A stretch of DNA of 35,149 nucleotides from Nanobdellota archaeon. GTDB lineage: Archaea; Nanobdellota; Nanobdellia; SCGC-AAA011-G17; UBA489. Both the position numbers and the translations under genes were made by a program. Within the stretch, counting starts at the first letter, position 1; every line of letters begins with the position of its first letter. Under the pieces are notes generated by a model, which had not been told where the DNA came from, made no database searches, and saw only the letters and a list, made by a program, of their open reading frames with translations. This document shows positions 1 through 35,149 of this stretch, in pieces. Location: the NCBI GenBank assembly GCA_038045925.1, contig JBBSXE010000052.1, forward strand, positions 1-35,149. Reading direction: 5' to 3'.

Positions 1-142
1 GATCCATGGTATGTCCCTGCTACACCTGTAGAAAAGATGTAGTCGTTGACGGGTATCTTTCGTGCCATTTTGTTCATTTATAAAAGTGCCGTTTTTTAAA
101 AATGCCAAAACGTTTATAATAACGCCAAGTGAGCTGTTTTTT

Positions 143-826
143 ATGAAACAATATGTACTGGGATTAGGGCTTGTAGGAGCTATAACGACGAGTTGTTTCG
201 GTCCATCCCGAGAAAGTATGCTCGTCGCTGATGAATATACAACAAACTCTCATGGTGAAAAAGAGGCCACTTTTTTAGAGAAATATCGAGCAGGTGCCTC
301 TCTGGAATATCGAGTGATGTGTTTAGCAGGAGTACACGCGAACATGCTGAAGATGAAGCAGAATGCCGATGGAACGTTTCGTTATGAAGGCGCATTTCGT
401 TTAGTGCCAAGTATAGATCCGCTCAAAAACGCGCTTCGAGAAATACTTGCTGTTCTTGATGCTGATAAAGATCATAGTATCACTTCTGCGGAACTCTTGA
501 GCGGAGAACAAGAGATGTATAGTTTTCTACAAAACCAGAAAGACGCGGCGCTTGCCTTACATCTCCAGTTCCATGGTTATGACGCTACGAATACGCAAAG
601 AAATCAATTGGTTGTCCTCGCGGGAGTTTTAAGCGGCACCGTTAAGGTCAACAAAAAAAGCCCACAACGTTTTGCGTTTGATGGCGATTTCAATCCAGTG
701 CTCCATCCTCAAGTTATTCCTTTTCTTCTCAAAAAAGTAGATACAAACCACGATAGGCTCATTACTGATACTGAAGTTAGCGTTGTTGCGCAAGAACTAT
801 TTTTTCAGGCAGAAGAAAAACAGTGA
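143..826 (+). CDS. Secreted or lipoprotein-like protein with two canonical EF-hand Ca2+-binding loops
   Basis: The track ORF 62..826 starts at GTG. The first ATG at 143 gives MKQYVLGLGLVGAITTSC, a signal peptide with a lipobox-like Cys. TATA TTTATAAT lies about 27 nt upstream. The 12-residue loops DADKDHSITSAE (458-493) and DTNHDRLITDTE (740-775) fit D-x-[DN]-x-D-x6-E. Confidence 0.7.
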   Translation: MKQYVLGLGLVGAITTSCFGPSRESMLVADEYTTNSHGEKEATFLEKYRAGASLEYRVMCLAGVHANMLKMKQNADGTFRYEGAFRLVPSIDPLKNALREILAVLDADKDHSITSAELLSGEQEMYSFLQNQKDAALALHLQFHGYDATNTQRNQLVVLAGVLSGTVKVNKKSPQRFAFDGDFNPVLHPQVIPFLLKKVDTNHDRLITDTEVSVVAQELFFQAEEKQ

Positions 827-938
827 AACATAAAAGATCGTGTTGCAACAGTCATGTTCGAGTTGCTAGTTACTTCTCACGTACCCCTGAACAATTTATA
901 AATAATAAGCGCGTTCTCTCTGTTCGAGGTGATGCGTT

Positions 939-1055
939 ATGCTAACAAGGCTTTTGATTCGATTACATAAGGAGAAGAAACCGGAATATCCGTTAGCGAA
1001 AGCAATTGGAGAGGATTTTATCCTTGTTTCAAGGAAAGAGCTTGAAATCCGTTAA
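939..1055 (+). CDS. Hypothetical 38-aa small protein (MLTRLLIRLHKEKKPEYPLAKAIGEDFILVSRKELEIR)
   Basis: Hand-translated and below the ORF-track size cutoff. GAGGTGA (926-932) sits 6 nt before the ATG, TTTATAAATAA lies around 895-905, and the oligo-T tract 1057-1072 follows the stop directly. No recognisable family. Confidence 0.25.
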   Translation: MLTRLLIRLHKEKKPEYPLAKAIGEDFILVSRKELEIR

Positions 1056-1291
1056 TTCTTTTTTTATTTTTTATGAAAATTTTGCCCGGTATTAATTCCA
1101 ATAGTCACCTCAAGCAGTTTGCGTTGATCCTATCAGTCACACAACCGGGCATGATCAACGTCGATTCTTGATTATATAAACCTGACGAACTTCCCTCATA
1201 TTAAAGTAGTCTCTCCTATCCACAAAGTTGCCGTTCTTAATGGAGGGAGAGTTTTATACAAATCTATCTACGCACTCTATTTTCTTGAAAC

Positions 1292-1861
1292 TCATTCATC
1301 TGCCGTATAAAAACTCATTCTTTCTTTTTCACACATCACTGCCATGAGCGCGTCCTGATTTCTCTGTTTTAAGCGATGCAGATAGGCAATATCAACAGCA
1401 GAAGCGATACATTTCTCAAACGGATGACTGTGCAAATCGATAATTGCCTTGGGATCACATAGCTCTGCAGACACATGAAACGGCGATCGGGAAACGAGTT
1501 TTGGCTCAATGAACGATGTTATGTGATAGGTTTCACTCTCTCGGGTGCCGAACAAACACACTTTAAACTCGTGCTCTTGATTTGTCAGATAAATTTTTTG
1601 GAGTTGGTTATATACTTCTTTTTCAAACACTATTATTTTTCCTGCATCCTGAAACACGAGCGTTTCTTGATTGAGCCCAACACTTTCTGAACGCGAGGCC
1701 ACATATTCCAACGCATAGTTGCCAGCAAGATAACTGATGAATAGCACCATAAGAAACAGCGCAAGAAAACGGATGAATATCTTCCTCATCAATTGTTTGA
1801 ATGGATTTTCTTCACGCTGCTGAATTTCATTTGATTGTTCAAAATCTTTTTTAAGGTTCAT
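1292..1861 (-). CDS. Membrane-anchored JAMM/MPN (Mov34) family metalloprotease
   Basis: HSHPFEKCIASAVD matches the JAMM motif H-x-H-x7-S-x2-D. One N-terminal TM helix (FIRFLALFLMVLFISYLAG). The ATG at 1861 (MNLKKDF) overlaps the end of the upstream methyltransferase gene by 11 nt, which is preferred over the track start at 1891. Confidence 0.75.
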   Translation of the reverse strand: MNLKKDFEQSNEIQQREENPFKQLMRKIFIRFLALFLMVLFISYLAGNYALEYVASRSESVGLNQETLVFQDAGKIIVFEKEVYNQLQKIYLTNQEHEFKVCLFGTRESETYHITSFIEPKLVSRSPFHVSAELCDPKAIIDLHSHPFEKCIASAVDIAYLHRLKQRNQDALMAVMCEKERMSFYTADE

Positions 1862-2372
1862 GTTCTGCCAGATACACCGCGAGCGTTTCAAACGGAATCT
1901 TTTGTTCCTTAAGCATCTGAAAGCGATAGTTATATGTGCCTAATAATCTTTGGATATCGCCTGTCAGCGAGCTCACCACGATAAGAATCTGCCCTTCTTT
2001 CGCAAGAAAGTTCTTCGCTTCCTTCAGAAAACGTTCCAGTACCTCATGACCGTATGTTCCCCCGGTTGTGATCTGTCGTGATTCAGAATCTTCCTCTTCT
2101 GTTTCAGGCAAATACGGCGGATTAAAGATAATCACATCAAATGTTCCTTTCACGTTCGCAAATAAATCAGAAATAATTGTATTGATGCTTTGGCGTTTCA
2201 CATACGCAACAGCTTCAGGATTGATATCGACGGCAAGTACATCACTTGTTTGTTCTTTCGCAGTCAATGCTTGGATGCCAGAGCCAGTGCCCATATCAAG
2301 TACTTTTCCACGTACATACTTCTTAACGTATTGTTGCAGAAGAAACGAATCTTCGCGAGGTTCGTAGATCAT
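1851..2372 (-). CDS. HemK/Mtq2-like SAM-dependent N5-glutamine-type methyltransferase
   Basis: VLDMGTGSGI is SAM motif I and IIFNPPYLP is the NPPY catalytic motif. The size of about 173 aa is typical of the archaeal HemK-related methylases. Confidence 0.85.
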   Translation of the reverse strand: MIYEPREDSFLLQQYVKKYVRGKVLDMGTGSGIQALTAKEQTSDVLAVDINPEAVAYVKRQSINTIISDLFANVKGTFDVIIFNPPYLPETEEEDSESRQITTGGTYGHEVLERFLKEAKNFLAKEGQILIVVSSLTGDIQRLLGTYNYRFQMLKEQKIPFETLAVYLAEHEP

Positions 2373-2378
2373 GGTTTG

Positions 2379-2831
2379 TTATAAAAGACGAGAATATTCT
2401 TTGATTCTGCTGAGGATGGTTTCCAGCATGTATTTTTCAACTTTCTGCTCCATAATCAGGGAGATATCTTCAAACTCCGTAATGCGATAGTCTTTCTTAA
2501 TTTTTTCAACAAGACAGAGATCGCGTAATCGCTTAAGCTGGCGGCGAATATTTGAGGGCGCAACGCCTTTCAACGGAAGTCCGGCTTTTTTTCTCAAATT
2601 GATGGATTCATCTCCAATATTTTTTGAATTCAGAAATATTCTTTTTTTTCGCGCGTCCAGCATAACCTGAAACACATCAACAACAATATCCCGCGAGTCG
2701 CCAGGTTGCAGCAAGCCAACAGACAAGCAGAATTTTCGCACCAGTTCACGGCGATCTTGCGTATATGGTTTTTCATAACGGCGCAAAGTAATCTCATTCA
2801 GCGGAATGTCTCGGGAAATGGTTTTCTGCAT
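2379..2831 (-). CDS. Putative winged-helix transcriptional regulator
   Basis: Clean 150-aa ORF. It lies 6 nt upstream of the methyltransferase gene and looks like the first gene of a three-gene minus-strand operon. A TATA (reverse complement of 2855-2866) sits about 29 nt upstream of the ATG at 2831. The HTH call rests on sequence pattern only. Confidence 0.5.
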   Translation of the reverse strand: MQKTISRDIPLNEITLRRYEKPYTQDRRELVRKFCLSVGLLQPGDSRDIVVDVFQVMLDARKKRIFLNSKNIGDESINLRKKAGLPLKGVAPSNIRRQLKRLRDLCLVEKIKKDYRITEFEDISLIMEQKVEKYMLETILSRIKEYSRLL

Positions 2832-2854
2832 TGCTTACAGTTCATCAGCGATGT

Positions 2855-4258
2855 TTAAAAAGTTTTGGTTTTGGGAGAAGATTCTTGCCTAACAGCAACG
2901 GTTTCAGGATCAGTTCCATCAGGATAAATAACAAAAGGAATCCTTTTCTTTATCGTTTCAATCTGCCCAATAATCCTCCATGATGCGCGAACTTCATCAA
3001 AACGCGTGAAGAGAGTCTTATCTCCTTTGCACACTTCTTCCAACAGCACTGCATATTCATCGCTTGTATTTGGACCAAACGCAGATTTTTGAGAAAATGC
3101 AAGTTTAATAGGAACAATCGTACGGTTCGATGTATGGGGTTTCCGTGCATTCACGATCAAGTTGATGTCTTGGAAAGGGTGGATGTCGATGAGCAGGACA
3201 TTGGGAACTAAAGTGGGATATGTATTTTCCACATTTTTTGTCGCTTGTTTGAAAGTAATCTTTATTTGGCCATATTTCTTTGTCAATTTTTTCCCTGTGC
3301 GTAGCGTGATGGTAACTCCTTTCCATCGTCCTGTTGCGCATGTAAGCGTAATCTTTGCAAATGTTTCGCTGTTGACGTTTTGTATATTTTGCGCGGCTGC
3401 TTCTTTTGTATACGATCGATATTGTCCAAGCAGATGCTTTTCAGAATGAGCAACCTGCAGGTTTTCCAAGATGTTTACTTTTTCATCATGAATATGCTTC
3501 GCGTCAAATGTTTTCGGCTGTTCCATCAAAAGCAGTGCAAGCGTCTGCAGGAGATGATTTTGGATCATGTCTTTGATTGCGCCAGCCTCTGCATAATACC
3601 CAATGCGATTGCCGACGCCAAGTTCCTCATCCACAATAATTTCAATGCGATCAACACATTCTTTTCGTAAGAGAGAATTAAAAAAAGGATTGGCGAACTT
3701 CAATACATGCAAATTTTGAACAGTGTCCTTCGCCAAATAATGATCAATGCGAAAAATATCGTCTTCTGAAAAAACAGCATGAATTCTGCGATCAATGTCG
3801 TCAGAAGATGCTAGATCGCTGCCAAATGGTTTTTCAAAGACAATGCGCGTTGATCTCTTTTTTTGCTGCGCAATTCCTGCTTCCTTGAGCGCGTTGACAA
3901 TCACGGGAAAAAAAGTATAGCTGGTTGCGAGATAATAGACTCTCTCAGCACCTTCTTTGGGTTCTAAATTTTCTAAATATGATTGGAGGCGCTGCAAGCT
4001 TCCCGGTTGTGTCACGTCAGCTTGAAAAAACCGTATCTGCATATCCTGTACTATCTTTTTTTCAGCATCGTGCAATCCTTCGGTGAGATATTGTTTGTAT
4101 GTTGTGTCTGTTAAATCTTTTCTTCCAATGCCAATGACGATCGATGTTTTTGCAAGAATTTCTTTCTGCACCAGCTTCGCAAACGCAGGCACTAATTTCC
4201 TCTTTGCAAGATCTCCTGTGCCGCCGAAAAGGACGAATGTAACGATGTCTTGTTTCAT
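2855..4258 (-). CDS. zwf: Glucose-6-phosphate 1-dehydrogenase
   Basis: FVLFGGTGDLAKRKLVPA is the NADP-binding N-terminus and RIDHYLAKDTVQNL is the G6PD active-site signature RIDHYLGKE. The start is placed at the ATG at 4258 (MKQDIVTF) because TTTTATAAT (reverse complement of 4281-4292) is centred about 29 nt upstream. ATG 4273 and the track start 4318 remain alternatives. Confidence 0.9.
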   Translation of the reverse strand: MKQDIVTFVLFGGTGDLAKRKLVPAFAKLVQKEILAKTSIVIGIGRKDLTDTTYKQYLTEGLHDAEKKIVQDMQIRFFQADVTQPGSLQRLQSYLENLEPKEGAERVYYLATSYTFFPVIVNALKEAGIAQQKKRSTRIVFEKPFGSDLASSDDIDRRIHAVFSEDDIFRIDHYLAKDTVQNLHVLKFANPFFNSLLRKECVDRIEIIVDEELGVGNRIGYYAEAGAIKDMIQNHLLQTLALLLMEQPKTFDAKHIHDEKVNILENLQVAHSEKHLLGQYRSYTKEAAAQNIQNVNSETFAKITLTCATGRWKGVTITLRTGKKLTKKYGQIKITFKQATKNVENTYPTLVPNVLLIDIHPFQDINLIVNARKPHTSNRTIVPIKLAFSQKSAFGPNTSDEYAVLLEEVCKGDKTLFTRFDEVRASWRIIGQIETIKKRIPFVIYPDGTDPETVAVRQESSPKTKTF

Positions 4259-4349
4259 ATCAATCTGCGACATTTTTATGAACATTATAAAACTTACCTT
4301 CAATTTGAATCTTTTCAAACGAGTTAAAATTGCGGAGTTTTTGAGGTAG

Positions 4350-4919
4350 TTATGTCTTGCTCAGGATTTCTTCAATCTTGGTCATAAATGCATCCGCATC
4401 CTCTAATGCTGCTCTAGCCATTTCTTTTGTCAGCGACGGCGTTGCATCATATTGCGCAGTTTCTCTTTTTGTTTTTATCTGGATGAGCTTTGTGATGAAC
4501 TGCTCGCTCAGATCATAAGCTTTCGTGAGGCTGCTGATGTCTTTTTGTTCTAATGCAGAACTCTTGTTTTCATCTTTTTTCTCAGCGACATAATGGTATT
4601 CAAGCACAGTTATTGTTCCAGCATGGCTTTTTGATTTAAATCCAAACCTTGCAAGTGCCGCAAGAGCAGAGGTATACATTGCATAATAAGAAACAATAAT
4701 CACCCAATCATATGTTTCGAACGCAGAAGCAAGTAAAAGCAATTTTCTTGTATTCTCTTCGTCTGAAATCTTAAAAAGAATATTTGCAACTGCAAGATTT
4801 TTTCTCGATTTTGTTAAAAATGATTGTTCAAATCTCTTATGTTCTTCATGTTTGAAAAGTTGCTCTTTTTTCAGATATATTTCAATCTTCGCTTTTAGTA
4901 TTTCTCGTCTTTTTTTCAT
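4350..4919 (-). CDS. HEPN domain protein (HEPN/MNT module partner)
   Basis: DWVIIVSYYAMYTSALAALARFGFKSKSHAGTITVL fits the HEPN (PF05168-type) core. The ATG at 4919 overlaps the stop of the upstream nucleotidyltransferase gene as ATGA. Confidence 0.8.
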   Translation of the reverse strand: MKKRREILKAKIEIYLKKEQLFKHEEHKRFEQSFLTKSRKNLAVANILFKISDEENTRKLLLLASAFETYDWVIIVSYYAMYTSALAALARFGFKSKSHAGTITVLEYHYVAEKKDENKSSALEQKDISSLTKAYDLSEQFITKLIQIKTKRETAQYDATPSLTKEMARAALEDADAFMTKIEEILSKT

Positions 4920-5539
4920 GAGAGAATCCTCCAAAAAATTTCATGCCCATATAACGAAATGCCATCGTTTTTCACTTCTTTGCCGACATTTAATTCTTTT
5001 GAGCTCAGCATTTTTTTAAACTGATCAATATCTGTAATTAATGGGCTTATGTGAATATTGTAAGAGTATCGGTAGCTTGCACTTTCCATCTCTATTGCTT
5101 TCCGTAATGTTTTATCGTGGAGATTGCTGACAATAAATAAAAGATCAATATCGGAACGTTTGGTTGCTGTTCCTTTTGCATAGCTTCCAAAGAGAATAAT
5201 AGCATGAAGAGAAGAAATGTGTACTTCAACAAGTTTTGAGATCAGAGATTCAAGAATTGTTTTGAGTTTTTGATGCTTCTTATAGAGTTCATCTTTTCTC
5301 GCAAGATCAAAAGATGCAAGCAGGTGTCGCGTCTGTGGTTGGTTCAGGTTTAGTCTGCAGTATGTAGCATGCCCTATCCTCTCAATGCGGATAATGCCTT
5401 CCTTTTCCATTGCAGCAATATGATTGTATGCTGGTCGATAGCCGATAGAAAGCTCTTTTGAAATTCCTAAGATAGTTTTGCCTTTGTCTATTTCTTTTCT
5501 CATCAATCCAATGATCCGCAAAAGTGTCTGCTGTCGCAT
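4916..5539 (-). CDS. wHTH-fused minimal nucleotidyltransferase (MNT) of a HEPN/MNT toxin-antitoxin-type pair
   Basis: LFGSYAKGTATKRSDIDLLFIV matches the pol-beta NTase motif G-S-x9-11-D-x-D. The N-terminal roughly 70 aa (ISKELSIGYRPAYNHIAAMEKEGII) look like a winged helix. The first ATG is at 5539; the track start 5545 is TTG. Confidence 0.85.
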   Translation of the reverse strand: MRQQTLLRIIGLMRKEIDKGKTILGISKELSIGYRPAYNHIAAMEKEGIIRIERIGHATYCRLNLNQPQTRHLLASFDLARKDELYKKHQKLKTILESLISKLVEVHISSLHAIILFGSYAKGTATKRSDIDLLFIVSNLHDKTLRKAIEMESASYRYSYNIHISPLITDIDQFKKMLSSKELNVGKEVKNDGISLYGHEIFWRILS

Positions 5540-5545
5540 GTTCAA

Positions 5546-5588
5546 TTATTCACTTTATGAATAGTATTATTCACTTTCTATTTAAACG
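5546..5588 (-). promoter_or_regulatory. Promoter with candidate operator: two 11-nt direct repeats between the TATA box and the start of the MNT gene
   Basis: TTATTCACTTT occurs at 5546-5556 and 5567-5577, a 21-nt period. An internal palindrome GAATA-n4-TATTC is present. TTTAAATA (minus sense) at about 5580-5587 lies directly distal to the repeats. Confidence 0.4.
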
Positions 5589-5816
5589 TTTCGCTTGTTG
5601 TTTTTGAAGACTACAAATCGGATTGTACAAAAATATTTATATTTTTACAGCAAGAAGACGGAAGTTACAGGAGAATAGATCAGAGTTATGCTGATAAACT
5701 TGATGCAGATTTAGCTGAAAAACAAGGAAAAGAAGCAGCAGAAAGTATGAGGTATCATCAAGAACATAGATAGTTAACATGAATTTTTATAAAACAAATT
5801 TTGTCGTTGAAATGCT

Positions 5817-6524
5817 CTATCCCCATGCTTCTTTATAGATATGTTCTGGATCAAAACCTTGTTCAATCAGCGATGCGATCGTTTCCTTCACCATCAAAGG
5901 AGGGCCGCAGACATAAACATCATGCTTTTTTGGTTCAGCGATATAATTGTAAATAACATCATGAATGCGTTTTGTTTCATGCTGCCAGTCATTGGCGTGA
6001 TTGGAGAGCGAGGAAACAAATGTAAACCATGAATATTTTTTTGCAAGCTCCAGAAATTCTTCCTTAAACAAAAAATCTTCCGGATTCTTAAAGCGGTAGA
6101 AGAGCCAGCATTTTCTGGTTGTTTTTTCAGACGCAAGCTGATTGAGCATGCTTCGAAAAGGCGCAATACCGGTTCCGCCAGCAATAAAGATAATCTCTCG
6201 CTCTCCAGGGCGTAACGTAAAAAAGCCATACGGTCCTTTGATCCAGAGTTCGCTGCCTAAGTCTAATTGATCAATGAGAGGAGAAACTTTTCCATCAGGA
6301 ACAATCTTAATGCAAAGTTCAATCATCTTATCTTTTTTTGGCGCAGAAGCAACGGAAAATGCTCGTTTGTAGGTCGTGTCGTCAGGACAGGGATTGATCA
6401 TCATAAACTGCCCGGGTTGAAATGCGATTTCTTGTTTTGGTCGAAAAATAAAGAGCCGCGTATCTGGAGAAAGCGTTTTTTTCTCTGTGAGAACGCCAGT
6501 TGTCTCGATAATCGGCTGAGGCAT
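5817..6524 (-). CDS. Ferredoxin-NADP reductase-like FAD/NAD(P)-binding oxidoreductase
   Basis: RAFSVAS is the FAD-binding R-x-Y-S-type motif, IAGGTGIAPFRSM is the NAD(P)-binding G-G-x-G-x-x-P motif, and VYVCGPPLMV is the C-terminal FNR-family motif. Confidence 0.85.
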   Translation of the reverse strand: MPQPIIETTGVLTEKKTLSPDTRLFIFRPKQEIAFQPGQFMMINPCPDDTTYKRAFSVASAPKKDKMIELCIKIVPDGKVSPLIDQLDLGSELWIKGPYGFFTLRPGEREIIFIAGGTGIAPFRSMLNQLASEKTTRKCWLFYRFKNPEDFLFKEEFLELAKKYSWFTFVSSLSNHANDWQHETKRIHDVIYNYIAEPKKHDVYVCGPPLMVKETIASLIEQGFDPEHIYKEAWG

Positions 6525-6546
6525 AGATAATATGACAAAAGCAAGG

Positions 6547-6558
6547 TTTAAAAATATT
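6547..6558. promoter_or_regulatory. Single near-symmetric TATA element (TTTAAAAATATT) in the 52-nt divergent spacer between the FNR-like gene and grpE
   Basis: Its centre (about 6552) is 28 nt from the minus-strand ATG at 6524 and 25 nt from the plus-strand ATG at 6577. No other A/T box lies at a workable distance from either start. Confidence 0.5.
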
Positions 6559-6576
6559 CTTTTCTGCTGTTGTTGA

Positions 6577-7104
6577 ATGGAATCTCATGATATAAAAGAA
6601 ACGAAAGAAAAAGTGATCAAGAAGCAATCGACAGAAAAGAAAGAACCTGTTTCTCATGAAAAAGAATTGGAACAGCTTCGATCGCAAAATAAAGAGTATC
6701 TTGACACGCTCCAGCGTCTGCAGGCGGAGTTTGACAACTATCGCAAGCGAATCCAAAAAGAGCAGGAAGAGAAGCAAAAATATGTTCATGTTCATCTTCT
6801 GCAAAAATTATTGCTTATAGTAGACACGTTTGAACAGGCGTTGAAAACGATGAAAACGACGGACGAGCATATGAAAGGAGTGCAGCTGATGTACCATAGT
6901 TTGCTAAAAACATTAAAAGAAGAAGGCGTTGTTGCGATGGATGTTGTTGGCAAAGCATTTCATCCGGGAGAGCATGAAGTCGTTGCAAAGCAGAAGAGTG
7001 ACAAGGAAGAGGGAATGATCCTCGAAGTCTTGCAAAAAGGTTATTTCTACAAAGACAAGATTTTACGGCATGCGAAAGTTGTTGTGAGCAGCGGCAAAAA
7101 CTGA
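6577..7104 (+). CDS. grpE: GrpE nucleotide exchange factor
   Basis: LQAEFDNYRKRIQKE is the hallmark GrpE coiled-coil motif. The C-terminal part (FHPGEHEVV...ILEVLQKGYFYKDKILRHAKVVV) is typical of the GrpE beta domain. Confidence 0.9.
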   Translation: MESHDIKETKEKVIKKQSTEKKEPVSHEKELEQLRSQNKEYLDTLQRLQAEFDNYRKRIQKEQEEKQKYVHVHLLQKLLLIVDTFEQALKTMKTTDEHMKGVQLMYHSLLKTLKEEGVVAMDVVGKAFHPGEHEVVAKQKSDKEEGMILEVLQKGYFYKDKILRHAKVVVSSGKN

Positions 7105-7176
7105 AAAATTTTCTGCTGAGTATTTTTCCGGATTTTTCTCAGCGCATTATATTGAAAAGATAAATAGAAACAATCG

Positions 7177-7509
7177 CTATTGTGCGAGAATCTCTTCAGC
7201 TTCTTCTGCTTTTTCTTGGAGAGCGCTAAGTTTTGCAAGGATAAGGTGATCATATAAACTGATGAATTGTTTTACGACTTCATTTTCTTTGTTGAGCTTA
7301 TAGAGTGTTGCTCGCCCAATTTTTCTTGTGATGACCAAGATGTTCAAGCGCAGCAATGTCGGAATCAAAGTATTGAGTGTTCCCCAGCTGACATTTGCGT
7401 GAAGCATATCAGTTAGAGTATAATCAAAATCTCTTCCCTCAAGTAAATACTGCAACAACCTCATCCGAGGATTATCTCCTACATAATCTAAGAACAGTGA
7501 TTCTTCCAT
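7177..7509 (-). CDS. Small winged-helix (ArsR-like) transcriptional regulator
   Basis: DNPRMRLLQYLL...YTLTDM...GTLNTLIPTLLRLNILVITRKIGRATLYKLN fits a wHTH pattern. The track start 7560 is TTG. The first ATG at 7509 (MEESLF) has GATTTAAATATCC (reverse complement of 7529-7541) centred about 26 nt upstream. Confidence 0.6.
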   Translation of the reverse strand: MEESLFLDYVGDNPRMRLLQYLLEGRDFDYTLTDMLHANVSWGTLNTLIPTLLRLNILVITRKIGRATLYKLNKENEVVKQFISLYDHLILAKLSALQEKAEEAEEILAQ

Positions 7510-7612
7510 GTTCTTATCAAGTATTTCAGGATATTTAAATCTTTTGTCATCATATATCAATGTACAAAAAGTGCAAGAAAATATTATTAAGGAGTTTATT
7601 TATAATGTCTTT

Positions 7613-7900
7613 ATGAAAGAGAATGAAGTGTTGAAAAAACTTATTCTTCAAAAGCTCGTGCGATCGAATACATGGGGTGGAAAGCATACTCCTCTTGATT
7701 TTGTTACGAAAGGGGTACCAGAACATTATCGAAACACCCACAAAGGAAACAAAATAATTGAAGAGGTGATAAAAGAATTGACAAATGAAGGATGGATCAT
7801 CATTCTTGTGAAAAAAACTGGAAAAGGATCTGGCGAACATATCTCTTTAAATCCGAGAAAAATAAGTGAAATACAGAAGTTCTTGGAAAATATTCAATAA
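7613..7900 (+). CDS. Hypothetical small protein, possibly DNA-binding
   Basis: The ATG at 7613 (MKENEVLKKL) has the A/T box AAAATATTATTAA (7578-7590) about 29 nt upstream. The upstream part of track ORF 7508..7900 overlaps the divergent gene and is rejected. No family recognised. Confidence 0.5.
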   Translation: MKENEVLKKLILQKLVRSNTWGGKHTPLDFVTKGVPEHYRNTHKGNKIIEEVIKELTNEGWIIILVKKTGKGSGEHISLNPRKISEIQKFLENIQ

Positions 7901-7912
7901 GAAAAAATAGTG

Positions 7913-8359
7913 TCAATCGGAAATTGTTGTTGTCTTCCGTGTATCTCGTTTCAACAATCCTAATTGGTCATCCAATTCTTGCGCCATGCTTTTCAAATCC
8001 TCAAATACGCGCTGGAGATCGCGCTGCAGTTCTTCAATCAAGGTTTCTAAGTTTTCTACGCGTAAGAGATATTTGCCCTCATGCTGAACAACTAATCCTG
8101 ATTCGACGAGATGAGCGATGTGATGAATAACAGTCCCTCGTGAAAGATTCGTTCGTGCCGCTAAATCGTCTGAGCTTAACAATTGCCGTCTGCGCGTTGC
8201 TTTGACGAGCTCAACAAAAATGCGAAAACAGGAGCGCTCTTTATCTCGTGGAGAGAATAAGCCGAGAGATTCTGAGAACCATTGCAGATCAGTATTCAAA
8301 TCTTTTCTCTGCGGTTTTCTTGTTTTGATGAGTGTTACTCGTCGAAATTCGTAGATCAT
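7913..8359 (-). CDS. Winged-helix (ArsR/MarR-like) transcriptional regulator with C-terminal coiled coil
   Basis: LSSDDLAARTNLSRGTVIHHIAHLVESGLVVQHEGKYLL is a classic HTH plus wing. TTTATATAC (reverse complement of 8383-8394) lies about 29 nt upstream of the ATG at 8359. Confidence 0.65.
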   Translation of the reverse strand: MIYEFRRVTLIKTRKPQRKDLNTDLQWFSESLGLFSPRDKERSCFRIFVELVKATRRRQLLSSDDLAARTNLSRGTVIHHIAHLVESGLVVQHEGKYLLRVENLETLIEELQRDLQRVFEDLKSMAQELDDQLGLLKRDTRKTTTISD

Positions 8360-8420
8360 TTTCTGTTGACGTAAGATAAACAGGTATATAAACGTAGCTT
8401 TTCTCCCGCTTATTCCCTAA

Positions 8421-8777
8421 CTACTGGTTTAAGGGTATGATTCTTAGTCTTTCTTTTTCCACGACACAAAATGATGTTGTAAAATCTATTTTCATCTGGA
8501 AAATCTTTTTGAGAAGCTGTGTAATCTCTTCTGGTGACTGTGGATGGAGACGGAGAAAAATAACGCCTTCGTTTTTCATCTTTTTTCTGAAGATCATTTC
8601 ACCAAAATCCTTATCGAAGGTAATCAGCGTTCTTTTTTCTTTTCTTGAGAAGGTCAACACCTCTTCATCTGATAAACCAGCTTTGATATCAAAAATGGAA
8701 ATAATGTCTATCTCCTGTGATTTCAATGTGTCAATGACTTCTTGCGGAATATTTTCGTCTGCAATAAATTTCATCAT
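8421..8777 (-). CDS. DUF5615 / Mut7-C-like PIN-fold toxin
   Basis: MMKFIADENIPQEVIDTLK is the typical F-x-x-D-E-N N-terminus of this family. The gene overlaps the stop of the upstream DUF433 gene (ATGATGA). Confidence 0.8.
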   Translation of the reverse strand: MMKFIADENIPQEVIDTLKSQEIDIISIFDIKAGLSDEEVLTFSRKEKRTLITFDKDFGEMIFRKKMKNEGVIFLRLHPQSPEEITQLLKKIFQMKIDFTTSFCVVEKERLRIIPLNQ

Positions 8778-9007
8778 GACAAAGAATAAACAGATTCAAG
8801 TTTAATTGCGTGCGCTGAATATTCTAATGCTGCTTGAATATCCTCTCGTTTCAATTGCGGGTAATTTTTCAGTATTTTTTCTGTCGTCCATCCATTCGCT
8901 AAAAGCTCAAGAATAAACTCAACAGCAATGCGTGTTCCTTTGATTATAGGTTTGCCTACAAGAATCTTTTCATTTGTTTCTATTCTCGTTTGCCGGTTAT
9001 TGACCAT
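8774..9007 (-). CDS. DUF433 antitoxin-like protein
   Basis: GKPIIKGTRIAVEFILELLANGWTTEKILKNYPQLKREDIQAALEY is the DUF433 core. The ATG at 9007 (MVNNRQ) has GTTTATATAC about 31 nt upstream, so the track start 9043 is rejected. Confidence 0.8.
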   Translation of the reverse strand: MVNNRQTRIETNEKILVGKPIIKGTRIAVEFILELLANGWTTEKILKNYPQLKREDIQAALEYSAHAIKLESVYSLS

Positions 9008-9543
9008 TTTTTTATAATATAAACTGAACATGTATATAAACATAGCTTTTCTGATTTTATAAGCTACGGAAGAGAATAAAACTGTTGTCTATAAATTAGT
9101 TTCCGACAAAAGTAGGCTATAATACTCGCAATGATAGTCTGAAGAATTCCCAGGATAAACCTCTTTTTATGCAGGAACCTATAACTTATTTGTGTCGTAA
9201 ACTAAATACAGAATAATCTTTAAGAATGTGGACTATATTTGTATAAACAACCAAAGTTATTGATGTCTATAACATTCGTTTATTCATACATTTCATTTGT
9301 CCTGATTCAGGATTGTGTTGATCGTAAGAAAGAATAAAGAGAAAGAAGGGGATGAAATACTTTCGTCTTCTTTGGAAATTTTGCGAAGAAAAGGCTATTC
9401 TCGGAAATAGAAGAGTGTATTTCGAAATACATGTGTTTTCTACAATCAATATTCCGGAAAAAATAGGAAAAGGAACATAAATGGGTGTCGCTTTTGATTT
9501 GATGCAGGAAGGTTTAAATATGAGTACACATACGTATACACAG

Positions 9544-9792
9544 ATGGTAACCAAAAATATTGCAATCACCGATAAAGCATACACGTTACTGAGCCGGCAC
9601 AAACGTCCTGGAGAGAGTTTTTCTCAGGTGATTGTCGAACATTTTCAGAAGAAGAAGCATTTATCTGACTTTGCCGGCATTTGGGCTGATATGCCAGAGT
9701 CCGCGTGGAAAGAGTTTGAATTTCATGTTCTGGAAGCAAGAAAGGGACTTAATGCTTCATTAAAAAAAAGAATTGAGAGGCTAAAAATATGA
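9544..9792 (+). CDS. vapB: VapB-type antitoxin (UPF0330-like)
   Basis: KNIAITDKAYTLLSRHKRPGESFSQVI matches the archaeal putative-antitoxin pattern. GGTTTAAATATG (9509-9520) is centred about 29 nt upstream of the ATG at 9544. The stop overlaps the vapC start (ATGA). Confidence 0.7.
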   Translation: MVTKNIAITDKAYTLLSRHKRPGESFSQVIVEHFQKKKHLSDFAGIWADMPESAWKEFEFHVLEARKGLNASLKKRIERLKI

Positions 9793-10184
9793 TCGGCATT
9801 GACACAAGCGTCATCATAGATATTCTTCGTAAGCATACTGATTGGGAAAAGGTACGGCAGTCTTCCGATGAAGATTTCTGGACAAGTGAGCTGGTTGTGT
9901 ATGAGCTTTTTTATGGTGCTTATGCAAGTAAAGAACTGACGGAAAAAAAGATTAAAGACATTGAAGCGCTTCTCGACGTATTCACGTTTATTGCACCATT
10001 TCAACGAAAAGCAGCGATAGAAGCTGCAAGAATAGGAGGAACGTTAAGCAAAGAAGGTCAAATGATTGATCATATTGATCTGCTTATTGCAGGTAGTCTT
10101 TTAGCGAATGGCTGTACAACATTTTTGACGAAGAACAAGAGAGATTTTGAAAGAATCAAAGAGTTGCATGTTGTTTCGCTGTAA
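9789..10184 (+). CDS. vapC: PIN-domain ribonuclease toxin VapC
   Basis: MIGIDTSVIIDIL carries the first acidic residue, VYELFYG the second, and DHIDLLIAGSLLANGCTTFLTKNKRDF the C-terminal acidic residues. The length of 131 aa is typical. Confidence 0.85.
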   Translation: MIGIDTSVIIDILRKHTDWEKVRQSSDEDFWTSELVVYELFYGAYASKELTEKKIKDIEALLDVFTFIAPFQRKAAIEAARIGGTLSKEGQMIDHIDLLIAGSLLANGCTTFLTKNKRDFERIKELHVVSL

Positions 10185-10335
10185 CTTTTGAAAGTTGCTC
10201 TCTCGCCATTTCTTTTCTCAGTTCATAGCTATTTGCCCATTTTACATATGCCTGCCAGCTTGAAATATCTCCCATAGCTTTTTTTCCCCTGGTAGTTGAT
10301 CATCTCGTTTAAGTAGTTACCAAAAATTTCCGTAA

Positions 10336-10382
10336 GATTTATATATAAGTTCATTTTAACATATCTTAGTTTATTTAAGATA
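10336..10382 (+). promoter_or_regulatory. dnaK promoter (TATA) with a 7-bp inverted repeat over the predicted transcription start
   Basis: GATTTATATATAAG lies at 10336-10349. The inverted repeat TATCTTA (10362-10368) / TAAGATA (10376-10382) has a 7-nt spacer. GGAGG at 10414-10418 sits 9 nt before the ATG at 10428, so this mRNA is leadered. Confidence 0.45.
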
Positions 10383-10427
10383 AACATAAAATACTTAAAA
10401 TAATACAAAAATCGGAGGAATAAAACA

Positions 10428-12293
10428 ATGGCAAAGATCATAGGTATAGATTTAGGGACGGTGAACTCAGCAGCAGCAGTTCTTGAAGGTGGAAAACCAA
10501 AAATTATTCCGAGTGCTGAAGGAGCTTCTCTGTATGGAAAATCATTTCCGAGTGTTGTCGCGTTTACCAAAGATGGACAAGTCTTAGTCGGAGAAACAGC
10601 AAAGCGTCAAGCAGTTTCCAATCCAGAAGGAACAGTCATGGCTGCCAAGAGAAAAATGGGTAGCAATCACACATATGAAATCTATGGAAAAAAGTATACG
10701 CCGCAGCAGATTTCCGCTTTCGTTCTGCAAAAAATCAAGAAAGACGCGGAAGCATTTTTAGGAGAAAAAGTGGAGAAAGCAGTCATTACCGTGCCAGCGT
10801 ATTTCGATGATGCGCAGCGACAAGCGACAAAAGACGCGGGAAAAATTGCTGGACTGGAAGTTATTCGTCTGGTAAATGAGCCAACTGCGGCTTCTCTTGC
10901 GTATGGAGCGGACAAGCAGCAGAAGGAAATGAAGATTCTCGTCTTTGATTTCGGCGGCGGAACATTAGATGTCACGATTATGGAATTTGGTGATGGCGTC
11001 TTTGAAGTGAAAAGCACCAGCGGAGATACGCAGCTTGGTGGAACTGACATGGATCATATTGTAATCAAACACATTACTGAGCAGTTCAAAAAAGAAACAG
11101 GCGTTGACTTAAATCACGATACTATTGCGATACAGCGCGTTCGTGAAGCGGCGGAGAAAGCGAAAATAGAATTGTCAACAATGTTAGAAACAGATATCAA
11201 TCTGCCGTACATTACGTCAACAAATCAAGGGCCAAAACATTTAGTGATGAAACTAACGCGAGCGCAGTTAGAAAAATTGGTTGATGGCATTGTGCAAAAA
11301 TGTAAAATCTCTTTAGATCAAGCGGTCAAAGACGCGAAATTGAGCAAACAAAATATTGACAAGCTTATTCTTGTCGGTGGTCCAACCCGGATGCCGATGG
11401 TGAAGAAGTTCATTAAAGAATACTTTGGCAAAGATCCAGAAGGCGGCGTCGATCCGATGGAATGCGTTGCGATGGGAGCGGCAATTCAAGCAGGTGTATT
11501 ATCAGGAGAGGTCAAGGATGTGTTGTTGTTAGATGTAACACCGTTAACATTAGGCATTGAAACGCTCGGAGGAATCAGAACTTCACTTATCCAGAGAAAC
11601 ACGACAATTCCAACAAAGAAAAGCCAGATTTTTAGCACAGCAGCAGACAGCCAGCGTCAAGTAGAAATTAATGTCTTGCAAGGAGAGCGTGAGATGGCTG
11701 CGGACAATAAAACTCTCGGGAGATTCATTCTTGATGGCATACCGCCAGCACCACGAGGCATTCCACAAGTTGAAGTCTCTTTTGACATTGACGCGAATGG
11801 CATTGTGCACGTGATCGCGAAAGACCTCGCGACAAACAAGCAGCAAAGCATCACGATTCAAGGATCAAAGAACTTGAGTGAAAGCGAGATTAAAAAAATG
11901 CAGGAAGAAGCGGAGAAATTCGCGGATGAAGATAAAAAGAGAAAAGAATCCGCTGAAACAAAAAATCAAGCCGAGACTATTGTGTACGCGACAGAAAAAA
12001 TGCTTGAGGAATACAAAGAAAAAATTGACAAAGACACCAAGGAAAAAATTGAGAAAGAATTGAAGGACGTCAAAGACGCGCTTACGAAGGGCGAGACAGA
12101 CTCGCTGAAAGAAAAGCTTGCCAGCCTCGAGAAAGTGTCGCAGGAAATCGGTATGAAAATGTATCAGCAAGCCGCTCAGGAGCAGGCAAAGGCCCAAGGG
12201 GAAAAGAAAGGCGATGGTGAACAAGAAGGAAAGGAGAACGTTGTTGACGCGGACTATAAAGTAAAGGACAGTGAGGAGAAAAAGAAAAAGTAA
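10428..12293 (+). CDS. dnaK: Hsp70 chaperone DnaK
   Basis: [45 protein letters not shown] and LVGGPTRMP are all Hsp70 signatures. The C-terminal tail is rich in K and E. Confidence 0.97.
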
Positions 12294-12302
12294 ATAAACC
12301 AT

Positions 12303-12317
12303 CTTTTTTCTTTTTTT
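12303..12317 (+). terminator. Oligo-T terminator after dnaK
   Basis: CTTTTTTCTTTTTTT begins 10 nt after the dnaK stop. Archaeal termination at T tracts is established. Confidence 0.5.
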
Positions 12318-12509
12318 ATAGCGCAAAAAATTTCGTTGAATTCCTGTTAGTTTCGTCTGACCAACGGGAAGACCTGATTTTTAGTGCAACAATGCCGAAG
12401 GCAAAAACTCAAAGTTGCCGGCACTATAGTTAAAATGGGGGTCGGCGAGGATTAAAAGACAAGCTTTATTAATTTACCCGGTTATTTATATCAATATCAA
12501 GACTTGTGA

Positions 12510-12812
12510 TTAAAATGTCAAAATCATCATTACGCGAGAGAGCCAATAAAGCTTCAGTTTAGATCAAAAACATTAGTCTGTGTTATCGAAAATCCTAACT
12601 TAGTCAACAATTTGATGGGAATAATCAGAACAGCTGAAGCATTAGGTGTAGGCAGAATATATGTAATTGACAAGGGTAAATTGAAACTTCCGAATGATTG
12701 GCAAAAGATGCGTGACGACCCGCAATTCCTTAATTTAAGCGCATCTGGGTGCTGTGTTGCACAATTATTCTGGGAGTCTTGTTATGAGGACTTTAAGTCC
12801 GAATTTTCTTAA
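12510..12812 (+). pseudogene. Fragment of a SpoU/TrmH-family RNA 2'-O-methyltransferase, with no in-frame start and truncated at the 3' end
   Basis: The frame reads LVCVIENPNLVNNLMGIIRTAEALGVGRIYVI...LSASG, which is SpoU motif 1. It has no ATG upstream: the nearest ATG at 12515 is in another frame and stops after 15 codons. The SAM-binding knot motifs 2 and 3 are missing. Confidence 0.6.
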
Positions 12813-13028
12813 GATTTTCGATACTTTTGCTTCGTCTTCAGAATTGATAAGAATCGCTACTTTATTCCATTTTTGGTGTTTAATGTTTTTTAGAAGTCCT
12901 TCCCGCTCGTACGTGTAATTACCGTTATTTGATTCGTCTTTAAACCCAAATAATTTCCTTGTTATATCTGTCTTCTCTTTGGTTTTTTTGCTCTTCAAAT
13001 CGTATAGTATAATTGATTTTCTTGCCAT
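12765..13028 (-). CDS. Hypothetical 87-aa protein; possible ferredoxin-like (Cas2/VapD-like) fold
   Basis: GTTTATATAC (reverse complement of 13051-13060) is centred about 27 nt upstream of the ATG at 13028. The alternating pattern SIILYDL / KTDITRKLFGF / YTYEREGLL / VAILINSEDEAKVSKILRKFGLKVLI suggests a beta-alpha-beta-beta-alpha-beta fold with an N-terminal Y-D. The fold call is a guess. Confidence 0.45.
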   Translation of the reverse strand: MARKSIILYDLKSKKTKEKTDITRKLFGFKDESNNGNYTYEREGLLKNIKHQKWNKVAILINSEDEAKVSKILRKFGLKVLITRLPE

Positions 13029-13054
13029 TTAATGATAGAGGAACCAACAAGTAT

Positions 13055-14122
13055 ATAAACTTTACTGAAAATACGTTCAGTAAAGAGGTGATAGTCATGA
13101 AAAAGAGGTGTTTTACATGGGAAAAATAGGTAAAAGATGGGGTAAAAAAGTTACATACATTCGAGACTGGGAAAAAAACCAATGAAGAGCTTGTTCTGCG
13201 AGGAGTTTATTACTTGGATTTTGATTGGATTATAAACTGGGACAAAGAGCTTGAAGAGATGAACACAGGGAAGGTGGGAGCACCTTACCAATCTCATCAA
13301 TCTTTAATACGATTGCAAGCGTTCTGGGCACAACTCTATAATTATCGGGCTGTGGAGGGAATAACACGCCAGGTTTGCGCTTTTGCACAAATTCCAGAAT
13401 ACAATGATTACACAACTATTTGGCGTCGTGTTACTGTATTCGATGAGCCTCTTCCAAAGCCGAAGAGAGACCATCTCAGCATCAACAGATGGCTCAGGAA
13501 TGAAAATGAATATGGGTGGAGAATATTTTGAGGAAAAATATGGTGATGGCAAAAAGAAATTCATTAAAGTTACGATCACCGCAGATCCATACGACAAAGA
13601 CTTGCTCAGAGTAGAAGTCGCCCTCGAGGGTGAGGGCGATTCTGAACCTGAAGTGGCAGAGAAACATATGAAAGAGTTAATTGACGAAGGATACAACATA
13701 AATGAGTTTTTCATGGATGGCGCTGGCGATACACACCACTTATTTGACTTCTGCGACCAGTATGGCATTGACCCAATCATTAAGCTACGGGAAAATGCTG
13801 TTGTTGATCCTTGGTGGAGGAGGATCATGGAGAAGAGGGATAGAAGTTGAAAAATATCGTAGATGGGGCTATGAAAAGTGGGCGAAAATAAAACATTATG
13901 GGCGACGATGGACCGGCACAGAAGGTATCTTTTCTGCAGTGAAACGGATTTTTAGCGAACGAGTTCGCTCAAAAAAGATTGAAAATATGTGCAAAGAGGT
14001 GAAGCGACGCTTCTGGGCATACGCAGTTCTTAGGAGATATGCCCAAGAAAAAGTGGCGGCGTAGAATTTTTCTAAGGAGTGATGTTCAATTTTATTTATG
14101 CAACACAGCAGTAAAAAGTTTG
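13055..14122 (+). mobile_element. Degenerate IS element (IS5/IS4-superfamily-like DDE transposase); boundaries approximate
   Basis: The candidate imperfect terminal inverted repeats are AAACTTTACTG (13057-13067) and CAGTAAAAAGTTT (14109-14121, reverse complement AAACTTTTTACTG). They flank the transposase reading frames. Confidence 0.5.
13117..14064 (+). pseudogene. DDE transposase gene interrupted by at least three frameshifts
   Basis: The pieces read MGKIGKRWGKKVTYIRDWEK, then TNEELVLRGVYYLDFDW...GAPYQ, then STDGSGMKMN...GEYFEEKYG...MDGAGDTHHLFDF...IIKLRENA, then YGRRWTGTEGIFSAVKRIFSE. They lie in different frames (track ORFs 13214.., 13383.., 13702..). The first shift coincides with the A7 run at 13173-13179. 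Confidence 0.7.
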
Positions 14123-14161
14123 ATTAATGCAACGATGTAGTGAATACTAAAACACCATAAT

Positions 14162-14172
14162 CTTTATATATG
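14162..14172 (+). promoter_or_regulatory. TATA box of the giant surface-protein gene
   Basis: CTTTATATATG lies about 52 nt upstream of the ATG at 14219, with GGGGG (14206-14210) as an SD-like element. This mRNA is leadered. Confidence 0.5.
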
Positions 14173-14218
14173 TTTAATCACTTTCGAGTTGTATCATGAC
14201 AGTTTGGGGGATATTGGT

Positions 14219-17200
14219 ATGCGTGTAAGAGCTTTGTTTTTACTAATAGGAAGCCTCTTTCTCCTCTTCGCAGGACTTGTTTTTTCCGCGCACCTCGCAA
14301 GCGCACAAGCAGTGATCAATGAAGTGCTCTATGCGGCGCCAGCTCCTCAAAAAGAAAATGAGCTCATCGAGCTTTTTCTGTTTGACCCTAATCTCAATAT
14401 CTCGAACTACACTCTTAAAATCGGAAACACTTTAGAAACATTGACTCCGGATGTTCTTGTATCATCCCCCTTTGTGTTGATCATCGCGGATACAAGCAAC
14501 ATTACTGCAGCAAACGCATCCATTTATCGTGTTAAAGGCGCGTTAGGCAACACTGGCATGAGTTCAACAACAGTCATTCAACTTATTTCAGATACAGGTA
14601 TACCTATTGATCTCTTGGACTTGAGTTTTTTTGCTCCAACGAAAACAAATTATTCTTTAGAACGATTTAATCCTAACAACTCCGCGTTTGCAGAAAGCCT
14701 TATTCAGGGAGGAACGCCGGGCTACCAAAATAGCGTCGCGGGAAATATTCCACCAATATTGAATCCTATCGGCGATCGAACACTTCTCGAAACACAATTC
14801 TTGACGATTCAACTGAATGCTTCAGATCCTGATAACGATCCTCTTCTGTTTGATACAAATGCAGCCGGAGTTCTTCCATCGCCATTTGCGTTTGATATAA
14901 ACACAGGTCTTTTCAGTTGGACACCAACCATTACAGACGCAGGAAATTATAGCATTACCTTTAATGTGACTGATGGCATTGATTGGGATTCGGAAACCAT
15001 AACCATTACTGTTCTCAACCTCAACAGAGCACCGTCGTTTTCTCCTTTAGGAAAGCAAAGCATCTTGGAAGATACAAATTTAACGATCAATCTCTCGCAG
15101 TACGCAACTGATCCTGATGGCGAGGCTCTTGCGTTTTATGCACTTTCTATAGATAATATTACCTTGGCTATTAATCAAACAACAAGCATTGCAACCCTTA
15201 TTCCTGACTCTAATTTTTTTGGCAGTCGTTCCGTCATTTTCATCGCGCAAGATCCTTTTTTTGCAACAGCAAGCAGCGTTTTATTTTTAAGCGTGACTTC
15301 TGTCAATGATATTCCGGAAATTCGCTCAACACCGAACTTGACCGTGCAGCAAGATAGTTTGTATGCGTACAACATGATCCTCTTTGATGGCGATAATGAT
15401 CCTTTAATCACGTCATTAGCAGTTGCGCCAGCAGGCATGGTTCTTTCTAACGCGGGAAATATTACTTGGACTCCGAACAGTTCGCAAGTTGCTCCAACGC
15501 CTGTCAGTATTGTCGTGGTCGATACAGCAAATGCTTCCGTCATGCAAAATTTTACGATTACGGTCTTGAATAAAAACGACGCTCCAAAAATCAATTCTAC
15601 GCCTGTCACCACAGCGACACAAGATACTCCGTATGTTTACCAAGTCACTGCGCACGATCCTGATCTCTCTTTTGGAGATACACTCATCTTTATCTTGAAG
15701 CAGGCGCCGCAATTTATGGCTATTGCTCCAACAACCGGCATTATTGCATGGGTTCCTCAATTTAATCAAGTAGGCCAACATCCTATCATTGTTGAAGTGC
15801 GTGACGCTGCTGGACTTACTGACTTACAAAGTTTCACGATTCAAGTAGCGAATGTCAATGATCCGCCAACACAACCAACATTGATCAGCCCTTTCAATGG
15901 CGCGCTGCTCCGGGACCCAACAGTTCTTTTACAGTGGAATCCTTCAACAGATCCTGATAACGATTCCGTCAGCTATTATGTTGTGACTGGAGAGCTCATT
16001 AATCAAGGACTGAACGCGACAAACGTTACGGTTATCCAAACAACAAATCTTCAACACACCATTACACTTGAAGACAATAAAACCTATGGATGGGGCATTA
16101 TCGCAACCGATGGTGTATTAAATGCGTCGAGCAATCTCTCTGTGTTCTTCACGAGTTTCTTTAATCCGCCAACGATTCAAGTTCTTGCTCCAAATACGTT
16201 GACTCCGAGTGTCCAGGAGAATGCAACGCTTCTCTTTGCTGTGAACGTCACTGACCCTGATGGAGACCCTGTTGTCAGCATTGCCTGGTATCTTGATACG
16301 CAACTACAAACCACCAGCAGTTCTTTTACCTATGCACCGACATTCGGCGACAGCGGCATACATAATGTGACCGTTGTTGCAACAGACAACACGAGCAGAA
16401 GCAGCTTTGTTTTCTTCGCTGTTACCGTTCTCGACACAAATAGAGCTCCAGATCTTGATCCTATTTCAAACCAATCTACGACACAGGGAATTCCTTTGAA
16501 GACCTCCATAACCGCATCAGATCTTGATCTTCCTTTTGGAGACCAATTGACGTACACGACAAATAATCCTCGATTCACTGTTACGAAGAACTCAGCAACA
16601 CAGGCAGACTTTTCTTTCACGCCAACAAACAACGAGGTTGGAACACAGCAAGTTATTGTTACGGTCACTGATACCGCAGGCGCAACAGATACAGAATCGT
16701 TCTGGCTCACTGTCGCAAACATCAATGATCCTCCAACCATCACCTCATCACCGCTGACGAGCGCAGTCATCAATATACCGTATATGTACGACCTCAAAGC
16801 AACTGATCCTGATCTGCAATTTGGAGACGCCTTAACATTTACATTTGTCACGGCACCACCTACTATGGTTCTCACAAAAATTGATACCGTTACGGGAAGA
16901 ATCATGTGGACTCCGAACGCATCTGAATTTGGCCAACACCAAGTGCTTGTAAAAGTGTCTGACAACGCAAACGCAACCGTTACGCAGCAATATCAAATTC
17001 AAGTGGCACAAGTCGGAAACGGCACGTTAGTCATTCTTGATCAGTTTTCCGCAACAAAGCCGACATTCGGGGATGATAACCAGCAAGCAAGCAATCCACG
17101 CAGTGATGAATCCAGTGAGTTCGATATTTTTGACGCCACTACTATTCGCATCCAAAATGCAGGCTCTTCAACGCTTTCAAATTTCACTCTTTCCGTCGCT

Positions 17201-18631
17201 CCATTGAGCGGTTTTTCGCTGAGTGACTTGAATATCTCTCTCCAGAGCACACCGACAGTTCTCGCGAAAGGGGCATCAGCGACAATCTCTCTTAAAGCGC
17301 GAATTCCCGAAACATTAGACGCCGTTGATCAAAATGATGATGCCGTTGCGCTTCCGGTTGCAGACATCACTGTTGAAGCACAAGATACCATTGGCGCGCC
17401 AATTCGGACAACGTTCCGCGCATTTATGCAGCGAGAAAATCAATTAGACCTCACAGACACAACTCTTTTTGTGAATGATAAGAGTAGCAAAAACGTTGAC
17501 GATAAAGACGATATCAAGGACATCAAACCCAAGGATCGTTTTGAATTGGAGATTACTGCGGAAAATACCTATGATCAGTCAACAAATCTTGACATGAAAG
17601 ATGTAGGAGTACGCATCGATTGCGACGACCAGAATGATTTTGATTTCGATGATAAAACAGAAGATATCGGCGATATCGGCACAGAAGATGAAGAAACGAC
17701 AACCTTCACATTTGCTGTTGAGGACGACGCGGCAGACAGTGACACAAAATGCACGCTTGTTATTGAGGGAGATGATGAAAACAGAGCACGGCATGCAGAA
17801 TCTCTCGAATTTACCCTCAGCGTTCAGCGAGAAAGCCACGATCTCCAGATTGAAGGGCTCGACGCCACACCCAGCAGCATACTCTGTGAAACGCAGAACA
17901 TCAACATTAGAGCAGACATTCGTAATCTTGGAAAAACAGATGAAAGCGATGCTGTTGTTGAGATTATCAGCAAAGATCTCAGCTATCAGCTACGAACAAA
18001 TTCATTTGAGCTGGATGAAGACAATGTTCAAGATGTGAATTTCCTTATTCCTGTTCCACCATCATTAACCACGGGAGAAAAAGCAATACAGATTAAAACA
18101 TTCTATGACAATACCAAAGAAAGCAACAGTGAAACTATCTCTGTCGATAATCAGTGTGGTGCGCGGGCGACAATTCCGACGCGACAGCAACGAGGAGCAG
18201 CAGATGAAGATGTGGTTATCACTCTCGGACAATCTTCATTGGACGCGGCGCAAGGAAGCACTGTCAGTATTCCTGTGAAGGTCGCAAACACAGGTTCAGC
18301 AACAAAAGAATTTATAATCGCGTTCACTAATATTGAGGAATTTGCAGAGCCATCGCCAACGAAAAAAATTCTGCTTAAGCCTGGACAAACATCTACTCTT
18401 TACATGAACTTGAAGATCAAGCCGACCGCGCCTGTGAAAAAACAAAGCGCGACAATTACGGTGGCAGCTGATGGAAAATCTCTTGCCGCAGACACGATCG
18501 CGCTTGAAGTTACAGGAAAAAATCAAGGTGATGGCGCAGTACGAACAACCTTATTCTGGATTATTATTAATCTCTTACTTGTGATTATTGTCCTGTTCTT
18601 GATTGATAAATTCTTTATCCGAAAATACTGA
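14219..18631 (+). CDS. Giant cell-surface protein: signal peptide, lamin-tail domain (LTD), about 8 cadherin/He_PIG/PKD-like Ig repeats, acidic beta-sandwich plus CARDB-like module, C-terminal TM anchor
   Basis: MRVRALFLLIGSLFLLFAGLVFSAHLASAQ is the signal peptide. AVINEVLY...NELIELF...LERFNP...GTPGYQN fits the LTD pattern. Repeats are separated by cadherin-like linkers N(D/R)(A/P/I)P (NRAP, NDIP, NDAP, NDPP) and contain DPD...GD motifs. QRESHDLQIEGLDATPSS...IRNLGKTDE is CARDB-like. The C-terminus is LFWIIINLLLVIIVLFLIDKFFIRKY. The track start 14189 is TTG, so the ATG at 14219 is preferred. Confidence 0.9.
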   Translation: MRVRALFLLIGSLFLLFAGLVFSAHLASAQAVINEVLYAAPAPQKENELIELFLFDPNLNISNYTLKIGNTLETLTPDVLVSSPFVLIIADTSNITAANASIYRVKGALGNTGMSSTTVIQLISDTGIPIDLLDLSFFAPTKTNYSLERFNPNNSAFAESLIQGGTPGYQNSVAGNIPPILNPIGDRTLLETQFLTIQLNASDPDNDPLLFDTNAAGVLPSPFAFDINTGLFSWTPTITDAGNYSITFNVTDGIDWDSETITITVLNLNRAPSFSPLGKQSILEDTNLTINLSQYATDPDGEALAFYALSIDNITLAINQTTSIATLIPDSNFFGSRSVIFIAQDPFFATASSVLFLSVTSVNDIPEIRSTPNLTVQQDSLYAYNMILFDGDNDPLITSLAVAPAGMVLSNAGNITWTPNSSQVAPTPVSIVVVDTANASVMQNFTITVLNKNDAPKINSTPVTTATQDTPYVYQVTAHDPDLSFGDTLIFILKQAPQFMAIAPTTGIIAWVPQFNQVGQHPIIVEVRDAAGLTDLQSFTIQVANVNDPPTQPTLISPFNGALLRDPTVLLQWNPSTDPDNDSVSYYVVTGELINQGLNATNVTVIQTTNLQHTITLEDNKTYGWGIIATDGVLNASSNLSVFFTSFFNPPTIQVLAPNTLTPSVQENATLLFAVNVTDPDGDPVVSIAWYLDTQLQTTSSSFTYAPTFGDSGIHNVTVVATDNTSRSSFVFFAVTVLDTNRAPDLDPISNQSTTQGIPLKTSITASDLDLPFGDQLTYTTNNPRFTVTKNSATQADFSFTPTNNEVGTQQVIVTVTDTAGATDTESFWLTVANINDPPTITSSPLTSAVINIPYMYDLKATDPDLQFGDALTFTFVTAPPTMVLTKIDTVTGRIMWTPNASEFGQHQVLVKVSDNANATVTQQYQIQVAQVGNGTLVILDQFSATKPTFGDDNQQASNPRSDESSEFDIFDATTIRIQNAGSSTLSNFTLSVAPLSGFSLSDLNISLQSTPTVLAKGASATISLKARIPETLDAVDQNDDAVALPVADITVEAQDTIGAPIRTTFRAFMQRENQLDLTDTTLFVNDKSSKNVDDKDDIKDIKPKDRFELEITAENTYDQSTNLDMKDVGVRIDCDDQNDFDFDDKTEDIGDIGTEDEETTTFTFAVEDDAADSDTKCTLVIEGDDENRARHAESLEFTLSVQRESHDLQIEGLDATPSSILCETQNINIRADIRNLGKTDESDAVVEIISKDLSYQLRTNSFELDEDNVQDVNFLIPVPPSLTTGEKAIQIKTFYDNTKESNSETISVDNQCGARATIPTRQQRGAADEDVVITLGQSSLDAAQGSTVSIPVKVANTGSATKEFIIAFTNIEEFAEPSPTKKILLKPGQTSTLYMNLKIKPTAPVKKQSATITVAADGKSLAADTIALEVTGKNQGDGAVRTTLFWIIINLLLVIIVLFLIDKFFIRKY
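17637..17698 (+). repeat. Copy 1 of a 62-nt tract identical between two surface-protein paralogs
   Basis: ATTTTGATTTCGATGATAAAACAGAAGATATCGGCGATATCGGCACAGAAGATGAAGAAACG, encoding FDFDDKTEDIGDIGTEDEET. It contains the tandem GATATCGGC x2. Confidence 0.9.
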
Positions 18632-18648
18632 GAATATACAAACCAAAA

Positions 18649-18662
18649 GATTTATATATATC
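18649..18662 (+). promoter_or_regulatory. TATA box of the second surface-protein gene
   Basis: GATTTATATATATC lies about 56 nt upstream of the ATG at 18712. AGGGGT at 18696-18701 is SD-like. Confidence 0.5.
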
Positions 18663-18711
18663 TGTTATTATTTTTGAGTAACAATTAAATCTCTTAGGGG
18701 TACAGCAATCA

Positions 18712-20334
18712 ATGCATAACAAAAAAATAATCCTTCTTGGAGCACTTTTCCTATTCTTGAGTATTGCAACTGCGTATGCGCAAACAACATCACTTACTAT
18801 TGTTGAAACAACCCTGCAGATAGATCTTGCGCAAGGTCAAACAACAACCGCTTCGTTTACGGTCCAAAATACCGGAACAACCTCAATCAGCTCTGTATTC
18901 GATACGAGCCAATTAGACCTTACTGATAGCAATGGGAAAACGATTACGCTTACATTTTCGCCTACATCACCTCAGATTACTCCTAATCAAAGCGCGGTGA
19001 TCACTATAACGCTCAAGGCAGACTCCCAAATCAGTTTTGAGCAATTTGGCGGCATCCTAACGGTGAAGGATAATACTACTGGAAGCACGGCACAAGACAC
19101 TCTCCAACTTGATATTGAGGTTGAACCTGATGTTTGTGATTTTGGTCAAGTTGGTTCAGCTTTACAAATTGACATTAAAGAGCCTGAAACGTCAGACGAA
19201 TTCAAGCCCGGTGATACTGTTTCTATTGAAGTCGAAGTAGAAAACCAAGGCCAGAATGATATCCGTGTCCAAGTGGAAGCATTTCTTTTTCATGATAACC
19301 AAAATATTGCAGATACCTCCTCAACAACTCGGCGCATTGATGAAACAAGCGATGAATCTTTTACTTTAAAACTTATGATTCCCGTTGATGAGGATGACCT
19401 TGAAGAAGATGATGAGTTAACTTTAATTGTCAAGGCATTTGATGACGAAGATGAACAATTAAATTGCGTGCAGGCAAAGCAAAAAGTCAATATAGAATTG
19501 GAAGATGATGATATTGTGATTGACGAAGCAGAATCGCAGCTTTTTCCAAGTGTCGCCGCATGCGGAGATGTTCTTTCAGCCGCAGTTAAAATCGTGAATA
19601 TCGGCAGCGACGATAATGAGAATGTTGTGATTTCTGTTCAAAATCGAGAACTTGGCATCAATGAACGTTCAGAATCATTTACTCTGGAAAGCTTTGATTC
19701 AAAAGAAGAAAATACTGCAATCCGCCACTTTCAGCTTACTATCTCTGCTACAGCACAACAAAAATCCTATCCCTTGCAGATGGATGTGAAATTTGATGGC
19801 GGTTCAGATTCTTACACTATTCCTCTTAATATCATTTCTTGCGATGGACAGCAACCAACAGGAAATCTACAAGAGATTATTATAAAGCCTTTAGAAAAGT
19901 CCTTTGCTGGACAGCGCGGGAAAGTCCTCAGCGTTCCTGTTGAAATTGTTAATAATCAGGCAAAAAAAGCAATCTTGATCATGAGCACTGCAAATATTGA
20001 AGATTTTGCCACTGCGACAACGAAAACTATCACGATCAATCCTGGCGCAAAGACAACAGTTTTTTTCGATTTGATTCTCCATGAACAAACAACGCCTGGT
20101 CTTTATGGCGCAACTTTTCTCCTGAAGGAAGGCGCACAGGTTATTGCGTCAACAGACGTCCAGATCATGGTTGATGAAACAGGAATTACAGTGCAGACGA
20201 AAAAACAGCCAATGTTTCCTGTGATTGGCGATGTACCGACAAGCCTGTTGGTTATTGGAAATATTATTGTCTTTATTTTTGTCCTTTTGGCAATTCGTTT
20301 TGCGCTTGTAACTTGGAAAAGAAGCAAGATATAG
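18712..20334 (+). CDS. Cell-surface protein paralog (signal peptide, acidic beta-sandwich and CARDB-like domains, C-terminal TM anchor)
   Basis: MHNKKIILLGALFLFLSIATAYAQ is the signal peptide. There is an acidic block, DEDDLEEDDELTLIVKAFDDEDEQ. IVNIGSDDNENVVISV is CARDB-like. IEDFATATTKTITINPGAKTTVFFDL parallels the FAEPS...LKPGQ segment of the neighbouring genes. The C-terminal TM is LLVIGNIIVFIFVLLAIRFALV followed by KRSKI. Confidence 0.85.
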   Translation: MHNKKIILLGALFLFLSIATAYAQTTSLTIVETTLQIDLAQGQTTTASFTVQNTGTTSISSVFDTSQLDLTDSNGKTITLTFSPTSPQITPNQSAVITITLKADSQISFEQFGGILTVKDNTTGSTAQDTLQLDIEVEPDVCDFGQVGSALQIDIKEPETSDEFKPGDTVSIEVEVENQGQNDIRVQVEAFLFHDNQNIADTSSTTRRIDETSDESFTLKLMIPVDEDDLEEDDELTLIVKAFDDEDEQLNCVQAKQKVNIELEDDDIVIDEAESQLFPSVAACGDVLSAAVKIVNIGSDDNENVVISVQNRELGINERSESFTLESFDSKEENTAIRHFQLTISATAQQKSYPLQMDVKFDGGSDSYTIPLNIISCDGQQPTGNLQEIIIKPLEKSFAGQRGKVLSVPVEIVNNQAKKAILIMSTANIEDFATATTKTITINPGAKTTVFFDLILHEQTTPGLYGATFLLKEGAQVIASTDVQIMVDETGITVQTKKQPMFPVIGDVPTSLLVIGNIIVFIFVLLAIRFALVTWKRSKI

Positions 20335-20372
20335 ACGCTGAATCATCTATATCCAATCATACCAACCACAAC

Positions 20373-20385
20373 CTTTATATATAAG
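20373..20385 (+). promoter_or_regulatory. TATA box of the third surface-protein gene
   Basis: CTTTATATATAAG lies about 61 nt upstream of the ATG at 20440. GGGGG at 20427-20431 is SD-like. Confidence 0.5.
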
Positions 20386-20439
20386 TTGCAACTTCACAAT
20401 AGCAACACAATACAATCGATTGATACGGGGGTTTACAGC

Positions 20440-22224
20440 ATGAAACAATTGATGATATGGAGTTTACTGATCATTCTCTTAGTAGGATTTTCAATGGCTG
20501 GTGTTGAAGCGCAATTAACTGCGAAAAACACTTTCGATAAGAACAATCCAACGCACGGAAGCGCGACACAAGAAGCAAGCAATCCGAAGCATGATGACAC
20601 TATCAAGAAAGATATTTTTGTTACGAGCACCATTACGATAAAAAATAGCGATCTTACCAATGCAATTATTATTGACAGCATTGGCGTGAATCCTGCGTCT
20701 GGTTTTTCAGCAACTGATTTGCAGCTGACTCTTGTCGGCGGACCAACAACCATTCCAAAAAATGGCGAAGCGAGCATACAGATCAAGGCACGCATTCCAG
20801 AAACATTAGACGCTGTTGACAGCGCATTCGACGCGGTCGCTTTCCTTATCGCGAATGTTGATCTCTTTGAAAACACTGTTCAGAAAGGCACTGTACAAAT
20901 TTGGATGCAGCGGGAAAATGGACTTTCCATTAAAGATATTAAGGCGATTATCAATGGAAAAGGAAGTCAGAGCATTGATCCAGGAGATGATCTTGAAAAC
21001 ATCAAACCTGGAGACAAAATTGAGCTTGAAGTTGGAGTAGAGAATAATTTTGATGATGAGACAAACCTTGACGCAGAAGATGTCAAACTCAAGATCCAGT
21101 GTGATAATGAAGACAATTTTGATTTCGATGATAAAACAGAAGATATCGGCGATATCGGCACAGAAGATGAAGAAACGGAAAGAATCACGTTCAGCGTTCA
21201 AGACGATGCTGAGGATGAAGACACCACGTGTGATATTTCAGCAGAAGGCAAAGATGAAAACGGCGCTCGACATGGTGAACTGCTTGCTTTTGATGTTCAA
21301 ATCCAGCGAAAAAGCCATGACATCATCATTAAATCCGTGAATGCGAATCCAACATCCTTAAGCTGCGACGATACGACGATCAATCTTCGTGTTGAATACA
21401 TGAACTTGGGACGATCAGATGAAGACCGCGTTGCGATTGAAGCGACCTCCAGAATCTTGAACTACCAAGAACGTATTGCAGGTTTAGAGTTGGATGAAAA
21501 TGACCGTGATGAGAAAATCTTTTTGGTTCCTGTTAATCCACGAACGATCAGCCAAGGTCCATTTATCTTCCAGCTGCAGACATTCTATGATAACACAAAA
21601 CTCAGTGAAACTGCGACATTGACGATGGACAACCTCTGTTCAGAAGGGCAACCCGTCAACACAGGAAAACCAGGAACAGGCAACAACGAGCCTCGTGGCG
21701 TAGGTAACGCTCTTGTTGTTGGCGCTGAAAAAATAACCTTAAGCAAAGACAGCCTTGCAAGCGTTGCTGTAAAGGTTGTCAACAAAGAGGAAGACAGCGT
21801 TGAATACACTGTTAGCCTCGACAATATTGATGACTTTGCAGAGCCTTCCTCAAGCAAGAAAGTATTCTTGAATGCGGGACAGGAAAGCACGGTGTTCTTG
21901 AACTTGAAGGCAAAGAGCAATCTCGCCCCAGGTTTATACAGCGGAACTGTTGTCTTGGAAGATGCTGGCGGCAACACGATTGAAACACGGACGTTTACTG
22001 TTGAAGCTGGCGGCAAAAGTGGTACAAGCACTGGCACAACAACGAACACATTTGCCTCTTTATTCGGCGGCGAATCGAACTCCAAAATCTTTTGGATCAT
22101 TGGAGACGTCATCTTAGTGATCATCGCGATCTTTTTCATTAAGCTGATTTTCAGCGGCGGAAAAAGAAAAAAAGACAAGAAGATGGCAGATTTTGAAGCT
22201 GAATCAACCAAGAGAAAACGATAA
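20440..22224 (+). CDS. Cell-surface protein, paralog of the C-terminal roughly 520 aa of the giant protein
   Basis: MKQLMIWSLLIILLVGFSMAGVEAQ is the signal peptide. The protein is colinear with residues of 14219..18631: QEASNPKHDD / QQASNPRSDE, IKARIPETLDAVD in both, MQRENGL / MQRENQL, FDFDDKTEDIGDIGTEDEET identical, TFYDNTK in both, FAEPS(S/P). The TM anchor is IFWIIGDVILVIIAIFFIKLIF followed by a basic tail. The track start 20386 is TTG, so the ATG at 20440 is preferred. Confidence 0.85.
   Translation: MKQLMIWSLLIILLVGFSMAGVEAQLTAKNTFDKNNPTHGSATQEASNPKHDDTIKKDIFVTSTITIKNSDLTNAIIIDSIGVNPASGFSATDLQLTLVGGPTTIPKNGEASIQIKARIPETLDAVDSAFDAVAFLIANVDLFENTVQKGTVQIWMQRENGLSIKDIKAIINGKGSQSIDPGDDLENIKPGDKIELEVGVENNFDDETNLDAEDVKLKIQCDNEDNFDFDDKTEDIGDIGTEDEETERITFSVQDDAEDEDTTCDISAEGKDENGARHGELLAFDVQIQRKSHDIIIKSVNANPTSLSCDDTTINLRVEYMNLGRSDEDRVAIEATSRILNYQERIAGLELDENDRDEKIFLVPVNPRTISQGPFIFQLQTFYDNTKLSETATLTMDNLCSEGQPVNTGKPGTGNNEPRGVGNALVVGAEKITLSKDSLASVAVKVVNKEEDSVEYTVSLDNIDDFAEPSSSKKVFLNAGQESTVFLNLKAKSNLAPGLYSGTVVLEDAGGNTIETRTFTVEAGGKSGTSTGTTTNTFASLFGGESNSKIFWIIGDVILVIIAIFFIKLIFSGGKRKKDKKMADFEAESTKRKR
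21116..21177 (+). repeat. Copy 2 of the 62-nt identical tract
   Basis: Base-for-base identical to 17637..17698, while flanking codons differ at many positions. Confidence 0.9.
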
Positions 22225-22267
22225 ATTTTTTCTTTTCTTCTTTTTATTTTTATACTGAGGAAATCTC

Positions 22268-23041
22268 ATGAAACCATCTGCAAATTATGTTCTGCTTGAA
22301 GCGAAGCAACATGGAAGTTACCTTTATCCAGATATTTATGTTTGCTTAGACCGTCTCGCGTGTACTCCTGCGCTACGTCGTTCAGGATTGCTATTTGACC
22401 TATTGGGAGAAGAAGAGGAGATAGAATTAGGCAACTTTGCCTCAGACTTGAATGGAAAAGGTTTCATAGGTAATATTGATTATGGTCTTGCAATGAACTT
22501 AGTTCAATCTTTGCCAGGGCATTCTTTTCCGTTAAATTTACGTCTCGCTATCGATTATTCAAAAATAATACGTAGTGGTGCAAAAGGAAAGAATGTCTTT
22601 GACGCTGCAGGAAATCGCATTTCACGACAGCGCCTTAGTGATGCTTGGAAAGACCTTACTCACAATACTCCATTACAGGAACCCCGTACAGAATGGATTA
22701 ATGGGGTTTATGAAAAAGATGCTCCTGGTAAAATGCACGTTCACTATCTCTTACCAAAATTCAATGGAGATCTTGTAAATATCATTGAACCTCTTGAAGC
22801 ATGTTTAATGACTGATAGAATGATAGATTTTAATGATTGGATAAATAATGCTACGTCGCAAGGCCTACCGCAACGAAACGTGCGCGGAGGAACTTCTTTC
22901 TACATCTTTCCTCACCATCAGTCTGTCGCGAGGTTTGGCGCTTATACAACTAAAGGCTTAGCTCATGTAGGCCTCAACTGTATAAGCCATCAAACAGGTT
23001 ATGCACTCGGGGTACGTGTCGCAAAAATAAAAGTTGAATAA
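22268..23041 (+). CDS. Hypothetical cytoplasmic protein (257 aa), no recognisable domain
   Basis: Clean ORF with TGAGGA 8 nt before the ATG and T-tract terminators after the stop (23055-23085). No signal peptide or TM helix. Confidence 0.6.
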   Translation: MKPSANYVLLEAKQHGSYLYPDIYVCLDRLACTPALRRSGLLFDLLGEEEEIELGNFASDLNGKGFIGNIDYGLAMNLVQSLPGHSFPLNLRLAIDYSKIIRSGAKGKNVFDAAGNRISRQRLSDAWKDLTHNTPLQEPRTEWINGVYEKDAPGKMHVHYLLPKFNGDLVNIIEPLEACLMTDRMIDFNDWINNATSQGLPQRNVRGGTSFYIFPHHQSVARFGAYTTKGLAHVGLNCISHQTGYALGVRVAKIKVE

Positions 23042-23162
23042 TACATTTCAACATTCTGTTTTTGTGATGGTTTTTTATTATTTTCTGTGTTTTAAACAAA
23101 GCGTAAATTTTTCGGAAGTTTACCAATAAAGTATATAAAGAGAACACGAAACACTACTGTAT

Positions 23163-23318
23163 ATGGAAACCGTCATTCTTCAAAAGAAAGAAGCCCTGAT
23201 GCTCAAAGAAAAAGAACATTCCGTTGATTGGGAAATTATGACCCAGTTTCGACGAGCAATGGATGATGTCATGCACGGCAGAATACGCAAGTGGAATCCA
23301 AAAGAAGCTAAGAAGTAG
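23163..23318 (+). CDS. Hypothetical 51-aa protein resembling the C-terminal half of Phd/YefM-type antitoxins
   Basis: Hand-translated: METVILQKKEALMLKEKEHSVDWEIMTQFRRAMDDVMHGRIRKWNPKEAKK. AAGTATATAAAG (23129-23140) is centred about 28 nt upstream of the ATG. The pattern (V-I-L-x-x-x-E-x-x-x-L...A-x-x-D-V-x-x-G-R) is suggestive only. Confidence 0.35.
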   Translation: METVILQKKEALMLKEKEHSVDWEIMTQFRRAMDDVMHGRIRKWNPKEAKK

Positions 23319-23634
23319 TATTTTCTTGTAACTGCTCTCGGACAAAACGCTCGTAATTTGGAAGTTCAGAGAGAACTCTATCAATCGTACACTGCTGCAT
23401 TTTTTTATTCGTGATAAAAAGCATCAAAATTGCGTGTAAATCGAGATAAAGAAGAAAATATAAACGTTTTCCACCGATCCGTTTTTCTCTCAAGAAAGAA
23501 TAGTGTAGTTCTTTTCCGACATGATCTCCCTGTTCTCTCAGTTTGATGAGGACCTTATCAACCTTTATTTGATCACTATGGTCGAGATTATCGTAGTTTT
23601 CATCGAATTCTCCTGTTCTGAATAGATCTAACAT
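23308..23634 (-). CDS. RelE/ParE-superfamily (HigB/Gp49-like) toxin
   Basis: VDKVLIKLREQGDHVGKELHYSFLREKRIGGKRLYFLL...LMLFITNKKMQQCTIDRV fits the Gp49/HigB pattern (L...G...L...ReLR...RiyY...KK-x-Q-x-x-x-I). Confidence 0.65.
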   Translation of the reverse strand: MLDLFRTGEFDENYDNLDHSDQIKVDKVLIKLREQGDHVGKELHYSFLREKRIGGKRLYFLLYLDLHAILMLFITNKKMQQCTIDRVLSELPNYERFVREQLQENTTS

Positions 23635-23880
23635 CAGTATGATACCTATTACGTAATAAAGAACATATGGGAGAAAAATGCGAAATGTGGCTTAAAGCAA
23701 TCGAATATTTTCCGAGAAGGATGACTATTTTTACGCCATTCAGATAGATTTTCGAAGACATTACGGATGTTGTAGAAGCACCGCATTGTCTTGAAAAAAA
23801 GTTTTATTTTTTTATTACGCCATTTATCTTATCGCAGTTTGCAAAAGCATTTAAAAGCAAACCATTGTCTCTTTTCCAGC

Positions 23881-24756
23881 ATGTTTGAATCCCTTCGCCA
23901 AGAATTAGAACATTGTCCTTTGCTTACGAACAAAGAAACGATCATCACGCATTTGAGCCATCTTTTGAAAAAAGCGATAGGAAAGTATGAATGCCCAGGC
24001 ATTGCGTTCTCTGGAGGCCTCGATTCAAGTGTATTAGCTTTGCTGGCGAAAGATCCGATGCTGTACACGATTGCTTTGGAAAATTCTTCCGATGTTATCT
24101 GGTCATTAGATGTAGCAAAAAAATTAGGACTTAGGATTACAACAAAAATTTTATCGTTGGACGAAGCTGAACAGATTATCAAAAAAGTTGTTCACCTGCT
24201 GCAGAGCACTGACGTCACGCATGTCGGCATTGGATGCGTTGTCTATGCAGTCTTGGAGATGGCAAAAAAAGACGGCGTTACCCTTGTTCTTGGAGGGTTG
24301 GGAGCTGAAGAAATTTTTGGAGGCTATCTTCGCCATATTGATTATGGAAAAGACCTTGAAAATATCCACGAACGCCTCTGGGATGGCTTACGAGATATGG
24401 AGACTCGCGATTTTGCCCGTGATCTGCCCATTGCAAAGCACTTTAACATTGAGTTGCAAGCTCCGTTTCTTGATGAGTCTCTCGTCAGATATGCGATGCA
24501 AATCCACCCCAGCTTGAAAATCAACCATGAACGACGGAAAATTATTCTCCAGGAAACTGCTTTTCAGCTTGGTTTGCCACGAGAAGTTGCGTTTCGCAAG
24601 AAAATCGCGGCGCAATACAGCAGCAAGTTTGACCGTGCTATCCATCGTTTAGCAAAGAGAAATGGCTTCAGATTAAAGAAAGACTATCTGCAGTCGCTGT
24701 TAAAAAAGAAAAAAGAAAAAAACTCCAAAACTGAGGAGTCGATCGCTAAAGCGTGA
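23881..24756 (+). CDS. Asparagine-synthetase-C-terminal-domain-like PP-loop ATP pyrophosphatase, lacking the N-terminal glutaminase domain
   Basis: GIAFSGGLDSSVLALLA is the SGGxDS PP-loop, LGGLGAEEIFGGY is the AsnB motif G-x-G-A-D-E-x-F-G-G-Y, and APFLDESLVRYAM...LQETAFQLGLPREVAFRKKIAAQ matches the AsnB C-terminal region. The ATG at 23881 has CATTTAAAAGC about 28 nt upstream; the track start 23791 is TTG. Confidence 0.8.
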   Translation: MFESLRQELEHCPLLTNKETIITHLSHLLKKAIGKYECPGIAFSGGLDSSVLALLAKDPMLYTIALENSSDVIWSLDVAKKLGLRITTKILSLDEAEQIIKKVVHLLQSTDVTHVGIGCVVYAVLEMAKKDGVTLVLGGLGAEEIFGGYLRHIDYGKDLENIHERLWDGLRDMETRDFARDLPIAKHFNIELQAPFLDESLVRYAMQIHPSLKINHERRKIILQETAFQLGLPREVAFRKKIAAQYSSKFDRAIHRLAKRNGFRLKKDYLQSLLKKKKEKNSKTEESIAKA

Positions 24757-24952
24757 GCAAAATTATTTTCTACTTCGCTTTGCTGAACTTTTTTTAGCCA
24801 TTGACGCGCACCTCTTTTTTTATAAGAGATATATAGATGAACTTGCTTATTAATATTTATATTGAAGAGTATGTATATTGAGCAAGAAAGAAAATTTTTT
24901 AGTAAAAAAGAGAAATATTTATGAAGACACCTTCTCAAAAACATTTCATGAA

Positions 24953-25423
24953 CTATCGACTTATTGCCTTGAGATCTGCCGGTCTTACTTCATCGATGTA
25001 AGGGATAACTGCTTCTTTAAAACAAACACCCACTCCACCCCCTAAATACTTAGAATCTCTTTTTAATGCGGTAAGAATTGTTTCAGTATTTTTTGGATCT
25101 GCAACAACCATGATATTTCGTAGCGGCATTCTCATCGATTCATAGAGAGTGTTCCACATGACTGGTGTTTTTGCCGCATAATCATGGCTTATCAAGGGCA
25201 CCGTATATCCTTGTAAATCCTCTAGCCTAATGCCCGTTACATCATTCTTTTTTGGAAGTTTTGCTATCTTCACTACCTTGCTTTCTAATAACCTGATAAG
25301 GCCTTTTTCCATACTACTTCTTATTTGATTTAAGGCTGTAAAAGCGTTTTCTTGAACAGCCTTCCCCTTCAAGCACCATACAAGGATACAAATCCCTTTT
25401 ATTATAAGACCTGCACTCGCCAT
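24953..25423 (-). CDS. Shikimate-dehydrogenase N-terminal (substrate-binding) domain-like protein lacking the NAD(P) domain; possible gene remnant
   Basis: PLISHDYAAKTPVMWNTLYESMRMPLRNIMVVADPKNTETILTALKRDSKYLGGGVGVCFKEAVIPYIDEV...ADLKAI parallels AroE (G-x-P-I-x-H-S-x-S-P-x-x-H-N...G-x-N-V-T-x-P-x-K...D...A-x-x-I-G-A). The ORF stops there, and no Rossmann domain is found in any frame downstream. Confidence 0.4.
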   Translation of the reverse strand: MASAGLIIKGICILVWCLKGKAVQENAFTALNQIRSSMEKGLIRLLESKVVKIAKLPKKNDVTGIRLEDLQGYTVPLISHDYAAKTPVMWNTLYESMRMPLRNIMVVADPKNTETILTALKRDSKYLGGGVGVCFKEAVIPYIDEVRPADLKAISR

Positions 25424-25503
25424 CACGGTTAAATCTTCGAATGGAATATATGAATTGATATATGTATTTAAGAATGATGAAGCTTCTTGTCTGTTATACT
25501 TAT

Positions 25504-25980
25504 TTAACCGCTACTCAATTCCGCACTTCCAAATAAGACACCAAATGCCCTACACCAGATCAGTGCGTAGTTATATTTTTTCAAGTCAACTTCTTTTGGG
25601 ATTTCATACTGCTGATTACCGATGTTGCCTTTCAGTGCACCAAGATCTACGAATGCTGTTGCTTTTTTATCTGTAGAGAGGTATAATTTCAAATCCGGAC
25701 CGTTAGTGCTCTCAAAATTCTCCAGGACAAGATATCGTTTCGTGTCTTTTTCAATAATTTTCGCTGCTCCTCTTACTTGGTGAAACGAATCTGCTCCTGC
25801 AAATTTTCCTTGCAAGGTCAATTTTATAGAAGCATCTTGATTTTTTTGATTTATGTCTGGAGCTGTCAGAATTTCTTCATTGACGACCTTATCAATAAAC
25901 AACGGCGATGCGAGATACCATGCCGCGATACTTGTAGCTATTATTCCCAGCACAATTAAGAATTTGTGCTGTTGTTTCAT
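25504..25980 (-). CDS. DM13-domain protein with N-terminal TM/signal anchor
   Basis: GKFAGADSFHQVRGAAKII...LVLENFESTNGPDLKLYLS...LGALKGNIGNQQYEIP...YNYALIWCRAFGVLFGSAEL fits the DM13 pattern. CATTTAAATCC lies about 25 nt upstream. Confidence 0.75.
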   Translation of the reverse strand: MKQQHKFLIVLGIIATSIAAWYLASPLFIDKVVNEEILTAPDINQKNQDASIKLTLQGKFAGADSFHQVRGAAKIIEKDTKRYLVLENFESTNGPDLKLYLSTDKKATAFVDLGALKGNIGNQQYEIPKEVDLKKYNYALIWCRAFGVLFGSAELSSG

Positions 25981-26119
25981 GAAAGAACGATAGCTTTTGG
26001 ATTTAAATGGCTTTTGTTTATGTTTTCTCAGTTGTTTTACAAGAGGAGTAGAAGATAGAGACTTATATTTCGATACATCGGTAATTTTTTTGAGATTTAA
26101 CTATATACCAAGAAGAATA

Positions 26120-26192
26120 AGCGCCGGGCAGGATTTGAACCTGCGAATGACCGCTCTGCAGGCGATAGTGTTAACCGCTTCACCACCGGCGC
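26120..26192 (-). tRNA. tRNA-Cys (GCA)
   Basis: The reverse complement GCGCCGGTGGTGAAGCGGTTAACACTATCGCCTGCAGAGCGGTCATTCGCAGGTTCAAATCCTGCCCGGCGCT folds as a cloverleaf. It has a 7-bp acceptor stem, anticodon loop CTGCAGA, T arm GCAGG-TTCAAAT-CCTGC and discriminator U73 (a CysRS identity element). There is no encoded CCA. TTATATAAA lies about 28 nt upstream. Confidence 0.9.
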
Positions 26193-26218
26193 ATAAAAGA
26201 AGAAACAAAGAAATTGAT

Positions 26219-26938
26219 TTATATAAGTTTCTCCCTTTCTAAAAGAGAAATACGAGGTATATAATAGCCTAATTTTTTCCATAGTAAATATTTCGTGAGA
26301 CTATTTCTATTGCTAAACCCTATTTCCCTCATCCATTTTTCTAATTTATGCTCGCCGCTGAGATAGATTTTAAAATCCCCATACTTCGTTTTCATAATTT
26401 TTGCCTCGAATTTATTTTTATTTAATAGATCAAATACCTGATAAGCGAGTAACTGGCTCGATGTTCGAAGCTCTATTCGCGGATATGTAGGATAATTATT
26501 TTCTTTGCTTTTCGAGAAATAAAGAGAGCCATCAGATTCGAAAATACCTCTAAGAACATGTTTTGCAATTTCCCAGGAAATAGTGAATCTTTTTGGTATC
26601 TTAACAATAAAGGTTTTATTTCCATAATCGAGATCAGCATCTTCCACAAGGAAAGAAATAAATGCTTTGCTATAAATAAGCAATTCCAAACCAAAGCCTT
26701 TTTTATGTTTTCTCGATTGTATTACTGGTTCTTTTCCAGTCAATTTGAAAATAATATTTTTTAATCTCATAAAATACTCGATGTCTTGAGAAACATCTCC
26801 AACAACTATAAGCCTATAAAACTTATCTTGATAGCGATAAAGGATATTTCCATCTCCTATGATAACCCCAACAAGTTCTGCAAATTCAGGCATGAATGCG
26901 TAAGCAAGCCTCTTAATTTCATGTTGCGAAAACTGCAT
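26219..26938 (-). CDS. Free-standing double-motif LAGLIDADG homing-endonuclease-like protein
   Basis: There are two LAGLIDADG-type motifs, FAELVGVIIGDGNI and VLRGIFESDGSLYF, about 100 aa apart. TATTTAAAGA lies about 27 nt upstream of the ATG at 26938. The stop codon lies inside the TATA box of tRNA-Cys. Confidence 0.8.
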   Translation of the reverse strand: MQFSQHEIKRLAYAFMPEFAELVGVIIGDGNILYRYQDKFYRLIVVGDVSQDIEYFMRLKNIIFKLTGKEPVIQSRKHKKGFGLELLIYSKAFISFLVEDADLDYGNKTFIVKIPKRFTISWEIAKHVLRGIFESDGSLYFSKSKENNYPTYPRIELRTSSQLLAYQVFDLLNKNKFEAKIMKTKYGDFKIYLSGEHKLEKWMREIGFSNRNSLTKYLLWKKLGYYIPRISLLEREKLI

Positions 26939-27089
26939 CTTGTAAATAATTTTTCTTATCTTTAAATAGTCTCTGGGGGTAGGTGAGAAGTGTAAGCATT
27001 GTTTTCAATGTATATTTAGAAGTTTTCCGGAATATTCGGAAGATTTTCGAGAGTCAGTAAAGAACGATATTTTCGATATTGTTTCGTCT

Positions 27090-27914
27090 CTATTCCAGCA
27101 AATGTTCTTTGTGCACAAACAAGCTCCTAACAAACCAATACATCGCATAGAGCTCAAACGCAAAAGGAAAGTAGCCTAAATATCCCAGAATCGGCATTTC
27201 AAAAATTTTAAAGAATCCGACAAACGGCACATCATAGATCCATTTCGGCACAGCCCAATAATTCCAGAACTCCCAGAAAAAACCAAGAATAATGCCTGCA
27301 AGCAGCAACGTCAAAGGCAATGTGAGATCTTTGCGCTTTATATGACCGAGAATGCTTGGCTGATGGTGGAGATAATTGATCGGATCCAAGAGCAAAAAGA
27401 AGCTCAACCAAACAAGAGGAAATGCGAATTTCGGCAGCAAAAGTGGAAGAAAAAAACAAACAAGGCCGAATCCCATCACAACATGTAAAAAATGTTTTGT
27501 TATCTTATGTTTTTTGTGCAATGTTTTATGCTCAAACAAATGCACTGTTCTGATAAGCTCAACAGTCTCAAAGAATGCTGGGAGCACCGTCGCAAAAGAA
27601 ATCGTTCCCATCATTCCCGCGAATCGTCCAAGATCATCTAATCCTTGATATTGCCAGTTATTTGTTGCAATATTCAAAAACTCAAACACCCGCCAAAACA
27701 GCGCAGAAATGACAATCATGCCAAGAAACTGAGAAAACCGATTGCTGATGAGTGAATTGCCTCGTAACTTATACACGAGTGCGTCAACGACCAAGATATA
27801 ACCCATCCATACCAGAGGAAAATACCAGCTTGCAAACGGCTCGATTTTGAAAAAGAAATTCAGTTCAACAAGCACAATAAGGAGTATTCCCAACAGCCCA
27901 TATTTTCGAAACAT
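27090..27914 (-). CDS. Polytopic integral membrane protein, unknown family
   Basis: About 8 hydrophobic helices. The motif W-x2-F-E-F-x5-7-W-x-Y occurs twice (FWRVFEFLNIATNNWQY and FWEFWNYWAVPKWIY). The ATG at 27914 has AATTTATATAC centred about 27 nt upstream. Confidence 0.7.
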   Translation of the reverse strand: MFRKYGLLGILLIVLVELNFFFKIEPFASWYFPLVWMGYILVVDALVYKLRGNSLISNRFSQFLGMIVISALFWRVFEFLNIATNNWQYQGLDDLGRFAGMMGTISFATVLPAFFETVELIRTVHLFEHKTLHKKHKITKHFLHVVMGFGLVCFFLPLLLPKFAFPLVWLSFFLLLDPINYLHHQPSILGHIKRKDLTLPLTLLLAGIILGFFWEFWNYWAVPKWIYDVPFVGFFKIFEMPILGYLGYFPFAFELYAMYWFVRSLFVHKEHLLE

Positions 27915-27949
27915 GATTATTTGACACAAGAAGAAGTATATAAATTATT

Positions 27950-28405
27950 TTACTTTCCTGCTCTTATGCGTAAGAGGCAGTAGATGAGCAACGGCCCGGC
28001 AATAAGCAGACTCCAACCAAGAATAACGACGAAGTTTATGCCAAACAATGCAATTGAACTAAATGGAATGGTATACGCCCAATCACCAGCAGTCGTTCCT
28101 GGTATCTCCCAGAGCAGTATTCCTGTAACCATGGCCATCACAAACGCGAATATATTGTTTTTTAGCACTGTGAAAAAAAAGACATATGTTTCTCGAAAAG
28201 ACATTAAAATAAATGGGTAGAATAGTGGTGCCGTACTAATCAGCGTGCTCGTCGACAAATAAGGGTAGCTCCGGAAATCAAGCAAGGCATTGCCGATAAG
28301 TTCAATAAGCGAACCATAGATTGCTAATAAAGCATACAGAGAGAAAAAAGCCCGTACTTTCGTTTCAAAAGCAAATCCAAGGTTGTTTTCTTTTTTCGCA
28401 ACCAC
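27950..28405 (-). CDS. Integral membrane protein related to the halves of the downstream 27090..27914 protein
   Basis: About 4 TM helices. LLWEIPGTTAGDWAYTIPF repeats the W-E...W-x-Y-x-x-P-F motif of the neighbouring gene. Confidence 0.6.
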   Translation of the reverse strand: MVAKKENNLGFAFETKVRAFFSLYALLAIYGSLIELIGNALLDFRSYPYLSTSTLISTAPLFYPFILMSFRETYVFFFTVLKNNIFAFVMAMVTGILLWEIPGTTAGDWAYTIPFSSIALFGINFVVILGWSLLIAGPLLIYCLLRIRAGK

Positions 28406-28584
28406 GAAAGCATATCAAAAAATAGCCACACACCAATAACTGCAGGATAATACCAATAATGATTTTTTATAACTACAAATGAACAGATACAATCATCAGA
28501 AGAAAACATACGACAATAGAAAATGTTCGCATAAGACCCACCTACGTAATTCTGAGCGACATTGTGTTGAGAATATATCTCTTG

Positions 28585-29169
28585 CTAGCCTGTAAATAAT
28601 CCCTTAAACCAACTAATAATCTTTGAGAAGAATCCGCTTACTTCGCTGCCGATGTTTTTGTTTCCGTCTGCTCCACTCTTATCGCTTGTTTCGCCAGTTT
28701 TTGCCTCATCATCATCTGTTTTCTTCGTTGGAGGCGCAGGACCATTTTTCCCTTCGAATGCTGGATCAACACGGACGACTAATGCTGATTTCTCAAGCAA
28801 GAGTTGCGCAGTCGATTTTTCTCTGCCATCTTTGACAATGATCAACGCAGTTTTTGTTTTGTCATCCCATGCGTCTTCAGCAGTGCAGGTTTTCTTTTCC
28901 TTTCCTGTTGCTGGATCTGTTGCCGTGGTGCAATTGCGCTTCGGATAGAAGCGGAGCTTATAACTTTTTAGAACAGCTTCTGCATCATCTTTCGTTACAG
29001 TATCAACAAATGTGGCAGAAACAAATCCCTGCAAGAGTGCCGGATCATCGAATGCCGTTAGCATTTTCGCTATTTTTTCCGGAGACTGCTGGGCGGAGAT
29101 TGATATTGGTGAGAGGAGCAGAACACTCAGTAAGAATACAGTAATAATTCCATATAGACTCTTTTTCAT
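28585..29169 (-). CDS. Secreted hypothetical protein
   Basis: Signal peptide MKKSLYGIITVFLLSVLLLSPISISAQQ. The C-terminal region is charged and low in complexity. CTATTTAAAGAT (reverse complement of 29193-29204) lies about 29 nt upstream. Confidence 0.65.
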   Translation of the reverse strand: MKKSLYGIITVFLLSVLLLSPISISAQQSPEKIAKMLTAFDDPALLQGFVSATFVDTVTKDDAEAVLKSYKLRFYPKRNCTTATDPATGKEKKTCTAEDAWDDKTKTALIIVKDGREKSTAQLLLEKSALVVRVDPAFEGKNGPAPPTKKTDDDEAKTGETSDKSGADGNKNIGSEVSGFFSKIISWFKGLFTG

Positions 29170-29234
29170 TGCTTCTTTTTTGTGCGTTTCTCCTATTTAA
29201 AGATTACGCAACTCGAATATACAAAAATAAAGAG

Positions 29235-29321
29235 CGGGCCCGAAGAGATTTGAACTCTCGACCCCTAGCTTGCTTCATGATTTAGAAGGCTAGTGCTCTA
29301 TCCAGGCTGAGCTACGGACCC
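29235..29321 (-). tRNA. tRNA-Arg (UCU) with a 12-nt intron at the canonical 37/38 position
   Basis: The reverse complement is GGGTCCGTAGCTCAGCCTGGATAGAGCACTAGCCTTCTA[AATCATGAAGCA]AGCTAGGGGTCGAGAGTTCAAATCTCTTCGGGCCCG. The cloverleaf closes only if about 12 nt (plus-strand 29271-29282) are removed. CTTC of the anticodon loop pairs with GAAG of the intron, giving a relaxed bulge-helix-bulge. TTAAATAA lies about 27 nt upstream. Confidence 0.85.
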
Positions 29322-29462
29322 ATGGCATTTTTCCCTTCTATTTGCTTATTTAAGCTTTTGCAGAAAACGTTTGATTATCTAAAGAGCGTTCTTTAACGTC
29401 TAAATGAAGCGCATCTATTGGTTACAACAAGTTTTAAATAATCTCTTTATTCTTTGCAAAGG

Positions 29463-32400
29463 ATGGATTTCAAATCGCTTGAAAAAAAATGGCAGCAGCG
29501 CTGGAAACAAGCAAAGGTTTTTACTGCTTCAGCGGCTGGTAAAAAAAAGTGGTTTAATTTAGAGATGTTCCCGTACCCCTCAAGCACGGGGTTGCATATG
29601 GGACACGCCTTTAACTATGTTCTCGGCGACATTTACGCGCGCTTCAAACGGATGCATGGCTTCTCCGTTCTCTATCCGATGGGCTACGACGCCTTTGGCC
29701 TGCCTGCAGAAAATGCTGCCATCAAGGCAAACAGCCATCCTAAACCATACACTGAACAAGCGATCAAGAATTTTATTGTGCAGCAACAAGCGCTCGGTTT
29801 AAGCTATGACTGGGAACGGATAATCACCACCTGCGATCCAGATTATTATCGCTGGAATCAGCTCCTCTTCCTTCATTTTTTTAAAAAAGGCCTGGTCTAT
29901 AAAAAAAAAGCAAGCGTCAACTGGTGCTCGCAATGCACAACGGTGTTGGCAAATGAGCAAGTGCATGGAGGAGCATGCTGGCGCCATCAAGAGACTCTCG
30001 TTGAAATCAAGCAATTAGAACAATGGTTTATCAAAACAACTGTGTATGCAGACGAGCTGTTGGACACCATTGATGATTTAGACTGGCCAGAACGGATTAA
30101 GCAGATGCAGAAAAACTGGATTGGTAAAAGTGAAGGTGCCGAGATTGTGTTCGACGTTGCGACTGAGTCTAATTTCGTTCTTCTTCATGGTTATACAGGC
30201 AGCGCGGAAAAAAATTTCTTTCCTTGGCTTAAAAAAGAACTCGAACGCAGTGGTCATGCAGTTTTCGCTCCAAATTTACCAAATACCAGCAATCCAAATA
30301 TTTCAGAACAAGTAGGCTACGTACTAAAAAACTACACGTTCGACGAACATACTGTTCTTCTTGGCCATAGCTTAGGAAGTGTTGTTGCGTTGAAAATTGT
30401 AGAGCAATTGAAAAACCCCATAAAAAAATTAGTTCTCGCGGCAGGATTTGCGCAGCCAAAATTCAAAGATAAAGAACGACCGTTTGAAACAACGTTTGAC
30501 TGGCAGTTCGATTTCAACAACATAAAAAAGAATGTGAAACATATCGTAATCTTGCGAGATATAAAAGATTCAGCGGTTCCTGCAGAAAAAGCCGACTATC
30601 TCAAAGAGAAGATTGGCGGCGAGATTATTGATTTCGTTGCGGAAAGAAGTCATATTTGCGGAGAACAGGAGCCAGAAGTGCTAAACACTTGCTTGGAGCG
30701 ATGGCATGTTTTTACCACGCGCCCAGATACATTATTCGGTGTCACATTTTTAGTTGTCGCAGCACAGCATCCAGAACTCATGTCCTTAGTGACTCCACAG
30801 CAAAAAAATGCAGTAAACTCCTTTCTGAAAAAGCTCAACACAACAAAGCAGGAAGATCTCGATAAAATGGAAAAAGAAGGTGTCTTTATCGGATCCTATG
30901 CAATTCATCCACTCACAGAAGAAAAAATTCCGATTTATACAGGAAATTTTGTCGTTGTGGACTATGGTTCTGGCATAGTGATGGCAGTACCTGCGCATGA
31001 TCAGCGTGATTTTGAGTTCGCGAAAAAATATAGCATTCCGATAAAGATTGTGATCCAACCAAAAGAAAAAAAGCTTGATGTGAACTATTTGCAAGAAGCA
31101 TATACGCACGAGGGCATATTGGTCAACTCACGTCAATTCAATGATCTTCCAACCGCGGCAGCAAAGGAAAAGATTGTACACTTCCTTACGCAACAAAAAA
31201 AAGGAAAAAAAACAACACAATACAAACTCCGTGATTGGCTCGTGTCTCGTCAGCGCTATTGGGGAACGCCCATTCCGTTCATTCATTGCAGCCATTGCGG
31301 CCTTGTTCCTGTGCCTGAAAAAGATCTTCCCGTCCTGCTTCCGGAAAATGTTACATTTGGCAAAGGCAATCCTCTGGAGACAAATAAAGAGTTTGTTCAC
31401 ACGCATTGTCCAACCTGTAAAAAGCCAGCAAAACGAGAAACAGATACCATGGACACGTTTTTTGATTCATCGTGGTATTTTCTCCGCTTTACAGATCCAA
31501 CGAATGGAAAACAACCTTTTGAAAAAAAGAAAGCTGATTCTTGGATGCCTGTTGATTTCTATGTTGGCGGAGCAGAACATGCCTGTGGTCATTTAATTTA
31601 TGCGCGCTTCTTTACCAAAGTTTTGCGCGATCTTGGTCTTGTCACGTGCGATGAACCCTTCAAAAAACTTTTCAACCAAGGGATGCTGCACGGAGAAGAT
31701 GGTCATGTGATGTCAAAATCCCGCGGTAATGTCATTAATCCGTTAGAGGTGATTGAACAATATGGTGCAGATACGCTACGGATGTTTTTAGTTTCAGTTG
31801 CTTCTGCAGACAAAGATATGATCTGGAGTACTGAAGGCATTGTGAGCGTGCATAAAGTGCTGCAAAAACTTATTACACTCTTTGCAACGATGACTATAAC
31901 CACGTCAAGCAAGCGACTCGAAAGCAAACTTCATCAAACCATCAAAGAAGTAACACAGTATACTGAAGCGATTAAGTATAATCTTGCCGTGATCAGCTTG
32001 CGCACCTTTATCGATGATCTTGGAAAGGAAAAAACAATTGCGAAGCATGACGCAGCAGCGTTTTTGAAACTCCTACATCCTTTTTGTCCGCACATCACTG
32101 AAGAACTATGGGAAAAGCTGAAAAATAAACAAGTGATAACATTAGAATCGTGGCCAGTACATCAAGAGAAAAAAATAAATCAAAAAATTGATGCAGCAGA
32201 GAAATTTATTCAGGCAACAACTGCAGACATCGCGAATATCCTCAATCTCATCAAGATCAAACCACAAACAATTACGTTGTTCATTGCAGAATCATGGAAA
32301 TATCCGCTCTTCAAAAAACTCCACACCGAAAAAACCAGAGATTTCTCAGCACTCATGAAAAAATTTGCAGACAAAGAAAAAGGTCAGGACATTGCAAAAA

Positions 32401-32600
32401 TTGTTCAGCAATTCATGAAGGGCGCATTAAAAACAGATATTGTGATCTCACTAGAAGAGGAAGCAGATGCTCTCAAAGAACAGAAATTGTTATTAGAAAA
32501 GCAGTTTGGCGCAAAAATAGAAATAATACATGCAGAAACGAGCAAAGAGCAAAAAGCAAAGCAAGCTATTCCTGGAAAGGTTGCAATCATGGTTTCATAA
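29463..32600 (+). CDS. leuS: Leucyl-tRNA synthetase, bacterial type, carrying an in-frame alpha/beta-hydrolase insertion
   Basis: FPYPSSTGLHMGH is the HIGH motif, PMGYDAFGLPAENAA and NWIGKSEG are LeuRS motifs, TTRPDTLFG and VPAHDQRDFEFAKKY belong to the CP1 editing domain, RDWLVSRQRYWGTPIP is present, VMSKSRGN is the KMSKS motif, and the C-terminus is IPGKVAIMV. The ATG at 29463 has TTTTAAATAA about 28 nt upstream. Confidence 0.95.
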   Translation: MDFKSLEKKWQQRWKQAKVFTASAAGKKKWFNLEMFPYPSSTGLHMGHAFNYVLGDIYARFKRMHGFSVLYPMGYDAFGLPAENAAIKANSHPKPYTEQAIKNFIVQQQALGLSYDWERIITTCDPDYYRWNQLLFLHFFKKGLVYKKKASVNWCSQCTTVLANEQVHGGACWRHQETLVEIKQLEQWFIKTTVYADELLDTIDDLDWPERIKQMQKNWIGKSEGAEIVFDVATESNFVLLHGYTGSAEKNFFPWLKKELERSGHAVFAPNLPNTSNPNISEQVGYVLKNYTFDEHTVLLGHSLGSVVALKIVEQLKNPIKKLVLAAGFAQPKFKDKERPFETTFDWQFDFNNIKKNVKHIVILRDIKDSAVPAEKADYLKEKIGGEIIDFVAERSHICGEQEPEVLNTCLERWHVFTTRPDTLFGVTFLVVAAQHPELMSLVTPQQKNAVNSFLKKLNTTKQEDLDKMEKEGVFIGSYAIHPLTEEKIPIYTGNFVVVDYGSGIVMAVPAHDQRDFEFAKKYSIPIKIVIQPKEKKLDVNYLQEAYTHEGILVNSRQFNDLPTAAAKEKIVHFLTQQKKGKKTTQYKLRDWLVSRQRYWGTPIPFIHCSHCGLVPVPEKDLPVLLPENVTFGKGNPLETNKEFVHTHCPTCKKPAKRETDTMDTFFDSSWYFLRFTDPTNGKQPFEKKKADSWMPVDFYVGGAEHACGHLIYARFFTKVLRDLGLVTCDEPFKKLFNQGMLHGEDGHVMSKSRGNVINPLEVIEQYGADTLRMFLVSVASADKDMIWSTEGIVSVHKVLQKLITLFATMTITTSSKRLESKLHQTIKEVTQYTEAIKYNLAVISLRTFIDDLGKEKTIAKHDAAAFLKLLHPFCPHITEELWEKLKNKQVITLESWPVHQEKKINQKIDAAEKFIQATTADIANILNLIKIKPQTITLFIAESWKYPLFKKLHTEKTRDFSALMKKFADKEKGQDIAKIVQQFMKGALKTDIVISLEEEADALKEQKLLLEKQFGAKIEIIHAETSKEQKAKQAIPGKVAIMVS

Positions 32601-32620
32601 AAAGCCAATAAAAATATAAG

Positions 32621-33073
32621 CTATCTTTCTTTCAATTGTTTTCTTTTGCGTTGTTCAGTTTCCTTAAGATAATTATCAGGCGTAGCAACAGATTCTCCAG
32701 ATTCCATCTCAAGGTTTCTTCTCGCATCTCCTGCGATAGTTCCGCCATTTTTTGCAGCATCTTTATTCTCGGAAAATCCTTGCGCATTTTTGCTTCGCAC
32801 TATTTTTGTTGTTGACGCTTCACCGAGCATCGTAAAGATCAATTCCATATAGCCCATATGATCGCGAAGATTCTCTTTTTTGAGTCCCTTGAAATCTTTA
32901 TATTCCTCTACTGTCTTGTTGAATGTGGCTTTTGAAATTTCATTCGTGAGGATTGCAAATTCTTTGTTTTCGTCTACTCCTCTTTCTTTCCATTCGTCAG
33001 TTAATTCTTGTCGGACAGCAATACCTCTGATGCGTTTTTCGATCCACTCATCAGAATATCCTTTTTCATCCAA
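32621..33073 (-). CDS. DinD / phage-antirepressor C-terminal-region-like protein lacking the Bro-N domain
   Basis: WIEKRIRGIAVRQELTDEWKERGV...FAILTNEISKATF...LRDHMGYMELIF...GGTIAGDARRNLE matches the C-terminal half of DNA-damage-inducible protein D-like proteins, from memory. The start overlaps the upstream gene by 8 nt. Confidence 0.55.
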   Translation of the reverse strand: MDEKGYSDEWIEKRIRGIAVRQELTDEWKERGVDENKEFAILTNEISKATFNKTVEEYKDFKGLKKENLRDHMGYMELIFTMLGEASTTKIVRSKNAQGFSENKDAAKNGGTIAGDARRNLEMESGESVATPDNYLKETEQRKRKQLKER

Positions 33074-33764
33074 ATAATCCGCTTCTCGGACCCCATACCA
33101 TGATCCATGTTGTTGCGAAAATAAGAACGCAGGTGAGAATAATAGTTAAGAAGTGATCTTCTTGTATTTGCCGTTCAGTCTCTTTCATTTCATAATAGAT
33201 TAAGTAGTTAAGGGAAATTAAGATCAGAGTGCAGACAAAGAAGATAATTCCTGTTGCAATGCTCAAATGATCGTTGAGAAGCATCACTGCAGTCATTGCG
33301 CCCATCACTCCGCCCATGAATCCAGCCATAATACCTTCCATAAATCCCATAACACCGCAACATTTTCCAATCCAGATGCCAAAAACTATGCCGACAATCA
33401 TGCCGAAGACTGATCCATAAAACATCCCGTTCGTTGCGCCGACATAAAATCCGGAAAGAAAACCAGCAACCATGCCAGTAGTCATACCGAGCATCATACC
33501 AGTCATACAGGGAAATTCTTTATAGGCGCGAACTTGCCGTATCGTCGGAACAAGCAAAGCATAACTGACGGCCGCAAAAAACAAAAAGAATCCTTTTTTC
33601 GCCATGAAATCTTCTTCAAAGCGAAAGGAGAAAAAATAGAGAAGCACAAGAATCGCTGCTGAGGCCAGCAAGGAGTAAAGCATTGTTTTGATTAACTCAC
33701 CTTCAACACGATTACCGTTTAATTCTGCGCAAAATTGTTTGAAGCTCATTGGAGTTTGCATCAT
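33066..33764 (-). CDS. Polytopic membrane protein with Gly/Met/Cys-rich helices
   Basis: About 6 TM segments, including FPCMTGMMLGMTTGMVAGFLSGFYVG and GIWIGKCCGVMGFMEGIMAGFMGGVMGAMTAVM. No family recognised, and the start is uncertain (M1, M2 or M6). Confidence 0.6.
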   Translation of the reverse strand: MMQTPMSFKQFCAELNGNRVEGELIKTMLYSLLASAAILVLLYFFSFRFEEDFMAKKGFFLFFAAVSYALLVPTIRQVRAYKEFPCMTGMMLGMTTGMVAGFLSGFYVGATNGMFYGSVFGMIVGIVFGIWIGKCCGVMGFMEGIMAGFMGGVMGAMTAVMLLNDHLSIATGIIFFVCTLILISLNYLIYYEMKETERQIQEDHFLTIILTCVLIFATTWIMVWGPRSGLFG

Positions 33765-33844
33765 TTAGTTCTTCTTTTTATAGTTTTCGATCTCTTTTGC
33801 TCCGGGAAAAAATATTTAAAGAAGAATGTTGTATACTTGGCTTC

Positions 33845-34933
33845 ATGGTCCTTAAAGAAATTCTTGAACAGCAATATCTGCAGAACACGTATGTGCATTC
33901 AGTACTTCTTGTTCTGTTTTTTTATGTTCTTGCGCAATTCGTATCTTTTGCTCTCAGAAGTTACATGAAAAATGTTACGTTCAAAACAAAAACACGCGTT
34001 GATGATCTCATTCTGAAGCGCATTCATCGACCTCTTTTTTATCTTTTGATCATTCTCGGGTTAAAAATAGGCGTGACGCGGCTGATTACATCAATACAGT
34101 TGTCAACTATTGCAGATCATCTATTCGATATCAGTATTGCCTTTTTTATTATGTATGGTCTCTATGCTATTGTAAACATTATTTTAACAGAATGGGGAGA
34201 TCGATTCGCGAAAAAAACAGAGACAACGATTGATCGGGATTTACTGCCCTTATTTCATAAATCCGTGAAGATTGTTTTTATTCTCTTAGCAGTTTTTTTC
34301 GTGCTTCATGAATTGAGGATAGACATTACAGGGTTACTGGCAGGAGTTGGAATCGCGGGTTTAGTTCTCGGACTCGCGCTGAAAGATAGTCTGGCAAATA
34401 TTTTTGGAGGCATTTCAATTATTTTAGATAAAGCCTTTCGGGTTGACGATGTAATTAAGACCTCTGATGGAGATATGGGAACAGTTATTGATATCGGGCT
34501 TCGCAGTACACGAGTAAAAACATGGGATAATGAGCTGCTGATTATTCCGAATGGACAATTGGCAAACGCAAAAATACAAAACTTTAAGCAGCCTGATGAA
34601 AGCACGCGCGCAGTTATTCCCTTCGGGGTCACGTATGGCACATCCATCGATAAAGTAAAGGGTGTTGTCGCAAAGGCGCTGATAACGCTGCCGAACATAC
34701 TTACAACAGGAAATAAAAAGCCAAAAGTGTACTTCATTGGTTTTGGTGACAGCGCGCTCAATCTGCAAGCAACGTTCTGGGTAGATCAATACATGAAAAA
34801 ATTTTCAACAAAGGAAAAAGCAGCATGCTTGATGTATGAGGCGCTGAACAAACACAAGATTGACATTGCCTTCCCAACGAGAACCATTTATGTGCACAAT
34901 GCAACAACAGAGAAAACGAGAAAGAAACAATGA
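33845..34933 (+). CDS. MscS-family mechanosensitive channel
   Basis: GIAGLVLGLALKDSLANIFGGISIILDKAFRVDDVI...GTVIDIGLRSTRVKTWDNELLIIPNGQLANAKIQNF is the MscS TM3 plus beta-domain signature. The ATG at 33845 has AATATTTAAAG about 28 nt upstream; the track start 33749 is TTG. Confidence 0.9.
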   Translation: MVLKEILEQQYLQNTYVHSVLLVLFFYVLAQFVSFALRSYMKNVTFKTKTRVDDLILKRIHRPLFYLLIILGLKIGVTRLITSIQLSTIADHLFDISIAFFIMYGLYAIVNIILTEWGDRFAKKTETTIDRDLLPLFHKSVKIVFILLAVFFVLHELRIDITGLLAGVGIAGLVLGLALKDSLANIFGGISIILDKAFRVDDVIKTSDGDMGTVIDIGLRSTRVKTWDNELLIIPNGQLANAKIQNFKQPDESTRAVIPFGVTYGTSIDKVKGVVAKALITLPNILTTGNKKPKVYFIGFGDSALNLQATFWVDQYMKKFSTKEKAACLMYEALNKHKIDIAFPTRTIYVHNATTEKTRKKQ

Positions 34934-35149
34934 ACAATACTCTCGCTGAAGAAATTCCTCTAGAAGCGCGAACCATAACGCTTGAAGGAAAGAAAAAATA
35001 TAGCTTCTGCACCTGTGGTAAAAGTAAAAAAATTCCGTATTGTGATGAATCGCATAAATTTTGTAATGAACAACAAGGAACGCAATATGCGTCGTTGAAA
35101 ATTTGGCCGCAGGAAAAAACAACAGTCACGCTTTCATCAAAAAATTGGA
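34930..35149 (+). CDS. CDGSH-type iron-sulfur domain protein (partial, runs off the window)
   Basis: Hand-translated: MNNTLAEEIPLEARTITLEGKKKYSFCTCGKSKKIPYCDESHKFCN... CTCGKSKKIPYCDESH fits C-x-C-x2-S-x3-P-x-C-D-[GE]-S-H. The ATG overlaps the MscS stop (ATGA). Confidence 0.7.
   Translation, partial: MNNTLAEEIPLEARTITLEGKKKYSFCTCGKSKKIPYCDESHKFCNEQQGTQYASLKIWPQEKTTVTLSSKNW

Follow-up and report, generated by a model that had tools for sequence, protein, structure and literature searches.

ArtA cleaves the S-layer glycoprotein of Haloferax and anchors it to lipid, and an exosortase-family mechanism with a Cys/Arg/His triad has been described; archaeosortases have been described in just a subset of Euryarchaeota (PMC6098224). 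In the Sulfolobales pair SlaA/SlaB, the C-terminal TM segment of SlaB holds beta-sandwich-rich subunits (PMC6098224). A third system is that of NCBIfam NF033506 (PACE-CTERM-PROT, putative S-layer protein) and NF033505 (pacearchaeosortase), which NCBIfam treats as one; our literature search found no publication on either model, and the "S-layer" label of NF033506 is itself a prediction. The three genes described here, G1, G2, and G3, belong to this NCBI-curated family, which is experimentally uncharacterized, and we read them, with moderate confidence, as sortase-served envelope or S-layer subunits together with an adhesin-like variant, G1.

The stretch of DNA analyzed (the window) is 35,149 nucleotides long, and its assignment to a groundwater Woesearchaeota archaeon (GTDB Nanoarchaeia, DPANN) is supported by its genome relatives, 31/31 of which are Woesearchaeota/Nanoarchaeia MAGs. 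The trio comprises consecutive ORFs on the + strand: G1 (14219-18631, 1470 aa), G2 (18712-20334, 540 aa), and G3 (20440-22224, 594 aa). The first-pass annotation had described three consecutive paralogous genes for secreted proteins with a single C-terminal TM helix, each gene with its own promoter, and all of this is confirmed. Residues 943-1466 of G1 are 40% identical to G3 (E = 5e-117), defining a shared module of ~550 aa, and G2 is 23% identical both to G3 (E = 4e-18) and to G1 (E = 2e-11). All three proteins begin with a hydrophobic segment that resembles a signal peptide of the Sec type and have one TM segment, at the C terminus; their pI is 4.1-4.5, and each has 4 Cys at matching positions that likely form two disulfides per ectodomain. 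The ectodomains are acidic beta-sandwich strings; in being Sec-exported, acidic, and at the surface, the proteins resemble the S-layer glycoprotein of Haloferax volcanii, but the ectodomain sequences are unrelated. The element CCAnAAnnTTTATATAT lies 50-65 nt 5' of each ATG, and BRE/TATA-like promoter elements are read on the + strand for G1 (CCATAATCTTTATATATG, 14155..14175), G2 (CCAAAAGATTTATATATA, 18643..18663), and G3 (CCACAACCTTTATATATA, 20366..20386). For TTTATATA, the consensus TATA box ahead of all three genes, 11 copies were counted in the window as compared with 1.5 expected, a count reached in 0/100 shuffles; this enrichment supports the elements of all three genes.

A decayed DDE transposase, broken across three frames, lies directly 5' of G1 (13214..14064, + strand) and could cast the trio as pseudogenes, chance ORFs, or an artifact of assembly. 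The probability of this is negligible: it is refuted by the long intact ORFs, full-length orthologs in many MAGs, conserved motifs and cysteines, and an independent assembly from a second sample (L036) that has the identical arrangement, decayed transposase included. In relatives, the position of the transposase is held by a HAMP-DUF835 gene and a pacearchaeosortase; it is part of the context and outside the system.

The first-pass annotation could place the shared module in no family; however, G2 matches NF033506 with 164.3 bits (cutoff 110), and its homologs carry the curated NCBI name "putative S-layer protein [Nanoarchaeota archaeon]", in support of the surface location that had been proposed. 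G3 and the C terminus of G1 give no match to NF033506 at E ≤ 0.1, which differs from typical membership and counts against our reading. A CARDB-like domain had been assigned to all three proteins, but the CARDB threshold is passed only by the N-terminal domain of G2 (aa 27-104; 27.7 bits, cutoff 22.7). In G3, the signal peptide and a conserved QEASNPxHD strand are followed by four beta-sandwich domains, D1 (aa 59-159), the acidic D2 (162-289), the CARDB-like D3 (295-399), and D4 (424-524), and then by a PACE-CTERM-type tail and a conserved cytoplasmic KKMADFEAE tail. D4, noted earlier as the "FAEPS" domain, is FixG_C-like with a score below threshold. An AF2 model of G3 (pLDDT 79) comprises four beta-sandwiches and the TM helix. 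D2 of G1 contains 39 Asp and Glu residues in 120 aa, DFDDKTEDIGDIGTEDEE included.

The structures matched by Foldseek are strings of MG, ASH, or Ig domains of a generic kind, alpha-2-macroglobulin and PorU among them. A match to a well-characterized S-layer family, which had been raised earlier as a check, was not found: the best 50 Foldseek matches include no solved S-layer protein, and a profile search of the PDB gave 0 matches. N-glycosylation sequons are depleted in the shared module, 5-fold in the G3 family (23 observed, 119 expected) and with 44 observed and 100 expected in the G2 family, suggesting that the module is tightly packed or membrane-proximal. Characterized archaeal S-layer proteins are in contrast heavily N-glycosylated, and that of Haloferax is a glycoprotein; the depletion, like the structural searches, counts against S-layer subunits. 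It would fit a position beneath an outer canopy and, together with the extreme acidity of D2 and the generic Foldseek matches, is consistent with a non-structural role at the surface or in a pseudo-periplasm, sortase-processed or otherwise, for example as cation-binding or buffering scaffolds or as protective decoys that use D2. We consider such a role very improbable because neither a thioester or bait region nor an enzymatic domain is among the Pfam and NCBIfam profile matches of the trio and because the family occurs throughout the lineage with conserved synteny. Moreover, archaeal S-layer proteins are typically acidic, cation-dependent strings of Ig-like domains.

The tails of G3 and G1 are of the near-invariant NF033506 type, with FWIIGD/N, a TM helix, and a basic cluster. 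The G3 signal (ESNSKIFWIIGDVILVIIAIFFIKLIFSGGKRK, 22072..22170, + strand) is near-identical to the tails of two full NF033506 members, P0097 and P0168 (259 and 224 bits), which end in …FWIIGDIILIVIAIFFVKLIFTGGKKK as G3 does. This arrangement of motif, TM helix, and basic residues is tripartite like that of PGF-CTERM/ArtA signals but has no PGF motif, and its own signature falls within the first part of the TM helix. The first-pass annotation was correct that PGF-CTERM is absent, since neither the PGF-CTERM nor the ArtA model matches the trio, but the PACE-CTERM-type tail on G3 and G1 had been overlooked and the helix and basic tail taken for a plain anchor. In family proteins of most related loci the tail is almost letter-conserved, whereas the ectodomains are just 25-45% identical, and no other ORF of these loci matches a regex for the tail motif. 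The relatives encode a sortase next door: in L001, the upstream gene (195 aa) is a pacearchaeosortase by NF033505 (115.8 bits, cutoff 80), and homologs lie 1-8 kb 5' of family genes in 11/20 distinct Woesearchaeota/Nanoarchaeia loci with enough flank and in 9/11 loci within the G2+G3 clade. These sortases keep the invariant Cys, Arg, and His found in ArtA, although the lineage here is DPANN rather than Euryarchaeota. Judged from sequence, the G1/G3 tail appears to be a signal shared with NF033506 members and linked to a sortase in the genomes of relatives, not a generic anchor.

The NF033505 partner is missing here: neither the window of 35 kb nor the second assembly contains a pacearchaeosortase. 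In G3, moreover, the tail runs past the basic cluster into a conserved KKxADYEAE…KKRRK segment of ~17-25 aa, an unusual feature in a sortase signal and a hint that G3 may keep its TM helix and tail and put them to use. Both observations count against our reading and could instead indicate type-I membrane-anchored adhesins of a host-attachment apparatus, along the lines of the first-pass annotation, with a permanent TM anchor, no sortase, and no lattice, in which conservation of the helix reflects helix-helix or tail-partner contacts (oligomerization or a cytoplasmic partner bound via ADYEAE). The same alternative is favored by the G2-type tails, which many relatives have in a degenerate or generic form, by unrelated TM anchors in family members of 460-500 aa, and by the LTD-like and Ig-like adhesin-type domains of G1. 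We nevertheless regard this alternative as unlikely. It leaves unexplained the recurrent linkage of FWIIGD tails to pacearchaeosortases with an intact catalytic triad, the conservation of the TM helix at the level of letters across such divergent ectodomains, and the treatment of NF033505 and NF033506 as one system; in addition, G2 and G3 have no recognizable ligand-binding adhesin domains and behave as core, syntenic genes beside housekeeping genes.

In the preferred reading of sortase-served subunits, G2 and G3 would be the main envelope or S-layer subunits. By analogy with Haloferax PGF-CTERM/ArtA, the FWII[GA][DN]-TM-basic tail of G3 and G1 would be the recognition signal of a pacearchaeosortase, presumably encoded elsewhere in this genome and just upstream in most close relatives, that would cleave the tail and probably move the protein onto a lipid anchor. 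G2 may stay TM-anchored because its C-terminal signal is degenerate (SLLVIGN…WKRSKI).

The genes proved conserved and syntenic in related genomes, a check that had been proposed, and the order G2-G3-AsnS-like…LeuRS is kept across relatives. The AsnS-like gene (23791..24756, + strand) encodes a PP-loop protein that lacks a glutaminase domain (Pfam Asn_synthase, 3e-32, with NCBIfam matches), and its homologs lie 0-2 kb 3' of a G3-like or G2-like gene in 19/34 related loci (L001-L034). G2, G3, and this gene form a conserved core; the AsnS-like gene is the conserved downstream neighbor and a candidate functional partner. A search at E ≤ 1e-3 finds 3126 representatives of the family. G2 and G3 are a lineage-conserved pair duplicated from a single ancestral gene of 630-700 aa, a form that persists in more distant Nanoarchaeia; the triplication seen here sets the trio apart from NF033506, as do the cytoplasmic extension of G3 and the domains fused in G1. 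As a conserved adjacent pair of beta-sandwich-rich envelope proteins with a C-terminal TM segment, G2 and G3 resemble SlaA/SlaB, but they are paralogs that both have a C-terminal hydrophobic tail, and SlaA/SlaB gave neither a sequence match nor a top-ranking fold match to the trio. By this analogy we hypothesize that G2 and G3 could form a two-component lattice.

G1 is a fusion of an LTD-like domain (recognized via an ortholog), eight Ig-like domains, and the shared module. The signal peptide (aa 1-30) is followed by the LTD-like domain (aa 31-175; 14309..14743), the Ig-like stalk (aa 176-932; 14744..17014), module D1-D4 identified by similarity to G3 (aa 933-1435; 17015..18523), and the FWIIIN-TM-DKFFIRKY tail (aa 1436-1470; 18524..18628, …TTLFWIIINLLLVIIVLFLIDKFFIRKY), all on the + strand; this sorting-signal-like tail is of the same type as that of the L001 ortholog. 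The first-pass annotation had proposed a lamin-tail domain, about 8 Ig-like repeats, and a cadherin-like character. G1 itself has no Pfam match to LTD, but its L001 ortholog (1471 aa) passes PF00932 narrowly (34.7 bits, cutoff 34.3) and aligns with the G1 domain at 34% identity (86 bits); the AF2 model of the domain, with a pLDDT of 39, is too poor to use. The stalk does comprise 8 segments of ~95 aa, delimited by N-[DR]-x-P linkers, of which 7 (1-4 and 6-8) pass the Pfam cutoff for He_PIG, Big_9, or PKD, and segment 5 (15863-16171) has no Pfam match. The term cadherin-like applies loosely, since Cadherin_5 is below threshold in every segment and classical cadherin (PF00028) has no match in the stalk. 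Sequons are 2-fold enriched in the stalk (about 27-33 N-x-S/T), and the whole protein has 35 as compared with 18.7 expected. With its seven Pfam-positive repeats, N-D-x-P linkers, DPD motifs, and LTD in the ortholog, G1 resembles giant LTD/He_PIG/Big_9/cadherin-like adhesins, but its stalk is fused to the envelope-protein module of the lineage and a sorting-type tail. The LTD-like and Ig-like domains would sit atop the same membrane-proximal module, so that the stalk may co-assemble with the envelope subunits, or be anchored like them, and project beyond; it is predicted, plausibly, to serve attachment to a host cell or surface. A further ortholog, P0037 (80%-type), is matched by the G3-family profile (1e-149), and the LTD-Ig-module-TM design recurs in a distant locus (L037), where it adjoins a family member.

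The three genes lie consecutively on the forward strand: G1 (14219–18631, 1470 aa from its ATG), G2 (18712–20334, 540 aa), and G3 (20440–22224, 594 aa). They are paralogous, as proposed in the first-pass annotation, and the anatomy given there is largely right overall. Residues 943–1466 of G1 align with residues 33–572 of G3 at 40% identity (E = 5e-117), and G2 is 23% identical to G3 across ~400 aa (E = 4e-18) and 23% identical to G1 (E = 2e-11). In each protein, a hydrophobic segment resembling a signal peptide lies at the N terminus and a single hydrophobic segment at the C terminus, in agreement with the secretion and C-terminal anchoring previously assigned. Their pI values are 4.1–4.5, and the cysteines, exactly four per protein, occupy equivalent positions. 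The assignment of a separate promoter to each gene was also borne out: CCAnAAnnTTTATATAT, together with a G-rich run, is present 50–65 nt before each of the three ATG codons. The window contains 11 copies of the motif TTTATATA against an expectation of 1.5, and 0 of 100 shuffles reach 11; matches to sigma-70-type bacterial promoters in the window are at chance level (15 versus 17.2). The neighbors of the trio in the window are G6PD, DnaK, an AsnS-like gene, LeuRS, and MscS. An identical arrangement of the locus was assembled from a second sample (Hainich groundwater, well H32, 0.2 µm fraction; ENA ERZ1292636), and therefore the locus is not an assembly artifact. All 31 genome loci that encode relatives belong to MAGs of Candidatus Woesearchaeota, Nanoarchaeota, or Nanoarchaeia, UBA489 being the closest among them.

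The module shared by the three proteins had been described as matching no family that could be named. This description fails for G2, which passes the NCBIfam model NF033506 (PACE-CTERM-PROT putative S-layer protein) with 164.3 bits against a curated cutoff of 110 (E = 4.7e-48); residues 70–529 correspond to positions 144–623 of the 627 in the model. In NCBI records, homologs of G2 are named according to the NF033506 label, putative S-layer protein. G3 and the C-terminal module of G1 give no match to the model at E ≤ 0.1, although both are homologous to G2, and other G3-like proteins score 56–90 bits, below the cutoff. The trio falls within the PACE-CTERM putative S-layer family or unrecognized sister subfamilies of it. 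An exhaustive profile search found 3126 representatives at E ≤ 1e-3, of which 615 are at E ≤ 1e-30, and the family includes many proteins of 460–500 aa in which the first three domains (D1–D3) are joined to unrelated TM anchors.

The AF2 model of G3 (pLDDT 79) comprises four β-sandwich domains (D1–D4) with linkers and a C-terminal helix; the three genes encode secreted or anchored acidic β-sandwich proteins. In an alignment of 19 G3 orthologs, the invariant motifs are QEASNPxHD, RIPExLDAVD, MQRENxL, DFDDK..DIGD, GxDxNGARHG, RESHDI, NLGRSxED, TFYDN, FAE, and NPGQxST, and the four cysteines are conserved. A sequence profile search of the PDB with the G3 family alignment gave no matches at E ≤ 1. 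Foldseek comparison of the G3 model with the PDB returned generic strings of multi-Ig, MG, and ASH type, including HYDIN, α2-macroglobulin, PorU, integrins, and cadherins, all with TM-scores of <0.3; there is no solved or specific S-layer structure among the best 50 matches listed. An α2-macroglobulin-like or protease role for the family was rejected because the thioester, the bait, and a catalytic domain are all absent. The CARDB-like domain attributed to all three proteins stands for G2, whose N-terminal domain scores 27.7 bits with PF07705 (cutoff 22.7 bits), but the corresponding match in G1, which falls in D4, is below the cutoff (19.3 bits), and G3 has none.

The statement that the proteins have no archaeosortase signal was correct with respect to the PGF motif, which is absent from the tails of G1, G2, and G3, and the NCBIfam scan gave no PGF-CTERM or ArtA-related match for any of them; however, G3 and G1 carry a tail of the PACE-CTERM type. 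The tail has the pattern [ST][KR][VI]FWII[GA]D[IV]ILV..AIFF.[KR]LIF with a basic cluster. The G3 tail, SKIFWIIGDVILVIIAIFFIKLIFSGGKRKK, fits the full NF033506 members P0097 and P0168, whose tails (…FWIIGDIILIVIAIFFVKLIFTGGKKK…) are essentially the same. G1 has the variant FWIIINLLLVIIVLFLIDKFFIRKY (FWIIIN…DKFFIRKY), and that of G2, SLLVIGNIIVFIFVLLAIRFALVTWKRSKI, is degenerate, as it is in G2-type paralogs. In the family proteins of most related loci the tail is conserved almost to the letter, with ectodomains that are just 25–45% identical, and a motif scan found an FWII[GA]D-type tail on no other ORF of these loci. G1 ends 8 residues past the helix, which fits a tripartite sorting signal of motif, TM helix, and basic cluster. 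G3 runs ~17 residues past the basic cluster and has a conserved ADFEAE sequence, which is atypical for such a signal. In the clade that has both G2 and G3, the C termini of G3-type proteins (22171–22221 in the window and the orthologs) have a conserved, K/R-rich cytoplasmic extension, K-K-x-A-D-[YF]-E-[AP] (KKxADYEAE…KKRRK), and single-gene relatives lack it. This extension would be unexpected for a tail that is simply cleaved and discarded.

In the related locus L001, the G1 ortholog is preceded at a distance of 2 kb by a 195-aa gene (positions 1390–1977) that matches the pacearchaeosortase model NF033505 with 115.8 bits (cutoff 80). A sortase is present 1–8 kb upstream of family genes in 11 of the 20 distinct loci with sufficient flanking sequence and in 9 of the 11 loci within the G2+G3 clade; Cys, Arg, and His are invariant in the sortases of the related loci. 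The conserved order is sortase (−), HAMP-DUF835 (+), a gap, G2, G3, the AsnS-like gene, a second gap, and LeuRS. The synteny of the cluster could be followed in related genomes, with the order G2-G3-AsnS-like kept across relatives, and the trio genes are part of the conserved core in Woesearchaeota. Distant Nanoarchaeia have one G2-like gene of 630–700 aa followed by the AsnS-like gene, indicating that G2 and G3 arose by duplication. The pacearchaeosortase is almost always divergent to a ~530-aa membrane protein with 4HB_MCP/HAMP and DUF835 domains (the pair is at positions 1390–3595 of L001, with equivalents in L002, L006, L007, L010, L012, L018, and L019), and this protein could be a sensor or regulator tied to the sorting system.

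No sortase is present in the 35-kb window or in the 28-kb second assembly, and tblastn and blastp searches of the window found neither a sortase nor the HAMP-DUF835 gene. Directly upstream of the G1 promoter there is instead the remnant of a DDE transposase (13214–14064, +), split over three reading frames, which occupies the place of HAMP-DUF835 and the pacearchaeosortase in relatives, suggesting that an IS-mediated rearrangement separated the substrates from their sortase.

G1 differs from the other two proteins in its long N-terminal extension, in which Pfam matches to Big_9 (7 stretches), He_PIG (5), Cadherin_5, and PKD were found. For scoring of individual domains, the stalk was cut at its N-[DR]-x-P linkers into eight segments of ~95 aa. 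Of the approximately eight Ig-like repeats previously counted, seven were recovered above gathering cutoffs (He_PIG, Big_9, or PKD), whereas segment 5 has no match. Big_9 (PF17963) exceeds its cutoff in all seven positive segments (24.6–37 bits), He_PIG (PF05345) scores 34–49 bits in segments 1, 3, 4, and 8, and PKD (PF00801) scores 25.9 bits in segment 6. Of the cadherin-like character proposed for these repeats, the N-D-x-P linkers and DPD motifs are present, but PF00028 is unmatched and Cadherin_5 does not exceed 24.6 bits in any segment (cutoff 26.5), only the score summed over the whole protein (57.6 bits) passing.

The lamin-tail domain (LTD) placed at the N terminus of G1 received partial support. 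Neither the G1 domain (aa 31–175) nor that of the close ortholog P0037 matches PF00932 even at E ≤ 10, but the orthologous domain in L001, which is 34% identical to that of G1 (86 bits), passes with 34.7 bits (gathering cutoff 34.3) over profile positions 6–106 of 109. Since only this L001 domain passes PF00932, the assignment in G1 is by transitive homology only. BLASTP detected no similarity between the G1 domain and the LTD of protein P0041, a large homolog search with the domain found nothing, and a PDB profile search with an alignment of the G1 N-terminal region (A2) matched only the first Ig domain. An AF2 model of residues 1–272 built from two sequences (pLDDT 39) is too poor to judge the fold. 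Fusions of the G1 type occur in the window, L001/L004, L003, and L034; in the distant locus L037, a separate giant protein with LTD, Ig, module, and TM regions adjoins a short family member.

The distribution of N-x-S/T sequons follows this architecture. In the G3 family there are 23 as compared with 119 expected (5-fold depletion) and in the G2 family 44 as compared with 100 (2.3-fold). G1-type stalks are enriched: 33 of the 35 sequons of G1 in the window are within residues 31–940, and P0037 has 34 where 13.5 are expected. The shared module is sequon-poor, unlike known S-layer glycoproteins.

By analogy with PGF-CTERM and ArtA, the conserved tail would be the recognition signal for the pacearchaeosortase, through which G3 and G1 would be cleaved and attached to lipid. 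Haloferax is the sole precedent for tail removal with covalent lipid attachment (PMC6098224); in a 2018 review, archaeosortases are described for some Euryarchaeota only, and DPANN S-layers are said not to have been analyzed (PMC6098224). A literature search found no paper on "pacearchaeosortase" or "PACE-CTERM." By similar analogy, G2 and G3 may be envelope or S-layer subunits, and G1 may use the shared module to present an adhesin-like, glycosylated stalk. Indirect pointers to an S-layer are the consensus promoters, the core synteny, the acidic Ig-like string, and the NCBIfam name. A Woesearchaeota metatranscriptome paper places "S-layer protein genes," which may or may not be of the G1–G3 family, among the top-10 expressed. 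A joint reading, which we regard as speculative and rather unlikely to be right in every element, is that G2 and G3 form a two-component S-layer of one Woesearchaeota clade, that a DPANN-specific archaeosortase processes and lipid-anchors G3 and G1 alone, that G1 plugs a glycosylated LTD-Ig stalk into the lattice through the sequon-free module as a host-attachment organelle, and that the AsnS-like neighbor and the ADYEAE tail are unrecognized parts of sorting or assembly. DPANN archaea need contact with host cells, and to our knowledge their envelopes are almost unstudied. The cluster is not of a new kind but extends a curated, experimentally uncharacterized system already flagged by NCBI curators, with a lineage-specific triplication and the adhesin fusion in G1. 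By joining a very large surface family without a Pfam entry, a dedicated sortase, a precise putative sorting motif, and this fusion, the locus provides a well-defined starting point for the study of DPANN envelopes.

Several other features of the window were recorded. The AsnS-like gene (23791–24756, +), downstream of the envelope genes, encodes an asparagine-synthase-like PP-loop protein that lacks a glutaminase domain. It is the immediate downstream neighbor of the envelope gene or genes in 19 of the 34 related loci (L001–L034), including distant single-gene relatives, and resembles the XrtA/PEP-CTERM-system amidotransferase TIGR03108 weakly (E = 1.7e-10, far under the cutoff); it may be functionally linked to the sorting system. 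Between G3 and this gene is a 257-aa ORF (22268–23041, +) that matches no Pfam or NCBIfam model and is without homologs in the 34 related loci. The second assembly of this organism contains the ORF as well, and it looks like a lineage-specific insertion in otherwise conserved synteny. In LeuRS (29454–32600, +, 1048 aa), an inserted α/β serine-hydrolase domain of ~175 aa (~30159–30683, aa 236–410) separates the N-terminal catalytic half from the CP1 editing domain; it has a Pfam match to Ser_hydrolase/Abhydrolase_1 and the nucleophile elbow GHSLGS. The second assembly (L036) has the insertion too. Among ~25 related Woesearchaeota LeuRS sequences, only 2 share it at this position (L023, 64% identity, and L017, 49%). 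An 87-nt tRNA on the reverse strand (29235–29321; Rfam, 54.4 bits), missed by ARAGORN, is probably an intron-containing archaeal tRNA. The gene for tRNA-Cys (26120–26192, −) adjoins an ORF with a LAGLIDADG domain (26219–26938, −). On the same strand, a HEPN ORF (4350–4934) and a nucleotidyltransferase ORF (4916–5545) overlap by ~19 nt, and the pair resembles a HEPN/MNT-type toxin-antitoxin system.

Follow-up and report, generated by a model that had tools for sequence, protein, structure and literature searches.

Few enzymes have been studied as thoroughly as the aminoacyl-tRNA synthetases (aaRS), the editing domains of which form a small closed set of folds. The leuS gene of the archaeal window analysed here (the whole stretch of DNA under study, 35,149 nucleotides, from a tiny symbiont) raises the question of what a small serine hydrolase may be doing inside a leucyl-tRNA synthetase (LeuRS), at the entrance of the CP1 editing domain. 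The explanation that we find best overall, with a probability of roughly one half, is that of an active hydrolase functionally coupled to LeuRS and auxiliary to CP1. A preliminary description of this window had considered the arrangement to be novel. This still stands, since we found no account of a hydrolase-bearing LeuRS in the full-text literature, a coverage that leaves out most papers of subscription journals, so that this absence is no proof.

The synthetase and its nested domain

The leuS open reading frame covers positions 29454..32600 of the forward strand (1048 aa, TTG start) and is open through both junctions of the insert. The same protein is deposited as one CDS from a Nanoarchaeota MAG (P0002), the start of which is 3 residues downstream, at the ATG of residue 4. 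It is made up of a bacterial-type catalytic body and CP1, an archaeal-type C-terminal domain, and the nested hydrolase. As a whole, it passes the bacterial-type LeuRS model (TIGR00396, leuS_bact) with 906.2 bits for a cutoff of 548.4. The N-terminal half of the Rossmann catalytic domain (29454..30158, forward strand, like all features below; positions 2-233 of TIGR00396, 352 bits) carries the HMGH motif (residues 48-51, nt 29595-29606) and the ZN1 CxxC motifs, and in the AF2 model it is closed by the outgoing beta-strand of the CP1 entrance hairpin (residues 225-236). The part of CP1 that comes after the insert (30699..31223; positions 22-184 of PF13603, 211 bits) contains the return strand (416-421), the TTRPDT motif (residues 421-426, nt 30714-30731) and the motif GSGIVMAVPAHDQRD (residues 505-519), within which lies AHDQRD (residues 514-519, nt 30993-31010). 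The second half of the catalytic domain (31224..31853) holds the CSHC and CPTC zinc knuckles (residues 612-615 and 652-655) and VMSKS (residues 752-756, nt 31707-31721), so that the class I signatures are present. The anticodon-binding region and the C-terminal domain (31854..32600) match NF008957 over positions 697-945 of 946 with 120.6 bits, against 46.9 bits for leuS_bact over the same region. Residues 801-1048 do not form a C-terminal domain of the bacterial type: they fit the archaeal models to their end, and the bacterial one stops there at position 780 of 843. Judging from these profiles, this LeuRS is a chimera with a bacterial body and an archaeal tail. Its full-length AF2 model (pLDDT 90.8, pTM 0.80) has bacterial LeuRS structures as best Foldseek matches (1h3n, 2bte, 5on2 and 4aq7; E about 1e-76 to 1e-68, target-normalised TM 0.73-0.81).

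The hydrolase (30159..30701; residues 236-416, with a folded core of about 240-413) sits at the tip of a surface hairpin, the first beta-hairpin of CP1, which leads from the catalytic body into the editing domain, and it lies five residues ahead of TTRPDT. Relatives devoid of the insert have 4-6 residues at this point (e.g., 'EINFKINNKNWPIFTTRPDT'), which makes about 177 residues extra, and the bacterial LeuRS model is interrupted at position 233 to pick up again at 241. The preliminary description had recognized here, in frame, an intact domain of the YdeN/RBBP9 type, and both the family search and the predicted fold bear this out. PF06821 (Ser_hydrolase) scores 38.8 bits on the full protein and 42.9 bits on residues 236-416 alone, for a gathering cutoff of 22, and the insert also reaches 38-44 bits with PF00561. 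Its sequence matches in the PDB are 1uxo (E=6e-15) and RBBP9 (E=1e-8). The model of the isolated domain is confident (pLDDT 94.5, pTM 0.92) and superposes on 1uxo, 7oex, 2qs9 and 9fcr with TM 0.82-0.85 and rmsd 2.5-3.0 A. No homology to the known editing folds (CP1, INS/YbaK, AlaX/N2, B3/B4, DTD) was detected, the only families matched being alpha/beta hydrolases.

The three catalytic residues that had been named are correct, as read directly from the codons. The nucleophile elbow G304-H305-S306-L307-G308 (30363..30377; Ser306 codon AGC, 30369-30371) lies in the AF2 model between strand 300-305 and helix 307-318, and among 68 nested copies the serine is invariant (68/68), while H305 and G308 are found in 66 and 67 of them. 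The catalytic acid is Asp372 (30567..30569, codon GAT), a position held by Asp in 64 and by Glu in 4 of the 68 nested copies and by Asp in all 94 free-standing relatives. The base is His400 (30651..30653, codon CAT), kept in 67/68 and 94/94. The order of these residues is the canonical one, they align with the PF06821 family positions, and the elbow is of the GxSxG type. Upstream, after strand 1, comes the 'HG' motif of the oxyanion hole (His245-Gly246, 30186..30191), with H in 66/68 and G in 61/68 nested copies, and kept in 93/94 free-standing relatives. The triad is conserved although nested copies can be as little as 18-25% identical to one another (n=68). The insert is a complete and apparently active serine hydrolase, of predicted catalytic competence, and purifying selection on it is clear.

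Two more residues set apart the subfamily that is linked to LeuRS. Conservation comparison picks out Trp350 (30501..30503), a W in 52/68 nested copies where other free-standing PF06821 proteins have K, E, R or H, and the acidic Glu406 (30669..30671), six residues past the catalytic His, an E in 58/68 nested copies where 69/94 of the other free-standing copies have F. A chemical precedent is RBBP9, which cleaves off a single N-terminal amino acid by way of a Ser acyl-enzyme, requires a free alpha-amine and holds it with Glu108 (PMC8866121); it is seen with Phe in PDB 7oex. The residue aligned to Glu108 here, E341, is not conserved, and Glu406 is a candidate for anchoring the alpha-amine of the substrate.

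Recurrence of the architecture

The insert was first described as an oddity of one LeuRS. It is instead part of a recurrent LeuRS-hydrolase partnership, widespread in DPANN archaea and CPR bacteria. Dozens of independent assemblies (NCBI, JGI, ENA, Logan) show this architecture: among the 120 nearest LeuRS, 69, from independent assemblies, carry the insert at the same site, and it is also present in CPR bacterial LeuRS. In GTDB, at least 13 species-representative loci have a nested hydrolase, including Levyibacteriota and Paceibacterota, a taxonomic count that is a lower bound since the survey used a 3-sequence domain profile and found close relatives only. LeuRS make up about 45 of the top 150 matches of the domain.

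This recurrence excludes an assembly chimera or chance. More generally, it is barely credible that the insert is an artefact or a selfish element, be it a chimera, an intein, a recent mobile insertion or a decayed non-catalytic spacer. What would speak for this is the unusual architecture itself and the case of one relative (P0186), in which a transposase domain lies in frame at the same site; the sharing of the architecture across assemblies, the invariant triad and the confident models speak against it. An intein was already doubted in the preliminary description, and rightly so: the junctions (...FDV/ATESNF... and ...CLER/WHVFTT...) have no Cys/Ser on the N-terminal side and no H-N-[CST] on the C-terminal side, and no Hint or intein family of Pfam is matched. 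As for a recent mobile insertion, the junctions show no terminal or flanking direct or inverted repeats and no target-site duplication, and the GC and GC3 contents match those of the host gene.

The related LeuRS are also informative about the editing site. The CP1 motifs are invariant in the 69 insert-bearing and in 51 insert-less relatives, they are intact in 39 of 41 more divergent carriers, and decay was seen only in L015, P0140 and P0157. In the protein of the window, HMGH, VMSKS, TTRPDT and AHDQRD are all in place, as had been noted. By these motifs, LeuRS probably keeps working synthetic and CP1 sites, which would make three predicted active sites in one protein. A replacement of CP1 by the hydrolase, one of the roles initially imagined for it, is therefore unsupported and was rejected: with both sets of motifs intact, the hydrolase is an addition. 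The same conservation means that there is no obvious editing gap to fill in nearly all carriers.

How the domain came to be there can be approached by comparing inserts with their hosts. In neighbour-joining trees, which were not bootstrapped, the inserts of the hairpin site are polyphyletic and interleaved with free-standing copies, and the insert is distributed unevenly over the LeuRS tree, which implies at least 13 gains or losses. The identity of LeuRS cores and that of their inserts are uncorrelated (r = 0.01), and CPR inserts are 48-64% identical to that of the window, while the cores of these CPR LeuRS are only 36-49% identical. In six LeuRS, the hydrolase is found at a second site (~615). 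All this argues strongly for independent captures, by which different hydrolase lineages entered this hairpin as well as the second site.

LeuRS is not the only host. Members of the clade are also nested in ValRS, AlaRS, Fmt, GatA, Kae1, SecA, Der and UvrA. The first five of these eight handle tRNA or aminoacyl-tRNA, an enrichment that is statistically insecure because large conserved proteins of small genomes are rich in aaRS and because the hosts to classify were chosen by the analyst. SecA, UvrA and Der have no connection with tRNA; they speak against a coupling and temper any strictly tRNA-centred interpretation. Moreover, the same loops of LeuRS also house NUDIX, HAD and IS200-type (Y1) transposase domains and may simply be permissive sites. 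Terminal fusions of family members to unrelated enzymes are seen as well; a distant member (P0195) is fused to peptidase S51, and members of a distant subclade are fused to ANT(2'') and to glyoxalase/bleomycin-resistance domains.

Free-standing homologs and the proposed activity

The new observation of this work is that the closest free-standing homologs of the domain adjoin leuS, and do so beside three LeuRS lineages (bacterial-, CPR- and archaeal-type). Of the eight closest, seven are separated from leuS by no more than three genes' distance, and five of these adjoin it directly, on either side. One gene is 3 nt downstream of leuS (P0159); others are upstream of it by 5-6 nt (P0275 and P0127), 24-36 nt (P0124 and P0125) or 1.35 kb (P0131). 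P0130 belongs to a run of genes made up of hydrolase, hydrolase, YbaK-like tRNA_edit, Ham1 and archaeal-type leuS, and operons of 'housecleaning' genes, Ham1 and IMPase among them, occur as well. The pattern that marks aaRS editing factors, fused copies along with linked free ones, is seen here too, with two nested LeuRS sites and leuS-adjacent free genes. Because the closest free homologs adjoin leuS, in one case in an operon with a YbaK-type aminoacyl-tRNA deacylase, and the domain was captured independently at two sites, we strongly infer that the hydrolase works with LeuRS. This recurrent nesting and adjacency, in ultra-small archaea and bacteria alike, points to an undescribed partner activity of LeuRS. 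The preliminary description had proposed such an extra activity, and as far as the coupling is concerned, the conserved gene neighbourhood and the repeated independent fusion now lend it strong, if indirect, support.

The main competitor to a coupling is that a housekeeping hydrolase unrelated to aminoacylation is repeatedly lodged in permissive surface loops of large essential proteins in CPR/DPANN organisms with streamlined genomes, be it that this economizes on genes and ensures co-expression, or that a gene nested in frame is not easily lost. The variety of hosts, from SecA, UvrA and Der to Kae1, Fmt, GatA, ValRS and AlaRS, would fit with this, as would the other domains found at the LeuRS hot spots, the patchy presence on the LeuRS tree, the terminal fusions and the Ham1/IMPase operons. 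We nevertheless hold it to be fairly unlikely, given the position of seven of the eight closest free homologs near leuS of all three types, the roughly 45 LeuRS among the top 150 matches and the signature residues (W350, E406) that the LeuRS-linked clade has of its own.

Under the preferred reading, a coupled hydrolase auxiliary to CP1, the substrate is most likely formed at LeuRS and would be an alpha-aminoacyl (thio)ester or anhydride. A possible mechanism, which we favor with somewhat less than even confidence, would be the following. LeuRS would give rise to an alpha-aminoacyl group whose alpha-amine is free, carried either by a non-cognate aminoacyl-adenylate or, as 3' ester, by an aminoacyl-tRNA(Leu) that is mischarged or unwanted. 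Ser306 would attack its carbonyl, and the resulting aminoacyl-enzyme would then be hydrolysed through His400/Asp372. The outcome would be an auxiliary clearance independent of CP1, close to the CP1 tether that the moving 3' end of the tRNA passes. The net charge of the domain gives no support to nucleic-acid binding, be it in nested copies (mean +1.2) or in leuS-linked free copies (-6 to -11 in 4/5); not being basic, the domain is unlikely to bind tRNA autonomously. A broader proposal, more tentative, is that the LeuRS-linked PF06821 clade might constitute an unrecognized class of proofreading factor for aminoacyl-tRNA or aminoacyl-adenylate, a Ser-His-Asp alpha/beta hydrolase acting in cis (LeuRS, ValRS, AlaRS) and in trans (leuS-adjacent).

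The acidic or neutral character of these domains would also suit small-molecule or peptide substrates, and this is where amino-acid supply comes in: an RBBP9-like aminopeptidase or esterase, co-expressed with or tethered to LeuRS in auxotrophic symbionts, could free leucine (or other hydrophobics) from scavenged peptides or esters. The removal of an N-terminal aminoacyl group is the sole well-characterized activity of the fold family (7oex having its bound Phe), the fusion to peptidase S51 goes in the same direction, and the hosts ValRS and AlaRS likewise use abundant aliphatic amino acids. However, free amino acids diffuse, which leaves nesting in LeuRS at two sites without obvious gain; Kae1, Fmt, GatA, SecA, UvrA and Der do not consume them, and the operon with a YbaK-type deacylase suggests quality control of aminoacyl-tRNA, not nutrition. 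We thus consider supply to be unlikely.

A different chemistry, the detoxification of homocysteine thiolactone, an alpha-amino thioester that arises when LeuRS or ValRS reject homocysteine, appears to us quite improbable. Homocysteine is edited by five aaRS, and these two hosts belong to them (PMC5370406). The other esterase that acts on valacyclovir in humans, BPHL, hydrolyses Hcy-thiolactone with high efficiency (PMC4198189), and RBBP9 shares valacyclovir activation with it, being cited as a valacyclovir-activating enzyme in a passage of PMC7730578 (ref. 5 therein). Yet BPHL comes from another alpha/beta-hydrolase family, which makes the analogy purely chemical; the top matches include no MetRS or IleRS hosts, and AlaRS, which is a host, does not edit Hcy. 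More improbable again is self-protection, in which the domain would cleave aminoacyl-nucleotide 'Trojan horse' inhibitors of LeuRS. Such inhibitors of LeuRS do occur in nature (TM84, derived from agrocin 84, on LeuRS, PDB 3zgz), and the fusions to ANT(2'') and glyoxalase/bleomycin-resistance domains could be read in the same way, but these belong to a distant subclade and the non-aaRS hosts are left unexplained.

What is at stake is a third, triad-type hydrolytic site predicted in LeuRS, acquired repeatedly and mirrored, in both archaea and bacteria, by free genes adjacent to leuS. Were its substrate aminoacyl-tRNA or an adenylate, translational quality control would be enlarged by a further fold and by covalent catalysis, a chemistry new to it, and this would suggest that ultra-small symbionts scavenging amino acids from their hosts meet with fidelity problems beyond what CP1 alone can solve. 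Should the clade be a class of proofreading factors, some CPR/DPANN LeuRS would gain with this third active site a covalent-catalysis editing route unlike that of known domains. If it does not act in this way, one small hydrolase nested in many essential proteins of CPR and DPANN is still an unusual evolutionary pattern, and a function for the domain would inform the largely uncharacterized YdeN family of bacteria and archaea.

Comparison with known systems

The closest described proteins, YdeN from B. subtilis (PDB 1uxo) and human RBBP9 (2qs9, 7oex, 9fcr), share with the nested domain the minimal alpha/beta-hydrolase fold of about 180 residues, the GHSxG elbow, the Asp and the late His. They differ from it in being free-standing, whereas here the domain is nested in the hairpin of an aaRS, and identity is 21-25%. 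The Glu108 anchor of RBBP9 is, in addition, unconserved in the LeuRS-linked clade, which has W350 and E406.

Inteins resemble the insert in being autonomous folds in frame within essential proteins, with a patchy distribution and reoccupation of the same site. Unlike them, the LeuRS insert has no Hint fold, splicing residues or homing endonuclease, and the hydrolase stays in the mature protein with a catalytic triad of its own under selection. NCBIfam has a curated model, NF040702 ('isoleucine--tRNA ligase, N-acetyltransferase domain-containing'), for another class Ia synthetase with an unrelated catalytic domain joined to it. There, the partner is a GNAT domain instead of an alpha/beta hydrolase; the hydrolase of LeuRS, nested at the tip of a hairpin, has several hosts and several insertion sites.

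Editing modules exist both fused and free, as is the case for AlaX and the editing domain of AlaRS, or for YbaK/ProX and the INS domain of ProRS. The system described here is like them in having a predicted hydrolytic module attached to an aaRS together with free-standing homologs, and for YbaK/ProX, the likeness extends to one operon in which the hydrolase, a YbaK-type tRNA_edit gene and leuS stand together. On the other hand, its fold is unrelated to that of known modules (CP1 of LeuRS/IleRS/ValRS, AlaX, YbaK/ProX), and, with CP1 intact, it is a supplement and not the sole editing site. To our knowledge, the established editing domains all do without a covalent Ser-His-Asp triad, the chemistry predicted for this one.

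The host LeuRS and its nested hydrolase

The leuS ORF is a single long frame of 1048 residues (29454..32600, forward strand), and the identical protein has been deposited as one CDS, starting three residues later, from a 35,149-nt Nanoarchaeota MAG contig (P0002, under the automatic name 'alpha/beta fold hydrolase'). It scores 906 bits against TIGR00396, the bacterial LeuRS equivalog model (cutoff 548), and has the features of a bacterial-type LeuRS in all but the C-terminal domain, where it is of the archaeal type. Judging from the profile scores, this LeuRS is a chimera with a bacterial-type body and an archaeal-type tail. The catalytic body and the editing domain CP1 (29454-30158 and 30699-31853) reach 352 and 508 bits with the bacterial model, against 118 and 92 with the best archaeal model; the last 248 residues (801-1048; 31854-32600) reach 120.6 bits with archaeal models, matched to the final position, against 46.9 with the bacterial one. 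This tail is similar to that of the archaeal-type LeuRS on contig L014.

Residues 236-416 (30159-30701, forward strand) form a Ser_hydrolase domain at the tip of the hairpin that leads into CP1 (site 1). With the protein divided at the insert, the bacterial LeuRS model halts at position 233 and restarts at 241, and relatives without the insert have just 4-6 residues at this site ('...EINFKINNKNWPIFTTRPDT'). Together with the TIGR00396 and PF06821 matches, this fully confirms the preliminary description, which had proposed a serine hydrolase inserted in frame into LeuRS. The Pfam search that it suggested places PF06821 at 38.8-42.9 bits, above the gathering cutoff of 22 (PF00561 scores similarly). 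The catalytic motifs that it named, H245-G246, G-H-S306-L-G, D372 and H400, all lie at those residues, with codons readable in the window, and the synthetic and editing motifs that it considered intact (HMGH, VMSKS, TTRPDT and AHDQRD) are all present. It had also seen no intein signature: neither junction carries intein residues and the protein has no Pfam match to a Hint domain, so that an intein is rejected. The composition of the insert (GC 0.401, GC3 0.365) matches that of the remaining gene (0.416, 0.409), and no flanking repeats were found at the junctions.

The full-length prediction suggested in the same description yields a confident model. The whole-protein AlphaFold2 model, built on a 60-sequence alignment (pLDDT 90.8, pTM 0.80), places a compact beta-alpha-beta domain between the two hairpin strands (225-236 and 416-421), with Ser306 exactly at the strand-to-helix elbow (strand 300-305, helix 307-318). 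The remainder superposes with the solved bacterial LeuRS 1h3n, 2bte, 5on2 and 4aq7 (target-normalised TM 0.73-0.81). The 50 structure matches listed are all LeuRS, with no chain longer than 876 residues, and their query-normalised TM does not exceed 0.66, as expected if they lack the extra domain. Modelled by itself (pLDDT 94.5, pTM 0.92), the domain matches B. subtilis YdeN (1uxo) and human RBBP9 (7oex, 2qs9, 9fcr) at TM 0.82-0.85 and rmsd 2.5-3.0 A, with generic alpha/beta hydrolases far behind, and a PDB sequence search returns the same two relatives. By sequence and by fold, the insert is a member of PF06821, and its catalytic apparatus is complete and conserved, in a confidently modelled fold, inside an otherwise intact LeuRS.

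Recurrence, conservation and hosts

Among the nearest 120 LeuRS of a 5.8-billion-protein collection, 69 (this one included) carry an insert of 162-192 residues at site 1. The source assemblies (NCBI, JGI, ENA and Logan) are of Woesearchaeota, Pacearchaeota and other Nanoarchaeota; 13 GTDB species representatives have the insert, the CPR bacteria Levyibacteriota and Paceibacterota among them. A chimeric assembly, which the preliminary description had wished to exclude, does not account for this recurrence, and we regard the nested hydrolase as real. Across an alignment of 68 nested copies, Ser306 never varies, and conservation is 99% for His400, 94% for Asp372 (the remainder being Glu), 97% for His305, 99% for Gly308 and 97% for His245; the same positions are 100% conserved across 94 free-standing relatives; we take the nested domain to be under selection. 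An artefact, an intein or a dead domain is thus scarcely credible.

In all 69 carriers the motifs of CP1 and of the synthetic site are invariant, as they essentially are in the 51 insert-less LeuRS, one of which has Tyr at D425. Of 41 more divergent LeuRS with a hydrolase, 39 keep these motifs intact. The hydrolase thus supplements a complete LeuRS and does not stand in for CP1, and the replacement proofreading entertained earlier is not borne out. Three hydrolase-linked LeuRS (L015 5578-7998, P0140 and P0157) have degenerate threonine-rich CP1 motifs, DSVPQT, TTWPHT and TTAHDT standing where others have TTRPDT; in these, CP1 editing may have been lost and the hydrolase retained.

When the insert was searched exhaustively with HMMER against 1.84 billion cluster representatives, 1775 relatives came up at E <= 1e-3, 49 of them below 1e-30. 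LeuRS predominates among the hosts, with about 45 of the top 150 matches, and it uses more than one site, since six LeuRS carry the hydrolase just past the CSHC zinc knuckle (around residue 615 in query numbering). Other insertions are found in related LeuRS: a NUDIX domain at query-equivalent residues of about 536-548, within CP1 (P0011, P0012, P0020, P0092, P0098, P0101, L022), a HAD domain at about 660, near the second zinc knuckle (P0155), and an insert near residue 208 (P0163, P0149). Some combine NUDIX and hydrolase, reaching 1200-1300 residues. In P0186, an IS200-type Y1 transposase domain (PF01797, 52.8 bits, residues 269-374) occupies site 1 in frame, and a hydrolase occupies the 615 site. 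Tandem duplicated hydrolases (P0044 / L006 712-4674, P0190 and P0128) occur both at site 1, in proteins of 1312 and 1169 residues, and free-standing, in a two-domain protein of 350 residues. The same clade is nested in frame in SecA, Kae1/TsaD, UvrA, methionyl-tRNA formyltransferase, Der/EngA, GatA, ValRS and AlaRS (P0151, P0154, P0185, P0207, P0209, P0250, P0152, P0199, P0188); it nests promiscuously within essential proteins of genomes of the CPR/DPANN type. More distant members form end-to-end fusions with NUDIX, peptidase S51, methyltransferase, IMPase, glyoxalase and ANT(2''). One 835 kb contig with a hydrolase-bearing LeuRS (L002, CAYRKM010000001.1) is labelled 'uncultured Gammaproteobacteria bacterium'; its LeuRS groups with that of Levyibacteriota, and the label is probably wrong.

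Gene neighbourhoods and evolution

The most informative new evidence on the hydrolase is the neighbourhood of its free-standing homologs of about 180 residues, which are 40-60% identical to the insert. P0159 starts 3 nt past the stop of a CPR-type LeuRS without insert; P0275, in a syntenic operon, lies directly upstream of leuS with 5 bases between; P0127 precedes a different leuS by 6 nt, and P0125 precedes a third CPR-type leuS by 36 nt. P0124, which shares about 60% identity with the insert, precedes a DPANN-type leuS by 24 nt; the LeuRS encoded there (core 61% and 53% identical to the query) has a NUDIX at site 2 and a short hairpin at site 1. P0131 has leuS 1.35 kb downstream, and P0130, on a Pacearchaeota contig, opens a tight run of hydrolase, second hydrolase, YbaK-type tRNA_edit, Ham1 and an archaeal-type leuS (NF008957, 850 bits, cutoff 677). 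In total, seven of eight close homologs have leuS within three genes, and for five of these it is the next gene; they lie on either side of leuS and span three LeuRS lineages. The eighth (P0138) is on a 3-kb contig, uninformative either way. Immediate adjacency by chance would be about 0.3% per case, if roughly 600-1000 genes per genome are assumed. Two more distant family members (32-39% identity) have no aaRS nearby. Free-standing hydrolase operons (L014 8001-12882; L015 2959-9154; L016 1907-7956) repeatedly include Ham1 (ITPase), IMPase and a TehB-like methyltransferase, and also Sua5/TsaC, CysRS, TatD and a YbaK-type tRNA_edit gene; the hydrolase also has several of the same genes as terminal fusion partners.

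In the window itself, a tRNA-Arg(UCU) (29235-29321, reverse strand; found by Rfam, missed by ARAGORN) is encoded on the strand opposite to leuS, about 130 nt upstream of that gene; the 12-nt intron of this tRNA, at the canonical 37/38 position, fits an archaeal host. A LAGLIDADG-like ORF (26219-26938, reverse; PF14528, weak at 25 bits) is directly beside tRNA-Cys(GCA) (26120-26192, reverse). Pfam matches are lacking for most other leuS neighbours (27090-29169 and 32621-33764). An MscS-type channel lies at 33749-34933, and the largest ORF (1480 residues) at 14189-18631, forward.

A rough neighbour-joining tree built from 131 LeuRS cores shows the insert in scattered patches, for which Fitch parsimony gives at least 13 changes. 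Core and insert identity are uncorrelated among DPANN pairs (r = 0.01), inserts spanning 18% to 74% identity at 60-65% core identity. CPR LeuRS show the reverse of the DPANN pattern, with inserts 48-64% and cores 36-49% identical to the query. On the domain tree, site-1 inserts fall in at least three separate PF06821 lineages and interleave with free-standing leuS-adjacent copies and site-615 copies. As the trees carry no support values, these counts are only indicative. The simplest reading is that the hydrolase was captured or replaced time and again at one and the same permissive hairpin, with switches between adjacent gene and nested domain.

Possible functions and known systems

Given this neighbourhood, the repeated fusion, the use of more than one site and the three LeuRS lineages, we strongly infer that the hydrolase is a functional partner of LeuRS. 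The insert ends five residues ahead of TTRPDT, which puts the hydrolase at the CP1 tether, and in LeuRS-tRNA structures the CCA end shuttles past this region. A hallmark of known editing modules (AlaX, YbaK/ProX) is that they exist both fused and free-standing; the hydrolase is itself paired with a YbaK-type gene in one operon (the P0130 contig). Valacyclovir is the valyl ester of a nucleoside analogue. Of the proteins with this fold, only RBBP9 is well characterised: it takes off a single N-terminal amino acid via a serine acyl-enzyme and requires a free alpha-amine on its substrate (PMC8866121); it has been crystallised with released phenylalanine (7oex), and is referred to, in a citation within PMC7730578, as a valacyclovir-activating enzyme. 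By analogy, the aminoacyl-tRNA 3' end or the aminoacyl-adenylate would present the same kind of group. We favour, at a probability of roughly 40%, an auxiliary clearance of aminoacyl esters or anhydrides made at LeuRS. Trp350 and Glu406, the latter six residues past the catalytic His, set the LeuRS-linked clade apart from other free-standing PF06821 proteins and are candidate specificity residues.

Several points count against clearance: CP1 is intact, leaving no evident editing gap, the hydrolase domain is neutral to acidic, SecA, UvrA and Der also appear as hosts, and LeuRS loops accept unrelated domains. A function-independent domain that piggy-backs in permissive loops is unlikely in our estimation, and we are similarly doubtful that aminopeptidase or esterase action of the RBBP9 kind serves amino-acid supply. 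Detoxification of homocysteine thiolactone would be in line with the editing of Hcy by LeuRS and ValRS (PMC5370406) and with the thiolactonase activity of the valacyclovirase BPHL (PMC4198189), but we hold it to be quite improbable, and self-protection against inhibitors even more so.

The preliminary description knew of no aaRS with such a domain. Full-text literature searches likewise turned up neither a LeuRS described as bearing a hydrolase nor a leuS-hydrolase gene pair, and databases list these proteins under automatic names only. What would surprise a specialist is the predicted third, triad-type active site at the CP1 hinge, together with its recurrence. The insert is not homologous to any of the known editing folds. 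An aaRS with an extra catalytic domain is nonetheless a known kind, since the IleRS with a GNAT domain, likewise an aaRS with an additional enzyme, is curated by NCBI (NF040702).
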